A DNA stretch of 58,868 nt from a virus (taxonomy: Duplodnaviria > Caudoviricetes), in IMG/VR virus record IMGVR_UViG_3300017700_000348, positions 1-58,868 of that record; one strand, given 5' to 3'. Within the stretch, counting starts at the first letter, position 1. Every line of letters starts with the position of its first letter. The translations under genes and the position numbers were made by a program. Positions 1-58,868 of the stretch are shown one piece after another. The notes under the pieces are model-generated. The model ran no database searches, was not told the DNA's origin, and worked only from the letters and a program-made list of their open reading frames with translations.

Positions 1-123
1 AGCAAGCATCATAAATTTGACAAAAAGAACAACAAGAAGGCTATGGACTTTCCTCCTCCTAATCCGAATTTTTTAAAATTAAAGAATGCTATAGAATTGG
101 AAATTAGAAAGAAACAATCATGA
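1..123 (+). repeat. 123-bp exact direct repeat of the window end (58746-58868); circular-assembly overlap
   Basis: AGCAAGCATC...AAACAATCATGA is identical at both ends and lies inside a coding sequence. Confidence 0.95.
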
Positions 124-293
124 ATAAAGAAAAAGCCATAGCTTGGCTTAGAGCAGTAGAAATATATTTTCAAAAATTATCAATTATGTCACAAGAAGAT
201 ATTGAAATTCAATCCTATAATCAAAATGCTTTTAACGCTAAGAAAATAGCAGATATGTTAGAAGCAGAAATTAAGGTGCCTACAAATGCTTAA
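120..293 (+). CDS. hypothetical protein (57 aa)
   Basis: ATG overlaps the stop of the upstream gene (ATGA); read by eye as MNKEKAIAWLRAVEIYF...; overlaps the start of the scaffold gene. Confidence 0.6.
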   Translation: MNKEKAIAWLRAVEIYFQKLSIMSQEDIEIQSYNQNAFNAKKIADMLEAEIKVPTNA

Positions 294-1245
294 ACATTTA
301 TTGAATGGCGGTTCTCTGCTCTCCTACGCTCTTTATGATAAAGAGAATGACGAAAGGGCAGCTCTACGCGCTCAGATTGCTAAGGATACCAACGTAACGG
401 CTCGTTCTGAGCATGAGCCTAAAGATAAGGAAGAAGATAATGGGCAAGACGTTGACAGTGGGGCAGATAACGAAGGGGACGATGAAGGGGGCAACAAAGA
501 AGAAAAAGATGAAGATGAAGGAGAAGAAAGAGACGACAAAGAAAAAATAGAGGAAACTGCTGAAGAAAAAGAAAAGCGTGAGGCTTCAGAAAAAGAAGCA
601 GCCAAAGCTCAGCGTAAACAGGATAGGATGCAGCGCCGCATTGATGAAGCAATTTCTGCTAAGAAGGCTGCTGAGGATAAGGTTGCTGCTTTAGAGGCTC
701 AGCTTGCGGCTGATCCTGATAAGACCTTAACTGCTGAAGAAATTAAAAAGCAGGCTAAGGCTCTTGCTGATGAACAAATTAAAGCTAAGGAACTTGAAAC
801 TTTACAGGCTAATTTTCAAAAGAGCTGTGACGATTTACAGGCAGCAGCTAAGAAGATTGACAAAGAGTTTGATGATAAGATTGAGGATGTATGTGCTCAG
901 TTTGGTCCTATCCCCTCGTTTATGATTGGTGTTCTGGCTGATATGGATAATGGAGGAGAAGTCTTAGCTTATCTTGCTGATAAGGAAGATGAAGCAGAAG
1001 GCGTATGGAAAAAATCTCCAGCAACTATGACAAGAAAATTAGTGGAAATTTCTAATAAGTTGATTGAAGCTAAGAAGAAGCCAAAGAAACAACTTTCTAA
1101 TGTCCCTGATCCTGTAGAGCCTGTCAATGGCAGTAGGCAAGTATCCAGCGCCATTACTGAAGCTGATGCTAAAGATATGGAAGTATGGACAGCTAAGCGT
1201 AGACAGCAGATGATTGAGCGGCGCAAAGCTCAGGGATATGGTTAA
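286..1245 (+). CDS. capsid scaffolding protein
   Basis: Acidic N-terminus, long coiled coil and basic C-terminal tail; lies directly upstream of the coat gene as in P22-like phages. Confidence 0.8.
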   Translation: MLKHLLNGGSLLSYALYDKENDERAALRAQIAKDTNVTARSEHEPKDKEEDNGQDVDSGADNEGDDEGGNKEEKDEDEGEERDDKEKIEETAEEKEKREASEKEAAKAQRKQDRMQRRIDEAISAKKAAEDKVAALEAQLAADPDKTLTAEEIKKQAKALADEQIKAKELETLQANFQKSCDDLQAAAKKIDKEFDDKIEDVCAQFGPIPSFMIGVLADMDNGGEVLAYLADKEDEAEGVWKKSPATMTRKLVEISNKLIEAKKKPKKQLSNVPDPVEPVNGSRQVSSAITEADAKDMEVWTAKRRQQMIERRKAQGYG

Positions 1246-1320
1246 CAGTTAGGTGCAGTGACTATTATAGGTGTGAGCCTGAAGATAGAAGCTTCCTCGC
1301 AGTCACGGTCTATCCTCCAG

Positions 1321-1356
1321 AAGTGTGGGCATTCCTCCGAATGTCCACACTTTTTC
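1321..1356 (+). terminator. intrinsic terminator after the scaffold gene
   Basis: AAGTGTGGGCATTC-CTCC-GAATGTCCACACTT stem followed by a T-tract. Confidence 0.75.
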
Positions 1357-1358
1357 TA

Positions 1359-1388
1359 TTGACGATACAAAATTTTTAAAATACGAAT
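1359..1388 (+). promoter_or_regulatory. probable sigma70-type promoter for the coat gene
   Basis: TTGACG-17 nt-TACGAA immediately after a terminator. Confidence 0.4.
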
Positions 1389-1543
1389 GCCTACATAAGC
1401 CTCTTGGTCGGCTCCGTAGACCCTGATCAGACTAAAACGGCCTTAGTCCCGTAAATGGCTATTGATTGCTTGTTAAAATTGCAGCCTCAAGCATCTGCTC
1501 TTTTCATCACTCAATCAATTCATCCCATAGGGGCTTAATTCAA

Positions 1544-2788
1544 ATGGCTAACACTTATCTTACTATTGATATGATCACTGCTGAAGCGGTGATGTTGTTT
1601 AAGAATAGTAACCTGTTCATTATGAACATGGATACTCAATACGATAAATCTTTCGCTATTGATGGCGCAAAGATTGGTGACACTCTTCGCATTCGTCTGC
1701 CTTCTGACTTTGTTGTCACTGATGGTCCTGCTATGCAGCTTCAGGACAACACTCAGCAGTACACCAGCCTTACTGTTTCTTCTCAGAAGAACGTGGCTAC
1801 TCCGTACAGCACTGCTGAGCGTACCATGAGCATTGATAACTATTCTGAGCTGGTAGTTGCTCCTATGGTTAGCGCTCTTTGTGGTAAGGTCGCTTCTACT
1901 ATTATGCGCGGCTCTGAAGGTGGAGTTTGTAACCTAGTTAGCAATGTTGACGGCGCTGGCACTATTATTTCTCCCACCATGGATCAGTTTACGGGAGCTA
2001 ACGCGGTGCTTGATGATCAGGGAGCTTCTATGCTTGATCGTCGCTGCGTTAATGATCCGACTACGGATGCGCGTACTGTTAGCTCGCTCGCAGGCTTGCT
2101 TAATCCGGCTACTGAAATCTCAGCTCAGTTTCGCTCTGGTATGATGAAGTCTGGTTTAGGCTTTGATCGTTTCTTCCGCGATCAGACTGTGATTAAGCAT
2201 ACTACTGGCACGTTCTCCGCTGGCGGTACTATTGCTGGTGGTGGTCAGACTACGGGAACTGGTGGTGGCAACATCACTGTTGCGGCTATCACTGGCACCT
2301 TTAAGAAGGGCGATATTATTACGATTGCTGGCGTTAATGCCGTCAACCGTATTACTAAGGATAGCCTTGGTACGCTGCGCCAGTTTGTTGTTACGGCTGA
2401 CGTTGCTACTACTGCTACCACCATTCCGATTTATCCCGGCTTGATTGGTCCTGTTGGTGGTGTTGCTGGTGGTGCTGATCAGCAGTATCAGACTGTTGAT
2501 GCTCTGCCGATTAACGGCGCTGCTGTAGCTCTCGTTACTCCTGCTTCTTCTGTGTATCGCAAGTCTCTTGCCTACACTCAGAAGGCCGTTACCATGGCTT
2601 CTGCTGACTTGGTTATGCCCAAGAAGGCAGTTGAAGAAGCCGCGCGTACCAGCTTTGATGGCGTCTCTATGCGTATGTTAACTGATTATCTTCCGTTAAC
2701 TGATCAGTTAGCTACTCGTTTGGACGTTCTCTTTGGCTTTAAGTACATTCGTCCTGAATGGCTTTGTGTCATTGCCGATAAGGTTTAA
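1544..2788 (+). CDS. major capsid protein, P22 coat (gp5) family
   Basis: MANTYLTIDMIT start, KIGDTLRIRLP, RQFVVT and C-terminal RLDVLFG..IRPEW motifs; ATG at 1544 preferred over TTG at 1466. Confidence 0.9.
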   Translation: MANTYLTIDMITAEAVMLFKNSNLFIMNMDTQYDKSFAIDGAKIGDTLRIRLPSDFVVTDGPAMQLQDNTQQYTSLTVSSQKNVATPYSTAERTMSIDNYSELVVAPMVSALCGKVASTIMRGSEGGVCNLVSNVDGAGTIISPTMDQFTGANAVLDDQGASMLDRRCVNDPTTDARTVSSLAGLLNPATEISAQFRSGMMKSGLGFDRFFRDQTVIKHTTGTFSAGGTIAGGGQTTGTGGGNITVAAITGTFKKGDIITIAGVNAVNRITKDSLGTLRQFVVTADVATTATTIPIYPGLIGPVGGVAGGADQQYQTVDALPINGAAVALVTPASSVYRKSLAYTQKAVTMASADLVMPKKAVEEAARTSFDGVSMRMLTDYLPLTDQLATRLDVLFGFKYIRPEWLCVIADKV

Positions 2789-2795
2789 TAATTAA

Positions 2796-2833
2796 TTAAG
2801 GGGCTGGTGTTGAGCCAGCCCCTTAAGGTTTTT
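2796..2833. terminator. terminator between the coat gene and a convergent small gene, probably bidirectional
   Basis: TTAAGGGGCTGG / CCAGCCCCTTAA 12-bp inverted repeat. Confidence 0.8.
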
Positions 2834-3002
2834 ACTTGTGTTTGTTAAGAATGTCTCTGAGACGCTTTACGCTATCGTTTCCTAATCTGATATGGGCGTT
2901 TCCTCCAGTAAAGTCAAAAGTCTCATTTCCTTTGTCGTCTACTTGCTGAATGAGCTTCCATCCTTGGCCTAGGTCATGCTCAAACTTTGAAATTTTGCCC
3001 AT
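2832..3002 (-). CDS. small antisense cassette protein (56 aa)
   Basis: GGAG RBS before MGKISKF; has its own TTGAC-N12-CCGT promoter. Confidence 0.65.
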   Translation of the reverse strand: MGKISKFEHDLGQGWKLIQQVDDKGNETFDFTGGNAHIRLGNDSVKRLRDILNKHK

Positions 3003-3033
3003 TTTGCTTTCTCCTTGCTGCCGATACATTTCT

Positions 3034-3060
3034 TTATATACGGTCCTAAACTTAAGTCAA
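3034..3060 (-). promoter_or_regulatory. repeated phage promoter TTGAC-N12-CCGT-ATATAA
   Basis: Matches the motif seen 11 times in the genome. Confidence 0.7.
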
Positions 3061-3094
3061 GCACTATCTTTAATTAAAATGAGGAAAATTAAAA

Positions 3095-3409
3095 ATGGCT
3101 ATCGTCGCGTTTCCTGAGCCTGCTGACCTGAAATTAGAATTTAAAGATATGGTATTAGATGGAAGGAATATCAATTTGAACCCGTATTCTGTTGAAAACC
3201 CGCATCCCGGCTTTGGTACTGACCCTAACATTTTGAATGAATTTGGACATACCAAATATCCAATGTGGGTAGATAGCAAAATCACTGGCGGAAAAGCCAT
3301 TGTAAATAACGCTATGGAGGAAGCTCAGCATACAGAAGCTGAGCCTTCTGTGCCAGCTTCACCGGCTCAGGCTCCAGCAGCTTCCTCTAATCCTTGGCCT
3401 ACTAAATAA
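3095..3409 (+). CDS. hypothetical protein, probably virion-associated
   Basis: GAGGA RBS; lies between coat and adaptor genes; Pro/Ala-rich tail. Confidence 0.6.
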   Translation: MAIVAFPEPADLKLEFKDMVLDGRNINLNPYSVENPHPGFGTDPNILNEFGHTKYPMWVDSKITGGKAIVNNAMEEAQHTEAEPSVPASPAQAPAASSNPWPTK

Positions 3410-3608
3410 TAGGCTTAATTTTACAGTCACCAGCTTCAAAAATGGAACCTTCTGCACAAACCAACTTAAGACCACGTAACGCAGCAAGTTCAACCATTCC
3501 GCCAAGCTCATAGCCTGAAAACATGAAAGCATGTTTGCAATAGGAGACAGTTTCACCAATCATCCATTTGGCATCTTCAGAGTGAACAGCGTAATATTGA
3601 ATGGTCAT
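3402..3608 (-). CDS. small antisense cassette protein (68 aa)
   Basis: AGGAG RBS and its own TTGAC-N12-CCGT promoter. Confidence 0.65.
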   Translation of the reverse strand: MTIQYYAVHSEDAKWMIGETVSYCKHAFMFSGYELGGMVELAALRGLKLVCAEGSIFEAGDCKIKPII

Positions 3609-3635
3609 TGTGTGTCTCCTGTTGCTGATAATTCA

Positions 3636-3663
3636 ACTATAGACGGAATAATTATAGTGTCAA
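3636..3663 (-). promoter_or_regulatory. repeated phage promoter TTGAC-N12-CCGT-CTATAGT
   Basis: Motif copy on the minus strand. Confidence 0.7.
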
Positions 3664-3691
3664 CACTTAATTTTAAAGAAATTGGCAAATA

Positions 3692-4663
3692 ATGACAACA
3701 GCCCGCGAATTTTGCGAATTTGCGCTGCGCGAAGCTGGAGTAGTTGGCTTAGGTCAAACTGCCAAGCCTCAAGATATTAATGGAGCTTTTCGGCTCCTAC
3801 ATATGATGCTAGCAGGTTGGCAGAAGCAGCGTTGGTTGGTCCCTAATTTAATTGACACTTCAGCGATAGCCAATGGTTTAATTTCCAATAAAATTGGGCC
3901 GGGACAGCATTACAATGCTATGCGTCCTGATAAAATTCAGTCTGCTTATTTTAAACAAATCTCTCCTGACAATGAAGTCAGCTATCCTCTAATTCCTATT
4001 TGGAGCTATGAGGATTATGTTAAAATTCAAATGAAGAATTTGGAGAGCTGGCCTGTTTACTATTTCTATGACAATGCATTTCCCTATGGGAATGTTTTTA
4101 TTTGGCCTATTCCTTCTTCTGACTATCAAATTCATTTAATTACTAAAGGACCTATCAATTTCACCATGCAATTGCTTGCTGGTGAAATTACTGCTGGTGG
4201 AGCTGGTTATACTGATGGAGCCTATTTAGCTGTTCCTTTTATTAATGTGAGCAGTTTAGGAGGGGACGGTACTGCTGATGTTACTGTAGCAGGTGGAGTG
4301 GTTACAGCAGTAACCATAGCTGCTGGTGGTGACGGCTATAAAATTGGGGATGTTCTTTCATTCGATACGGCTATCATTGGCGCTGGCGCAGGTGTATTGT
4401 GGCGAGTAAATAACGTAACTGATAGTCTTGACGCTGTATTTAATATGCCTCCTGAATATGAGGAAGCTATTCACTATAATCTGTGTGTTAGGCTTGTGGC
4501 GCATTATCAGTACACTCCTAATCCAGTTCAAGGCAAGTTAGCTGTTCTGGCACTCAATCGACTTAAAAATTCTAATTCTCAAATCTCTAAGCTTCAAATG
4601 CCGGGAAGCCTGAGATTTAGTCGCGGTAATTCATTCTACATATATAACGCAGATGCTAATTAA
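3692..4663 (+). CDS. head-tail adaptor (P22 gp4-like) with an inserted Gly-rich beta domain
   Basis: MTTARE..ALREAGV..G N-terminus, PPEYEEAIHYNL C-terminal motif, synteny. Confidence 0.75.
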   Translation: MTTAREFCEFALREAGVVGLGQTAKPQDINGAFRLLHMMLAGWQKQRWLVPNLIDTSAIANGLISNKIGPGQHYNAMRPDKIQSAYFKQISPDNEVSYPLIPIWSYEDYVKIQMKNLESWPVYYFYDNAFPYGNVFIWPIPSSDYQIHLITKGPINFTMQLLAGEITAGGAGYTDGAYLAVPFINVSSLGGDGTADVTVAGGVVTAVTIAAGGDGYKIGDVLSFDTAIIGAGAGVLWRVNNVTDSLDAVFNMPPEYEEAIHYNLCVRLVAHYQYTPNPVQGKLAVLALNRLKNSNSQISKLQMPGSLRFSRGNSFYIYNADAN

Positions 4664-6123
4664 TGGCTGCTCAAAGAAAGCGAGTTGAGCTAATAAGTTC
4701 TGCCTATGACGGCAAAAGCATAATTGCGTCTGGTCAAGAGTGCATTAATTTATATCCTGAAATAAATCAGCTTGATCCTCAAGCTCCAGCAAGAGTGACG
4801 TACTATCCTTTTCCCGGTACAACTCTATATTCTACTCCTACAACAGCGGATAATTCTAGGGGATGCTATCGCACTAGTCTAGGAACTGCTTTTTATGTAG
4901 TTAGGCAGAATGTATATTTTTTAAGTTCTTCTGGAGTTTTAATTTTCATTGGTGCAATTGCTGATAGGCAAAGCCAAATAAAATTTGCTGATAACGGCAT
5001 TGTCTGCGTTATGGTTGATGGGCTAAATGGATATGTAATAGATTTAGCCACTAACGCGCTAGGCATTATAACTGATCCTAATTTTTATGGAGCTGACTAT
5101 GTAGCTCTGCTAGACACATTTTTTATTTTTAATAGACCTGCTACTAATCAATTTTATATCAGTACCTCAAATGCTAGCTACGTTTTATTGACTACTGTAG
5201 GTGCATTTGACCCTTTAGATATCGCAGCTAAGTCAGGCTTTAGTGATCCTATTGTGGGCATCGTTGCAATCCATCGTGAGCTTCAATTAATTGGAGAGTT
5301 GACTACTGAAACTTGGATTGGCACTGGAGCCGCTGATTTTTATTTTCAACAGCAGCAAGGTGCGTATATTGAGCATGGTTGCGCGGCTCAATACTCAATT
5401 GCAACAATGGATGTTTTAGCATTCTTTATTATGCAGGATCAGCAAGGAAGTGGCATTGTTGCTCAATTGCAAGGGTATGACGTAACCGAAATTTCTACTC
5501 CTCGTATTGTTAATATGATTAAAAGCTATGACAGCTTTGAGGACGCGATAGGCTTTTGCTTTCAAGTTGATGACCATGCTTTTTATGTCATGGTATTTCC
5601 TACTGCTAGCAAAGGCTTATTTTATGATATTAAAAGTAAGCAATGGGGAGAATGGAATTGGAATGACGAAAATGGTAACTTCCTTAGACCTAGATTAAAT
5701 TGCGCTATGTTTGTTAATGGTATTAATGTTGGTGGAGATTGGGAAAATGGTAAACTTTTAAAGATTGATATTAATGCCTATACTGATGAAGGTTCTCCTA
5801 TTGTTAGGGTTAGAACTTTTCCTCATATGTCTGAAGGAAATTTAAAAGTTACATATTTGCAATTTCAGGCTGATATTGAGCCGGGAACTATTGTAGATCA
5901 GGAAGAAACTCCAGAAATGAGCCTTAGCTGGTCAGACGATAAAGGTAAAACTTACGGTAATCCAGTTATGGAAAGCATGGGCAGAACTGGAGAGTATGAC
6001 GTAGTGCCAACTTGGAATAATTTAGGAGAAGCTAGGGATAGAGTATTTAAATTATCTTGGTCTACCAATAATAAAACTGCGTTGAACGGTGGATTTACTA
6101 CTACTAAAGCAGCTAAAAAATGA
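4663..6123 (+). CDS. tail hub / packaged-DNA stabilization protein (P22 gp10-like)
   Basis: CINLYPE, IGELTTETW and LSWSDD.GKT..N...GRTGEY...W..LG.ARDRVFKL motifs. Confidence 0.85.
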   Translation: MAAQRKRVELISSAYDGKSIIASGQECINLYPEINQLDPQAPARVTYYPFPGTTLYSTPTTADNSRGCYRTSLGTAFYVVRQNVYFLSSSGVLIFIGAIADRQSQIKFADNGIVCVMVDGLNGYVIDLATNALGIITDPNFYGADYVALLDTFFIFNRPATNQFYISTSNASYVLLTTVGAFDPLDIAAKSGFSDPIVGIVAIHRELQLIGELTTETWIGTGAADFYFQQQQGAYIEHGCAAQYSIATMDVLAFFIMQDQQGSGIVAQLQGYDVTEISTPRIVNMIKSYDSFEDAIGFCFQVDDHAFYVMVFPTASKGLFYDIKSKQWGEWNWNDENGNFLRPRLNCAMFVNGINVGGDWENGKLLKIDINAYTDEGSPIVRVRTFPHMSEGNLKVTYLQFQADIEPGTIVDQEETPEMSLSWSDDKGKTYGNPVMESMGRTGEYDVVPTWNNLGEARDRVFKLSWSTNNKTALNGGFTTTKAAKK

Positions 6124-6422
6124 GATTACCTGTACCAAATTTAAATTCTCCATTAACTAATAAAATTGGCAAGCTCATTCCTCCTTGGAACAGTTGGTTT
6201 CAGCAATTCTCTCAGGAGGCTCCTGCTGTAGTTGATTTTAGCACTACTAATCCGCTTACTGTAAATTCTATAGGAACTGTCATTATTACTGGAGCAGCTA
6301 CAATTACTTTGACTAGAGGAGCTACTGTTATAAACTTAACAGGGCAAACTATAATTCCTGTTTCTATCGGCGATACTGTTAGCTGGACAGGTGGAGCTAC
6401 AGTGCAATTTTTGGGGAGTTAA
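6120..6422 (+). CDS. small tail protein (needle position)
   Basis: P..PW..WF N-terminus then a beta-rich segment; synteny after the gp10-like gene. Confidence 0.5.
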   Translation: MRLPVPNLNSPLTNKIGKLIPPWNSWFQQFSQEAPAVVDFSTTNPLTVNSIGTVIITGAATITLTRGATVINLTGQTIIPVSIGDTVSWTGGATVQFLGS

Positions 6423-6423
6423 A

Positions 6424-6858
6424 ATGCAGCCAGCTCTTAGTGTAGGTACTAGAGATAAAGTTTTTGCTCTTGAAGCCGCTATGCTTCAGTATCCTCAGTT
6501 AGATTTAAAAGTTGTGCATCACTTTTCTAAAGGCGTCTACGCTAGGGAGCTTCACATACCGGCTGGCGTTACTTTGGTTGGAGAAATTCACAAATTTGAA
6601 AATTTAAATATTCTTTCTGCCGGGACTATGCTAGTTACAACTGAGGAAGGCATGAAAGAGGTTTCGGCTCCATTTACAGTAGTTTCTCCTCCCGGTACTA
6701 AGCGAGCTGCCCACACTATTACCGAATGCGTATGGACTACAATTCACGGTACTGAAGAAAAAGATATTAACTTAATTAAAAATCATTTCATTGCTACTAG
6801 CGAATTAGAATGGTTAGAGTTTTGCAACGCTAATCAATTGGAATTAGGATTTAACTGA
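6424..6858 (+). CDS. cupin-like protein of the podovirus tail module
   Basis: HHFS.GVYARELHIPAG..LVGEIH motif and S.PGTKR motif. Confidence 0.6.
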   Translation: MQPALSVGTRDKVFALEAAMLQYPQLDLKVVHHFSKGVYARELHIPAGVTLVGEIHKFENLNILSAGTMLVTTEEGMKEVSAPFTVVSPPGTKRAAHTITECVWTTIHGTEEKDINLIKNHFIATSELEWLEFCNANQLELGFN

Positions 6859-7628
6859 TGATCAATAGCAGGGTCAAAATTGGATTTGAATTTGTAGACC
6901 CTTGCTTGTGCAATGCATGGGTAGCAACAGCAATTGTAGGCTCGGCAGTTCTAGGCGCTGGTGCCTCTATCTATGGTTCTAATAAAGCGGCTGAAACTCA
7001 ATCAGCTAATGCTAATCGTGTTGCTGATATGCAGATGCAGCAATATGAAAAAACCCGTGAGGACTTGTCTCCTTATCGCGCATTAGGCCAAGATGCTACA
7101 GGACGAATGACAACTAGGCTTAGTGAGTTAACTGAGCCTATTAGTGTTAATCCTGATGACTTCTTAGGTACTGACTATTATAAATTTTTAGAAAAGGAAG
7201 GTAATCGCGCCGTAACTAATTCTGCTGCTGCTAGAGGCTTGGCTAGCTCTGGTGCTGCCCTTAAAGGTGCCGCTGCATTTGCTAAAGGCTTAAATAGTCA
7301 AGAATGGAAATCTAATTTTGAAATGCAGAGAGCTAATAAGACTGATGCTTTTAGCCGTCTTAAAGGTTTAATTGATACTGGAGCTGGAGCGGCTACTGGC
7401 ACTGCATCAGCAGGACAAACAGCAGTTACAAATGCTGGCACTGCTCTAACTGGTGGAGCTAATGCTGAAGCAGCTAATTATAACAATATAGGAAAATCAT
7501 TAAGTAATCTTTCTAGTAATATCGGCGGATACGCTATGTATCAAGGTATGTATGGCAATCCGTCTGGTGGTTCTAGTGGACCTATTACTTATGGCACTGC
7601 TAATGGTCCTACTCCTTTCTACGCATAG
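6858..7628 (+). CDS. DNA ejection protein (gp7-like)
   Basis: Gly/Ala-rich N-terminal hydrophobic stretch; NSAAARGL.SSGA.LK motif. Confidence 0.75.
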   Translation: MINSRVKIGFEFVDPCLCNAWVATAIVGSAVLGAGASIYGSNKAAETQSANANRVADMQMQQYEKTREDLSPYRALGQDATGRMTTRLSELTEPISVNPDDFLGTDYYKFLEKEGNRAVTNSAAARGLASSGAALKGAAAFAKGLNSQEWKSNFEMQRANKTDAFSRLKGLIDTGAGAATGTASAGQTAVTNAGTALTGGANAEAANYNNIGKSLSNLSSNIGGYAMYQGMYGNPSGGSSGPITYGTANGPTPFYA

Positions 7629-7638
7629 GAATTTTTAA

Positions 7639-9018
7639 ATGGCTGGTTTAGAAGCTGATACCTCAAGCTACAATCAACCTATGCCAGTTTCACCATTGGC
7701 TATGGTGAAAGATATTGGCGCTATTCAACAGCAAAAATTAGCTATTGATAGCGCTAAAATGGAGCAAGCTAACAAAGCTCTTGGTTATATGACTAGAGCA
7801 ATGGGAGCGCTCGGACCTAATGCGACTAAGGAAGAATATATTGCTGCTGCTGAAACAGCAACTAAAATGGGATTAGTCCCTCCTCAGCAGCTAAAAGTAT
7901 TCGCTGAGAGAGCAGCAGCGGCTAAAGATGCTCCTACATTTTATAATGAATTTATGACAACTGCTGCTACTGCTCAAGAGCAGATGAATTATCATTTAGG
8001 ACAACGGCAAGATATTGGTGATGGCCAGACAGTTACTCCTGCTGTTACTAGTGTTAAGCCGGGATTTGGAGTTAAGCCTATTTCGTTGCCAGTGCAACAG
8101 CAGGCTCCTCCGACTACACCAACTGTTGATGATCAGAATAGGGCTAGAATGCTAGGCCCTCAGCCTGTTGCAGTTCCTGAAGGAGCCGTTCCAGCTAACA
8201 CAGGCATTCCCGGCCAATTTAGACCGGGTGGGGCGCGTCCAATGCCTGTTGAGCCAATGGCCCCTCCAGCTCGCACAACCGGCCCTACAGGGCCTACCGT
8301 TCGGACTGACCCTGATGCGCCAGCCACCTTCGAGCAACGTACAGACGCGGCTTTCCCTAGGCCCTCAGGCCCTGCCCTTGGGGCTAGCCCTCTATTTGAG
8401 GAAGGCAAGAAAGCCTATACTGAGGATCAGCGAAATGCAGGGCAAAGAGCTTTTGCAATTAAACCTGCTATTCAAGCTTTAAAATTAATGCCGGGATTAG
8501 CAACAGGTCCCGGTACTGATCAATTTACCAGCTTAGTTGCTGCTGCTAAGGCATGGGGGATTTTAGATACTAAGGCTGAAAATGATCCAACTGTGTTAAG
8601 GCAGGAGTTAAATAAAAAGCTCGCTCAGTATGTGGGCAGTAGCCCTATTGGTCAGCGTTCAGATGCAGCTCAAACTTTAGCTGAAGCCGGTTCTCCTAAT
8701 CCTAAGGTGCAGGTGACGCAAGCTTTACAGAATTTAACTAGAGACGCAATCGCCCTTGATCGTGTTCAAATCTTAAAGCCTCAAGCATTTAAAACTGAAA
8801 AATTCGACGATTATGTAAAGCATGGTGGTAATTTTCCAACTTCAGTAGATGAAAAAGCTTTGACGTTGGATTTAATGGATAGTAAAGAGCGTGATAAATT
8901 AGTTACTAAAATGACTTCTCAGTATAAGAATGGTGACGCAACCGAAAAGAAAAAAGCAGTTAGATTTTTTGAGACTTTAAAATTAGCTAAAGAAGCTAAG
9001 ATTTATGATGGTGAATAA
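7639..9018 (+). CDS. DNA ejection protein (gp20 position)
   Basis: Helical Ala/Gln/Pro-rich sequence; synteny. Confidence 0.6.
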   Translation: MAGLEADTSSYNQPMPVSPLAMVKDIGAIQQQKLAIDSAKMEQANKALGYMTRAMGALGPNATKEEYIAAAETATKMGLVPPQQLKVFAERAAAAKDAPTFYNEFMTTAATAQEQMNYHLGQRQDIGDGQTVTPAVTSVKPGFGVKPISLPVQQQAPPTTPTVDDQNRARMLGPQPVAVPEGAVPANTGIPGQFRPGGARPMPVEPMAPPARTTGPTGPTVRTDPDAPATFEQRTDAAFPRPSGPALGASPLFEEGKKAYTEDQRNAGQRAFAIKPAIQALKLMPGLATGPGTDQFTSLVAAAKAWGILDTKAENDPTVLRQELNKKLAQYVGSSPIGQRSDAAQTLAEAGSPNPKVQVTQALQNLTRDAIALDRVQILKPQAFKTEKFDDYVKHGGNFPTSVDEKALTLDLMDSKERDKLVTKMTSQYKNGDATEKKKAVRFFETLKLAKEAKIYDGE

Positions 9019-10976
9019 TGGCTGACTTCAGCATTGATGATATTTTAGCTGGCATTGGTGAAAAATCTAAACCTTCTCAGGGTTTGGACATTGACGCTAT
9101 TTTAAAAGGCTTTGAGCCTTCTACTAGTTATAGTGGATCAGAGAAAGTTGAAGGAAAGCCAACTAAGGTTATTATCAATACTGATCCTAAGCCGCCTATC
9201 TCTGGAATTTCTAAAGAAGCTTCTGACGAATTAAATCAGACTAGAGCTGAGCGCTTTGGTGGTGAAAATCCTAGGCGCAGTTTGCCCACAACTAATATTG
9301 TTGAAAACATTGCTAAAGATTACAAAGCTGGAAAGGAAATGGCAGGAAGCGGTATTGAAGATATTGCTTCTAATAAGCCTGCTAGTGGAGTTGGTAAGAC
9401 TGCGCTAGGTGTGTTTCAGATGGGCACTGCTCCTATTTCTGGAGTTATCGAAGGAGGCATATCTACTCCTGTTACTGATATTACTGGTAATAAATCTATT
9501 GGTAATAAAGCTGGTATAGTGGCTGGCACTGCTATTCCTGTTGTTCCCGGTGGAGCAGCAGTAGTCAAAGCTATGCCTAAGAATAAGATGCTTTCTAGAT
9601 TGGTAGAGGACATTGGGCCTGAAAATCTTCCTGCTGCTGTAGCTGCTTTAAAATCCAATCCTCGTTTAGTGCCTGCTGATCTGTCTCCTAAAGTATTGCA
9701 AAGCACTCAAGAACTATTTGCTAATGGTGGTCAGCCTGTAAATTATTTAAAAGCTGCTTCTGATGCTCGTATGGCAACATCTAAGGATAGCATTAATACT
9801 GCTTTTGATGCTTCTATGGGAGCTACTGTTAACGCAGCTAAGAAAATTGATGATTTAAAGAAGGCTGCTCAGGATATCGGTAAGAAAAACATTGAGCCTG
9901 TTTTAGCTGCTAAGCCTCATACTGATATTACAAGCCTTATTAAAGATATTGATACGGCTATCGGGCATCCGGCCATGAAAGCAATTAAGGAAGGTAAGGC
10001 TCCCCCTTTGCCTTTAACTCCTTATCAGCGTGAATTGCTAGATGTTAGAAATAAGCTTCGCAGCACTGATTGGCCTGATCGTCCTCAAATGTTTGCCTAC
10101 ACTGATCAATTGCACGATGCTCAGATTGCATTGCGTGAAAGCGCTCAAGCACTAAGCAAAAGCGCTACTGGATCAGAGCGGCATACAGGAAAGCAGTTAT
10201 TAGACTTTCGCGAAAAGATGAAAGATGCTGTTGGCAAAGAATATAAGGAAGCATTAGGTAAGTACGCAGGGCAGAAGAAAATTGAAGAAGCTTTTCATTA
10301 TGGTCACGATAAAATTTTAAAGAATAGCGTGAACGATTTAGAAAATGATCCGTCATTTTTTAAAAAATGGGTTGACAGCTCCTCACGTAAGCCGGGAGAA
10401 TTAGAAGCAGCTAGAGAAGGAGCTAGGTTGCGAATTAATGCTGAGATTAATGGTACACGCTCTGCTGCTACCAATCCGGCTAGTAGAGGCACTGCCATTG
10501 GACAGAATGATTTCAATGCTCAGCGTTTAGAAATTTTGCTTGGGAAAGAAGAAGCTGAAAAGCTTTTAACTAAACTTGAGCATACTCGCATGGAAGCTAA
10601 TACTCATAGTAAAATTTTTGAGGGTAGTCAAACAGCTATGCGTACTGACACTAAAGGGACTTGGAAACGTCCTGAAACAGCAGAACTAAATAATATGGCA
10701 CCTTACGCGGCTGAAGCATTGGGCGCGTATACAACTGGTGTACCGGCAATCGGAGCATTAGCTTATCAAGGCTTAAAAGGCGCGGCCGCTGTAACTAATA
10801 AAATTAAAACAGCAATAGCTAAAGAAAATGAGGCTCAGTACGCTAAGTATGCTTTTCCAACTGAAGGTCCTAGCCGTGACGCTTTAATCGCTGCGCTTGA
10901 GGCTCAAATTCCCGGTCCTAAGCAATCTCTGTTGACTAGAGGGGCTGGCACTCTTTCTAGGCTTGTAGGTCCATAA
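9018..10976 (+). CDS. large DNA ejection protein (gp16 position)
   Basis: 652 aa, helical, last gene before the tail fibre. Confidence 0.6.
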   Translation: MADFSIDDILAGIGEKSKPSQGLDIDAILKGFEPSTSYSGSEKVEGKPTKVIINTDPKPPISGISKEASDELNQTRAERFGGENPRRSLPTTNIVENIAKDYKAGKEMAGSGIEDIASNKPASGVGKTALGVFQMGTAPISGVIEGGISTPVTDITGNKSIGNKAGIVAGTAIPVVPGGAAVVKAMPKNKMLSRLVEDIGPENLPAAVAALKSNPRLVPADLSPKVLQSTQELFANGGQPVNYLKAASDARMATSKDSINTAFDASMGATVNAAKKIDDLKKAAQDIGKKNIEPVLAAKPHTDITSLIKDIDTAIGHPAMKAIKEGKAPPLPLTPYQRELLDVRNKLRSTDWPDRPQMFAYTDQLHDAQIALRESAQALSKSATGSERHTGKQLLDFREKMKDAVGKEYKEALGKYAGQKKIEEAFHYGHDKILKNSVNDLENDPSFFKKWVDSSSRKPGELEAAREGARLRINAEINGTRSAATNPASRGTAIGQNDFNAQRLEILLGKEEAEKLLTKLEHTRMEANTHSKIFEGSQTAMRTDTKGTWKRPETAELNNMAPYAAEALGAYTTGVPAIGALAYQGLKGAAAVTNKIKTAIAKENEAQYAKYAFPTEGPSRDALIAALEAQIPGPKQSLLTRGAGTLSRLVGP

Positions 10977-11097
10977 TTTAAATTGTAGGACGATAGGGTC
11001 TAGACAGCTCCATTTGAAGTAGGCCAAGATTATTAGTAGTGTGGGCATCCAAATTAATCTGCGAAATTTAAAAATTACCGTTAGCAGGAAAAGTAAA

Positions 11098-13950
11098 ATG
11101 AAAACGTCCATTTTTAAAACTTTCTTATTGTCTTTGTGCATTGTTGCTAACACACATTTAGCTTACGCGCAAACGGCAAGCATTCTTCCTCCTGCCAAAA
11201 CACAATATTTGGATAATAATGGAAAGCCTCTTACTTCAGGTAAAGTATTTAATTACATTCCGTCTACCACAACTTTTAAAACTACATGGCAGGACGCAGC
11301 CGAAACCATTCCGAATACTAATCCAGTTATTTTAGATGCTGGAGGTAGAGCTAAGATATTAGGAGATGGCTCATATCGGCAAATTGTAAAAGATAGATAT
11401 GATAATGTTATTTGGGATGCAGTTACATCTTCCACTGGTACTAGCAGTGGAGGCTCTACTGCTACTGGAGACGGAGATTTAGTAGGGACAATTAAACCTT
11501 GGGCCGGGACAACTGCTCCTAATCAATATGCATTTACTTATGGTCAGGAGGTTTCTAGAACTACTTATGCTATTTTATTCACAGCTATTACTTCTTCTCA
11601 GTCTACATTTTGTAATTCTGGCAGTCCAACTCTTAGTGGATTAAGCGACACTACTAATTTTTGGATAGGCATGAGCTTAGAAATTTCTTGTGTTGCTGCT
11701 GGATTTTCTACTGTAGCTTCTAAAACTTCTACTACTGTCACAATGGCTGCTAACGCTAACGTAACTACCAATACTACTGCTATATTCTTTCCTTGGGGAA
11801 GGGGGAATGGCACTACTACCTTTAATTTACCAGATTTTAGAGGTTTTGCTATAGCTGGTAATAATAATATGGGTGGTGTTGCCAGCTCAATATTAACTAC
11901 AACTTATTTTGGAGCAACTAATCCTAACTCTATTGGCGCATCTGGAGGAAATCAAAGCACTACGCTGTTGCCTGCTAATTTACCTCCTCATACTCACACT
12001 TCTTCTACTCTGACTGATCCCGGTCATACTCATACTTTAAATGGCTCTGTCTTAGTAGCTGGAGCTACAATAGGTGGAGGAGCTTTAATATCCAATACTA
12101 CTGGAACAGCTCAATCTAGCACTACTGGTATAACTATTTCAGCAAATACTGGTACTAATGCTTCTGGTACGTCAGACGCTTTTTCTAGAGTATCCCCTTA
12201 TAAAACTTCAAATTATATTATTAAAATAACTCCAGATGCTAATTCCGCTACTGCTAGTGGTGTTACCAGTATTCAAGGTATGACTGGTGATATTGCTTGC
12301 GGTACAGGATTAACTTGTACCGGAAACATTATTAGCGCTAATGTAACTACTGCTAACCCTACCTCCAATATAACTTTAACAACTATAAATGGAGTAGCTA
12401 GTACAGCTATGCGCTCTGATGCTGCACCGGCACTTAGTCAGGCTATTTCACCAACATGGACAGGCAATCACACTTTTACTCCATCTAGTGGTTTTGCTAC
12501 TGTTACAAATGGGAAAAGCCAAGTTTACAATACTTTTGCAAGTGCTGTTCCTGACGCCATAACTGGAGCAGGAGTGTATTTTGAAACGCAAAGTGGCGGC
12601 GCTGGCTTAACCGGGACTGGCCCAATTAGTGGCGGATACTCCAGCATCATTGAGGGTACGGCTGGCAGTCTTGCTGTTATTGATAAAATTGGTTGGATTG
12701 GATCATGCTTAATTATAGTAAATGACGCTGCTGGTGGTGGCTGCTACGGTTTAAATAGCACCGCTATAGTTACTGGCACTGGTGCAATCAATCGTTTAGT
12801 TGGCCATGAAGCTGATATGGAGATTAGAGCTGGCGGATCAGCTAATTATCGCTACGCTTATTCAGCAGTTAATGCTAGTGTTGGACAAGCTACTATCTTT
12901 GATGCTGCTTATATGGCTGGAAATTTTACAGCAATAAGCGGCGCATTTAAATGCTTACTGTGTTTGACTAATTCTTTAGGTTTTGCTCCTATTGATCCTA
13001 CTGGAAAAATATTTGGCTCCGATACGGCATACACTATTGATACTGTTCTTGATGTTAGTAATGCTACTATAACATCGTGGCTTTGGAACCATACCAACAG
13101 CAAAATGTCAGGTAATGGTGAATTTACTTCTGTTGATGTTAAGGTAACTGGTGGTCCAGCTACGATTACTACTGGACAAGGAACTATTGGAGCAAGTGCT
13201 AACTCTGGTTTGATTTTTAAAGGCCATGGTGCTATTCAGGATATGCAATGGATAAACAATTTAGGAGGAACTGTTTGTGTCGTCGCAACTGGAACTACTA
13301 CACTAAATTGTAATACTATAACTATTGCTAATGCTCTTGGGGTTGCTAGTGGAGGGTTAGGTACAACCTCTGGAACTTCAGGAGGAGTGCCTTATTATTC
13401 GAGCGCTACTACAACCGCTTCTTCCGCACTTCTTACTAATAACGCATTAATGACAGGTGGAGGAGCAGCCGCTGCTCCTAAGGTTCTAGGTTCATTAGGA
13501 ACAACTACGACTGTTCTACATGGAAATGCTGCTGGCCCTCCTACGTTTGGCGCTGTTGATTTGACTGCGGATGTAACAGGCATATTACCAATAGCTAATG
13601 GTGGTATGGGTAATGCCGCTTGGACTTCATTCACTCCGACATTTACTTGCGGAACTGGAGTTTTTACTACTGCCTCAGCAACTAGAATGACAGTTGGCAA
13701 AACAACTTTTATTCAATTTGATACAACTCTGTCTACATTAGGCTCTTGTACTACCCCATTTACATTTACTCTACCTACTACTCCGCAATCAGGAGGAGCC
13801 TTAATGGGGCTTGAGGCAACTAACACTAGCTCTGCTATTTCTTGTCAGCTTACAGCAGCAAGCGCAACAGCCACATGCCGAAAGAATGGAAATGTAGCTG
13901 CTGCTGTTAACGATAGGCATTTAGTTACAGCAGTGTATACTAACCAATAA
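11098..13950 (+). CDS. tail fibre/spike with N-terminal signal peptide, virion-binding domain, tail-collar domain and Thr/Gly-rich shaft
   Basis: AGGA RBS before ATG 11098; MKTSIFKTFLLSLCIVANTHLAYA|Q; NGKPL..GKV..Y...TT...NTNPVILD..GRA domain; collar motifs VSRTTYA.LF and G.G.TTFNLPD.RG; H.H motifs. Confidence 0.85.
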   Translation: MKTSIFKTFLLSLCIVANTHLAYAQTASILPPAKTQYLDNNGKPLTSGKVFNYIPSTTTFKTTWQDAAETIPNTNPVILDAGGRAKILGDGSYRQIVKDRYDNVIWDAVTSSTGTSSGGSTATGDGDLVGTIKPWAGTTAPNQYAFTYGQEVSRTTYAILFTAITSSQSTFCNSGSPTLSGLSDTTNFWIGMSLEISCVAAGFSTVASKTSTTVTMAANANVTTNTTAIFFPWGRGNGTTTFNLPDFRGFAIAGNNNMGGVASSILTTTYFGATNPNSIGASGGNQSTTLLPANLPPHTHTSSTLTDPGHTHTLNGSVLVAGATIGGGALISNTTGTAQSSTTGITISANTGTNASGTSDAFSRVSPYKTSNYIIKITPDANSATASGVTSIQGMTGDIACGTGLTCTGNIISANVTTANPTSNITLTTINGVASTAMRSDAAPALSQAISPTWTGNHTFTPSSGFATVTNGKSQVYNTFASAVPDAITGAGVYFETQSGGAGLTGTGPISGGYSSIIEGTAGSLAVIDKIGWIGSCLIIVNDAAGGGCYGLNSTAIVTGTGAINRLVGHEADMEIRAGGSANYRYAYSAVNASVGQATIFDAAYMAGNFTAISGAFKCLLCLTNSLGFAPIDPTGKIFGSDTAYTIDTVLDVSNATITSWLWNHTNSKMSGNGEFTSVDVKVTGGPATITTGQGTIGASANSGLIFKGHGAIQDMQWINNLGGTVCVVATGTTTLNCNTITIANALGVASGGLGTTSGTSGGVPYYSSATTTASSALLTNNALMTGGGAAAAPKVLGSLGTTTTVLHGNAAGPPTFGAVDLTADVTGILPIANGGMGNAAWTSFTPTFTCGTGVFTTASATRMTVGKTTFIQFDTTLSTLGSCTTPFTFTLPTTPQSGGALMGLEATNTSSAISCQLTAASATATCRKNGNVAAAVNDRHLVTAVYTNQ

Positions 13951-13961
13951 AAGGAAATTAA

Positions 13962-14507
13962 ATGATTGACCGTAAGAAATTCTTTGATGGAGTTAGACAG
14001 CAACCTTTCTATGGTAAGCTGACTAAAGGTCAAGTTCAAGGTATGTCAGCTATCCTAGACGAATGGGAAAGGCGTAAGCTGACTGATTTGCGATGGCTTG
14101 CCTACATGCTTGGTACAGTCAAATGGGAGACTGACCATACTATGCAGCCTATCCAAGAAGGAGGAGGTATTAAATATTTAAAATCTAAAAAATACTATCC
14201 TTGGTATGGTCGCGGATATGTGCAGCTCACTTGGGAGAAAAATTATCAGCGTTTTCAAATTAGAGTTTTAAAATTATTCGATAAAGATATTATTGCTGAT
14301 CCAGATTTGGCAATGGAGCCGGATGTTGCAGCCTTCATTATGTTTGAAGGTATGATTAGAGGTGAATTTACTGGTAAAAAATTATCAGACTATTTTAATG
14401 ATACCAAAACAGATTGGCTTAACGCTCGCAGGATTATTAACGGAACTGATCGAATGGCAGAAATCGCCGCGATATCCAAACAATTTTATGCTGACTTGAT
14501 GCTTTAA
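13962..14507 (+). CDS. endolysin, GH19/lysozyme-like
   Basis: LAYML.T..WET..TMQPI.E, YGRGYVQLTW..NY and ARRIING.D motifs. Confidence 0.85.
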   Translation: MIDRKKFFDGVRQQPFYGKLTKGQVQGMSAILDEWERRKLTDLRWLAYMLGTVKWETDHTMQPIQEGGGIKYLKSKKYYPWYGRGYVQLTWEKNYQRFQIRVLKLFDKDIIADPDLAMEPDVAAFIMFEGMIRGEFTGKKLSDYFNDTKTDWLNARRIINGTDRMAEIAAISKQFYADLML

Positions 14508-14562
14508 GCTTGTAGTTCCATTTAAAATATTTTACAGCCTTTGATAGAAAGGAAATTTTAAG

Positions 14563-15009
14563 ATGGCATTTTCAGTAGAAACTATTGGTAGATTGTGGGC
14601 ATCAGGCCGCAATTACGCAAATTTAGGTATGGGTTTTGCTGCTGGCATTGGTGTTCTGTCAGCAGCTCAAAATCAGGGCATTAATGATGCACTAACTCAA
14701 ATCTACAATGGCGTTTCGCAGGTTGTCACTGGAGCAACTTCACTTTGGCAGATTGTAGCTGTAGTAGCTGCTCCTATTATTGGTCCTTTACTAGCTCGAA
14801 TGGCCAGCAAGTCTGCTAAGACTGATAGTCAAGCCGCTGCTGTTACCGCTGCTATTAAGGATACCGCCACTCCTATTTCTGCTGAAGTCAAAGCTTCAGT
14901 ATTAGAAAGCGTAGTCAATATTGAGGAAGTTAAGACTCCTGTAATTAGAGTTGCTGATCCTGTTTTAGCTAACATGGTCCCTTCTGATAAAGTGGTAGCA
15001 ATTAAATGA
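14563..15009 (+). CDS. membrane protein of the lysis cassette (holin-like)
   Basis: Two hydrophobic segments; follows the endolysin. Confidence 0.5.
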   Translation: MAFSVETIGRLWASGRNYANLGMGFAAGIGVLSAAQNQGINDALTQIYNGVSQVVTGATSLWQIVAVVAAPIIGPLLARMASKSAKTDSQAAAVTAAIKDTATPISAEVKASVLESVVNIEEVKTPVIRVADPVLANMVPSDKVVAIK

Positions 15010-15443
15010 AAAAGCTTATAGCAATTGTATTAGCGTTAGCTCTTACAGGTTGCGTAGGAGAATTTGGCACTCGCATTACAGATAGCATTTCAACGGTTAA
15101 AGATACTGTTGCTGCTGTTGCTAAATTTACTATTACTCAGGGTCAGCTTGATACAGCTCGCACTAGCTATAATGGAACAGTGTTAGCTTCATTGCGTCGT
15201 TATGCTCTCCTGCCGCGCTGTAAGACAGGCCAAAGCTTAACCATCAATAATCCTTGTCATGATAGGCTCATGCTAGTGAAAATTCGTAATGCCGATAAGG
15301 TTGTAGGACAAGGATTTAAGGATACTCAAGCTAGACTTGATGCTGGTGATGATAGTGGAGCTGTTCTAGCTTACGATACTCTTAAAATTGCAATTGATAC
15401 TGCTAAGGCTCTTATTGCTAAAAGTGGAGTTGAAGTATTATGA
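15006..15443 (+). CDS. lipoprotein (spanin-like)
   Basis: MKKLIAIVLALALTG|C lipobox. Confidence 0.7.
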   Translation: MKKLIAIVLALALTGCVGEFGTRITDSISTVKDTVAAVAKFTITQGQLDTARTSYNGTVLASLRRYALLPRCKTGQSLTINNPCHDRLMLVKIRNADKVVGQGFKDTQARLDAGDDSGAVLAYDTLKIAIDTAKALIAKSGVEVL

Positions 15444-15658
15444 TTAGCATAGCTTCAATTAAATTAGCGTTATCTTTAGCTATGACTGCTTATCAATTAG
15501 GTAAGGACGCAGCCCCTTACATTAAACTCGCATACGAAATTCAGTTTAAAAATAAAGTTTTGACGGCTGAAGAACGTAAAGCGATGGAGGATCAGGAACA
15601 ATCTTGGCGCTCAGAGATTGACGAAATCATAGCCAAAGATGCAGCGGCTACTGATTAA
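15440..15658 (+). CDS. small lysis-cassette protein
   Basis: ATGA-coupled to the upstream gene; amphipathic N-terminus. Confidence 0.55.
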   Translation: MISIASIKLALSLAMTAYQLGKDAAPYIKLAYEIQFKNKVLTAEERKAMEDQEQSWRSEIDEIIAKDAAATD

Positions 15659-15709
15659 AATTTAAAAAACTGATCCAAATTGACCAAGGCTAGGGAGCAT
15701 TTTTCTATT

Positions 15710-15985
15710 ATGGATCAGGAAGTATTAAAACTTGGAATTGCTGGTATCGTATGCGCTATTTTAATATGGGAACTTCTTAAGTCTGAAAAACGAGAAGAAA
15801 AAAAAGACATTCGCATTCAGATGCTAGAAAATCAATTACGTGAAAGCTATGACGAAAGAGTATCGGCAGCAGATAGAATAGGTGATGCTCTACATGGCCA
15901 TGCTTTAGCTTCTAATAATGCGGCTATAGCTCTACAGCACTTAACTTCAGAAGTTAAAGAATTAAAAGGCCGAAACAATGGATAA
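15710..15985 (+). CDS. single-TM plus coiled-coil protein (holin or i-spanin candidate)
   Basis: LGIAGIVCAILIW segment followed by a coiled coil; GGGAG RBS. Confidence 0.55.
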   Translation: MDQEVLKLGIAGIVCAILIWELLKSEKREEKKDIRIQMLENQLRESYDERVSAADRIGDALHGHALASNNAAIALQHLTSEVKELKGRNNG

Positions 15986-16205
15986 GATATTAAACCAGTT
16001 CCGTAGAGTATACGCTGATAATGGTTCTGGTGATGTAGACTTTACCCAAGATGAAAAACGGCTAAGGGAAGCTCAGGAGCGTTTGGCTCAAGCGACACAA
16101 GAGCTTGTGCGGTCCTCAGAGCGCTTGAACGCAGCGGCCATGAACGCCTATCCTCCCGAGGAGCAGCAGCTAGGTGAGGAGCCAGCTCCTACGCAGCTCC
16201 ATTAG
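15978..16205 (+). CDS. hypothetical coiled-coil protein
   Basis: Overlapping start; last gene of the late operon. Confidence 0.55.
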   Translation: MDKILNQFRRVYADNGSGDVDFTQDEKRLREAQERLAQATQELVRSSERLNAAAMNAYPPEEQQLGEEPAPTQLH

Positions 16206-16266
16206 CAGGGACAGGGGTAGCGTTCGTTATTCCCGGCTCCCGGCTCTGAGACAGCGGCAAAAACGA

Positions 16267-16290
16267 AAGGCCCCTAGAAGGGGCTTATTT
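16267..16290. terminator. terminator at the convergence of the late and replication arms
   Basis: GCCCCT-AGA-AGGGGC hairpin with A/T flanks. Confidence 0.5.
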
Positions 16291-16443
16291 CGCGTCTGGA
16301 GGGGCATCCGTATTTTACCGGATTTGAAAACAGGTTCCGTAGATACTATGCTTAAATCTATGTCTGGTAGCCAACATAGATGGTTCCCCATTGCTTGCCT
16401 TAGCCTAGCTGGAGGAAGCTTTTTAGCATTGATTAAATTTGTT

Positions 16444-16629
16444 TCAATGCTTCTTTAGCTTCTGTTTAGCTTGCCAAGCTCGTATATGCGGCAATTTCCT
16501 TGCGTTATCGCAAGCTTTGCAGATGGTTCTTACCATTAATGTTCTTAAATAGCTAAAATCCTGCCCACACTTACGGCAAGTGCTGATTTGGGGGACTGGT
16601 TTACGGATTATGCGGGGCATTATAATCAT
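16444..16629 (-). CDS. small Zn-ribbon protein
   Basis: CRKC...CKAC; basic; AGGA upstream. Confidence 0.5.
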   Translation of the reverse strand: MIIMPRIIRKPVPQISTCRKCGQDFSYLRTLMVRTICKACDNARKLPHIRAWQAKQKLKKH

Positions 16630-16640
16630 CCTAATAGAAG

Positions 16641-16664
16641 TAAGGCCCCAATTAAGGGGCCTTA
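16641..16664. terminator. hairpin terminator
   Basis: TAAGGCCCC-AATTAA-GGGGCCTTA. Confidence 0.7.
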
Positions 16665-16717
16665 AAGTTTTGCTAGGGCATTTAAGCAGAGTGCCTTACC
16701 TTCTGTTTTTGTTAGCC

Positions 16718-16828
16718 TTATTTTGATACTGCAATTTTTATTTGATTTAGTTCTTTTTCAGTAAGTTTAACAGGAGAAGCGCCTTTAAGTACCTTAGCGA
16801 ATAGCTTTAACATTTGATTGGTCGTCAT
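16718..16828 (-). CDS. 36-aa cassette peptide (MTTNQMLKLFAKV...)
   Basis: GGAG RBS; flanked by a motif promoter (16855-16883) and a terminator. Confidence 0.5.
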   Translation of the reverse strand: MTTNQMLKLFAKVLKGASPVKLTEKELNQIKIAVSK

Positions 16829-16854
16829 AGAAAATCTCCATTTGCTGACAATCC

Positions 16855-16883
16855 CTTTCTATACGGTATTATTAATTAGTCAA
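16855..16883 (-). promoter_or_regulatory. repeated phage promoter TTGAC-N12-CCGT-ATAGAAA
   Basis: Motif copy. Confidence 0.7.
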
Positions 16884-16892
16884 CACTTATTT

Positions 16893-18869
16893 TTAAAAAA
16901 ATTCGATTTGCTTAGGCTTAGGACTATACCCAATATCCTCCAATATCTCTTTAGCATATCGAATATACCAATCATAGTTTATATCGTCAGGGAAGCTCTC
17001 TGGCAGCTCCATACAGGGCTTGGCTCCATCAGTATCAGCCACCTTATTTCCAGCCTGTACCGTTTGTATGCAGCCTAGTTCGCCTTTGGCATAGTACCAG
17101 CGAATGACCTTTCCTAGGTACTCTCTGTTTTTGTGGGCACCGGGAGACTTGGCTTGCCGCACTGCAATAAATCTGGTGAAGTCCCGGCATTCTTTAATAG
17201 TCTGCTCAATTGGTATTCCATGAGCTAGCAGCTTTTCTACAGCATCAGAACAAATTAAAACAAATGGGTTGGTATCCAGCTTAGTCCCTGACTGTGAGCC
17301 CACTTCTGAGTATGGGCCTTTCTTTTTAATTCTATCTTTTTCTTTTAATTTGCCAGTCTCTTTATCACGTATCATTTCATCAGTTTTAACAGCAAAATAA
17401 GCATTAACATCTCTAGCATAATAAGCTGAGTATTCAGTTTCCTCAGTATCAAATCTAGTCTGCCGTTCCCATGCTTTAATAATGGCATCAAGCTTTTCCT
17501 GATCAGCCCTGTCATGATAAATAACAATACCATCTGTGTTAGCCGATACTACTTCTAATCCAGCATTAACTATCATCTCTATCAGCATTAGAATGCTTAG
17601 CTGACAAGTCAGGTTCATTTGCATTGTTAAATGAGGAGAGCGCAGCTTAGACCATAGATCACTAAATTTGCCTGAAGTGCCATTAAGGAAAATCTTTAAT
17701 CCTTTATCCTTAGTGAAGTTCTTTTTTAATTTGGCTTCTACTCTTTGGTCTCTAAAGCCTCCGAATACAGTTAAAAAATTAGGCCCTGCTCCTACAGGAT
17801 ACAAACCTAAATTCAAAATGCAGGCAGGATAATAGCTTCTAACATCTCTATCAGTCAGCTTCTTTTTTTCATTAGCTTTATAAGCCACATTCTTTTCAGT
17901 AGAGTGCAATCCACCAATACCAAAGCTATAGGTTAGATTGGCTATCTTTAAATGTGCATCTATGCCTTCAGGAGTTTCGAGATAGCCATGAGGCCCAATC
18001 ATAAATTTGGCTTTCTTGCAAACCTCCAAAAAGTTTTGCAATACTGGCGTAGTAAAGTTTAAGAAGCTTGGAGCTTGATAGTAATAAGGCCCTGATTTGA
18101 TATCAGGACGTTCAATCTGTTTTCCGTTTAATCGGCTAATTTCCTTGGATAGGACAATTTCTGCCATCTGAGCATCTGACTTGCTCCTTAAGTCCTCCCT
18201 GTATTCATTACCTATGACTTCGCGCAACTCAATGCGCTCTTTCATAAAGTCAAAAAGCTCCTCAGTAATATCTAGCTGATTGCAGTTAAACTTTTTAATC
18301 TCTCCTATCTCAAATTCAGTTAGATCAGCATTGATATCAAATGGCTGATCCTGAATGCTCCTTGTGTGCAATCTAGCACCATAAAGCCTGAGGCTCCCTT
18401 TGAGTGGCGCAACTTCAATTAGGTCTATATGATTGGTTTTAAAAATTTGAAAGCCATAGTTACGCTTCAGCTCCCATTCACGCATTCCTCCGACAATCAA
18501 ATCATTGACTGCATCTTTTAAAAGGCTGGCATCTTGATAGTGATATGCCATCCACAATATCAACAAATCAAAATTGATGGAGTTAAAACCAACTGTTCTA
18601 TAATTGTGCATTAGCCAAGATAGAAATTGCGGATTAAAACTCCGGCCTTCTCCACACTCCAGCTCTACAAATTTTCCTGTAGTGTGGAGCTTGAATGTGA
18701 TCAGGAAATAATTTAGATAGCATTCCACATTGAGGAACAGCGTTCCTCCTACATTAGCCATTAGCTCAGCATCAGTTAAATATTGTCGTTGCCTGAATGG
18801 ACGCGGCTTGTAAGGCAGCAGCTCTACTTTCTTATCTAGAACTATTAAACCTTCATCGTTTAGAAGCAT
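16893..18869 (-). CDS. family B-like phage DNA polymerase with degenerate 3'-5' exonuclease motifs
   Basis: DVRSYYP (motif A), KIFLNGTSGK (motif B), SANTDG (motif C), GIGGLHS, DLRSKSDAQ. Confidence 0.9.
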   Translation of the reverse strand: MLLNDEGLIVLDKKVELLPYKPRPFRQRQYLTDAELMANVGGTLFLNVECYLNYFLITFKLHTTGKFVELECGEGRSFNPQFLSWLMHNYRTVGFNSINFDLLILWMAYHYQDASLLKDAVNDLIVGGMREWELKRNYGFQIFKTNHIDLIEVAPLKGSLRLYGARLHTRSIQDQPFDINADLTEFEIGEIKKFNCNQLDITEELFDFMKERIELREVIGNEYREDLRSKSDAQMAEIVLSKEISRLNGKQIERPDIKSGPYYYQAPSFLNFTTPVLQNFLEVCKKAKFMIGPHGYLETPEGIDAHLKIANLTYSFGIGGLHSTEKNVAYKANEKKKLTDRDVRSYYPACILNLGLYPVGAGPNFLTVFGGFRDQRVEAKLKKNFTKDKGLKIFLNGTSGKFSDLWSKLRSPHLTMQMNLTCQLSILMLIEMIVNAGLEVVSANTDGIVIYHDRADQEKLDAIIKAWERQTRFDTEETEYSAYYARDVNAYFAVKTDEMIRDKETGKLKEKDRIKKKGPYSEVGSQSGTKLDTNPFVLICSDAVEKLLAHGIPIEQTIKECRDFTRFIAVRQAKSPGAHKNREYLGKVIRWYYAKGELGCIQTVQAGNKVADTDGAKPCMELPESFPDDINYDWYIRYAKEILEDIGYSPKPKQIEFF

Positions 18870-19027
18870 TAGCCAACAATCCTAGTTTTAATTTTTCTAT
18901 CAAAGAAAATTAAACCATTATACATTGTCACCATTCTCCAGCCAATCTCATTGTACTCTTTTATTTTATCTCTTGTCTCCTCAAGAGAGGAAGGAACAGG
19001 AATGTCTATAGTTTCGTATTTAATCAT
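18869..19027 (-). CDS. hypothetical protein (52 aa)
   Basis: MIKYETIDIP... exactly fills the gap, with coupled start and stop. Confidence 0.5.
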   Translation of the reverse strand: MIKYETIDIPVPSSLEETRDKIKEYNEIGWRMVTMYNGLIFFDRKIKTRIVG

Positions 19028-19386
19028 TTGAATAACCATATCATAGTTAGAGCTAAGGTAAATTGATGAATGAGCTGATCAAGTCCGATAATGACAAAGA
19101 AATTATGCCAATCTTGTTTAGCGTACAGCTTAGAGGACCATCGACTAGTGCAATAATCTGTAGCAAAATGCAGAACGCCATTTAAAGCTACAAAAATGAA
19201 TAAATTAAAATCTTTTGGCATTCCAAATATAAATGGAGATGCTATGGCTAGCATTAGCGTATAAACACCAACATGTCTTGCTAATGCTTCATTATTTTTA
19301 CTCTTATTCTGAGCTTGCCAATGAGTTTGTAAAACAAAATCTGCAAACCAATGGATTACCAACAATACTAAAAATTGATAAATCAT
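19024..19386 (-). CDS. DUF3307-like membrane protein
   Basis: HWFADFVLQ...K, H...D and DQLIH motifs; several TM segments. Confidence 0.7.
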   Translation of the reverse strand: MIYQFLVLLVIHWFADFVLQTHWQAQNKSKNNEALARHVGVYTLMLAIASPFIFGMPKDFNLFIFVALNGVLHFATDYCTSRWSSKLYAKQDWHNFFVIIGLDQLIHQFTLALTMIWLFK

Positions 19387-20396
19387 ATTCTTTGCCTCCC
19401 TGAAATAACTCCCCTGCTTACATCTCCTTGAAAGACTAAGCAATAGGTACTGTCATGAACACCGTTAGCCATCCAATCAATTTTTTTGACGAAAGGTTTA
19501 ATGATTTTTAACTGCTTAATTGGATATACAAAGCCTGCTGGTATTCCTGCGCATTCATAACTAGCTCCTACTCCTTCATCAGCATGAGAGCGAAGCATAT
19601 TTAAACCAGAATAGACATTACCATCTTCTGAAAATGGCTCAATCGCGTCAAGTGCTTTAAAAAATCCAGCGTCTATCGTCCATAGATTTGCCTGTCTGTT
19701 TAAAATAGCAGATACATCCGGCCATTCATCATTATAAAGCTGCGTTCTTAGCCAGCAGCCATCTTCAAAATAGAATGTAGCTGAATTAGAGCTAAATCCA
19801 AATCCAGTTAAATTCTTTTTTTGCTTAGCCAGAGCTGCAACAAACTGTTTAGGTAGCGGCACATTAGGAGGAAGGTCCAAACCATGCCAATACTCCATCA
19901 ACATAACTCGATTTGTAGATATGACTGACGGCCCATTCATAAGCACTGATGCAGTTAAAATGTGTTGAGCGTTCTCACTAGCCAAAACTCCTACCGCTTC
20001 TACAGCCTCTTTAAAAGCGTTTGTAATGCCCACAATCTTAGGATCAGGTAACGCAGTCTGCATCAGGTCAGGGTCAAGACAAGGAACAACAGCTTTAAAC
20101 TTACCTGACTTAATCGAGAGCCTACCGTTATCTAATTGCGTAAGTGAGAAACTATCGTCACATTTTGACAAGGCTTCAGCCAACAGCATAGTGTGGGCAT
20201 AACAGGTAATGTCCTCAGAGATAGGACTACCAGCAGCGACAATGCCATTAAAAGCGATAGCCCAATTATTCCGCAATCCGATATGCGTTTCATATGGTGC
20301 CCCTAGCTTCTCACTCACTACACTACAAAATTCTATAGCCTGAAGAAGGCTGGATTTGGTTTCATTTGATTTAGAGCCGGGAGATTTACGGGACAT
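19383..20396 (-). CDS. DNA polymerase processivity clamp-like protein
   Basis: ~340 aa beta-clamp-like repeats (AFNG..A, STNR..L.EYW, WPDV..IL); adjacent to the polymerase. Confidence 0.65.
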   Translation of the reverse strand: MSRKSPGSKSNETKSSLLQAIEFCSVVSEKLGAPYETHIGLRNNWAIAFNGIVAAGSPISEDITCYAHTMLLAEALSKCDDSFSLTQLDNGRLSIKSGKFKAVVPCLDPDLMQTALPDPKIVGITNAFKEAVEAVGVLASENAQHILTASVLMNGPSVISTNRVMLMEYWHGLDLPPNVPLPKQFVAALAKQKKNLTGFGFSSNSATFYFEDGCWLRTQLYNDEWPDVSAILNRQANLWTIDAGFFKALDAIEPFSEDGNVYSGLNMLRSHADEGVGASYECAGIPAGFVYPIKQLKIIKPFVKKIDWMANGVHDSTYCLVFQGDVSRGVISGRQRI

Positions 20397-20687
20397 TTAG
20401 GCTCCTAGGACAAAGCATAAAGCATCTTCAGCATTCATCTTTTCAGGAATTAAAAAATTAAGTTTCATTTTATTTGAAAAATGCAAAGTTGCTATTTTGT
20501 AAAAGTGATAAGGAGTGTTCATGTAATCAGGAGTTCTATTTTCCCTAAAGGCTTTTAAATCTTCTTCAAAGCTAGGGATAGTGAACACTACTTTAGCCCG
20601 TACTCTAACTACATCATGCTCAGTATGATAGCTAGCAACTTCTACAATTTGACCATTAGCCAAACCGCCTATACATTTCATTTTCAT
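20397..20687 (-). CDS. hypothetical protein
   Basis: KCIGGLANG motif; GAGG RBS. Confidence 0.55.
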   Translation of the reverse strand: MKMKCIGGLANGQIVEVASYHTEHDVVRVRAKVVFTIPSFEEDLKAFRENRTPDYMNTPYHFYKIATLHFSNKMKLNFLIPEKMNAEDALCFVLGA

Positions 20688-20696
20688 TTTATTACC

Positions 20697-20954
20697 TCAG
20701 AAGGGGATATCGTTATCAAAGCTATCGCTTTCTTTAAACTTCTCACAACCAAATACAATAATCCTAGCTGGCGGTCGTACATTAAACATTTTACATCGCT
20801 CAGGTTCATTTTCAAAATGCTCGCATACAAGACAACTTTGAAACATCATATTTTTAGGAGTAACTTCTTTTAAAACACCAATGACAGAAGCCAGAAGCTT
20901 GCTTTGCAGCTCTATGTTTCCTATTGAGCGGAATTTTAATTTAACGTCGCTCAT
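20697..20954 (-). CDS. small Cys-containing protein
   Basis: SCLVCEHF...C....RPPA.II..GC; ends in DIPF. Confidence 0.6.
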   Translation of the reverse strand: MSDVKLKFRSIGNIELQSKLLASVIGVLKEVTPKNMMFQSCLVCEHFENEPERCKMFNVRPPARIIVFGCEKFKESDSFDNDIPF

Positions 20955-21136
20955 GAATTTAGCCCATGCTCTTTTCTATACGTCTGCCACCTTTTAGCTT
21001 CATCTTTTTCAAATAATTCAGGATGACAGCAAGAAAAATCAGGGCAGCATTCATTGTCAATATTATTATGATAAGGCTGACCCATTGCCCATTTTAAAGT
21101 TTGAGCTTTAACACGTTCTTTATATGCTTGGCTCAA
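20951..21136 (-). CDS. hypothetical protein
   Basis: ECCPDFSCC motif; coupled ORF. Confidence 0.55.
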   Translation of the reverse strand: MSQAYKERVKAQTLKWAMGQPYHNNIDNECCPDFSCCHPELFEKDEAKRWQTYRKEHGLNS

Positions 21137-22725
21137 AACTCAGCTCCCAAAATCTCCGGATGTTTCTTATTCGTATGCACTCGAATAAACCTAGGACAAC
21201 GCAGCTCACTAATTTTTAAAAGTGCTGCGTCAACTGTAGCAGGAGGCTCCTCTTTATGCCTCCTTCTCCACCAATCTCTAGCGATTTTACCAGCCATTCC
21301 TCCATGCTGCAAGCAAATATATTCGCTGTAAGGTGGCCTGCCTAGTACGAGATACGTTGCTTTAATGGTTGGTAAGCCTGATCTGCTGTCATGCTTTTGA
21401 TAAGTTGCAGTAGCTACATTCAATGTTTCTACTATTGGAGTTTCTTCAACAGCAGCAGCTCGAATTAATTCATCTGTTCCAGCCTTAGAAACAATTTTAA
21501 CTTGAAAACTAAACTCAGCTCCACACTGGATACAAAACCTGACCCTTGGATGATTATAGCAGCCGCAAGCTTCACAGATTTTAATAGGAAGCTCTCCAGC
21601 TCCAACGCCCTTTTTATTTGGTATTCTAGGGTCATTGATAGGACCTAGGCGCGGCGTATTACGCGCGAAGTCCAATACTAAACAATTTTCTTTAGCAGGT
21701 CTGGTGCCTCTCCCTAGCATCTGTACCCATAGCGGTACCGACAAGGTTGGTCTGAGCATTCCAATCAAATCTATCTCTGGATGATTAAAGCCAGTGGTGA
21801 GTTTGCCGTAGTTAACAATCGCTCTAAGCTCATTGCTTTTAAACGCTCTAATAGCAGCGTCATTGTATTCAGCAGGACGTTTAGAATGGACAGGGGCACA
21901 GTCAACACCAAATGCTCCCAACTGCTCAGCAATATGCTCAGCGTGTTCAATTCCGCTTGCGAAAATGAGCCATGATTTTCTATTGGCTCCAGCATGGCAA
22001 AGCTCCTTTAGCGCGTTAAATGTTATCTCTGCTTTGTCTACTGCTCCTTGTAACTGAGTGGCGACAAATTCACCTTTTTGAATGCCTACATCAGATACAT
22101 CAAGCTCAGTTTTAGTACGCAGTGGAATAAGAGGAGCCATGTAGCCAGCGGCTAGCAGCTCGTTAAAGCCTTCTAAATCTGTCTTGTCATAAACTACATC
22201 AGTGAACAAACCATTTTCTGTGATCATGCCCATACCCATACGGTACAGGGTAGCACTCATGCCGATAATTTTTAAATTCGGGTTGATTAGTTTTAAAAAA
22301 GCAAACAAGGTTTGATATTGACTGCTCTCCTCTGAAGAAACTAAATGAGCTTCATCCACAAACGCGATATCACGATGACCAAACCAGTCAGGATGTTTAA
22401 TCATTGACTGCACTCCACCAAAAATAATTGGCTGAGCCGTCTGTTTCAGTTTAAGGCCACTCGAATAGATACCAAGAGGAGCCTCAGGCCAGAGTTTTAA
22501 AAGCTCGTCTGCGTTCTGTTGTATCAGCTCCTTAACATGAGTGATCATGAGGAAACGCTGATTAGGCCATCTCCTCATAATACCCTGAATGAACGCAGCA
22601 GGAAGCACGCTCTTACCAGTACCAGTAGGAAGCCCTATTAAAGGATTACCATGAGGATTGGTTAGGAAGAAATTATAGAGCGCGTCTAAGGCTTCCTGCT
22701 GGTAGTAGCGAAGTTGGATGGTCAT
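21133..22725 (-). CDS. superfamily 2 (DEAH) helicase with C-terminal Zn ribbon
   Basis: LRYYQ, PTGTGKS, DEAH, SAT, QMLGRG.R and CEAC...CIQC. Confidence 0.92.
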   Translation of the reverse strand: MTIQLRYYQQEALDALYNFFLTNPHGNPLIGLPTGTGKSVLPAAFIQGIMRRWPNQRFLMITHVKELIQQNADELLKLWPEAPLGIYSSGLKLKQTAQPIIFGGVQSMIKHPDWFGHRDIAFVDEAHLVSSEESSQYQTLFAFLKLINPNLKIIGMSATLYRMGMGMITENGLFTDVVYDKTDLEGFNELLAAGYMAPLIPLRTKTELDVSDVGIQKGEFVATQLQGAVDKAEITFNALKELCHAGANRKSWLIFASGIEHAEHIAEQLGAFGVDCAPVHSKRPAEYNDAAIRAFKSNELRAIVNYGKLTTGFNHPEIDLIGMLRPTLSVPLWVQMLGRGTRPAKENCLVLDFARNTPRLGPINDPRIPNKKGVGAGELPIKICEACGCYNHPRVRFCIQCGAEFSFQVKIVSKAGTDELIRAAAVEETPIVETLNVATATYQKHDSRSGLPTIKATYLVLGRPPYSEYICLQHGGMAGKIARDWWRRRHKEEPPATVDAALLKISELRCPRFIRVHTNKKHPEILGAEF

Positions 22726-23309
22726 TTAAACCAAGTCTCTAGCGATTTGCCAACAGCTTCACTAATTTCTTCAGTAGTCGCTTTACGAGGAATCGCGTCT
22801 ACCCATTCTGTGCCATAAGGCCAAAATACTCTTGCTTGCTCAGTATCTCCGATACGCTCATTTAATGTGATTGACCCATCTAAAAATAAAGTCTCATGAA
22901 TTTCATTTGCCTGCTGAGAGTAAGTATCTCCCGGTTTATATGCCTCTCTATACTTTGCGTAAAGAATACAAGATTTTAAAGGTGACTTACTCAAACCACC
23001 ACCTTCTCCAGTTTTAATAGTAGTATAGCTATGAGTTGGCAAAATCTCATTTATTTCTAAATCATATCGCTGATTAGAAAATCTACCAGCAATAATTAAA
23101 CTTTTAAAATCCCAAGGATGATCATGGATAGTCGAAACATTTTGTACAGTAAATTTGCTATCCCATAAATTAAGTCGATACTTCTTAGGAAGCTCAGGAG
23201 GACCAAAATAGGTGCGCAAGAAGCCAAATCCTTGCACAGTCCATTCTCTATTTTTATCTCTAAGAATAGTGGATACGAGAGGTTTTATAAAAGTCAAATC
23301 GGTAGCCAT
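22722..23309 (-). CDS. cupin/dioxygenase-like protein
   Basis: IHDHPWDF.S.II.G motif and a downstream IH. Confidence 0.6.
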   Translation of the reverse strand: MATDLTFIKPLVSTILRDKNREWTVQGFGFLRTYFGPPELPKKYRLNLWDSKFTVQNVSTIHDHPWDFKSLIIAGRFSNQRYDLEINEILPTHSYTTIKTGEGGGLSKSPLKSCILYAKYREAYKPGDTYSQQANEIHETLFLDGSITLNERIGDTEQARVFWPYGTEWVDAIPRKATTEEISEAVGKSLETWFK

Positions 23310-23815
23310 TGGTCACATCCTTGCTGTTGATTTTCTTCACAGTATAAAGCGGCACGTCTTAATATAGCCGGACTGTCTTTAAAATGTCCAATCGCAGTAT
23401 TGCAGCTCCAACAAAGTATACCTCTAACCTTTTTAGAATTGTGGCAGTGATCTATGCAAGTTCTTTTGCCCATATCCAAACCTATTTCACATATGGCGCA
23501 TTTACCGTTTTGTTTTAAAATTAATGCTTCATATTGCTCTTGCGTTATTCCATATAGTCTAAGCCTAGCATCTTGTTTTCCTTTCCATTCATAATTTTTA
23601 GCATATTCTCTATCTTTAGCTTTGCCCTTTTCAGTAGCTCGGTAAGCTTCTTTTGAAATTTTTAAACAATCTAAGCATTGTCCATATTTAGCATAACGTA
23701 AAGTCTGATGGCCTTTAGGACAAGGCTTATCAGGCATATACTTGGCATGACCTAAAAATTTAGCTACTGCTCTAGGGCTACCTTTAGCTACAGCTTTTCC
23801 AAAACTATAAGCCAT
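23294..23815 (-). CDS. endonuclease VII-like homing endonuclease
   Basis: YGIT.EQY, CAIC, IDHCH...VRGILC.SCN..IG.F.D; N-terminal C.KGH...C..C. Confidence 0.85.
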   Translation of the reverse strand: MAYSFGKAVAKGSPRAVAKFLGHAKYMPDKPCPKGHQTLRYAKYGQCLDCLKISKEAYRATEKGKAKDREYAKNYEWKGKQDARLRLYGITQEQYEALILKQNGKCAICEIGLDMGKRTCIDHCHNSKKVRGILCWSCNTAIGHFKDSPAILRRAALYCEENQQQGCDQWLPI

Positions 23816-23816
23816 T

Positions 23817-24674
23817 TTAAATTGGAAACCACTTATCGCACGCAACAGGGATGAACTCAGGAGGTATCACGCCATGTAGTGAACAGGTCCAGCTCGCATC
23901 TTCAGTTGGTGAAGCATTGCGGCATGAACGGCAATTCTTCTCTGGCGTAGCCCCATCATGGCAAATCTTAGCTAGATGACAATATTTACAATCATATGAA
24001 GCGGGATTTTCAGAGATACGAGGAGGAGGCTCTTTAGAAAATATAATCTGCTCAGCTTTCTTTTCTAATTGCGCTCCATAATTCCAATCAAGTTCTATAA
24101 CTTTAAAAGTTATGTCGCTGTCATTTTTATTTTCAATCATATAGATACAGTAGCGAATACCTCTCTTGTATCCATACTGACATTCTTGTGCCCAATGAAG
24201 GGGCTTAGATTTTTGCAAAGTTTCTTTGCTTACTTTTTCGTATCCGGCTCCAGTGTTATTAGTTTTAAAGCTGAGAGACAATAAAATATTACCTACAATC
24301 TCATAACGAGCTGGAGGAATGCATTCACCATCTAGCGAGCCTCCATAGTGTCCCCAAGCTCCAGAGATGCGGAATTGCTTTCCATCTTCATCAAATTCTC
24401 TAACAGTAAATCCAATGCCGCGAAGATAGGTCACAAATCTAGGCTCAGCAGAATGACCTACATTAAATAGGCGCATCATGCGACCATCAAAGACTTCATT
24501 CTTAACCCAACGAAACTGATACCAGAGCTTGCGCCAGCAAGGATCACCTAAAGTTGAAGCTCCTAAATGGTTTCTGTGACCTTGCTCGTAATAGCTAGCG
24601 CAAAAAGCATCAATATCAGCATCTAGCAATTCTTCTAGCTTTTCACGGTCTGAGGCTTTGGAAAGGTCAAGCAT
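23817..24674 (-). CDS. Cas4/RecB-like PD-(D/E)xK exonuclease
   Basis: R.HLGAS..G..C.RKLWY.FRW, GSLDG, FKT and CKYC....C plus CRSC. Confidence 0.8.
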   Translation of the reverse strand: MLDLSKASDREKLEELLDADIDAFCASYYEQGHRNHLGASTLGDPCWRKLWYQFRWVKNEVFDGRMMRLFNVGHSAEPRFVTYLRGIGFTVREFDEDGKQFRISGAWGHYGGSLDGECIPPARYEIVGNILLSLSFKTNNTGAGYEKVSKETLQKSKPLHWAQECQYGYKRGIRYCIYMIENKNDSDITFKVIELDWNYGAQLEKKAEQIIFSKEPPPRISENPASYDCKYCHLAKICHDGATPEKNCRSCRNASPTEDASWTCSLHGVIPPEFIPVACDKWFPI

Positions 24675-24930
24675 TTTTCACCAACGTATCAATATAAGTA
24701 GTCCATACTCCACGGCTAGTCTGCTCTTTCCAAGATAGTCCTGTAGCACATAGAGCATTATACTGAGCCTCATTAGGCTCTCTTAAATATTTTAAAGCTG
24801 CTGCTAAGCTTTCCACCATTCTCAGTTTAAAACTTTCATCAGTTTCTTCCCAAGTAGGTTCACAACATTCTAAGCCTTCATTAAATTTTTCATAAGCTGC
24901 TTTTGCTGCTAGCTCTAAATGTGTAGGCAT
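24667..24930 (-). CDS. hypothetical protein (REP-motif family)
   Basis: LREPNEA motif shared with 39663-39899. Confidence 0.55.
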   Translation of the reverse strand: MPTHLELAAKAAYEKFNEGLECCEPTWEETDESFKLRMVESLAAALKYLREPNEAQYNALCATGLSWKEQTSRGVWTTYIDTLVKNA

Positions 24931-24943
24931 ACATTCTCCATTT

Positions 24944-24985
24944 AAAAACGGATTGCTAATAGGTGCGGCTCTACTAGCAATCCGT
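24944..24985 (-). terminator. terminator after the SSB gene
   Basis: ACGGATTGCTA / TAGCAATCCGT stem; T-run on the minus strand. Confidence 0.7.
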
Positions 24986-25017
24986 AAGTTTGTTTAACTG
25001 TTACTGCTGCTTCTTAT

Positions 25018-25710
25018 TCACCTTGGACCCCAAGGAGGAGCAGCCCCACCGGCCTGCTGCCCTCCCGGTTGCCAAGCTCCACCAGCAGGATTAGGCTGCT
25101 GTTGCTGGACATTAGGCTGCTGTTGGGTCTGAGGCTGCTGAGCGTTCGGCTGTCCCCAACCTCCCGGCTGCTGTGTCATTGGTGTAGGTCCTCCCTGAGG
25201 CTGCTGCTGGCCTTGCGGCTGTTGTGTAAAGCCTCCTCCAGCTTGACCCTGCTGAGCCTGATTAGGCTTGCTCGGATCATTACCAGCAAGGTCATAAACA
25301 CGCTTCAGTTCAGTATAGCCTTTACGGTCAGGGAATGCAGGATCAGGCTGTTCATCTTTTTGATAGCCAATATCCATTAAACCTTTAGCGCCGCGCAAGG
25401 CTGCACATTCATTCATGCCATCAATTTGAAAAACACCAACCGCGCGGCAAAGTGCGGAAAGCTGACCATATGCAATTTCTACAGTCTTAGGATTATCATT
25501 CCTAATATTGTAAATGTTTCGCACCACTCCAATGGGGCTAGTATACTCTATAGAAAGATAAGCTTTAACATTTTGTGGAGTGCTATCTTTAGTTTCTTTA
25601 ATTTCCGTATTAGTAATTGTGAACGGAATTTTCTGAGCAGGAGGATGGATGCCCATTCCGCCCTGATTAGGCTCATACTGATTAGCGTTAAAATTCCAAG
25701 GAGCTTGCAT
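25018..25710 (-). CDS. ssDNA-binding protein (DUF669-like)
   Basis: N.N.K.VEIA..QLS.LC.A.G motif; Q/G/P-rich tail ending PPW. Confidence 0.7.
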   Translation of the reverse strand: MQAPWNFNANQYEPNQGGMGIHPPAQKIPFTITNTEIKETKDSTPQNVKAYLSIEYTSPIGVVRNIYNIRNDNPKTVEIAYGQLSALCRAVGVFQIDGMNECAALRGAKGLMDIGYQKDEQPDPAFPDRKGYTELKRVYDLAGNDPSKPNQAQQGQAGGGFTQQPQGQQQPQGGPTPMTQQPGGWGQPNAQQPQTQQQPNVQQQQPNPAGGAWQPGGQQAGGAAPPWGPR

Positions 25711-25722
25711 TAGTTTTAATCC

Positions 25723-25938
25723 TTAAGTGCGAGGTGAACCATCAGGGTTGCGAGTGATGCAAATATTTGCCCACATGCAAACCTCACGGAATTTGCGGAG
25801 TAGATAAGTTTTGTCAGGCCCATCAGGAAGCAGGGCTTCCATAGCGTTAGCATAAACAAAAGCTCTCTGTCTAGCCTCCTCCATATCTTTTAACTGAGGC
25901 TCAGTAGGTTTTAAATATTCAAAAGTTGAGTTGTGCAT
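25723..25938 (-). CDS. Acb2/Tad1-like helical-hairpin protein (possible cyclic-nucleotide sponge)
   Basis: F.Y..PT..Q.......A.......P....K......E..MWAN..I pattern. Confidence 0.55.
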   Translation of the reverse strand: MHNSTFEYLKPTEPQLKDMEEARQRAFVYANAMEALLPDGPDKTYLLRKFREVCMWANICITRNPDGSPRT

Positions 25939-25940
25939 AT

Positions 25941-26195
25941 TTAAATCTTTCCGATAAGCTCGTTCAAACGTCCAATAGAATTGCTAATTCTATTTTCAAA
26001 ACGAGTGATGGTTTCCTCTAGCTGCTGACATAGTGAAAGCTTAACAGGACCAACTTGGTTCTCAGAAACTTTCCATCCTGCCTTAATAGCTTGATTACGG
26101 GACAGAACTACAATACCGGGATTAGGCTTTCTATACCTTCCTCGCTTAGTGCCCGGCTTAACGCCACGCTTTTTAGCTTTTGCTTTCTTAGCCAT
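25941..26195 (-). CDS. basic DNA-binding-like protein
   Basis: MAKKAKAKKRGVKPGTKRGRY N-terminus. Confidence 0.5.
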   Translation of the reverse strand: MAKKAKAKKRGVKPGTKRGRYRKPNPGIVVLSRNQAIKAGWKVSENQVGPVKLSLCQQLEETITRFENRISNSIGRLNELIGKI

Positions 26196-26431
26196 TATGA
26201 TTGTCCCCATGCTTTAGGAGCTTCAGGAGCAACAGGGACAGGAGGAGCCGCAGGCTCAGCCTTATCAGGCTCAGAGAAAGTCTTAAGACGCTTATTGAGG
26301 TAGTTGATACGCTCAACAATATCAGACTTATCTGTATTAACGATAGCACTATGAACGTCTAAGTTTCTACCGTGATAAGCCATTAGACATTGAATTTCAT
26401 CTTCAGTTAAGTTGCAAGATTTAGTCTGCAT
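26195..26431 (-). CDS. hypothetical protein
   Basis: AAGGA RBS; coupled to the downstream ORF. Confidence 0.55.
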   Translation of the reverse strand: MQTKSCNLTEDEIQCLMAYHGRNLDVHSAIVNTDKSDIVERINYLNKRLKTFSEPDKAEPAAPPVPVAPEAPKAWGQS

Positions 26432-26442
26432 TTGATTTCCTT

Positions 26443-27162
26443 TTAATAATTAATGAGTGGTGGAGCTGACATTGCTTTTTCAATAAGCAATCCAAAATTA
26501 GGAGGCTCATAGTCAGCTAGGTTGCCTGTCCTGTTGCGAGCCATGACATTCATATTTCCATTGCATTGAAAAGCTAAATGCTCTCCCGGCATATTAGGGA
26601 TTGCTTGCGTCTTAGCTAGCCTTAGAATGAAGTCATATAAATGAGGAACATCTACAGGAAGGACTTTGCCGGGGAAGTATGGTCTACGCAACGATTGATA
26701 GTCTACGTCTGCTATTTCCTCCTTACAAATTAGATATACATGCTTATAGCGAGTGTAAAACAATGTACGCAAATGCTCCATTGTATTTCTCGCCATATCT
26801 CCATAAGCAGCTTGCCCATGAACCTTATTGCCAGCTTTGCTGGTGCCTGTCAGAGCAGCATTTAAATAAATATCTGCCATCTGAGAGCCGCTATCAATTC
26901 CTAGCGTATCAAAATTTTTTGTTTCAGTAGAATTAAAAAACCATTTAAAAAATTCATCCACTCGCTGAGAAGTGTAAGCTTCATATGTGGGAATAGTTGA
27001 ACCGCGCATAGACAGCAATCCAGCTTCAGTAGCTAGCAGCACTGGCCTAGGAGCTGTATTTAAAATTGGTGTTTTGCCAGTACCAGCAGGGCCGTACACA
27101 ATAGCTTTTACACCAAAGTTATTGGCATGGTCACCAGCAGCTTTTAAATCTCTAATGTCCAT
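26443..27162 (-). CDS. AAA/Sak4-like recombination ATPase
   Basis: KAIVYGPAGTGKT, EAGLLS, IDS and AYG motifs; near the SSB and nuclease genes. Confidence 0.8.
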   Translation of the reverse strand: MDIRDLKAAGDHANNFGVKAIVYGPAGTGKTPILNTAPRPVLLATEAGLLSMRGSTIPTYEAYTSQRVDEFFKWFFNSTETKNFDTLGIDSGSQMADIYLNAALTGTSKAGNKVHGQAAYGDMARNTMEHLRTLFYTRYKHVYLICKEEIADVDYQSLRRPYFPGKVLPVDVPHLYDFILRLAKTQAIPNMPGEHLAFQCNGNMNVMARNRTGNLADYEPPNFGLLIEKAMSAPPLINY

Positions 27163-27341
27163 TAGGATTGCTTTTCAATAATTAGAACGTCAATTTCATC
27201 TTTAAATTTGTCTAAAGCAGCATTTGTGATTTCTTCTCTACGCTTAACTCTCAATTTCATATTATCAAAAGTTTCAAACAAAGCTCTGCCAATTTTAGTT
27301 TTACCTGAGCCTTTAATACCTTCAATTGTGATTGTGATCAT
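27162..27341 (-). CDS. 59-aa mini P-loop protein
   Basis: MITITIEGIKGSGKTKIG...DVLIIE; overlaps both neighbours at start and stop codons. Confidence 0.6.
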   Translation of the reverse strand: MITITIEGIKGSGKTKIGRALFETFDNMKLRVKRREEITNAALDKFKDEIDVLIIEKQS

Positions 27342-27658
27342 TTTTTAATCCTATCATCTTTAAATTCTATCGGAATAAAACCATTTGTAGCAATTCGAGC
27401 TGCACAAATGCCGTCAATGTTAATCCAAATCATTAAGCCATCATGGCGTACATTAATTTCTACGCCAGCCTTAGCGGCTGTATCGCCTAGATATCGAACC
27501 TCTTTAAATTCAGGAGGGTTGATCATTTCTAATTGCTTTCTTTCTTCTTCAGCTTCTCTGCTGTATTCCTCCATTGCAGCCATTTCCCATTTAGGCAATG
27601 GTCCTCTATAATGAGCTTCATACTCTGCCCTACTAGGGAAGCCTCTATGGCCTGTCAT
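27338..27658 (-). CDS. hypothetical protein
   Basis: Coupled ORF in the operon. Confidence 0.55.
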   Translation of the reverse strand: MTGHRGFPSRAEYEAHYRGPLPKWEMAAMEEYSREAEEERKQLEMINPPEFKEVRYLGDTAAKAGVEINVRHDGLMIWINIDGICAARIATNGFIPIEFKDDRIKK

Positions 27659-28173
27659 TTTTTCTTCCCCTTAGGCTCTTTAATTTCTAATGTCGGAGCA
27701 GCTTCAGTGATGGTCAGCATCTCGCCAATGATTGACAATGCAGTCTGAGCAAACTGGCTACCTTTCTCTTTATCCTCCTGAAGCTGACGATACTCAGTCA
27801 GCAGGAAGTTTGGTTTCCAGCTTACAAGCCTATCGGCAATCGCTGAGCCTGCTGCTCCCATATTAGCTAGCTTTTCAAGGCAAGCCTCTACAGTATCATT
27901 GTCAGCTAGGTTGTAATTGTATTTAACTCCAGCCTTAAGCTGATATCCTTCCCCAAGCTCCTTAGTATTCATACCTTCTTTAGGCTTAGGAAATTCGCGC
28001 GTTACAATATATTTACGCAGCTCCATTTCCTCAGCTTTGGCAGTTTCAATAGCGTCTTTCTTCTTCTGCCATTCAAGAAGCAATTCATCATTAGTCAGCT
28101 TATCGTAAGGAGAGGAGGGCTTAGGGTCTGAGGGCCAAGCTGTAGCAGTCTGAGTAGGCCAAGCATTATTCAT
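27655..28173 (-). CDS. conserved phage replication-arm protein
   Basis: E.ELR..I......EG.N..EL..GY.LK motif; GGAG RBS. Confidence 0.6.
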   Translation of the reverse strand: MNNAWPTQTATAWPSDPKPSSPYDKLTNDELLLEWQKKKDAIETAKAEEMELRKYIVTREFPKPKEGMNTKELGEGYQLKAGVKYNYNLADNDTVEACLEKLANMGAAGSAIADRLVSWKPNFLLTEYRQLQEDKEKGSQFAQTALSIIGEMLTITEAAPTLEIKEPKGKKK

Positions 28174-28174
28174 T

Positions 28175-28288
28175 TTAAACTCCCAACACCTTTCCAGCAT
28201 AGCCAAGGAACATAGCAAAGCAATAGAAACCTAGTCCAGCCATTAGGAGCCAAAACATAATGCCGCCTATGGTCCAAGGATTAGGCAT
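28175..28288 (-). CDS. 37-aa membrane peptide
   Basis: MPNPWTIGGIMFWLLMAGLGFYCFAMFLGY; coupled to the upstream stop. Confidence 0.45.
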   Translation of the reverse strand: MPNPWTIGGIMFWLLMAGLGFYCFAMFLGYAGKVLGV

Positions 28289-28617
28289 TAGCTAGCCTTT
28301 TTGACTATGGGCCAAGCATTAAGACTTTTGCTAGCTTGGCTTTGCTCAATAATACCAGCCTCAATCTTAGCTCCATCGGCTTTATCAACCAACACCTTAT
28401 CAATCTGGTGCTGCATTCGTCCAGAGCGATCAAATAACAATGCCAGCCTAATATCAATTAGGTCCAAGAAAGCATCATCATTTTCATCCCACTTAGCAAT
28501 ACCTAAGACTGTAGTGTGGGCAGACATAAAGCTACGGCGCATTGCAGTACGATGCTCAAGCCATAGAGCTTTATCATCAGTATCTAGTGATTTAAGAATT
28601 TCGCGAACATCAAGCAT
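28288..28617 (-). CDS. hypothetical protein
   Basis: AAGGAG RBS. Confidence 0.55.
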   Translation of the reverse strand: MLDVREILKSLDTDDKALWLEHRTAMRRSFMSAHTTVLGIAKWDENDDAFLDLIDIRLALLFDRSGRMQHQIDKVLVDKADGAKIEAGIIEQSQASKSLNAWPIVKKAS

Positions 28618-29014
28618 TAGAAGGCTCCTTATAGCCAAGCTTTTTGAGCGCTGCGTTTAATTCTTTAAGTGACTTGGCCAGCCTATCACGATTTGCAGTA
28701 TGACTATCCAATGTAGCTTGAGCAGCTTTAACATTAGTGTCGTAGTTATCATGCTGCTGAGTTTCTACAAGACGCTTGTTGAGCAATACATTGATAGCTG
28801 AATTAGGATGATCCACTTTAGTTTCCTTTATAAAATCAACTGCTGTTGCGAGCATAGTGTTTTGACGTTCAATATAGCCATCAGGAATATAAGTTAGTGG
28901 TCTACTTTGCCTATACCTTCTGTCACTCATTATATCTTCATATTCATTGCGGCATCTATTGCAGCCACATTTACGCAATTCATATAATTTTTCATCAATG
29001 TTTCTACAAGACAT
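28610..29014 (-). CDS. hypothetical protein with CxCxxC and a coiled coil
   Basis: GAGG RBS; CGCNRC. Confidence 0.55.
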   Translation of the reverse strand: MSCRNIDEKLYELRKCGCNRCRNEYEDIMSDRRYRQSRPLTYIPDGYIERQNTMLATAVDFIKETKVDHPNSAINVLLNKRLVETQQHDNYDTNVKAAQATLDSHTANRDRLAKSLKELNAALKKLGYKEPSNA

Positions 29015-29241
29015 TATTTTACCTCAATTACTTTGCTCTTAAAGCTGATGATAAAATTAACAAAGACTAGCGCTTCATCTTCATCATCAAATTGAGCGCT
29101 AGCTGAAACTGAATAGACTTGCTTTGGCATTGGAGGAGCAGGCTGATTAAAAGGAGGGGCGGGCATTGGAGGAGGAGCTAGCGAAGTGACGGAATTAGGA
29201 TTGATAGTTAAGCTAATATTTTTCATTTTCCATTCTCTCAT
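29014..29241 (-). CDS. hypothetical Pro-rich protein
   Basis: ORF near the start of the leftward operon. Confidence 0.45.
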   Translation of the reverse strand: MREWKMKNISLTINPNSVTSLAPPPMPAPPFNQPAPPMPKQVYSVSASAQFDDEDEALVFVNFIISFKSKVIEVK

Positions 29242-29471
29242 TTAATATTTAAACCGACAGTTATGGTGGGATAATATAGCCTCTCATTTCTGAGCTACTT
29301 TTTAGGTAGACGGCTCATGGTGCCTCCTTTTGCTATCGCCGGATACCCCCGGCAGGGCCTTTTGAGTGGTCGCAGCATACAGGGAGGAAAAATGAAGTCA
29401 ACGAGAAATTTTAGCTTGCCATAAAAAAAGTTGTAGTGCATTTTGGCAACTCGAAAGGAAGCCTTCCCCTC

Positions 29472-29996
29472 ATGCCTACAGTTTTATATAAAGACTTCAA
29501 TACGCTACCTGATGTTTCGGCAGTATATGTAGTGTGGAGAGGCGCGGAATGTCTATATGTAGGAAGCACATTAAGGCTGCGTCCTAGAATTAAAGGGCAT
29601 CACAAAAAAGAGTTATTTTTAAATACCGATACTATTGAATACTTTCCTTGTGATGTTCAATGGCTGGGGACATATGAAGCTCATAAAATCAAAGAGCTTC
29701 TTCCGAAGTTTAATTCTTATAGCAGTAGAAAAAAAATAGCAGGGCCTAACAATATGAGCTTGTCTTTAGGCAAGCCTTATAGCCCTTTAGGTATGAATGA
29801 AGCTACTTCATTTAGAGATCATACTATTTATTTGCTCAACTCGCAACATGAAAAAAGTTTGGCTAAAATAGCAAAAGATTTAAATTTAAATTATGCTTGG
29901 TTGTCTGCATTTAGTAGAGGTAAATGCATTAATCCCGGTGTAAATACAGTACAGAAGCTATATGAGTATCTTACTGACTCTAAGCTGGCTGTATAA
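29472..29996 (+). CDS. GIY-YIG-like nuclease domain fused to an XRE-type HTH
   Basis: AVY.......LYVGST..L..R...H...E....P.FN, then LAKIAKDL.L...WL..F..G...NPGV..VQ.LY. Confidence 0.7.
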   Translation: MPTVLYKDFNTLPDVSAVYVVWRGAECLYVGSTLRLRPRIKGHHKKELFLNTDTIEYFPCDVQWLGTYEAHKIKELLPKFNSYSSRKKIAGPNNMSLSLGKPYSPLGMNEATSFRDHTIYLLNSQHEKSLAKIAKDLNLNYAWLSAFSRGKCINPGVNTVQKLYEYLTDSKLAV

Positions 29997-29997
29997 T

Positions 29998-32322
29998 ATG
30001 GTTGGTCTATTCAGCAATATCCCTGATGAATTGCGCCGTTTAAAACAATGGTGCTTGTGGAAATATGAGGACGCAGGAGCTGCAAAGCCTACTAAGGTCC
30101 CGTATCAACCTAATGGTAGATTGGTTAGCGTAAATGAACCTACAACTTGGTCAACATTTGAAGATTGTTTTAATTCTTTCAATACAGGTGGCTACTCAGG
30201 GATTGGGTTTATCTTTAGTGATAGTGACCCTTACTCGTTTATTGACCTAGACGACGCTGAAGGTGACAATACAGTATTAGAGAGACAACTTAAAGTCTTT
30301 CATGAATTTGATAGCTACTCTGAAGTATCGCCTTCAGGTAAAGGCTTACATGTTATTGTTAAGGGTAAAATTCCTGCTGGTAGACGTAGGAGCAAGATAG
30401 AAGTCTATTCGTCGCAGCGTTATGCGACCATGACAGGAAATGTTTACAATAATAAGCTTGTCATTAATGAGCGACAAGATTTGCTTACTCGCCTATGGGA
30501 GCAAATGGGCAGTGGCCCTGTAGCTCAGTCATTGTATCGTGGTGATGACAAGGAAACTGATACAGATGAAGTCATCATTCAAAGAGCTACAGATGCAGTC
30601 AACGGCGATAAATTCGTTAAGCTTCTTAAAGGTGAATGGCAGGACTTATACGGTTCTCAATCGGAAGCAGACTTCGCTTTCATCGATATGCTTGCCTTCT
30701 ACACTCAAAATAGACAACAGATTATACGCTTGTTTAGGGGGAGCCCTTTGGGCTTTAGAGACAAGGCCAAGCGGAGTGATTATGTATCAGGTATGATTAG
30801 CCGGTCATTTGACCGGATGCTACCACCATTAGATTTTGATGGTTTGAAGAATGCAATAGAGCTAAAGCTTGCTGAGCCTGAATTACCATTAGGAGATAAA
30901 AATGAAGCTGGCGATAGGACTAATAATAGTAGCAATAGAGCTTCGCATACTAGCGATATACTGGCAGCTAGCAATGATCTACCTCCCGGCCTTCTAGGCG
31001 AGATTGCCAGCTTCATATACCAAGCCGCGCCGCGTCCAGTACCTGAGGTAGCTCTAGCCGCTGCAATCGGCCTTATGAGTGGCATTTGCGGTAGAGCATA
31101 CAATATCAGCGGCACTGGTTTAAATCAATATGTGCTGCTCCTAGCCATGACAGGAGCCGGTAAGGAAGCTGCTGCATCTGGCATCAATAAGCTGATGAAT
31201 ACAATTAAGATGCAGGTTCCTACCAGCTCTGGTTTTATTGGCCCATCAGAAATCAGCTCAGGCTCAGCGCTATTTAAATACTTAGGTAATACCAGTCAAT
31301 CATTCATCTCCCTGTTAGGCGAGTTTGGTTTGCGCCTACAACAAATGAGCAGCCCCAATGCCAATGGCTCTGAAGTTAGTCTTAGGCGTATGTTTCTTGA
31401 TTTGTATAATAAGTCTGGATATTCGGAAATTCTCCACGCTTCAGTATATTCTGACAAAGCTAATAATACTAGCGCTGTGCCTTCACCTTCTTTTAGTATC
31501 TTAGGTGAAAGCACTCCTGAACGGTTCTATGGTGCCCTTAACGAGGATATGATTAGCGAAGGTCTATTGCCGCGTTTCCTTCTGATCGAATACAAGGGCA
31601 ATCGTCCTCCACTCAATGAGCATCACACAGCCGTCATACCCTCTTTCTCCATTATCGAAAAATTAGCTGCTCTAGCCGCGCAATGTGAGACTGTCAATCA
31701 TTCTAATCCTAGGAGAGTTATTAATGTTCAATCCTCTCCTGAAGCTGCTAAGCTGCTATATGATTTCGATAAATATAGCGATAATCGTATTAATAGTTCT
31801 AGCAAAGAAGTTATACGACAGCTCTGGAACCGTGCCCACATTAAAGTCCTCAAGCTCTCAGCATTGATTGCTGTTGGCAACAATATGATTGAGCCAACAA
31901 TTAGCGCTACTGATATGCAATGGGCTGCTAACTTAGTTCAGGCTGACATTGCAGCTCTGACTGAGCGTTTTGAGGCTGGTGAAATCGGAGCTAATAGCTT
32001 TGAGGTTAAGCAGGCTGGTGAAATTATTCGCACCATTAAAAATTATGTTCTTTCACCTTATGAGGAAGTCAGCAAGTATTCTAAATTTCCAGCATTACAT
32101 TCTGACAAAGTTATTCCTTATGCTTTTATTCAACGTAAGCTAGTTTCGGCTGCTGCGTTTCGCAATGATACTAAAACTGGAGCTACTAATGCTCTCAAGC
32201 GAGCTATTCAAAATCTTATTGATAGTGATAGGATTAAAGAGTTAGGTAAACATTGGGCACAAGAAAAGTATGGAACTTCTCAGCGTTGTTTTGTGGTAAA
32301 TGATCTTACAATATTAGATTAA
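29998..32322 (+). CDS. primase-polymerase (AEP, NrS-1-like) fused to a DUF3987-type helicase
   Basis: KVPY, TWSTF, GIGF, IDLD, E.SPSG.GLH, SQSEAD, TGAGKE and GLLPRF motifs. Confidence 0.85.
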   Translation: MVGLFSNIPDELRRLKQWCLWKYEDAGAAKPTKVPYQPNGRLVSVNEPTTWSTFEDCFNSFNTGGYSGIGFIFSDSDPYSFIDLDDAEGDNTVLERQLKVFHEFDSYSEVSPSGKGLHVIVKGKIPAGRRRSKIEVYSSQRYATMTGNVYNNKLVINERQDLLTRLWEQMGSGPVAQSLYRGDDKETDTDEVIIQRATDAVNGDKFVKLLKGEWQDLYGSQSEADFAFIDMLAFYTQNRQQIIRLFRGSPLGFRDKAKRSDYVSGMISRSFDRMLPPLDFDGLKNAIELKLAEPELPLGDKNEAGDRTNNSSNRASHTSDILAASNDLPPGLLGEIASFIYQAAPRPVPEVALAAAIGLMSGICGRAYNISGTGLNQYVLLLAMTGAGKEAAASGINKLMNTIKMQVPTSSGFIGPSEISSGSALFKYLGNTSQSFISLLGEFGLRLQQMSSPNANGSEVSLRRMFLDLYNKSGYSEILHASVYSDKANNTSAVPSPSFSILGESTPERFYGALNEDMISEGLLPRFLLIEYKGNRPPLNEHHTAVIPSFSIIEKLAALAAQCETVNHSNPRRVINVQSSPEAAKLLYDFDKYSDNRINSSSKEVIRQLWNRAHIKVLKLSALIAVGNNMIEPTISATDMQWAANLVQADIAALTERFEAGEIGANSFEVKQAGEIIRTIKNYVLSPYEEVSKYSKFPALHSDKVIPYAFIQRKLVSAAAFRNDTKTGATNALKRAIQNLIDSDRIKELGKHWAQEKYGTSQRCFVVNDLTILD

Positions 32323-32329
32323 GTAATCA

Positions 32330-32560
32330 AAGTATAATGGAAAAAGGCCGTTATAATGGGGGTTTTTATGAGCTAAGTGCTTGAAATCACTATTATACTT
32401 TCAGAGTATGATGGGTATAAAAGTATAATGGCTTTAAACACCCCCTCCTAGGCCCCCTAAACTACCTATTTCTCTCTCTATTATACTTATTATATATATT
32501 ATATAGACTAGGTTTTAAGGGGTTTTCGTGTTATCCGAGCCGCTAAACGGCGTTATACTG
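32330..32560. other. candidate replication origin with AGTATAAT-type iterons
   Basis: About 7 direct or inverted copies plus an AT-only tract, directly after the primase. Confidence 0.55.
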
Positions 32561-32765
32561 AGAATTGCTTAACTGTAGGGATGTTGAGAATGATAAAGCG
32601 ATACTACGCAGCACAAGACGGCAAAGCTTTAGTACAAGTCACTACCGAATTAGGTAAGAATAACATTCAAATTAGTGTAGGCAACTCAAAACTGGACTGG
32701 CATTCTATAGTTTTAAATGAGGAGCAGAGCGAAGGGTTTAAAAAGTTTATGAGGGATAATGACAT

Positions 32766-32984
32766 ATGAGCAAGCCTGAAGATATTTCACACATAGCAAA
32801 AGAAGTAATGCAAACTGGCAAGCTAACTAACGAGCATGTTAGTGAGCTGGCTAAGATGACGGCTAAACAGGTCTATACTCAGGGATGGAACGCAGCTATT
32901 GAGGCAGCGGCTTTAAAATATCTAGAGAGTTATAATATGAAAGTTGGAGAGATTATGGAGAAAATTAGGGAGATGAAGAAATGA
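32766..32984 (+). CDS. hypothetical protein (WNAAIEAA family)
   Basis: GWNAAIEAA motif. Confidence 0.6.
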   Translation: MSKPEDISHIAKEVMQTGKLTNEHVSELAKMTAKQVYTQGWNAAIEAAALKYLESYNMKVGEIMEKIREMKK

Positions 32985-33310
32985 AAGACGATAGCTTGAG
33001 TGATGTTACCTTTTGCAATACTAAAGAAGGAATGCACCAGAAAGCTAAAGAGCTTGGAATAGCAGCTTACAATTTAGGTTGTGGTTGTCTCGATTGTGAA
33101 GTGGCATTTAATAAGATGCTTAGTGAAGTAGGTCCAGCCCCGATCAACAAAGCGACGGATAAAGAAGTGTGGGCAGCAGGACTAATACCGGGATTGATAA
33201 ATTATAGTGAGCTAGAAATAAAAGCTTGGAATGCTGCAATTGAAGCGGCTGTTAATAAAATTGAAGGCGCTCCGTTGTTTGCAAATGAGATAAGGAAATT
33301 AAATAAATGA
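32981..33310 (+). CDS. hypothetical protein (WNAAIEAA family)
   Basis: AWNAAIEAA motif; paralogous C-terminus to the upstream gene. Confidence 0.6.
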   Translation: MKDDSLSDVTFCNTKEGMHQKAKELGIAAYNLGCGCLDCEVAFNKMLSEVGPAPINKATDKEVWAAGLIPGLINYSELEIKAWNAAIEAAVNKIEGAPLFANEIRKLNK

Positions 33311-33657
33311 GTGTGAAAGGTCTATTGATAGAAGATACTGCAATAAAAGCTCGTTTGCATTTTAATGTATTTGCAGGACAAATTTCTGTCATTCCTATTG
33401 TTGAGAAAATAGGAGATAGCATAGCACTAGACCGCAACCAAGCTCACTTACTGTATCTTTATTTGAAGGAGCATTTAAATGTCTAAAGTTAAACGCTTTG
33501 TATGGATGGCTGGCTATACCTATTATGCCTCAGGGGGCTTTCACGACTTTAAGGGAGAGCAGAAGGCTATTGATTTTGTAGCTATGCTCAAGAGCAATCC
33601 TAATAATTGTGTTGTTGAAGCTAAAATAAGAATTTTGAATAATATTTAAAAATTAAG

Positions 33658-33687
33658 TTGACAGGGGTAGATTAGCCGTGTAGAAAG
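33658..33687 (+). promoter_or_regulatory. repeated early promoter TTGAC-N13-CCGT-GTAGAAA
   Basis: Motif copy followed by a GGAG RBS and a small ORF. Confidence 0.75.
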
Positions 33688-33898
33688 GTTGGTAACGGAA
33701 CAGATGGAGAGAGCAAATGGCTAAAGCAACAATCAAAGCTCGCAATGAACTTTTTAAGATCATTGAAATGGTCAATAAAGGTCAGTCAGTTGGTTTGTCT
33801 AATTCTAAGCTTATTGTAGCAGCTAAAGAGTTTGATGCTGAAGGTTTGATTAAGCTCCATGATAATTATGTTTGTGAGCGTTTATTTTAAAATAACAG

Positions 33899-33928
33899 TT
33901 GACTAACTTAAGCTAGCCGTGTAGAAAT
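33899..33928 (+). promoter_or_regulatory. repeated early promoter
   Basis: TTGAC-N13-CCGT-GTAGAAA. Confidence 0.75.
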
Positions 33929-33955
33929 AGTGTATCAACTGAAGGGAATGAGAAA

Positions 33956-34156
33956 ATGATCAGCCTAAACGAACAGCTCAACTCTAAGTATGCTGAAGGT
34001 CTTTTCGCAGTTGTTTGTACTAATGAGGTTGTTATCCCGGTTCGTAATCGCTCGATGATCCGCGCAGCTAAGGATGGCCAGGGCTGCTATATCCAGCGCG
34101 GTAAGAAAGAGATTTATGTATTTGCCTATCAAATTAAGTTTGCAAAGAATGCTTGA
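33956..34156 (+). CDS. small early protein
   Basis: Downstream of a motif promoter; its stop TGA lies within the next TTGAC. Confidence 0.6.
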   Translation: MISLNEQLNSKYAEGLFAVVCTNEVVIPVRNRSMIRAAKDGQGCYIQRGKKEIYVFAYQIKFAKNA

Positions 34157-34384
34157 CAATTTTTAAATTAAGTGTATTGTCTAATTGTCAGCAAAATGGA
34201 GATGTAGATGTATATGACCGGAATGACCAACTTCGCTAGCTTGGCTGAAGCTCAGATTAATCAGCCTATTCACAATAAGAACTATGTGATTGAAGCTCAC
34301 AAAGACGGAACAGCTTCAATTGTTTATCTTCAGGATAAGCCGGTTCAAAAGGGTCAAGTTGAGTATAAAGGATAATAAGAAAAT

Positions 34385-34411
34385 GGGAGCGCAAATGCTC
34401 CCTAGTTTTTT
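34385..34411 (+). terminator. intrinsic terminator
   Basis: GGGAGC-GCAAAT-GCTCCC followed by a T-tract. Confidence 0.7.
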
Positions 34412-34421
34412 AACTTAACGC

Positions 34422-34450
34422 TTGACACTTTAAAACTAACCGTCCATAGT
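34422..34450 (+). promoter_or_regulatory. repeated early promoter
   Basis: TTGAC-N13-CCGT-CCATAGT. Confidence 0.75.
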
Positions 34451-34475
34451 GGACAAATCAAATGGAGAATGACAA

Positions 34476-34646
34476 ATGAAGAATGTTAGCATGGGTTCCA
34501 AGAAGAAGGTTTTCAAGTCCATCAGGCTCGCTGCTGAGGCTGCTGGAGTGCCTTACATGACTTTTTATATGCGGTTGCGAGCTGGTGATAAGCCTGCTAC
34601 TGCGGCTAAGAAGCCGGTTCGGAAATATGTGAAGCAGGAGGCTTAA
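34476..34646 (+). CDS. small HTH-like DNA-binding protein (56 aa)
   Basis: FKSIRLAAEAAGVPYMTFYMRL..G; GGAG RBS. Confidence 0.6.
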   Translation: MKNVSMGSKKKVFKSIRLAAEAAGVPYMTFYMRLRAGDKPATAAKKPVRKYVKQEA

Positions 34647-34880
34647 GTGAACCAGAAACAAAAAGATACACTTAATAAATTTATCGGTACACTTGAGGAA
34701 ATCAAATCTGAAGTGGAAAATGCTCAATCTGAGGAACAAGACAAATTTGATAATATGAGTGAAGGATTGCAACAGACTGAGCGTGGACAAGCTATTGAAC
34801 AAGCTGCTTCTGATTTAGGAGATGTTGTAAATAGTTTGGAAAATGCTATTAGTGAATTGACTAATGTGGTAGGTATGTAA
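34647..34880 (+). CDS. acidic helical early protein
   Basis: EEQDKFDNM.E.LQ..ERG motif; AGGAGG RBS. Confidence 0.65.
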   Translation: MNQKQKDTLNKFIGTLEEIKSEVENAQSEEQDKFDNMSEGLQQTERGQAIEQAASDLGDVVNSLENAISELTNVVGM

Positions 34881-34888
34881 TTTCACTA

Positions 34889-35085
34889 CCTCTATGCAGC
34901 AATGATCAAAGGTTGGAATAGGTTGTCCAATAGGACCGCATTGGCGGGCTGAGGGTAGCAACTGACAAGCAACAGAATGCTTTCCGTAAAAGAGCCTAAG
35001 TCTAAGCTCAGGATGCATAGAGGAGCTACCTTGCTACTGCCTGAGTGCTGATGTAGCCTGCTAGCAAGGTAGCACTTTAATTTTT
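34889..35085 (+). ncRNA. candidate structured non-coding RNA
   Basis: 10-bp closing stem CCTCTATGCA/TGCATAGAGG enclosing short hairpins, then a 12-bp stem GCTACCTTGCTA/TAGCAAGGTAGC and a T-rich tail. Confidence 0.5.
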
Positions 35086-35349
35086 AAAATAGTAATTGAC
35101 ATTGTTGTAAGTCCTGTTATTGTATAAATACACCAGCAACAAGGAGCTTCCAATGTTTCTTTCTTACACGATCTTCTCAAACGCTGCTTGCACTGAAGTT
35201 CGCGAAGTGGTGAATGCTTATGGTAGCAAAGCTAACATGCTGCTGAAGGCATTCCGCAATGTTGGGAAGTGTGAGCCGAAAGAGGGTCAAATTATTGCTG
35301 GTTGCCGCATTGATCGTATCGGCTCAGAAGAATACAGGGAGGACTAACG

Positions 35350-35544
35350 ATGAAACATTCTCGTTATCTCTGCATTGGTCCCGGTGGCCGCAAATGCAAT
35401 TGTTGCTTTCCTTCTCCCGGTTCTAAAGCTCGCAGGCTGGAGTATCGCCGCGCTAAGAAGCTGGATAAGAAGGAAGCTGTTAAGGTTGAAATGAGCCAAT
35501 TGATTGATCGTGGTCCGGTAAACTTTGATAAGTTTGAAGGATAA
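35350..35544 (+). CDS. small basic Cys-containing protein
   Basis: GPGG.KCNCC; GGAGG RBS. Confidence 0.55.
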   Translation: MKHSRYLCIGPGGRKCNCCFPSPGSKARRLEYRRAKKLDKKEAVKVEMSQLIDRGPVNFDKFEG

Positions 35545-35547
35545 CTA

Positions 35548-35576
35548 TTGACAACTAAATTAATCCGTCTAAGTTA
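35548..35576 (+). promoter_or_regulatory. repeated early promoter
   Basis: TTGAC-N12-CCGT-CTAAGTT. Confidence 0.7.
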
Positions 35577-35600
35577 TGGCTAACAGATGGAGCTAAGCAA

Positions 35601-35771
35601 ATGACAGAATACTCTTATAAAGATAATCTAAACTCTGTTTATGATCCTGAGACAGGTTTATATGTAGTCATTGATGAAGATGGTTATGTGGTCAGCCATC
35701 ATGCTTCTAGGAAAGAAGCTAACGATAGAATAATCGAAACGCTGGCTAATCCTAAACTTGATAATCTGTAA
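35601..35771 (+). CDS. small acidic protein (YDPE family)
   Basis: GGAG RBS; YDPETGLYVVIDEDGY. Confidence 0.55.
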   Translation: MTEYSYKDNLNSVYDPETGLYVVIDEDGYVVSHHASRKEANDRIIETLANPKLDNL

Positions 35772-35958
35772 AGGATAAGCAAATGACTAAATCAGAGCTG
35801 TTCAAATTCGCTCATTCAATTGCCAAGTTTAAGAACATTGCTTTCTATGGTAGCTATGCTAAGGCATTTGGTGCTGTGTTGGCTGATTTGTATGCCAAGG
35901 GCTATCACAAGGGGCCTTGCACTGGATTTCAGATTGTTGAACCTCGGAGGCTTTGGGC

Positions 35959-36090
35959 ATGATGTATACCTCATATGATCCTGAGTTAGACCTTTGGTGT
36001 ATTTGTGATAACGAAGGCTACCCAAAAGAATATTTTAATTCTGAAGAAGAAGCTGATCAAGCTTTGAAACTTTTGGAGCAAGCAGAATGA
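35959..36090 (+). CDS. small acidic protein (YDPE family)
   Basis: GGAGG RBS; YDPELDLWCICDNEGY. Confidence 0.5.
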   Translation: MMYTSYDPELDLWCICDNEGYPKEYFNSEEEADQALKLLEQAE

Positions 36091-36523
36091 AAATGCGCGT
36101 CCAAGCTCAGCACCTACAGGCTGGTGATATTGTGGGAAGTGGTGAGGTTGTGGTTTCAGTGCAAACTTATTTACGCAATGAGCCAAAGAAAGTATCTGTA
36201 TATCTCAAAAATCCTAATCGCGCTGTTATTGTCCCTACTGTAGTTGATAGAGTAAGCACTTGGGGTAAGTACACAGAAATTAATATTGAACGTCCTGAGA
36301 AGGTGGAGAAGGAAGTTGTCAGTGAGAATTGGTCGGATGGAATGAACTAATGCCTGATCACATTCCCTACTTTGATCCTCCATTAACTTCTAAAGAAATT
36401 CTGATGCTAATTCATGCCTTGAATGAAGCTAGGGAAACTGGCATGCTATATGAGATTGCCAAGCCTCATGAGATTGAGCGGCTTAGGACTAAGCTGAGTA
36501 ATGTGAAATAGGGAAAATTTAAA

Positions 36524-36718
36524 ATGTCCAATAAGCTTCTTCTAACAGGATATCAGCTAGGAGCTATGGCTGCTCTTGTTGCTAGTCAAGGAAAAAGCAT
36601 TCCTATGACTATTCCAAATCGTTATGGTGGAGGAAGGCAACAGGGTAAGAGCGCGGCATTAGAAGCGGAGTATCCTGAGCTTAAAAAGAAATGGCCTAAT
36701 GCGCCATATGGCCGTTGA
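36524..36718 (+). CDS. 64-aa protein with terminase-like Q-motif and Walker A fragments
   Basis: LTGYQ ... YGGGRQQGKS. Confidence 0.55.
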   Translation: MSNKLLLTGYQLGAMAALVASQGKSIPMTIPNRYGGGRQQGKSAALEAEYPELKKKWPNAPYGR

Positions 36719-37087
36719 ATACCACGTAAAGATAAACAACATCGTTTGAAAGGATTGCGGCCGTGATCAGCACTCAAGTTATTATTCAATTTGGTACTGG
36801 TACGCTCAACATGGGCTGCGCTAAATGCAAAGGCGAGCCTGATCAGTGGTACATTGCTATTCGTCCTAAGATTGGTCCTCCTGCTGTTGTTGGTGAAAGC
36901 ATTGAGACTAAAGATTTTGATGACAGTCAGGAAATTATTTTGACTTTCCCAACTGAAAAGCAGATGCTCATAGTTAAAGGAGCGTTTGTAAACAAGAGCT
37001 ATGAGGAGACTAAAGAGGCTTGGGATAAAGCTCAGGCTGATAAGGAAGAAACCTTTGCTTGGAATGTCGTAACTAAGGCTGACAGCA

Positions 37088-37342
37088 ATGATTAAATTTT
37101 TAAAACTTACTGAAGTATTAGGTAATAGCGCCACTCAAGACTTGTTGCTTAATCCGGCTCATATTGCGTCAATTAAAATTTCTTCTAAAGGTGTGGACAC
37201 TCATATTTGTATGAGTGGAGCCAATATTAAATATTATTTTGTTCGGGAGAGTGTTGAGCAGATTTGGGAGATGTTGAATGATGACGGTGAGGGTAAGCCT
37301 CAACCAATGGTTATTGACTTAAGAGAAAGATATGTGAAATGA
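37088..37342 (+). CDS. FlbD-like small beta protein
   Basis: MIKF.KLT.....L.LNP.HI..I......T.I.......V.ES.EQI pattern. Confidence 0.5.
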   Translation: MIKFLKLTEVLGNSATQDLLLNPAHIASIKISSKGVDTHICMSGANIKYYFVRESVEQIWEMLNDDGEGKPQPMVIDLRERYVK

Positions 37343-37463
37343 TATCCGAGCTTCGCGCAATGTGGCCTGAGGAGCTTAAGCGCTTCTCTGACGCTGAACT
37401 AGCGAAAGAGTATGAGGACTTCAAAGCCTCAGAGAATGGTAACGACGATAGCCGATTTCTTGA

Positions 37464-38003
37464 ATGGATTGTGGCAACAGATGGATAGGAGCTAATATGG
37501 CTTGGGGTAAGGAATGGCCTAATAGTTTAGCTGGTAAAGCTATTGCTGAGCGAATTAAGCAAGAGCCTGAGCATCCTGTTAGTACTTTAATTAGAGAGAC
37601 TGGAGAAGCGCTAATAGCTTCACTAACGCCCATCGGCATAGGCATTGATCTAGGAGCCGGTGATAGCCAAACTGTTCTGACTACGTTTGATGATGGGAAG
37701 ATTGGTCAGCGGATTATTTCTAGTGAGGAATTATATGCCGAATGGCATAATGCATCAAAAGATTTAAAAGAAGCTGCTACTGTAAAGGTCTACAATAATC
37801 AAATGCCCACACATGATCCTTACACTAATCCTAATGCTCAGCTCTATTATGAATGCAAGTGTGGTGCTATCCTTGATCCGGGTACAAAAAGCTTTGCAGC
37901 GCTCAACAATGCTGCGAGCGACAAGGGATGGAAAGTCCGTTGGCGTAAGGATGGAATGGGTTATGAGCCGTTCTGTGTTGAGTGTGGGAAGGATGTAGAA
38001 TGA
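37464..38003 (+). CDS. hypothetical protein with C-terminal Zn ribbon
   Basis: C.CG...A...GW...CVEC; true start may be further downstream. Confidence 0.55.
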   Translation: MDCGNRWIGANMAWGKEWPNSLAGKAIAERIKQEPEHPVSTLIRETGEALIASLTPIGIGIDLGAGDSQTVLTTFDDGKIGQRIISSEELYAEWHNASKDLKEAATVKVYNNQMPTHDPYTNPNAQLYYECKCGAILDPGTKSFAALNNAASDKGWKVRWRKDGMGYEPFCVECGKDVE

Positions 38004-39662
38004 TAGAAGTTTTAAAAGAATGGCGAGATGCAAGAGAAGATATATTTAAAAATACTTCTAAAATTTCAGAAGAAAACACTGAACGGTGGAAACGTTTATC
38101 TGAAGCTGAGCATAAGTTAATGATATTGGCTAGAGAATTATCATGATCCGCGCATGGCTAATTAGAGCTTGCATCTCAATGCCAATCCTGATAGGGTTGG
38201 CAAAATTAATAGAATGGAGATTAATAAAGCAATGAATACATTCTCATTTATGCTTTGGATGGTTACATTTTGTAGTGATGGTTCTGGAATTGTAAAAGAA
38301 AAATGTGAAGATCATTCTCCTTCAACATCTGTAACTATGAGTTTATTTGGTGGAAATGGCTATTGCGACTTTAACAATACAAATGAATGTAAGCCTGACC
38401 ATCTTATTCGGATTGAGCAGGATGGTAAACTGATTATATCAGTGCCAGTTTCGGTATTAACTCTAGAACAACTAAATATGTTGATGCTAGCGGCTAAACC
38501 TATTGATAGAGCTATAAAATGAGAAACGATATTAACCGTCACTACAATGATATCCCTTGGTATCATGCTGTACCAATTGGAGTGCTAATCTTTCTTGTAT
38601 GGTTGGTGGTACGATGACTGTAATTAATATTTTAAACAATCCTCAGAAGCTCGCTGTTAGATTTAAGCTGGTGAATGAGCGTATTAGGTTGGCTGAGGAG
38701 CGTAAGGCAATCCGGCTTAGGTTGACGTTGGCTATAGTGGAGGATATATTACGTGATAATTGATCCTATTGAGCTTATCATTTCAGAAGCTTTAACTGCA
38801 ACAGGCATAAAGCATACTCATGAGAGTGAGAATAAAGAACAGCGCTTTGACTTTATTTTAACTATTTCTGGTGTAGCTATCGAGTGTAAGCAATTTCCAT
38901 CTGACAGAACTGAAGCTCAAATTTTAAAAGCTGACAACTTGATACTAATTCAAGGTCGCACAGCAGCTTACGCTTTTGCTAATATGATTAGGAATGCAAA
39001 ATGAAAAACCGTAAGCAGCTCCTAGCGGACTTCTATTTAGAATTGCTAGCTGTACCGTATAATAGTCCATTCAGGATTAAGCATTTGGCTTTGTATAGCG
39101 AAGTGCGTAACGCAATGGCTAGAGAGCTTTGCGAGACTGAGGAAGTAGTGCAGACTATCTTTGAGCGAATGGCTGAGGAAGATAAATGAAAATAGAACTT
39201 CCTGATGAACGTATAATAGCTATGCTTGGCTTTCATCCTAGCACTCCAATAGCAGAAGCAATTGGTATGTTTATGAGGAATAGAACATTAAATAAAGATG
39301 TAGTATTTCATCGTATTGGTGAAATGGCTTTGGAGAAATTTGTAGATGACAACCTATCCCGCTAAAAAATTAAAGCGTATCGAGAAGCCTAAGCCTTGTG
39401 TGGAGTGTCAAGTTAACTTAGCTAATCCTCCTAGTAAACTCTGCCCCGACTGTCAGGCTTATAAGGAGCATCAGAAATGAGCAATGATATGATGGTGGGT
39501 ATTATTATTGGATATGGATTTGCTAAATGGGTTATGCCTTATTTTAAAGAAATGTTTTGCAAATGAAATATTTTAAAAATAGTCCTCGTAATTGCTATTT
39601 GTTGTTAGTGTTTATAGTCTTGTGTATAATGATAGCTGTGATGACAGGGAGCTTGATTATTC

Positions 39663-39899
39663 ATGCCAGATAATGAAATGATTGAGCGAGTATGCGCTGC
39701 CATATTTAATGATAATGCTGGAGCATGTGCTTGCTTAGGGCCTTTACCGTGGTGTAGATGTAGGAAAAACAAAGCTATAGAAATAATCAAAGCTATGCGA
39801 GAGCCTACTGAGAAGATGATTGCTGCTATGAATTTTGTTCATAGAAAAGACGCCATTGTTGTTTGGCAGACAGTAATTGACGCGGTGATTAATGACTGA
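39663..39899 (+). CDS. hypothetical protein (AMREPT family)
   Basis: MIERV..A...I.AMREPT..M...W...IDA. Confidence 0.6.
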   Translation: MPDNEMIERVCAAIFNDNAGACACLGPLPWCRCRKNKAIEIIKAMREPTEKMIAAMNFVHRKDAIVVWQTVIDAVIND

Positions 39900-40541
39900 C
39901 AAGCAATCTGTAGAGGACGCAATTAAGCAGCTCGTATTGGCTAATGCTGATGGTGAAATCAAGTCTCTAGCGTTTGTTATGATCAATCATGATGGTGAGC
40001 CGGAAATGCAAATTGCAATGGCTCCCGGCACAGCTTATGCTGTTGTGACAAGTCTGGAAATTTTAAAAATTAATATCATCAGCAAAATTATCAATGATGG
40101 TGGTGTAGCTCCAAAGGATAGACAATGACAAGAGCGGTAGCTAGAGCATTGTGTGAAGCTGGATATATGAGCGTAGCTGAATATTTAAAGCTATGTGAAA
40201 AGAATGGATGGAAATAATGACAGCCATTGCTTGGGCTATTATATGGATAGCCACTTCTCACTATAGGGATGTTAAATTAAAAGGTTATAATGCCTTTGGT
40301 ACTGTCATTTGCTTTTTTATGATGTTTGCTTTAACTATTAAGGAATTGGTCCGATGACTGATCCAACAGGCAATGCTTTACTGGCTAGGATTAAGGAGCT
40401 GGAGGAGGCTTTGGAGCCTTTTGCTGATGCTGCTGAAAATACGGACATGTGGCCAGATGATTTTTATATTTCTGATAGTGATGTAGTAGGCTCTAGTTTA
40501 AGATTTATAGATATAAGAAATGCTCGCAAGGTTCTAAACAA

Positions 40542-41024
40542 ATGACTTGGGGTAATCCTCCTCCTTTCAAACCTGATCCCCCTAAGAAGGGGAAGAAGAT
40601 AACTCCTGAAGATTTAGCTGCTTCAGGCAGTGAGGACGGAAATCAGGCCGCCGTTTTCTGTTGGGCTGCTGATGAAGTCATTGCTGGACGCTACCCACAA
40701 CTGCAATGGATGTTTGCAATTCCTAATGGAGGCTCCCGGCATATTGCTGAAGCGACTAAGTTTGTGGGCACTGGTATTCGCTCTGGTGTTCCTGATATAT
40801 TTTTGCCTACTGTTCAACCTAATGAAAAATTTAAAACTTACTATGCTGGCTGCTTTATTGAAATGAAAGCAGAGAAACGACGCGGCCAAAAGAATGGTGG
40901 TGTAGAAGAAAATCAAATTGAATATATGGAGTATCTTGCTAGCTCTGGCTACTACTGCAAAGTATGTTATAGCTGGACTGAGGCTAGGGATACGTTGATT
41001 GCTTATTTGGAGGGGAAATTGTGA
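40542..41024 (+). CDS. VRR-NUC domain nuclease
   Basis: FAIPNGG.R, GVPDIFL, FIEMK, Q..Y...L...GY...VC. Confidence 0.85.
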   Translation: MTWGNPPPFKPDPPKKGKKITPEDLAASGSEDGNQAAVFCWAADEVIAGRYPQLQWMFAIPNGGSRHIAEATKFVGTGIRSGVPDIFLPTVQPNEKFKTYYAGCFIEMKAEKRRGQKNGGVEENQIEYMEYLASSGYYCKVCYSWTEARDTLIAYLEGKL

Positions 41025-41146
41025 TTATTGTAAAGATGTCATTCTCAGAAGCTAAGCAGATGCTACTATCTAAAGGTGTAGCTGACCCTTATTCTGTATT
41101 GCAAGCTTTAATTGCTCTAGGTGTGATTAAGTTGGAAAAATAACAA

Positions 41147-41175
41147 TTGACTTTAATTTTTTAACCGTATAGATA
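41147..41175 (+). promoter_or_regulatory. repeated early promoter
   Basis: TTGAC-N13-CCGT-ATAGATA. Confidence 0.7.
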
Positions 41176-41394
41176 GGCTGTATTCCAACTGGAGTACAGC
41201 CTAATGTCTGAATACGACTATAAGCCTTATCAAGCTCAATTTGATAAAGGTTATGAGGCTGGCAAAAATGCTTGGCGTTACAGCCCTCCTGATTTTCGCA
41301 CTGATGCTCAAGCCAATGAAGCCTATAACAAAGGCTGGAAAAAAGGTTGCGAAGCACTTAAAGCTTGGGATAAAGCTAATGGATGGAGCCAATA

Positions 41395-42045
41395 ATGACT
41401 GAAGCCCGCAAAAAGATGCTCGAAAAAGTCAGAGCCATGCTCAATACTGAGGGCAGGACTGAAGCTGAAATTATGGCTTTCCTAGCCAAGGCTAGGGAGC
41501 TGATGGCGACATATGATATTGATGAAAGCGAGCTTAACGCCGCTGAGAAGGCTGAAGTTCACAAAACAGCTCCTTCTGACCCTTATGATATTAAGAAGGG
41601 CTTGAGTGTTAATGTGGGCAAATTTACCAGCACAAAGGCTTTTAAGGACCGTGAGCAGGTAATCTGTTTCGCTGGTAAGCCAGGAGATATTATTTTCGCA
41701 ACGTGGCTGCTGGATACGCTCCAACGCTTTGTAATGCGCGCTCTAAGGAACTATCAGAAGGAGTTGATTAAGGATAAGGGTAAGTTTCACAGCAATAATT
41801 TGACTTCAGCTAGCTTTGTGGCGGGTTGTGCCCATAGGATCAATGAAAAGCTTGCTGAGCTTGCTCCTAAGAATTGGGCTGTAACTCAAGAGCTGATTGT
41901 AAAAGAGCTTAATATGTCTCTGGTTAAGTCTAGAGGGCCGTCTAAGCGGCTTAGTGAGAAGGATGCAGCAGCAGGCATTAAGGCTGGCAATAGTGCTAGG
42001 TTTGATAGGCCGGTTGAGGCTGGTGGAGGGAAATATTTGAAATGA
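41395..42045 (+). CDS. DUF2786-like protein
   Basis: LEKVRAML..EGRTEAE......A.ELM..Y.I N-terminus; SF..G...I; G...G C-terminus. Confidence 0.65.
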   Translation: MTEARKKMLEKVRAMLNTEGRTEAEIMAFLAKARELMATYDIDESELNAAEKAEVHKTAPSDPYDIKKGLSVNVGKFTSTKAFKDREQVICFAGKPGDIIFATWLLDTLQRFVMRALRNYQKELIKDKGKFHSNNLTSASFVAGCAHRINEKLAELAPKNWAVTQELIVKELNMSLVKSRGPSKRLSEKDAAAGIKAGNSARFDRPVEAGGGKYLK

Positions 42046-42210
42046 TGTATTATGTTGGGTTGATTTTACTATTTTTCTCATTTGTATGCTTAATTTCAGG
42101 CATTAAATATGCCAGAAAGAAAGATTATGCTACAGCTAGAATTGAAGAAATTTTAATGGTGCTATGGCTAATAGCTGCTCTAATTTGTTTTAAATAATTT
42201 AAGAATACTG

Positions 42211-42240
42211 TTGACAGCAATTGCTGATCCGTTTATAACT
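42211..42240 (+). promoter_or_regulatory. repeated early promoter
   Basis: TTGAC-N13-CCGT-TTATAAC. Confidence 0.75.
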
Positions 42241-42267
42241 TAATTTATCAGCAACGGAGATAGGCAG

Positions 42268-42501
42268 ATGACTTTAGAACAGCTCAAGACACTGATGGAT
42301 AGTGGTAAGTTTCATCATGCCACAAGGCGTACAGATTTTGCGCGTGGATTGCACATTTATGCTGTTGCAGAGCCGGGAAATAAGCTTGGTTTTCGTGGCT
42401 TTGAATATGTTGGCTATTTTAGTGAGTACGATAAAGAGCTTTGTGATGCTGCGTATGAGATGACGCGCAAAACCGGGGTTTCTGTAGGTAGTTACAGTTG
42501 A
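42268..42501 (+). CDS. small early protein
   Basis: GGAG RBS; stop codon lies inside the next promoter's -35. Confidence 0.6.
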   Translation: MTLEQLKTLMDSGKFHHATRRTDFARGLHIYAVAEPGNKLGFRGFEYVGYFSEYDKELCDAAYEMTRKTGVSVGSYS

Positions 42502-42527
42502 CTTAAATAATTAAACCGTCCATAAAC
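42498..42527 (+). promoter_or_regulatory. repeated early promoter
   Basis: TTGAC-N13-CCGT-CCATAAA. Confidence 0.75.
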
Positions 42528-42553
42528 AAATCACACAAACAGGAGAATGCAAA

Positions 42554-42757
42554 ATGAAGGTTTTCAAGTGCAAGTTTGATAGCATCTTTTCTGAATTTGG
42601 CAATAATGATCTGCGCTTGCGCTGCGTTATGCTTGAGGACCATGATAAGCATGGTGGTTGCAATGGTGAAGTTACCATTACTTCCCGGCTTAAGATGGTG
42701 GATTTTGAGCGCAAGTTTGCTGTAACTAATTCAAATAATATTTACGATTGGAGTTGA
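42554..42757 (+). CDS. small early protein
   Basis: AGGAG RBS; stop codon lies inside the next promoter's -35. Confidence 0.6.
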   Translation: MKVFKCKFDSIFSEFGNNDLRLRCVMLEDHDKHGGCNGEVTITSRLKMVDFERKFAVTNSNNIYDWS

Positions 42758-42783
42758 CTATCTAATTCAATCCGTTTAATAGT
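42754..42783 (+). promoter_or_regulatory. repeated early promoter
   Basis: TTGAC-N13-CCGT-TTAATAG. Confidence 0.75.
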
Positions 42784-42812
42784 TAAATCACTCTCAACCA
42801 AAGGAACATCAA

Positions 42813-43643
42813 ATGGCTTCGCTTAAGGAAATGGGCACTCGCAAGGAATATTTCAACATTGATCCGCGCAAGCTTCAAATCAGGGACGGCTGGAATAGCC
42901 GTGACTTCTCTGATCCGGCCAATATCGCTCATGTTGAGGATTTAGCCAAGTCGATTGCTGAAAATGGCGTCAAGGAGCCGCTGAAGGTCTACCTTGAAGG
43001 CGACGTTCCCTATGTGACGAATGGTGAATGCCGCTATCGCGCTGTGATGCTCTGCCTTGAGCGCGGCATTGATATCAAGGCTGTCCCGGTGCTGTCTGAG
43101 GACAAGAGCGGAAATGAAGCTGACCGGCTGTTTACTCAGTTTATCAGCAACTCTGGTAAGCCTTTTGGCCCCATTGAGAATGCGCGGCTGTTCAAGCGTT
43201 TGATTGATATGGGATGGCAGCAGAATGATGTTGCCAAGAAAACTGGCTTCTCTGGTGGCCGCATTAGCCAGTTGCTCGAATTGCTGCGCTTGCCTAACGT
43301 CCTCCAGAAGTTCATTACTGAAGGCAAAGCTTCTGCCTCCATGGTGCTGAGCGTTTGGAAGAAGCACAATGAAGATACTGCTCTTGCTGTTGCTGAGCTG
43401 TCTGGAGCTGTTGCAACGGCTGAGGCTGATGGTCGCAAGCGTGCCATGCCTAAAGATACTGAAGGTAACGGCGAAGGTGGAGGCAAGGAGACCAAGGAGA
43501 AGCGCAACTCATTGAAGGCTCATATCAAGGCTATGGTTGAAAAGGCTTATGCTGAGGAGCGTATTGAAGATAGTGAGGATATGGTTACAATGAGCATCTC
43601 TGAGGGGGATTGGGCTGAGCTGATGCAAATGATTGACTACTGA
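42813..43643 (+). CDS. ParB/Srx-like N-terminal domain plus HTH protein
   Basis: LAKSIAENGV.EPL, NGECRYRA, and an HTH (QNDVAKKTG.S...ISQLL.L..LP). Confidence 0.8.
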   Translation: MASLKEMGTRKEYFNIDPRKLQIRDGWNSRDFSDPANIAHVEDLAKSIAENGVKEPLKVYLEGDVPYVTNGECRYRAVMLCLERGIDIKAVPVLSEDKSGNEADRLFTQFISNSGKPFGPIENARLFKRLIDMGWQQNDVAKKTGFSGGRISQLLELLRLPNVLQKFITEGKASASMVLSVWKKHNEDTALAVAELSGAVATAEADGRKRAMPKDTEGNGEGGGKETKEKRNSLKAHIKAMVEKAYAEERIEDSEDMVTMSISEGDWAELMQMIDY

Positions 43644-43651
43644 GTTAGGAT

Positions 43652-43685
43652 GGAGGAGCAGACAAAGCTCCTCCTTTAACTTTTA
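43652..43685 (+). terminator. intrinsic terminator
   Basis: GGAGGAGC-AGACAAA-GCTCCTCC followed by a T-rich tail. Confidence 0.7.
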
Positions 43686-43824
43686 AAGAGGCGAGGAGTG
43701 ATATGATGTTAATGTTTTATTATAAATCTTACTCACATTGGGGGCAATTTAAACTACTGGTTAAATTTGATACAGATAAGGTAATATTTGATGAAATTGA
43801 TCAAATGTGGTATGAGGAATAGTC

Positions 43825-44052
43825 ATGCCACGCTATCTTGATCACGTCAAAGAAGCTCAGGAAGAAGCCCATAAGCATGGAGCCAATCTAAACTATGAGA
43901 TCAGGTCAAAGAAAATAGCTTGCGTGATCAGTTACAATAGCAAAACTAGAAAGCTATTTATATCAAAGACACCTAGCGATATCAGAGCCGTGCTTAAGAT
44001 CAGGTGTGACGTTAGAAAAGTGATTGTGGAATTAGGAGGAGTAGTCAGGTGA
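43825..44052 (+). CDS. HicA-fold-like small protein
   Basis: SKTPSD.R......D.R motif. Confidence 0.4.
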   Translation: MPRYLDHVKEAQEEAHKHGANLNYEIRSKKIACVISYNSKTRKLFISKTPSDIRAVLKIRCDVRKVIVELGGVVR

Positions 44053-44965
44053 GTGATAATTTAGGAAAGGCATTTCACAATCAAGGTATTGATGATTGTA
44101 TTAAGCTGACGAGTCGCTGGCGCGATGACGCTAAAGAATTTAAGGACACTACTCCTAACTGTATGCTTCAATACAATCTATTGAATAATCTGATAATTGC
44201 TCTGGCCAATTTAAAGAAATCTTAACTTCCTCCTGATAGCTTCTGCCCACACAAACGCAGGAGCTATCATGGAACATCTTTGGATTGCCGCTGAAATCGT
44301 TAAAGGGCTTGCCATCTTTGGGAGCCTGTCTATAGTGTGGGCAGTATTGGTTATCCTTTTTGGGGGATGAATGAGGACACCTAGAAAAAAGAGACTTCGC
44401 AAGAAAATTAAAATTTTAAGTGACGATGAAAAGAAAGCCTTTGCTCAAAAGTTGATTGACGGTAAGATGATTAAACAGCTCATAGCTGAGTATGACATAT
44501 CAGCTCCTTACGGTTATCAAATATTCAGGGAATTGCTGGAATACAAAATAGAATGGAAAATGAGGAATAGTGAATGAGATATTTTGTTTGGGAGCCTAGC
44601 CTTCTAGGTCCTGTTGCTCGTATCTGGCACGATAAGCAGACAGATGGTAATGGCAAGGATCAGCCTACAGTAGGTAAGCCTGTCCTTTTGCATGACAAGG
44701 ATGCTAGGACGTTGGAGGAGCTGAAGAAGGATTATCCTTGTGACAATGAGGCAAAAGGATGACAAAGCAACATGAGCTTGCCTATTATAATGATGGGCAT
44801 GTAAAAGTTGCGTACTGCCGAAAGTGTTCTGCTGAGGGTCTAAAACTTCTAGAAGATTGTCCACAAAAAATAGAAAAACCTCTTGACGAAAAGAAACCAA
44901 ACGACTAAATCAGACTTATTGAAATCAGGGAATAACCCCTAAATCATAAAACGAGGAATTGTAAA

Positions 44966-45631
44966 ATGGTCGATAAGGCGTATTTGAAGATGATTGTTGA
45001 TGCTACCAAAGCAGGTCAGCCTGCTTACGTTGGTCAGGTGATGGGCCAGCCTATGCTGGCGCATACTCCGCCGCTGATCGAAATTAATGGTGAAGTTATC
45101 AATCCGGCTGATCCGTCTCAGGTTCTTTGCCGTTCTACCGCTGCTGCTGACGATTATCTGACGGCTCATGCTGGCGATGAAGCTCAGGATAGCGCAGCTA
45201 AGTCTACTGGCAATTACGCTGTCCTTAGCGGTATTACGCTTCCCCCGGCTAAGAAGCGTGGCAGCAATGGTGGTGCTGGTGCTCCGACTAAGTACCCGTT
45301 TGCCACTATGGAAGTCGGGCATGTGTTCTTCTCTGCCAATAGCGAGCATAACAAGGGCGATGCTGTTAAGGCCCTTGGTAGCACTGTATCTGCTCAGAAT
45401 GATAAGTACGCTGAGCCTACTGGCGAGATGAAAACTGTAACCCGCGCGGTTCGCGATCCTGTTACCAAGAAGGCTAAGATTGGCCCTGATGGCAAGAAGG
45501 AAACTGAGACTGTGCAGCTCCCGGTTAAGAAGTATAACCGTAAGTTTACCATTCGTCCGGTGCAGAAGGGCTATCAGTCTGGTAGCTGGACTGCTCCTGA
45601 GGATGGCGCGTTGGTTGCTCGTACTATCTAA
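44966..45631 (+). CDS. probable DNA-binding protein (KYPF family), paralog of 47429-48127
   Basis: TKYPFATMEVG..FF; C-terminal DGALV.R. Confidence 0.6.
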   Translation: MVDKAYLKMIVDATKAGQPAYVGQVMGQPMLAHTPPLIEINGEVINPADPSQVLCRSTAAADDYLTAHAGDEAQDSAAKSTGNYAVLSGITLPPAKKRGSNGGAGAPTKYPFATMEVGHVFFSANSEHNKGDAVKALGSTVSAQNDKYAEPTGEMKTVTRAVRDPVTKKAKIGPDGKKETETVQLPVKKYNRKFTIRPVQKGYQSGSWTAPEDGALVARTI

Positions 45632-45827
45632 TAGACTAATCGGCTATACAGTAGCAGGCTTGATAACCTGTAAACGTCTAAATCCTAGAGCTAGCTTATC
45701 ACTAGTTTTGGTTTGCATAGATGAAAAAACTGTTGGCTTTAAGCGCAGGATTAGAGGTTGCAAACTCTGGCAAACCGCGCAAATTAATTGTTAATACTAG
45801 AAGTAATTTCATAACCTGAGTATTATA

Positions 45828-45872
45828 GCCGGGAGGTGGAGGGCAATTCTTCCTCCCGGCTCTTTAATTTTT
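45828..45872 (+). terminator. intrinsic terminator
   Basis: GCCGGGAGG ... CCTCCCGGC followed by a T-rich tail. Confidence 0.7.
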
Positions 45873-46302
45873 AATGAGAGAATAAAAATGCCATATAATA
45901 AATATGAGCCGGGTGCTGAAAATAGGCGTCTGGATGAAATCAACACTCACTGCCCTATTTACGTTTTCATTATTGATTTAGCTCACGATGACGAAATAGT
46001 CTATCAGACTGAGTTGGATTATGCCAATTATGCTGATAGAAAGCGATTAGGACGGCTCACGTTTTGGGCCGTCATGAATGGGCATAGTGTTGAGACAATG
46101 AATAAGAATGATGCTGAGCCTCCGATACAGAAAGGATGATTATGGAACATCAAGAATACATAGCTCCATCAGGAGAAACAATAAGTAAATATAAAGATGG
46201 CCCTTATTGGTATGTTTGCTGCGATAATGAAAAAGAAAATCGTTGGTCTAAAATGTATCGCAATGAAGAAGATGCAAATATTGAATTTGAAAGGTGGCAC
46301 AA

Positions 46303-46518
46303 ATGACAATTCACAATTTTCAATTCCAAGAAAGCTCTATGCTGGATAACTGCTCCTATAATGATAATACTAGGGAGCTGACTGTAACTTTTACTAATGG
46401 TAAAAGTTACACATATGAGGACGTAGAGCGTTCTACTTATGACGATTTGACCAATGCTCCTAGCGCAGGACGTTATTTCAATTCTGTTAAAGGTGGATTG
46501 AAGGTGAAGCAGCCATGA
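46303..46518 (+). CDS. KTSC domain protein
   Basis: SS.....Y......L.V.F.NG..Y.Y..V....Y..L..A.S.G.YFN. Confidence 0.85.
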   Translation: MTIHNFQFQESSMLDNCSYNDNTRELTVTFTNGKSYTYEDVERSTYDDLTNAPSAGRYFNSVKGGLKVKQP

Positions 46519-46729
46519 ATGAGCCTGTAAAGCTAGTCACAACTAAACCAGATAGTGAGCTTGCTAAAGAATTAAAAGAGGAGCTTGTATCAGGAGCGCA
46601 AGCTTGGTTAGAAGCTTGTACTAAAGCTCATAAAGCTGGCTTTGGAGTACAGGCTAATTTTGGTCCTAATTATTTAGGCCAATATGTTATTCAATCGTTG
46701 ATGCTCGTTAAGCAGTTTTAATTTCTTAA

Positions 46730-46756
46730 GCGCTCTTGGTGGAATTGGTAGACACG
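46730..46756 (+). pseudogene. 5' fragment of a second tRNA-Leu-type gene
   Basis: GCGCTCTTGGTGGAATTGGTAGACACG nearly duplicates the 5' end of the intact tRNA 40 nt downstream. Confidence 0.6.
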
Positions 46757-46769
46757 AAAAAGTGATTTT

Positions 46770-46852
46770 GTCCCCTTGGTGGAACTGGTAGACACGTTGC
46801 GCTTAAGACGCAATCCTTCGGGGTACAGGTTCAATTCCTGTAGGGGACACCA
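46770..46852 (+). tRNA. trnL: tRNA-Leu (anticodon TAA)
   Basis: Acceptor GTCCCCT/AGGGGAC, D-arm GGTAGACAC, anticodon arm TTGCG-CTTAAGA-CGCAA, variable arm CCTTCGGG, T-loop GTTCAAT, encoded CCA. Confidence 0.93.
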
Positions 46853-47072
46853 CCAATGATTAGACGTAGAGTAGATAGCTACAATTCTAACGATTTAAAA
46901 CAATGGTTAATATCCAATCCAGAACAATCAATAACTATAGAGTATAACCCTACTGGATTTTCAGTTTGGAATGACGATAGAGTTTGGAAAGCTACGCTTA
47001 AGTTGCCAATAGGCAGTAAATTAGGCTGGATTACTCAAACCATTGAAGAATTAATTTATTGCATTTGTACCA

Positions 47073-47363
47073 ATGCTGATTAGTGTGGGCATTATCATGA
47101 ATGAACATATCGAATACTTCAAGCGCTTCTCAGCTTCCTATATGCGCTGGACGCATTTTAATTTTGATAGGATAGTTGCTGATGCTGTTAGGCGAGATGC
47201 TGAAGCAGAAGCAAAAAGGAAGGAGGAGCTAAGAGCTACAATTATTATGGCTGGGATACATAAATATACTCCTGACAATAGCTTTGTTTTTGATTTTGAT
47301 AGAGATATACAATGGGGAATTTTAAAACTTGATCCTAAGCAAGTTTTAAATCTTCAAGGCTAG
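47073..47363 (+). CDS. hypothetical protein; C-terminus resembles the coat C-terminus
   Basis: DIQWGILKLDP versus coat DVLFGFKYIRP. Confidence 0.45.
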   Translation: MLISVGIIMNEHIEYFKRFSASYMRWTHFNFDRIVADAVRRDAEAEAKRKEELRATIIMAGIHKYTPDNSFVFDFDRDIQWGILKLDPKQVLNLQG

Positions 47364-47428
47364 CGGGAACCTTTCCCTTCTTGCCGCGTTTTCGCCTTAC
47401 TTCCTCTCACACAAAAGGGCCTACCCCT

Positions 47429-48127
47429 ATGGAACCTCTCCAGAGCCAGCAGCAGCCGGAACAAACGTGGCCTACAGGGCAGACGCCTAATCCCGGCACC
47501 AAACCGAATGCCGGTCAGGTTAAGCCTCCTCATGGCAATCCAGACGCCGTAGAACATGCCTTGCTGAAGCAGCCTGACACTCAGGAAGGTGGTAAGGAAA
47601 TGGGGCTAGTGAATGCTCCTATCACTTCCTTGCATCCGACTAGCCAGCCTCAGGGCGAAGCTGATGCTGAGATTGGTGAACATCGTATTATTGATAACGC
47701 TAATCTTCAGTTAAATCATTATTTGCCTCAGGAAGGTCATACCAAATTCAATTATCCGTTTGAGGACTTAGAATTTGGACAGGGCATGTTTATTCCTGTT
47801 GAAAAAGGTTCAACTACTGATGCTCTGATGGCTAAGCTCTATAAGCAGGTGGATCAGTACCGCAAGCAAAATTCTGAGATTGAGCGTGATGAAAATGGCG
47901 ACGATGTTATGCAGGATATCGCCATCAATCAGAAGAAGCGTAATGAGGACGGTACTGTACAGATGGATGGCGATAAGCCGCGTATCGGTATCAAGTCTGG
48001 CTTTGTTCCCAAGCTGGTAGGCCCTAGCTTCATCGTTAAGGCTGTTGTCAAGGGGGATAAGATTACCTCAGGTGATGATGGCGAAGAAGCTGATAGCGAC
48101 GGTGCTTTAGTTATTAGGATGGGTTGA
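47429..48127 (+). CDS. KYPF-family protein, paralog of 44966-45631
   Basis: NYPFEDLEFG...FIP; C-terminal DGALVIR. Confidence 0.6.
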   Translation: MEPLQSQQQPEQTWPTGQTPNPGTKPNAGQVKPPHGNPDAVEHALLKQPDTQEGGKEMGLVNAPITSLHPTSQPQGEADAEIGEHRIIDNANLQLNHYLPQEGHTKFNYPFEDLEFGQGMFIPVEKGSTTDALMAKLYKQVDQYRKQNSEIERDENGDDVMQDIAINQKKRNEDGTVQMDGDKPRIGIKSGFVPKLVGPSFIVKAVVKGDKITSGDDGEEADSDGALVIRMG

Positions 48128-48233
48128 CAGGAACAAAAAAGTTGGTTAGTGGTTAAGTCAGCAAGGCTTGACGGATGTACTCAGGCTAGCAATTGACGAT
48201 TGGTCCTGTCCCCAATGGGTAAAGCGCAGGGTT

Positions 48234-48262
48234 AAAAGGCTCCTTTACGGGAGCCTTTTTTC
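48234..48262 (+). terminator. intrinsic terminator
   Basis: AAAAGGCTCC-TTTACG-GGAGCCTTTTTT. Confidence 0.8.
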
Positions 48263-48277
48263 TTGGTATGAGCAAGA

Positions 48278-48940
48278 ATGAGTTGGGCAAGCGATTTTAA
48301 ATTTTCAGTAGAGCCAAAGCCGAATGCTGAAGTATTCGCGCCCGCTGGTGGCTGGAAAGAGGCGGTTCCTCCTGTCTCACCTTGGACAACTGGAGCTATT
48401 CAACAGGCTCCTCCAGCTCTGCAAGCTTATCAAACTGATGAAAATTTAAAGAAGGCTTTTGGCATTGAATTAGCCAAAGCTAAAAATCCGTTTGAAGCCG
48501 GATGTACTATTTTTGGTGATGAAACACCTAAAGCATTGTGGGTAAGTTTTAATTGGCTAACTGATCCAATTGTTATTGCTTCGCGAGATATTTATTTAAA
48601 AACTGTTGCTTTATCTCAACCTCCTCTTGACAGGGAGCAGCTTGCAGCTAAGTTGCTCGCATTAGCTGAGGAGAAGGTTGAACGAAATGGGGTAATGATC
48701 CCCACAATTGAAGCTAAGGACCGTATTGCAGCACTTAAATTATATTCTGAAGTATTAGGTTTTACTGGCAAAGTTGAGATTGACAATTCTACTAATAAAA
48801 CAATGATAAATGAAATTAGCATTAAATTAGTTAAGTCTGAGAAGGCTCCTGTTATTAATAATGTTCCCAATAGTAAATCAGAAATGTCTAATCCTAATTC
48901 GCCAATTACGTTAAAACTAGTTGGTGGAGCTGCGCGTTAA
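48278..48940 (+). CDS. terS: probable terminase small subunit
   Basis: KDRIAALKLY...LG helical motif; first gene of the packaging operon. Confidence 0.55.
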   Translation: MSWASDFKFSVEPKPNAEVFAPAGGWKEAVPPVSPWTTGAIQQAPPALQAYQTDENLKKAFGIELAKAKNPFEAGCTIFGDETPKALWVSFNWLTDPIVIASRDIYLKTVALSQPPLDREQLAAKLLALAEEKVERNGVMIPTIEAKDRIAALKLYSEVLGFTGKVEIDNSTNKTMINEISIKLVKSEKAPVINNVPNSKSEMSNPNSPITLKLVGGAAR

Positions 48941-48991
48941 GTGTCTGATTTTAAAACTTCGCATTGGTGCGAAAACTTGGGAGCTATGACT

Positions 48992-49612
48992 ATGTTAAAG
49001 AAACTTGGTTTAACTATTTTTGCTTTGATGCTTATGGCTGGTGGTGTTGCTGTCGCACAGTACACTACTCAGGCTGGCGGTACTGGCGCAGGACTTCCTA
49101 CCTTAAACGTACCTGCTGACACGCAGTGCTTGCGTTATGGCAATGGTGGTGTTTGTAATGCTTATGCTCCTGCTGGCCCTACTGCTTTAACCGGCTATGA
49201 GACTGTTATTACGGATACTCATGCTGCTTCTGGCGCTGTTCCTCAGACTATGAACACTCCTCTTACTGCTATTGGTGGTGGTGTTCTGACTGTAGCCGTC
49301 CCTCTCACTGGTGAAACTGTTACTCTCACTGCTCAAACTCGCCAGTTGATTATTAACCCTGCTGGCACTATTGCGGCATTAACCGTTAATATGCCTGCGG
49401 CTTCTGCTACTATGGTTAATGGGCATCGCATTGGTATTTGCGCTACTCAGATTGTCACTGCTCTTACTCTCGCTGGTGGTACTGGTAACACTTTTAACCC
49501 TGCTGTCCAGACTGCCACGCTTGTTCCTGTTGTTACTGGTGCAGCTTCTTGCACTGAGTATATCTACAGCAAGACTAGTGCAACTGCTGGCGTTTGGTTT
49601 CGTACTCAGTAA
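48992..49612 (+). CDS. signal-peptide-bearing virion-type (decoration/fibre) protein
   Basis: GGGAG RBS; MLKKLGLTIFALMLMAGGVAVA|Q; INPAGTIAALTVNMP...G..I...TQ.VTALT domain; 4 Cys. Confidence 0.65.
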   Translation: MLKKLGLTIFALMLMAGGVAVAQYTTQAGGTGAGLPTLNVPADTQCLRYGNGGVCNAYAPAGPTALTGYETVITDTHAASGAVPQTMNTPLTAIGGGVLTVAVPLTGETVTLTAQTRQLIINPAGTIAALTVNMPAASATMVNGHRIGICATQIVTALTLAGGTGNTFNPAVQTATLVPVVTGAASCTEYIYSKTSATAGVWFRTQ

Positions 49613-49645
49613 TCCTTTCACAACTCAAACATAAGGATTACTGAT

Positions 49646-50047
49646 ATGCTACCTAATTCTAATACTTTACGACAACGCTTTATTTCTAGTCGCCAGCTTT
49701 TGCCGGGAGATTGGGCCAATGCTGTTTCTGATAGCTTGGTTTCTAATCAAGATGTAGTAGCTACTCCTGCTGGCACTGCTGTTACATCTTTGCTTGTAAG
49801 CTCTGCTAATGTCAACATCACCGCAGTAGCTACGGCTGCTGACGGAATTAGGCTTCCTCCTGCTGTAGCAGGAATGGAGATTGCTATTGTCAACAGTGAC
49901 GCTGCTGACGCTGCTCAAATCTTTGCTAATGGAAGTGATACTATCAATGCGACTGCTGGTGCAACTGGTGTCTCATTGGCTGCTGGTGCTGCGATTATCT
50001 TACGCTGCATTAAAACTGGCAATTGGCGTAGGTTTGTGTCTGCATAA
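49646..50047 (+). CDS. virion-type beta protein without a signal peptide
   Basis: VATAADGIRLP.A.AG..I..VN.......DTIN motif typical of phage fibre/decoration proteins. Confidence 0.6.
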   Translation: MLPNSNTLRQRFISSRQLLPGDWANAVSDSLVSNQDVVATPAGTAVTSLLVSSANVNITAVATAADGIRLPPAVAGMEIAIVNSDAADAAQIFANGSDTINATAGATGVSLAAGAAIILRCIKTGNWRRFVSA

Positions 50048-50061
50048 TTTCCCCCAAACTG

Positions 50062-50093
50062 GCCAGCTCCCAAAAGGGGCTGGCACCTTTTTT
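50062..50093 (+). terminator. intrinsic terminator
   Basis: GCCAGCTCC-CAAAA-GGGGCTGGC followed by a T-tract. Confidence 0.7.
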
Positions 50094-50143
50094 ACTCCTG
50101 CTATTTTAAATTTTATTACTCACGATTGGGGCTTGGTTATACG

Positions 50144-50554
50144 ATGAAAAAGATTTTAATTCTTTTAGCTTTATTGCTTTTACCTCAATTAGCTGAAGCT
50201 CAGACTTCGCGCAATCCTTGCTATACTACTGGTGCTTTGACTACTCAGGGTATTCTTAATTGTATTGGTGTTGGCACTGCTACTCCACTTCCTACTTATC
50301 AAGGTGGGGCTACTTTTACCAATATCACTACTAGCACTGATACTGTAATTAAAACTTCAGCAGGGACGCTACAGGGCTTTACTGTTAACACTGCTGGCAC
50401 CAGTGTTATTTTTTATAATAATACTACTTGCACTGGTGCAAAAATTGGCACCTTTACTACTGCTGCTCAGACTTCTATCAAGATTGATGCTGCTTTCACA
50501 GTTGGTCTATGTGCTACTACTGTTGGTGGTGACATTACTGTATTATGGCGATAA
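50144..50554 (+). CDS. signal-peptide-bearing virion-type protein
   Basis: MKKILILLALLLLPQLAEA|Q; Thr-rich beta sandwich (IKT..G.L....VN...FY...GL...D.TV); 4 Cys. Confidence 0.65.
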   Translation: MKKILILLALLLLPQLAEAQTSRNPCYTTGALTTQGILNCIGVGTATPLPTYQGGATFTNITTSTDTVIKTSAGTLQGFTVNTAGTSVIFYNNTTCTGAKIGTFTTAAQTSIKIDAAFTVGLCATTVGGDITVLWR

Positions 50555-52012
50555 GTGGAATTAGAATTTAACGAGAAGCTAGCGTTTTTATTTAAGCCAG
50601 CTCGCTTAAAGATTGCCTATGGTGGTCGCGGCGCTGGTAAGTCTGATGGCTATGCTATTGCTTTAATCATCTTTGCAATGAAGATGAAGCTCCGCATTCT
50701 TTGTTTGCGTGAAATTCAAAACTCACTTGAGGAGAGCGTTAAGAGTACCATTGAGGGCTATATAGAGCATTATGATTTAGGATGGGCATTTGATATTAAA
50801 GATAAGTCTATTACTTGTACTTTAACCGGCTCTCGATTTATCTTCTCTGGACTTCGCTATAAGATTAATTCTATTAAATCTCTTGCTAAGATTGATATAG
50901 CTTGGATTGATGAAGCAAATAACACTTCTAAAAATTCTCTTGATAAGCTCATGCCTACAATTCGTGGTAAGCATGAAAGTTCTAAGGATGGCATGGGAGG
51001 ACCGTTTAAATTAGGTCCTGAGGTTTGGATATCATTTAATCCTGAATTGGATGATGATGAAGTCTATGACCGCTATGTTATTAAGCAGTCTATGTACGCT
51101 CCTGACTTCACTGAAGAAGTGCCAGTAGAGCAGCAGACTTGGTTTAAGACTGTTGAAGAAAAACTTCAGAATGGGGACATTGTTCTAAATTCTGAGATGC
51201 AGGAGAAATTTGATGACATAGAGCGCAAGCGTTATGCTTATGTTGTTAAGGTCAATTGGTATGATAACAAGTGGTTTCCTCCTGATCTTAGAAGGGAAAT
51301 GACCCTTTTAAAAACTCACAATCAGACCAAGTATCTTGAAGTGTGGGAAGGCTTTACTAAGCAGACGTTAGATGGAGCTATCTACGCCGATGAATTAAGA
51401 CAGACTTTGTTGGATGGTCGGAGGAAGAAGGTTCCTTATGATCCTACCAAGCCTGTTTATACATTTTGGGATTTGGGCCATTCGGACATGACTGCTATCT
51501 GGTTTATCCAGAGAGTAGGAATGGAATACAACGTAATAAACTACTATCAGAATAGACTTAAGAAGCTCCCGCATTATCTTACTCATATGCAGAGCTTAGG
51601 TTACAATTATGGTACTGTTTATCAGCCTCATGACGCGGACAACGAAACATTAGCTTCTAGGTCTATTGCTAATCTTACTAGGGCTGCTGGATATAAAGTT
51701 ATAGTTGTAAATAGACCTTCTAAAAAAGCAGTTGGTATCAACGCAGCTCGTACTATTTTTGAGCTTTGTAATTTTGATGAAGAAAACACTAAAGACGGCT
51801 GGCAATGTCTTTCGCGTTATGCCTATAAAGTAAACGAGGAGACAGGCAATTTTAGTAAAGAGCCTGACCACGATACGCCTTGGTCGCACGGCGCAGACGG
51901 CTGGCAGACTTTTGCTTTATCATTAAAGACTGAGGACGATACTAAGAAGCCTAAGAAGAAAGTGGTTGTGCCATTATCGCAGCAGCCTAGGGCTTGGATG
52001 GGGAGTTTATAA
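50555..52012 (+). CDS. terL: terminase large subunit (PBSX/Sf6-like, probably headful)
   Basis: YGGRGAGKS, LCLRE.Q.S, WIDEA, PTIR, SFNP, WDLG..D.TAIW and SHGAD. Confidence 0.93.
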   Translation: MELEFNEKLAFLFKPARLKIAYGGRGAGKSDGYAIALIIFAMKMKLRILCLREIQNSLEESVKSTIEGYIEHYDLGWAFDIKDKSITCTLTGSRFIFSGLRYKINSIKSLAKIDIAWIDEANNTSKNSLDKLMPTIRGKHESSKDGMGGPFKLGPEVWISFNPELDDDEVYDRYVIKQSMYAPDFTEEVPVEQQTWFKTVEEKLQNGDIVLNSEMQEKFDDIERKRYAYVVKVNWYDNKWFPPDLRREMTLLKTHNQTKYLEVWEGFTKQTLDGAIYADELRQTLLDGRRKKVPYDPTKPVYTFWDLGHSDMTAIWFIQRVGMEYNVINYYQNRLKKLPHYLTHMQSLGYNYGTVYQPHDADNETLASRSIANLTRAAGYKVIVVNRPSKKAVGINAARTIFELCNFDEENTKDGWQCLSRYAYKVNEETGNFSKEPDHDTPWSHGADGWQTFALSLKTEDDTKKPKKKVVVPLSQQPRAWMGSL

Positions 52013-52207
52013 ATGGCTTACAATCCAGAGTTATTAAAAGAACTGCTAGGAGATAAAGTAGCAGAAATGATGGATGGTACAGTAGAAATTATTCAATCTG
52101 AAAATAAATTTTTTGGAAATTTAAAAGTTGGTGATACTTTAAGTTTTAAGTTTAAAGAAAAAGTACCATTTGTAGCCCGTCAATTTGTAGTTACTGGAAA
52201 TAAATAA
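52013..52207 (+). CDS. 64-aa protein resembling fragments of the coat protein
   Basis: GGGAG RBS; GNLKVGDTL...ARQFVVT. Confidence 0.55.
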   Translation: MAYNPELLKELLGDKVAEMMDGTVEIIQSENKFFGNLKVGDTLSFKFKEKVPFVARQFVVTGNK

Positions 52208-52208
52208 T

Positions 52209-54578
52209 ATGGCTTGGTCTACATCATTTACTCCTAAGTCCGCTGCTTCAAAAATTAGCGATGAAGAAAATGAAATTCTTCTAGAAGCTAAGAAGCGTTT
52301 TAGAGCTTGTGAACAATGGGAGCAGCAAGCTAGGACTTGGTTTAATTATGACTATAAATTTGCCAATGCTGATAGCAACAATATGTATCAGTGGGATAAT
52401 TGGGTAGTTGGTGATAGACAGACTGCTAATCGCCCATGCCTGACCATCAATAAAACTCAGCAGCATAATTTACAAATCATCAATGATGGAAAACAGAATA
52501 AGCCGGGAGTGACGATTAGGCCGGTTGGTGATGAAGCCAGCTTTGAAGCAGCTCAGGTATTTCAGGAAGTTGTTAGACACATTGAGTATATTTCAAGTGC
52601 TGAAAATGTTTATGATAATGCAGCCACATTCCAAGTTAATGCAGGATGGGGTTATTGGAGAGTTTCAGTAGAAAAAATTAATGGAACCTTTGATAAAGAA
52701 ATTTTCATTCGTCGCATTAAGGACCCTCGTAGCGTCTATCTTGATTTTAACATTAATGAAGTAGACGGCTCTGATGCTTGGTATGGTTTTATCTTTGATG
52801 ATATGCCAAAAGATATGTATGAAGCTAAACATCCAAATTTTAAAGATGTCGGAAACGTAGCTTTCAGCTCTAATGATTATCCCGGTTGGCTTCAGCAGGA
52901 TACAGTTAGAGTTGCTGAATATTATAGGAAGTCCGCTAAGCCTGATAAGCTTGTTTATTTTATTCTTCCTATCACACAAGAGGAAATTGGGCCTATTAAA
53001 TGGAGCAAGCTTCCTAAAGAAGGGAAAGACCAATTTAACGAAATTAAAGCTAGAGAGGGCAATCTTCCTGAAGAAGATAGAACTTATCGAGAGCAAGATG
53101 AACTGAGCGAGGAAATTGTCTGCTATAAAATTGCTGGCAATCGTATCATTGATAAGAAGCCTTGGTTAGGCAAGTACATTCCTATTGTCCGCTTACCGGG
53201 TACTGAAACTGTTATTGATGGAATTTGGGATTGCAAAGGTCATACCAGAGCCTTGCTTGATCCTCAGCGAATTTATAATATCAATTCATCTGCTAATGTG
53301 GAGTTTGGAGCGTTACAATCTAAATCTCCTTTGACTGCTTCTCCTGCTGCTATTGAAGGGCATGAGGAGCTGTATGCTCGTATGAACATTGATAATGCTT
53401 CAGTGTTGCTCTACAATGAATATGATGAAGAAGGAAGGAAGCTTAGTCCTCCTCAAAGGATGGTCGCTCCTCAGGCTTCTCCTGCCTATGTGCAACAGAT
53501 GCAGATTGCACAGAATGAAATGATGATGGTGTCTGGACAGTATCAGGCACAAATGGGAGAGAATGAAAATGCTAAGTCAGGTGTTGCTATCAATGCTAGA
53601 CAGCGCCAAGGAGATAGGGCCACTTATCACTTTATTGATAATCAGGCTATTGCCATTCGATTTACAGGTAAAATTTTAATTGATCTAATTCCTAAAATTT
53701 ATGATACTAAGCGAGTGCTTCGCATTGAAGCTAAAGACAATAGTATTATGAATGTGACTATTGATCCTAAAGCAGAAAAGCCTTACGAGAAAAAAGAAGC
53801 CGTTGATGTTCCTCAGAATGATAATCACCAGCAGATTGTTGATGTAATCTTTAATCCTAGTGTGGGCATCTATGACGTTCAAGCCGATACTGGACCTAGC
53901 TTTGCTACTCGCAGACAGGAAGCATTTAATGCCTTAACTCAAATCGCAGCTCAGAATAAAGAGTTTATGGGTATTGCTGGCGATATTCTTTGGAAAGTTG
54001 CTGACTTCCCTGAAGCTCAGGTATTGGCTCAGCGTTGGAGAAAGATCATTCCCAAGAATATTACAGGGGATGCTATGGACCCTGCAATTGAGGAGACAAT
54101 GAACCAAGCTGCTGCTCAAATTGAAGCTCAGATTGCTCAAATTGCTAAGCTTACACAAGAGCTAGAAGATAAGAATAGAGACCTGTACGTTAAGGAAAGT
54201 AAGGCTGAGCTTGATTGGACTAGAGCTGCTGTTCAAGAAATGCGGGAAGATTTTAATGCTATGACTGCTAGATTAACGGCTGTTGGTAATGCAGGACCGG
54301 GAATTTCAGTTGAGCAGCTAAAGCCTGTCATTCAGCAAACCTTGCTTGAGATTATGCAGGCTGGAGGACCGGGAGCGGACATGCCTGAGGAGGTTTTGCT
54401 TGCTCCCGGTATGGATGAAGGCGGGGAGCCGGTAGGCTTACCAGAGGGTCCTCAGGGCGATGTGGATAGCATTCCTGAGGTTCCCGGTTCTAGGCAAGCG
54501 AAGGACGGTAAACATTATGTGCAGAATGAAAATGGCTGGAATGAAGTAATTAAGCCTGAGGCTCAAACTAATGCCTAA
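52209..54578 (+). CDS. portal protein, P22 family
   Basis: RPCLTINK, G.GYWRV, IPIV, D.QR.YN, SG.AI..RQ.QGD, IPKIYDT.R and G.YDV....GPS..T.RQEA motifs. Confidence 0.92.
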   Translation: MAWSTSFTPKSAASKISDEENEILLEAKKRFRACEQWEQQARTWFNYDYKFANADSNNMYQWDNWVVGDRQTANRPCLTINKTQQHNLQIINDGKQNKPGVTIRPVGDEASFEAAQVFQEVVRHIEYISSAENVYDNAATFQVNAGWGYWRVSVEKINGTFDKEIFIRRIKDPRSVYLDFNINEVDGSDAWYGFIFDDMPKDMYEAKHPNFKDVGNVAFSSNDYPGWLQQDTVRVAEYYRKSAKPDKLVYFILPITQEEIGPIKWSKLPKEGKDQFNEIKAREGNLPEEDRTYREQDELSEEIVCYKIAGNRIIDKKPWLGKYIPIVRLPGTETVIDGIWDCKGHTRALLDPQRIYNINSSANVEFGALQSKSPLTASPAAIEGHEELYARMNIDNASVLLYNEYDEEGRKLSPPQRMVAPQASPAYVQQMQIAQNEMMMVSGQYQAQMGENENAKSGVAINARQRQGDRATYHFIDNQAIAIRFTGKILIDLIPKIYDTKRVLRIEAKDNSIMNVTIDPKAEKPYEKKEAVDVPQNDNHQQIVDVIFNPSVGIYDVQADTGPSFATRRQEAFNALTQIAAQNKEFMGIAGDILWKVADFPEAQVLAQRWRKIIPKNITGDAMDPAIEETMNQAAAQIEAQIAQIAKLTQELEDKNRDLYVKESKAELDWTRAAVQEMREDFNAMTARLTAVGNAGPGISVEQLKPVIQQTLLEIMQAGGPGADMPEEVLLAPGMDEGGEPVGLPEGPQGDVDSIPEVPGSRQAKDGKHYVQNENGWNEVIKPEAQTNA

Positions 54579-57500
54579 TTTATATGATTTAACAGAAGCA
54601 GGCTATACTGATCCTGTATCAGCAGCTTTGCCAGTGGAGCAGCCTTATTTAGGTGTTCCTGCTGAAGCTGATGGTATTAGGCGAGTATATATTACTACAC
54701 CTACAGCAGAGGCTAAGCCTGAAGAAATAATTACTGCTAGTCGTCCTGAGCCTAGGCCAGAGCCTATGCCTAGCCTTTGGGACAATCTTGGTATGGCTGG
54801 CGTTAAGGACAAATCTGGTAAATCAGAGAGTGAAATTTTAAAGAAATTGTTTGGCTTAGGTGGCAAAGAAAGGCATCAATTATGGCCTGAAAAGGTTGTA
54901 AGAGAAGGCTTGAAAGCTGCTGGTGAAGTAATGTCAACTGATACTTTATCGCAATTGGGCTTGCGTAGAGAGGATTTAACGGATATACCAGCTCCTTCAG
55001 AGCCAACTAAGGATAGCACATGGCTAGGTAAAATCCTAGGCATCGCTCCTGTTGCGGCTCAACCGGGGGACGATTTGATAGAAAAAGCACAAGCTGTATC
55101 AGCTCTAGCTGGTAGTGGTGGATTAGCTGGAGGAGTCGAGGGCGCAGCATTGAATGCCACTCCTTCATTGCGTCCTGCTTTAAAATATAAAGACCGTCTT
55201 TACAAAGGTAAGGAAGGTCAGCAGCATATGGATGTTATCCCTGAATCTCTCTATCCTGAATTTCAAAAGATGGCAATGTCTGGAGAGGATATTAGCCATT
55301 ATAATTTTGGATTTGTCAATGATAAAGGTCAATTCCTGACTAGGGAAAAGGCTTTGCAATATGCCGTTGATACTGGATTGATTGATAAGGATGCTGGTAA
55401 GTATGGAGCGCTGACTAGTACGTTGATGGCGGATAGTAGTAAGCCGGGAACAGCTATTGAGGCTGTTGGAAAAAGTAGTGTTAAATCTCAACAAAATGAA
55501 ATAAAAAATTTAATTCAATCGGCTAAAGACAGAAACGTAGAATTAGATGCTAGTTTTGATGGGTATGGAAATAATTATAGCTTGCATTGGATAGAAAGCA
55601 AAGGAAATAAAACAAAACCTAGAGAAGGGACTAGAGTAATTAAAGAATTGGCTGATTTGGCTGATAAAAATAATAAAGAAATAAGACTTGTAGCGATGGC
55701 TGATGCAGAAGAAGGAGGAATGTACTTACCTAAATATTATAAAGCTTTAGGTTTTAAAGAAACATCTAAGTTAGGAGATAACCCTGACGGGATAGAAATG
55801 GTTCGTAAGCCTAATGCTAAAATGGATAAAAAATTAGCAGATAAGTTATTACTAGCAGATAGCTCAAAAGAAGGAGCGGCTATTGAGGCTGTTGCTAATA
55901 CTGGTAAGACTTACCCATTGGCTAAGCCTGCTGATAGGCATACTAATACACTAGGCCAGAATGACAATCTAATTCAAAATATGTCTCCTGATGAATTTTT
56001 AAAACAAAGTAGACCTTTAAAAATTGACGCTGAGAGCCGTGAAACTATTAACGGTTTAAAGCAGCATATGAAAGAAGGTAAGCCTCTTGATCCTTTGGAG
56101 CTGCATCTTAACGGTAAAGAGGACGGAAGGCATAGAGCTATAGCCGCGAAGGAACTTGGTATTAAGGAAGTTCCTGTTTTAAATTTTCGTCCTGTTGAGC
56201 CTAAGCCTACCTTCTATTCAGCAGTGGAGCATAATCTTGCGAGCATCCCACAATCTAAAATGACTGGTGATCAGTGGTTAGGTACTCTGGCAAATAAGCC
56301 GGGGGTTAAGGGAGAAGAATTAGACTGGACAGGACTTAAGGGTTTCCTTGAGGAGAATAAAGGTAAGCCTGTTACTAAGGCTCAGATTGAGGAGCATTTG
56401 GCTAATAATAAGGTGGAGTTGAAGGAGGTTAGTAAAGGTGGTGAAGCTCAGACTAACCCTAAAGAATATTATGATGCTCAAAAGAAAGCTGGAGAGCCTG
56501 AGTGGTCACAGTTAAGCCAGCGTGAGCGTTCATATTGGTCTAATGAAGCTGATGTTAATAAAACTGGAAATACCAAATATCATAATTGGCAACTTCCCGG
56601 TGGTGAAAACTATAGGGAAATGCTATTGACGTTGCCTAAGAAAGAATTGACTACTAGCGGTGACGTTAAGCTATCTCCACAAGAATTTACTAAAAAATAC
56701 AATGAGCTATTAAAAGCTGGTAAGCCTGAAGAAGCTACTGCTTTGTCTAATAGGCAAATGCCGTCTGAAGCTAGCGCTCCCTACAAATCCCGTCATTGGG
56801 ATGAACCAAACATTCTAGCTCATGTTAGAATGAATGATAGGACTATTGACGGTAAGAAGTCTCTGCATCTGGAGGAGATACAGTCTGACTGGCATCAACA
56901 GGGGAGGGATAAGGGGTATCGTGTTAATCAAGAGAAAGAGTTAGCTGATTTAGTTAAGCAGCGTGACGAATTAAAAGCGCAGCAAAATAAGCTTCTTACT
57001 GATAGAGTTACTAAAACTGATGATAGTAAGTTTGCTGTAAAAATGGATAATGGCGAAACTATTAAATTTAATGATAAAGCTTCTGCTGAACAAGTTGCTA
57101 TGATGCCAACTGGAGACGTTAGACCAAAATGGATTGAGCTTGATGACAAAGCTCATGGCATTCAAGTTAAAATTGATAAGATTGGTGCTGGAGAGGTTGG
57201 AGTTCCAGACGCACCATTTAAAAAATCATGGCATGAGCTAGCATTGAAGCGGATGCTTAGAGAAGCTGCTGAAAAGGGATATGATCGCTTGTCTTGGACA
57301 CCGGGAGAAGCGCAGGTTGCTAGGTATGATTTGAGTAAGAGTATTAGCACAGTTGTTTATAAAGACGGCAAGCTTACCGCTATTGGGCCTTCAGGTCAGC
57401 ATGTAATAAATAATAAAAGTGTGGGCAAGGATAAGCTTTCTGATTTTATTGGCAAAGAAGCTGCTGAAAAACTTTTAAAGCAAGAGCCTCACAATGGAGC

Positions 57501-57993
57501 GCAGACGCTGCAAGGTGAACAACTTAAGGTTGGCGGTGAAGGAATGAAAGGCTTCTATGACCAAATCATTCCTAAGGCGTTAGAGAAGCTTGGTAAGGAG
57601 CATGGGGTTAAGGTGAAGAAGGAAAATTTAAATAAAATAGACGCTAGCAAAGAGTATGATAATTTTATTGAAACTATGCGTAAAGATTTACGTAAAGAAT
57701 TTTATGATGACGCTATTAAAGAAGGTTTCGCTCCAGATAAAGCAGCAAGGTTTGCTGATAAGCATACGTCTGGAGAAACTTGGACACTAGCAAAAGCTGC
57801 TGGAAAAGAAAAAGAGCTGGATCAAAAATATAAAGCCAAATTAGAATTTGATAAAGTAGGGCATCAGCCTGTCTTTTACATTGACATTCCATCCTCTCTT
57901 AAAGATACAGCTATGAGCAAAGGCTTTCCTTTGTTTTCAAATGGCTACATGCTAGTGCCTGTCCAAGGTAATCCTTTTGAGGCTCAGAAATGA
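54571..57993 (+). CDS. large polyvalent protein (GNAT-like, ParB-like and EE.QSDW.Q domains)
   Basis: EGT.VIKEL...AD.....I.L.......L..YY..LGF; DGRHRA.AA..LG...VPV; FYSA...GVK.EE..W; HLEEIQSDWHQ.GR; GM..FYD...P. Confidence 0.7.
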   Translation: MPNLYDLTEAGYTDPVSAALPVEQPYLGVPAEADGIRRVYITTPTAEAKPEEIITASRPEPRPEPMPSLWDNLGMAGVKDKSGKSESEILKKLFGLGGKERHQLWPEKVVREGLKAAGEVMSTDTLSQLGLRREDLTDIPAPSEPTKDSTWLGKILGIAPVAAQPGDDLIEKAQAVSALAGSGGLAGGVEGAALNATPSLRPALKYKDRLYKGKEGQQHMDVIPESLYPEFQKMAMSGEDISHYNFGFVNDKGQFLTREKALQYAVDTGLIDKDAGKYGALTSTLMADSSKPGTAIEAVGKSSVKSQQNEIKNLIQSAKDRNVELDASFDGYGNNYSLHWIESKGNKTKPREGTRVIKELADLADKNNKEIRLVAMADAEEGGMYLPKYYKALGFKETSKLGDNPDGIEMVRKPNAKMDKKLADKLLLADSSKEGAAIEAVANTGKTYPLAKPADRHTNTLGQNDNLIQNMSPDEFLKQSRPLKIDAESRETINGLKQHMKEGKPLDPLELHLNGKEDGRHRAIAAKELGIKEVPVLNFRPVEPKPTFYSAVEHNLASIPQSKMTGDQWLGTLANKPGVKGEELDWTGLKGFLEENKGKPVTKAQIEEHLANNKVELKEVSKGGEAQTNPKEYYDAQKKAGEPEWSQLSQRERSYWSNEADVNKTGNTKYHNWQLPGGENYREMLLTLPKKELTTSGDVKLSPQEFTKKYNELLKAGKPEEATALSNRQMPSEASAPYKSRHWDEPNILAHVRMNDRTIDGKKSLHLEEIQSDWHQQGRDKGYRVNQEKELADLVKQRDELKAQQNKLLTDRVTKTDDSKFAVKMDNGETIKFNDKASAEQVAMMPTGDVRPKWIELDDKAHGIQVKIDKIGAGEVGVPDAPFKKSWHELALKRMLREAAEKGYDRLSWTPGEAQVARYDLSKSISTVVYKDGKLTAIGPSGQHVINNKSVGKDKLSDFIGKEAAEKLLKQEPHNGAQTLQGEQLKVGGEGMKGFYDQIIPKALEKLGKEHGVKVKKENLNKIDASKEYDNFIETMRKDLRKEFYDDAIKEGFAPDKAARFADKHTSGETWTLAKAAGKEKELDQKYKAKLEFDKVGHQPVFYIDIPSSLKDTAMSKGFPLFSNGYMLVPVQGNPFEAQK

Positions 57994-58430
57994 AAATAAT
58001 TGATCCGAGTACAGTTATAGTTGAAAAGACAGCAGGTGAATTTGCTGGCGTCTGGTATGATGCAGCTCGCTCTAGCGGAATGAAGATTGTTCAATTGCAA
58101 GGAGACAAAATTAATCTCCTTCGCTTTAAAACTACTCGCGATTTCGCTAGGAGGCATCTTGAAAAATTCATTCCTGCTGCTGTTAAAGCGCTGAATGATA
58201 TCATGTGCAATCCTAAAACTCCTGAGGATCAGCGCCAGTTAATTTATAATGCTTTGATGGAGCGGGTTAATGATCCTCAGTTAGATATGATGGCTAAGAC
58301 TGCCGGTGATCTTCCTGAGTTTGAGCAGACTGTTTTGTATAAGGACGATACTGAAAAACCCAAGCCTATTATTTTAAATACCCCTAAGATTGATTTTAAC
58401 TTTGATAGCAAGAGGGTTAAAAATGTCTAA
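57990..58430 (+). CDS. hypothetical protein
   Basis: ATGA-coupled to the upstream gene. Confidence 0.6.
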   Translation: MKIIDPSTVIVEKTAGEFAGVWYDAARSSGMKIVQLQGDKINLLRFKTTRDFARRHLEKFIPAAVKALNDIMCNPKTPEDQRQLIYNALMERVNDPQLDMMAKTAGDLPEFEQTVLYKDDTEKPKPIILNTPKIDFNFDSKRVKNV

Positions 58431-58629
58431 GAAGAAAATTAAATCCCGTATGCCTGTTGAAAGTTGCACTGCTCCTGCTATGGATAGACAGCGTGAGCGA
58501 CAATACCAGATTGAGGATGCAGCTAGGACGCTTCAACGAGCTGGAGAGATTGCATCTGACCCTAAACTTTTAAAGGATGCAAAAGCATTTGCTAAGAAGC
58601 AAGCGGCGCAAGTGGATAGAATTAAATGA
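58423..58629 (+). CDS. hypothetical protein
   Basis: GAGG RBS; E.AARTL.RA.EI..D..L motif. Confidence 0.55.
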   Translation: MSKKKIKSRMPVESCTAPAMDRQRERQYQIEDAARTLQRAGEIASDPKLLKDAKAFAKKQAAQVDRIK

Positions 58630-58868
58630 ATGAAGAAATTGACATTGAAGTGTATCAAGGCCAGCCTATAGCGTCTTACTCGTTATGGGATTTAGGTATA
58701 ATTTATAAATCTTTGGTAGAAGCTGAGAAGAAACGAGAGGAAGCCAGCAAGCATCATAAATTTGACAAAAAGAACAACAAGAAGGCTATGGACTTTCCTC
58801 CTCCTAATCCGAATTTTTTAAAATTAAAGAATGCTATAGAATTGGAAATTAGAAAGAAACAATCATGA
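58626..58868 (+). CDS. hypothetical protein (its 3' half is the terminal overlap)
   Basis: Coupled ORF ending at the window end. Confidence 0.55.
   Translation: MNEEIDIEVYQGQPIASYSLWDLGIIYKSLVEAEKKREEASKHHKFDKKNNKKAMDFPPPNPNFLKLKNAIELEIRKKQS
58746..58868 (+). repeat. second copy of the 123-bp terminal overlap
   Basis: Identical to positions 1-123. Confidence 0.95.

What the first reader, a model, noticed from the sequence alone, without database searches (positions are those of the whole stretch)
11098..13950. Tail fibre with a cleavable Sec signal peptide and 14 cysteines in 7 neighbouring pairs: possible periplasmic folding and late attachment
Seen: ATG 11098 (with RBS) encodes MKTSIFKTFLLSLCIVANTHLAYA|QTASILPP, a basic n-region, hydrophobic h-region and A-x-A site directly before the virion-binding domain. 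No in-frame ATG lies between them. The mature part has 14 Cys in local pairs (TFC..ISC, IACGTGLTC, GSC..GGC, KCLLC, TVC..LNC, FTC..GSC, ISC..ATC). The Cys usual in tail-collar domains (GWL.CDG) is absent here (QYAFTYGQ). Known: tailed-phage virion proteins normally fold and assemble in the reducing cytoplasm without signal peptides, and P22 tailspike can bind finished particles as a last step. Inference: the fibre is exported, oxidised by host Dsb proteins and joins particles once the inner membrane is breached, i.e. a two-compartment assembly pathway. Export could also hide the protein from cytoplasmic sensors or block receptors.
Basis: partly seen in the sequence, partly recalled or inferred. 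Interest (0 to 1): 0.92.

Follow-up and report, generated by a model that had tools for sequence, protein, structure and literature searches.

The report
Phage tail fibre carrying export signal
The host-recognition fibre of this uncultured short-tailed phage, and of hundreds of relatives, is made with a bacterial secretion signal and cysteines that come strictly in pairs, so it most likely folds in the periplasm and joins the cytoplasm-built virus particle only at lysis, a route I found described for no tailed phage.

Summary
ATG 11098 to stop 13950 encodes a 950-aa protein. It has a 24-aa leader with signal-peptide anatomy, then a P22-type tailspike head-binding domain, a tail-collar domain and a variable distal part. 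It has 15 Cys: one in the leader and 14 in seven neighbouring pairs.

The window is a complete 58.9-kb podovirus with P22-like portal, hub and ejection genes.

All 120 listed homologues keep the leader, with small residues at -3/-1 and Gln at +1 in 115. The leader diverges faster than the mature domain (48% against 70% pairwise identity) and is replaced by unrelated signal-like sequences in distant lineages. Leaderless relatives start with Met where cleavage is predicted here.

Mature Cys counts are even in 116 of 120 and in 73 of 75 further representatives, against 21 of 45 leaderless homologues. Variable Cys columns appear and vanish in pairs.

Export, cleavage and disulfide folding are well supported. 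Attachment to particles at lysis is inferred, not shown. No SignalP run, no model coordinates and no host were available.

Five of my seven literature searches looked for a tailed-phage fibre with a signal peptide and found none.

This scan has noted the same pattern on other phage genomes (e.g. e1-3294344, e1-6280171). Those are unchecked AI notes.

The parts
11086..11089 (+). Shine-Dalgarno-like AGGA, 8 nt upstream of the start codon
   Evidence: Similar AGGA/AAGG motifs precede many genes of the window.
11098..11169 (+). 24-codon leader with Sec/signal-peptidase-I anatomy: n-region with 2 Lys, 17 uncharged residues, A-x-A at -3/-1. It contains the one unpaired Cys (C14).
   Evidence: The AlphaFold2 model gives a helix at 2-23 followed by a low-confidence linker.
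11170..11442 (+). Predicted mature N-terminus (Gln25) and a P22-type tailspike head-binding (particle-attachment) domain, residues about 25-115, with no Cys
   Evidence: Foldseek hits to head-binding domains of cyanophage Pan3 and Pam1, P22 gp9 and Sf6 gp14. PDB sequence hit 7eeq_A, E=0.006. Leaderless relatives start here. No Cys in mature residues 1-110 of 120 homologues.
11464..11862 (+). Tail-collar domain region (residues about 123-255, model pLDDT 72-96) with the invariant Cys172/Cys198 pair
   Evidence: Pfam PF07484 Collar, E=6e-12, 45.8 bits against cut-off 24. Model. Both Cys present in 120 of 120.
11989..12039 (+). Two His-x-His-x motifs (H298, H300 and H310, H312) in the shaft after the collar domain
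   Evidence: Weak Pfam Gp10_C match at 271-371, E=0.013, below cut-off. A metal-binding role is recalled from T4 fibre proteins and was not tested.
12253..13947 (+). Variable distal part (residues about 386-950) with six neighbouring Cys pairs: 401/407, 537/549, 619/622, 727/738, 851/884, 916/927
   Evidence: The model is unreliable here, pLDDT below 50. One module is shared with many other fibre-like proteins.
3692..6123 (+). P22 gp4-like adaptor (3692-4663) and gp10-like tail hub (4663-6123), the expected docking site of the fibre; neither has a leader
   Evidence: PHROG head-tail adaptor Ad3 and head closure Hc3, 3.9e-89. Pfam P22_Tail-4, 20.5 bits, just under its cut-off of 21. No hydrophobic N-terminus.
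6391..7628 (+). 155-aa protein at the P22 gp26 (needle) position, which PHROGs calls 'short tail fiber protein', and a gp7-like ejection protein; both without leader
13962..15985 (+). Lysis cassette just downstream: endolysin without signal or SAR segment (13962-14507), holin-like membrane protein (14563-15009), lipoprotein with an L-T-G-C lipobox (15006-15443), and a protein with an N-terminal membrane segment and a helical, charged remainder (15680-15985)
   Evidence: PHROG endolysin, 9e-28. Sequences and hydropathy. The roles of the last three are my reading of the sequences.
48989..50554 (+). Two further small proteins with A-x-A|Q leaders and 4 mature Cys each (48989-49612 and 50144-50554), flanking a leaderless 133-aa gene, between terS and terL. 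They may be periplasmic partners of the fibre (untested).
   Evidence: Conserved in 4 of 4 and 3 of 4 complete genomes of the same lineage. No Pfam or PHROG family. No BLASTP similarity to the fibre.

Best explanation
Gene 11098-13950 encodes the only protein of this complete P22-like podovirus that carries a tailspike head-binding domain.

It is made as a preprotein with a 24-residue Sec signal peptide. The chain is exported unfolded across the inner membrane. Signal peptidase I cuts after A-Y-A24. This leaves Gln25, which may cyclise to pyroglutamate, four residues before the I-L-P-P motif, close to where leaderless relatives have their initiator Met.

The 926-residue mature chain then folds and trimerises in the periplasm. 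Its 14 cysteines form seven local disulfides there, presumably through the host's DsbA-type oxidase.

Capsid, portal, hub and ejection proteins have no leaders and assemble in the cytoplasm. The endolysin also has no export signal, so lysis needs a hole-forming holin. When those holes open, or at lysis, fibre-less particles meet the finished fibres and bind them through the head-binding domain. P22 particles likewise bind tailspikes as their last assembly step.

Shown here: the anatomy, the conservation pattern, the pairing of the cysteines and the fold of the N-terminal domain. Inferred: export itself, cleavage, Dsb dependence, and the time and place of attachment.
For: (1) The leader is kept in 120 of 120 listed homologues out of 423 found. 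Position -1 is A/G/C/S and -3 is A/V/S/L/T/I in all 120; +1 is Gln in 115. In 118 of 120 a 17-residue uncharged run precedes the site, and 119 of 120 have a net positive n-region.

(2) The leader evolves as signal peptides do. Mean pairwise identity is 0.48 in the leader against 0.70 in the next 40 aa, across 188 proteins, while hydrophobic core positions stay hydrophobic. Distant lineages carry unrelated leaders with the same grammar (L063, L073, L075, L077, L078, L092, L095, L097, L098, and many of P0122-P0199).

(3) Leaderless relatives begin with Met 2-4 residues before the same motif, some with a stop codon 1-5 codons upstream of the Met. These are Pseudomonas phage PAE2, Rhodoferax phage P26218, four Burkholderiales prophages and the IMG/VR loci.

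(4) Mature Cys counts are even in 116 of 120, spanning 2 to 22, in 73 of 75 further 50%-identity representatives, and in 4 of 4 complete divergent leader-bearing fibres. In 45 unique leaderless homologues with the same Cys frequency (1.20% against 1.24%), 21 are even. Fisher test p=5e-13, not corrected for relatedness.

(5) Correcting for relatedness, the variable distal parts of 147 proteins fall into 77 clusters, and 76 of them are even.

(6) The median spacing within a pair is 20 aa and between pairs 100.5 aa. Controls give 28.5 against 30.5.

(7) Variable Cys columns co-occur perfectly: 16/16, 40/40 and 6/6 in the same sequences, and the conserved pair 120/120.

(8) Among 118 other proteins that share a distal module, those with signal-like N-termini are even in 48 of 58 with any Cys; those without are even in 15 of 42 (crude classifier).

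(9) The N-domain has the P22 gp9 / Sf6 gp14 / Pam1 / Pan3 head-binding fold. It is unique in the genome. The gene sits after the ejection genes and before the lysis genes.

(10) The endolysin has no signal.
Against: - No signal-peptide predictor was run, and cleavage and export are not shown by any experiment.
- My site-finding script accepted only positions that obey the -3/-1 rule. It used the same fixed offset in 116 of 120, so that count is partly built in.
- The model gave no coordinates and is unreliable beyond residue 386, so Cys-Cys distances could not be checked.
- Six of the 195 family proteins have odd mature counts.
- The host is unknown, so a Dsb system is assumed.
- Attachment after lysis would face dilution.
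- No virion proteomics exists for this lineage.
- Leaderless homologues also contain many Cys, up to 15, so Cys richness alone is not diagnostic.
- The leader is more conserved within the core family than many signal peptides are. It could therefore carry an additional role.
Confidence: 0.7

Rival explanations
1. The protein is exported and disulfide-bonded, but mainly or also acts outside the virion. It could be a periplasmic or released receptor-binding or receptor-destroying protein that masks receptors, excludes superinfecting phages or keeps progeny off debris. Particle attachment would then be minor or absent.
For: Export is as well supported as in the main reading. The phage encodes two more small exported paired-Cys proteins of unknown role. 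A leaderless 155-aa protein that PHROGs calls 'short tail fiber protein' could serve adsorption. No data show the fibre in virions.
Against: The head-binding domain is the best-conserved part of the protein, at 0.70 pairwise identity. It keeps the P22-type fold. It is the only such domain in a complete genome. The gene keeps the tailspike position after the ejection genes in this and in distant leader-bearing lineages. A purely non-virion protein would have no need of that domain.
Confidence: 0.12
2. The N-terminal hydrophobic segment is not a cleaved signal peptide. It would be an uncleaved membrane anchor, or a structural helix that helps trimerisation or docking into the tail hub, and the fibre would fold in the cytoplasm.
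For: AlphaFold2 draws residues 2-23 as a helix with moderate confidence, pLDDT about 70. Within the core family the leader sequence is fairly conserved.
Against: Small residues at -3/-1 are kept in 120 of 120, and unrelated leaders in distant lineages keep the same grammar. Leaderless relatives function without the segment. The leader Cys is present in only 92 of 188 proteins and is outside the pairing. The even-count and pair-covariation signals are absent from leaderless homologues. A type II anchor would still place the head-binding domain in the periplasm. There is no lipobox, since -1 to the leader Cys is Leu, and no twin-arginine motif.
Confidence: 0.07
3. The start codon is misassigned. 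Translation would begin downstream and the 'leader' would be untranslated.
For: None beyond the general uncertainty of start calls. Gene callers chose different upstream starts in some homologues.
Against: There is no Met before residue 192. The only in-frame alternatives are TTG or ATT codons without a ribosome-binding motif. Codons 5-15 lie inside the leader, codons 38 and 54 would truncate the head-binding domain, and codon 29 (ATT) sits at its conserved I-L-P-P motif. The leader is conserved as protein, with in-frame length changes, in 120 of 120 homologues. AGGA lies 8 nt before ATG 11098.
Confidence: 0.02

Closest known systems
P22-type tailspikes (P22 gp9, Sf6 gp14, cyanophage Pam1 and Pan3 tailspikes)
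   Same: [quoted passage not shown] The gene follows the ejection-protein genes. P22-like portal, gp4-, gp10- and gp7-like genes are present.
   Different: Those proteins start at the head-binding domain and fold in the cytoplasm. Native P22 tailspike has no disulfide bonds (PMC3357383, abstract and passages read). This protein has a 24-aa signal-type leader and seven Cys pairs. Its body is a collar-domain fibre; a beta-helix spike could not be recognised.
Leaderless fibres with the same N-domain: Rhodoferax phage P26218 gp26, the unannotated fibre ORF of Pseudomonas phage PAE2, prophage fibres of Paraburkholderia, Achromobacter and Pigmentiphaga
   Same: The head-binding domain is 46-57% identical and sits in the same gene position.
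   Different: They have no leader, some with a stop codon 1-5 codons upstream of the Met. They lie mostly on about 33-40-kb phage contigs. Their Cys counts show no parity bias (21 of 45 even) and no pair spacing.
Filamentous phage (Ff) receptor-binding protein G3p
   Same: It is a virion receptor-binding protein made as a preprotein whose signal sequence engages SecY (PMC8310372, abstract seen in the search listing). That it contains disulfides and needs periplasmic oxidation is recalled, not checked.
   Different: Ff virions are assembled at and extruded through the envelope, and G3p stays membrane-anchored until it is incorporated. Here the particle is an icosahedral tailed phage built in the cytoplasm and released by lysis.
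Bdellovibrio MAT fibres (mosaic adhesive trimers)
   Same: [quoted passage not shown] This shows that such fibres can take the Sec route.
   Different: They are encoded by a bacterium for its own surface, and they are not virion parts.
Exported phage endolysins (signal-peptide and SAR types)
   Same: They are phage late proteins sent through Sec ahead of lysis and held in the envelope until the holin fires (PMC6116005, passages read).
   Different: They are lysis enzymes, not structural proteins. This phage's own endolysin has no signal.

Membership tests
Sec / signal peptidase I signal peptides | N-terminal positively charged n-region | tested here: met
   Lys2 and Lys7. The net charge of the 8 residues before the uncharged run is positive in 119 of 120 homologues.
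Sec / signal peptidase I signal peptides | Hydrophobic h-region of about 7-15 residues followed by a short polar c-region | tested here: met
   A 17-residue uncharged run in 118 of 120. Positions -16 to -8 have mean hydropathy 1.8-3.9, except a Ser at -13. Positions -7 and -5 are polar.
Sec / signal peptidase I signal peptides | Small uncharged residues at -3 and -1; no Pro at +1 | tested here: met
   A-Y-A|Q in the window. Position -1 is A/G/C/S and -3 is A/V/S/L/T/I in 120 of 120; +1 is Q/D/E/V. Caveat: the script looked only for sites that obey the rule, at offset 4 in 116 of 120.
Sec / signal peptidase I signal peptides | Score from a trained predictor (SignalP or similar) | not testable with these tools
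Sec / signal peptidase I signal peptides | Actual export and cleavage | not testable with these tools
   This needs PhoA fusions, fractionation or N-terminal mass spectrometry.
Lipoprotein (signal peptidase II) signal | Lipobox with a small residue at -1 to an invariant Cys | tested here: not met
   The leader Cys14 is preceded by L-S-L. That position is Cys in only 92 of 188 homologues.
Tat signal | Twin-arginine motif in the n-region | tested here: not met
   The window's leader has no Arg.
P22-type tailspike / fibre (head-binding domain proteins) | N-terminal head-binding domain fold | tested here: met
   Foldseek hits to 9vyg, 9jg6, 7sg7, 7eeq, 1lkt and 8eb7 on a model segment with pLDDT 76-91. 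phmmer hit to 7eeq_A, E=0.006.
P22-type tailspike / fibre (head-binding domain proteins) | Cognate hub (gp4- and gp10-like) genes in the genome, and a gene position at the end of the structural module | tested here: met
P22-type tailspike / fibre (head-binding domain proteins) | Physical presence on the virion, bound to the hub | not testable with these tools
   No virion data exist. The one complex-prediction job gave no verdict (see Tried and rejected).
Pfam PF07484 phage tail collar domain | Profile match above the gathering score | tested here: met
   45.8 bits against cut-off 24, residues 130-164.
Disulfide-bonded extracytoplasmic proteins | Bias to even Cys numbers, local pairing and co-variation of Cys pairs | tested here: met
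   Even in 116 of 120 and 73 of 75, and in 76 of 77 distal-part clusters. Pair columns co-occur 16/16, 40/40 and 6/6. Leaderless controls are even in 21 of 45.
Disulfide-bonded extracytoplasmic proteins | Cys pairs within bonding distance in the fold; oxidised in the native protein | not testable with these tools
   The structure tool returns no coordinates, and the distal part is modelled below pLDDT 50.

The most novel reading that the evidence does not exclude
A large, widespread lineage of uncultured podoviruses builds its virion in two compartments as a rule. The whole receptor-binding apparatus is exported by Sec, trimmed by signal peptidase I and disulfide-stapled in the periplasm. That apparatus comprises the hub-binding fibre plus, in this phage, two small paired-Cys proteins, and in other lineages (L075) two further large spike-like proteins. 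It docks on cytoplasm-made, fibre-less particles only after the holin opens the inner membrane. If so, infectivity of the progeny would depend on host Sec, LepB and Dsb functions, and the last step of morphogenesis would be coupled to lysis.
Probability: 0.5. Interest if true: 0.9.

Novelty: new variant of a known kind. Interest (0 to 1): 0.8.

Why it matters
As far as I know and could find, tailed-phage particles are taught to assemble wholly in the reducing cytoplasm. Known Sec-routed proteins of tailed phages are lysis and exclusion factors, not virion parts.

A hub-binding fibre that must cross the inner membrane before it can join the particle has several consequences:
- It adds a compartment to the assembly pathway.
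- It ties the last morphogenetic step to holin action.
- It makes host secretion and disulfide machinery into phage dependency factors.
- It would explain how fibres can use disulfide-stabilised modules.

It also matters for annotation, because signal peptides are often used to exclude structural roles. It matters for engineering receptor-binding proteins, because cytoplasmic expression of such fibres would probably misfold.

The family is large. About 268 representatives at 50% identity score E<=1e-30. The same pattern appears in distant lineages, so this would be a common strategy and not an oddity.

Tried and rejected
- Complex prediction of the mature head-binding domain (3 copies) with the gp10-like hub and the C-terminal part of the gp4-like adaptor gave no verdict: score 0.00, controls not run. 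It is neither support nor evidence against.
- AlphaFold2 on the 40-row alignment A1 modelled the leader helix, head-binding domain and collar domain well. Residues 386-845 stayed below pLDDT 50. No coordinates reach the script box, so the proposed Cys-distance test could not be done.
- Host search failed. Megablast of the first 20 kb against cultured phages gave no match. The first genome-contig scan found nothing. The second found only four leaderless Burkholderiales prophage fibres. Cluster look-ups gave no organism names. The single tRNA-Leu was not followed.
- A Bacteroidota host was suggested by Gln at +1 (the Q-rule; PMC5837995 abstract, and PMC10367356 passages on phage proteins that obey it). 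I rejected it as unlikely. AGGA-type motifs sit 8-12 nt before many starts. Eleven promoter-like sites begin with TTGAC at a sigma-70-like spacing. This is an inference, not proof.
- BLASTP of the two small exported proteins against the fibre showed no similarity.
- No phage-encoded thioredoxin/Dsb or signal peptidase family appeared among the 39 window proteins scanned with Pfam. Small ORFs were not scanned.
- No T9SS-type C-terminal domain appeared in the Pfam scan of the fibre at E<=1.
- Five literature searches for a tailed-phage fibre or spike with a signal peptide or periplasmic assembly listed none. Where I read passages, the signal peptides concerned endolysins, spanins or methods. Two more searches covered the Q-rule and P22. 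Supplements were closed and not seen. Most subscription journals are outside the library, so absence in print is not proven.
- That P22 tailspikes can be added to finished heads in vitro is recalled. I did not read a passage that states it.
- Rows dropped from the control count: truncated ORFs, ORFs under 400 aa, and 9 loci where my pattern found no Met start (L004, L019, L022, L023, L028, L029, L049, L076, L080). Duplicates were merged, 51 to 45.
- Rows dropped: 3 of 78 representatives had no site by my rule.
- Rows dropped: 7 of 118 were unclassified. The crude cut often falls inside the leader.
- Rows dropped: only 147 proteins had the anchor motif and a distal part of at least 150 aa.
- One search failed on a script error and was redone.


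Full report
WHAT IS THERE. The window is a complete virus record of 58,868 bp with direct terminal repeats. It encodes:
- a P22-like portal (Pfam, 2.3e-135) and a large terminase;
- a scaffold protein, a major capsid protein, and a gp4-like adaptor, gp10-like hub and gp7-like ejection protein;
- a DNA polymerase and an NrS-1-like primase-polymerase domain;
- a lysis cassette.

The finding's ORF runs from ATG 11098 to the stop at 13948-13950 and encodes 950 aa. AGGA lies 8 nt before the ATG. The gene sits after the ejection-protein genes and directly before the endolysin gene, which is the usual tailspike position in such phages.

ANATOMY OF THE PROTEIN.
- Residues 1-24 form the leader. It has two Lys in the first seven residues, then 17 uncharged residues that end in A-Y-A, followed by Gln25.
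- Residues about 30-112 are modelled with pLDDT 76-91. Their best structural matches are the head-binding domains of the tailspikes of cyanophages Pan3 and Pam1, P22 (gp9) and Sf6 (gp14). By sequence, PDB 7eeq_A ('Tailspike head-binding domain') matches at E=0.006.
- A tail-collar domain follows (Pfam PF07484, 45.8 bits against a cut-off of 24; pLDDT 72-96).
- After it come two His-x-His motifs and a long distal part that the model could not resolve.
- No other head-binding domain exists in the genome.
- A 155-aa leaderless protein at the P22 needle position is labelled 'short tail fiber protein' by PHROGs. I therefore call the fibre the only hub-binding spike-type protein, not the only possible adhesin.

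IS THE LEADER A SIGNAL PEPTIDE? No predictor was available, so I used comparative evidence.
- A search with residues 1-130 found 423 proteins, of which 120 were listed. All 120 carry the leader in frame.
- At a fixed offset from the conserved I-L-P motif (offset 4 in 116, offset 5 in 4), position -1 is A (96), G (17), C (4) or S (3). Position -3 is A (106), V, S, L, T or I. Position +1 is Gln in 115. My script looked only for rule-obeying sites, so this count is partly built in. The near-constant offset leaves it little freedom.
- 118 of 120 have the same 17-residue uncharged run, and 119 of 120 have a positively charged n-region.
- Across 188 proteins the leader is less conserved than the domain behind it (0.48 against 0.70 mean pairwise identity). 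The core positions stay hydrophobic and positions -7 and -5 stay polar.
- More distant members and other lineages have leaders with no sequence resemblance but the same grammar: loci L063, L073, L075, L077, L078, L092, L095, L097, L098, and many of the 78 further representatives.

This is how signal peptides evolve. A structural helix with specific contacts would not evolve this way.

LEADERLESS RELATIVES. The same N-domain (46-57% identity) occurs without any leader in these sources:
- Pseudomonas phage PAE2, Rhodoferax phage P26218 and a spring-water podovirus;
- four Burkholderiales prophages, in Paraburkholderia, Achromobacter and two Pigmentiphaga;
- dozens of IMG/VR contigs, mostly 33-40 kb long.

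These proteins begin with Met two to four residues before the L-L-P / I-L-P motif, some with a stop codon 1-5 codons upstream of the Met. Predicted cleavage of the window's protein would therefore produce nearly the same N-terminus that the relatives get by initiation. Leader-bearing genes lie on contigs of about 54-60 kb of the window's lineage, with conserved neighbours. They also lie in at least two other podophage contexts next to ejection-protein genes (L073 and L075).

THE CYSTEINES. The window's protein has Cys14 in the leader and seven neighbouring pairs in the mature part.
- In the family, the mature part has an even number of Cys in 116 of 120 proteins, with counts from 2 to 22.
- The leader holds one extra Cys in 79 of 120.
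- The head-binding domain holds none.
- A second set of 78 representatives, from an exhaustive search at 50% clustering (14,983 hits at E<=1e-3, 268 at E<=1e-30), gave 73 even of 75 with an assignable site.
- The four complete divergent leader-bearing fibres have 2, 4, 8 and 4 Cys.
- In 45 unique leaderless homologues, 21 are even. Their Cys frequency is the same, 1.20% against 1.24%.
- Within-pair spacing is 20 aa (median of 740) against 100.5 aa between pairs (median of 624). Controls give 28.5 against 30.5.
- In an alignment of the first 470 mature residues, variable Cys columns occur in matched pairs in the very same sequences (16/16, 40/40, 6/6). The collar pair is invariant, 120/120.
- To limit the effect of relatedness, I clustered the variable distal parts of 147 proteins. 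76 of 77 clusters are even.
- 118 other proteins share a distal module with this fibre. Among them, signal-like N-termini go with even counts (48 of 58 with any Cys) and their absence does not (15 of 42) (a crude classifier).

Even counts, local pairing and paired gain and loss are the known signature of structural disulfides. That signature tracks the leader.

HOW IT MOST LIKELY WORKS. Shown so far: the anatomy, the evolutionary behaviour of the leader, the pairing of the Cys, the fold of the N-domain and the gene context. The following steps are inferred.
1. The preprotein is exported by Sec.
2. It is cut after residue 24.
3. It is oxidised and trimerised in the periplasm.
4. It is added to fibre-less particles when the compartments merge.

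The last step is forced if the protein is a virion part. Capsid, portal, hub and ejection proteins have no leaders. The endolysin also has none, so a hole-forming holin is required. That holin would bring particles and fibres together inside the outer membrane shortly before lysis. That P22 tailspikes attach last, and can do so in vitro, is recalled knowledge. Native P22 tailspike has no disulfides (PMC3357383, abstract and passages), which marks the contrast.

RIVALS.
- (a) The protein is exported but acts mainly off the virion. This is hard to square with the head-binding domain being the best-conserved part.
- (b) The leader is an uncleaved anchor or a structural helix. This is contradicted by the -3/-1 pattern, the unrelated leaders, the leaderless relatives and the parity signal.
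- (c) The start codon is wrong. There is no usable downstream start, and the leader is conserved as protein.

HOST. The host is unknown. The nearest leaderless relatives infect Betaproteobacteria and Pseudomonas. Gln at +1 in all three exported proteins of the window, and in 115 of 120 homologues, recalls the Bacteroidetes Q-rule (PMC5837995, abstract). AGGA motifs before many genes and TTGAC-type promoter-like sites (11 found against 0.23 expected) argue for a proteobacterial-type host. I leave the Gln preference unexplained. A protected pyroglutamate N-terminus is one possibility.

KNOWN OR NEW. Five searches of the paper library aimed at precedents found signal peptides on phage endolysins, spanins, filamentous-phage coat proteins and proteins of unknown function. 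They found none on a tailed-phage fibre or spike. Two further searches covered the Q-rule and P22. The nearest functional parallels are Ff G3p (PMC8310372, abstract in the listing) and the signal-peptide-bearing, phage-fibre-like MAT fibres of Bdellovibrio (PMC10769870, passages). Supplements and most subscription journals were not visible.

Within this scan the same pattern has been noted on other genomes, including another P22-like phage (e1-3294344, e1-6280171, e1-6248520, e1-5996104). Those are unchecked AI notes and I did not use them as evidence.

VERDICT. The export-and-disulfide reading is well supported by three independent comparative signals with controls. Late attachment is plausible but untested. 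I rate it a new variant of a known kind (a P22-type fibre routed through the periplasm), with high interest.

Noticed in passing
window 48989-49612 and 50144-50554: Two small proteins (207 and 136 aa) with A-x-A|Q leaders and 4 mature Cys each lie between the small and large terminase genes. They flank a leaderless 133-aa gene of similar composition. Homologues were found in 4 of 4 and 3 of 4 complete genomes of the same lineage, and in neither case in L075's genome. They have no Pfam or PHROG family.
   Followed up: partly
L075:4590-10221: In a different 59-kb podophage contig, the leader-bearing hub-binding fibre is followed by two more large ORFs (987 aa, and more than 251 aa running off the locus) that also start with signal-type leaders ending A-H-A|Q. 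The 987-aa protein has 14 Cys. A whole set of spike-like proteins appears to be exported there.
   Followed up: partly
window 11167-11175, 49055-49063 (about), 50198-50206 (about): All three signal-peptidase-I-type proteins of the window expose Gln at +1, as do 115 of 120 fibre homologues. This resembles the Bacteroidetes Q-rule, yet the ribosome-binding and promoter-like motifs look proteobacterial. It remains unexplained.
   Followed up: partly
window 10977-11097: The 121-nt spacer before the fibre gene is open in the fibre's frame. In close relatives it translates to a conserved pseudo-peptide, but this is not kept in distant ones. The conservation is probably at the DNA level, as a late promoter or other regulatory element. 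It contains CCGT followed by TAGCAGG, which resembles the core of the repeated promoter-like sites.
   Followed up: no
window 3040-3060, 3643-3663, 16863-16883 (-); 33658-42775 (+, 8 sites): There are eleven copies of TTGAC-N12/13-CCGT followed by a -10-like TA-rich hexamer, against 0.23 expected. None of 100 shuffles reached 11.
   Followed up: partly
window 15006-15443: A lipoprotein with an L-T-G-C lipobox is 145 aa long and has two further Cys. By my recollection of spanin sizes this is long for an outer-membrane spanin. It could be a unimolecular spanin or an exclusion lipoprotein.
   Followed up: no
window 6391-6858: A 155-aa protein at the P22 gp26 (tail needle) position matches PHROG families named 'short tail fiber protein' and 'tail fiber adhesin' (2e-42). 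It has no leader and 3 Cys.
   Followed up: no
window 12388-13947 (fibre residues 430-950): A module of about 100 aa in the distal part is shared at 50-75% identity with several hundred other proteins that have different N-termini. About half of them have signal-like leaders. One source names one of them an autotransporter adhesin, and one is from a Bacteroidetes MAG.
   Followed up: partly
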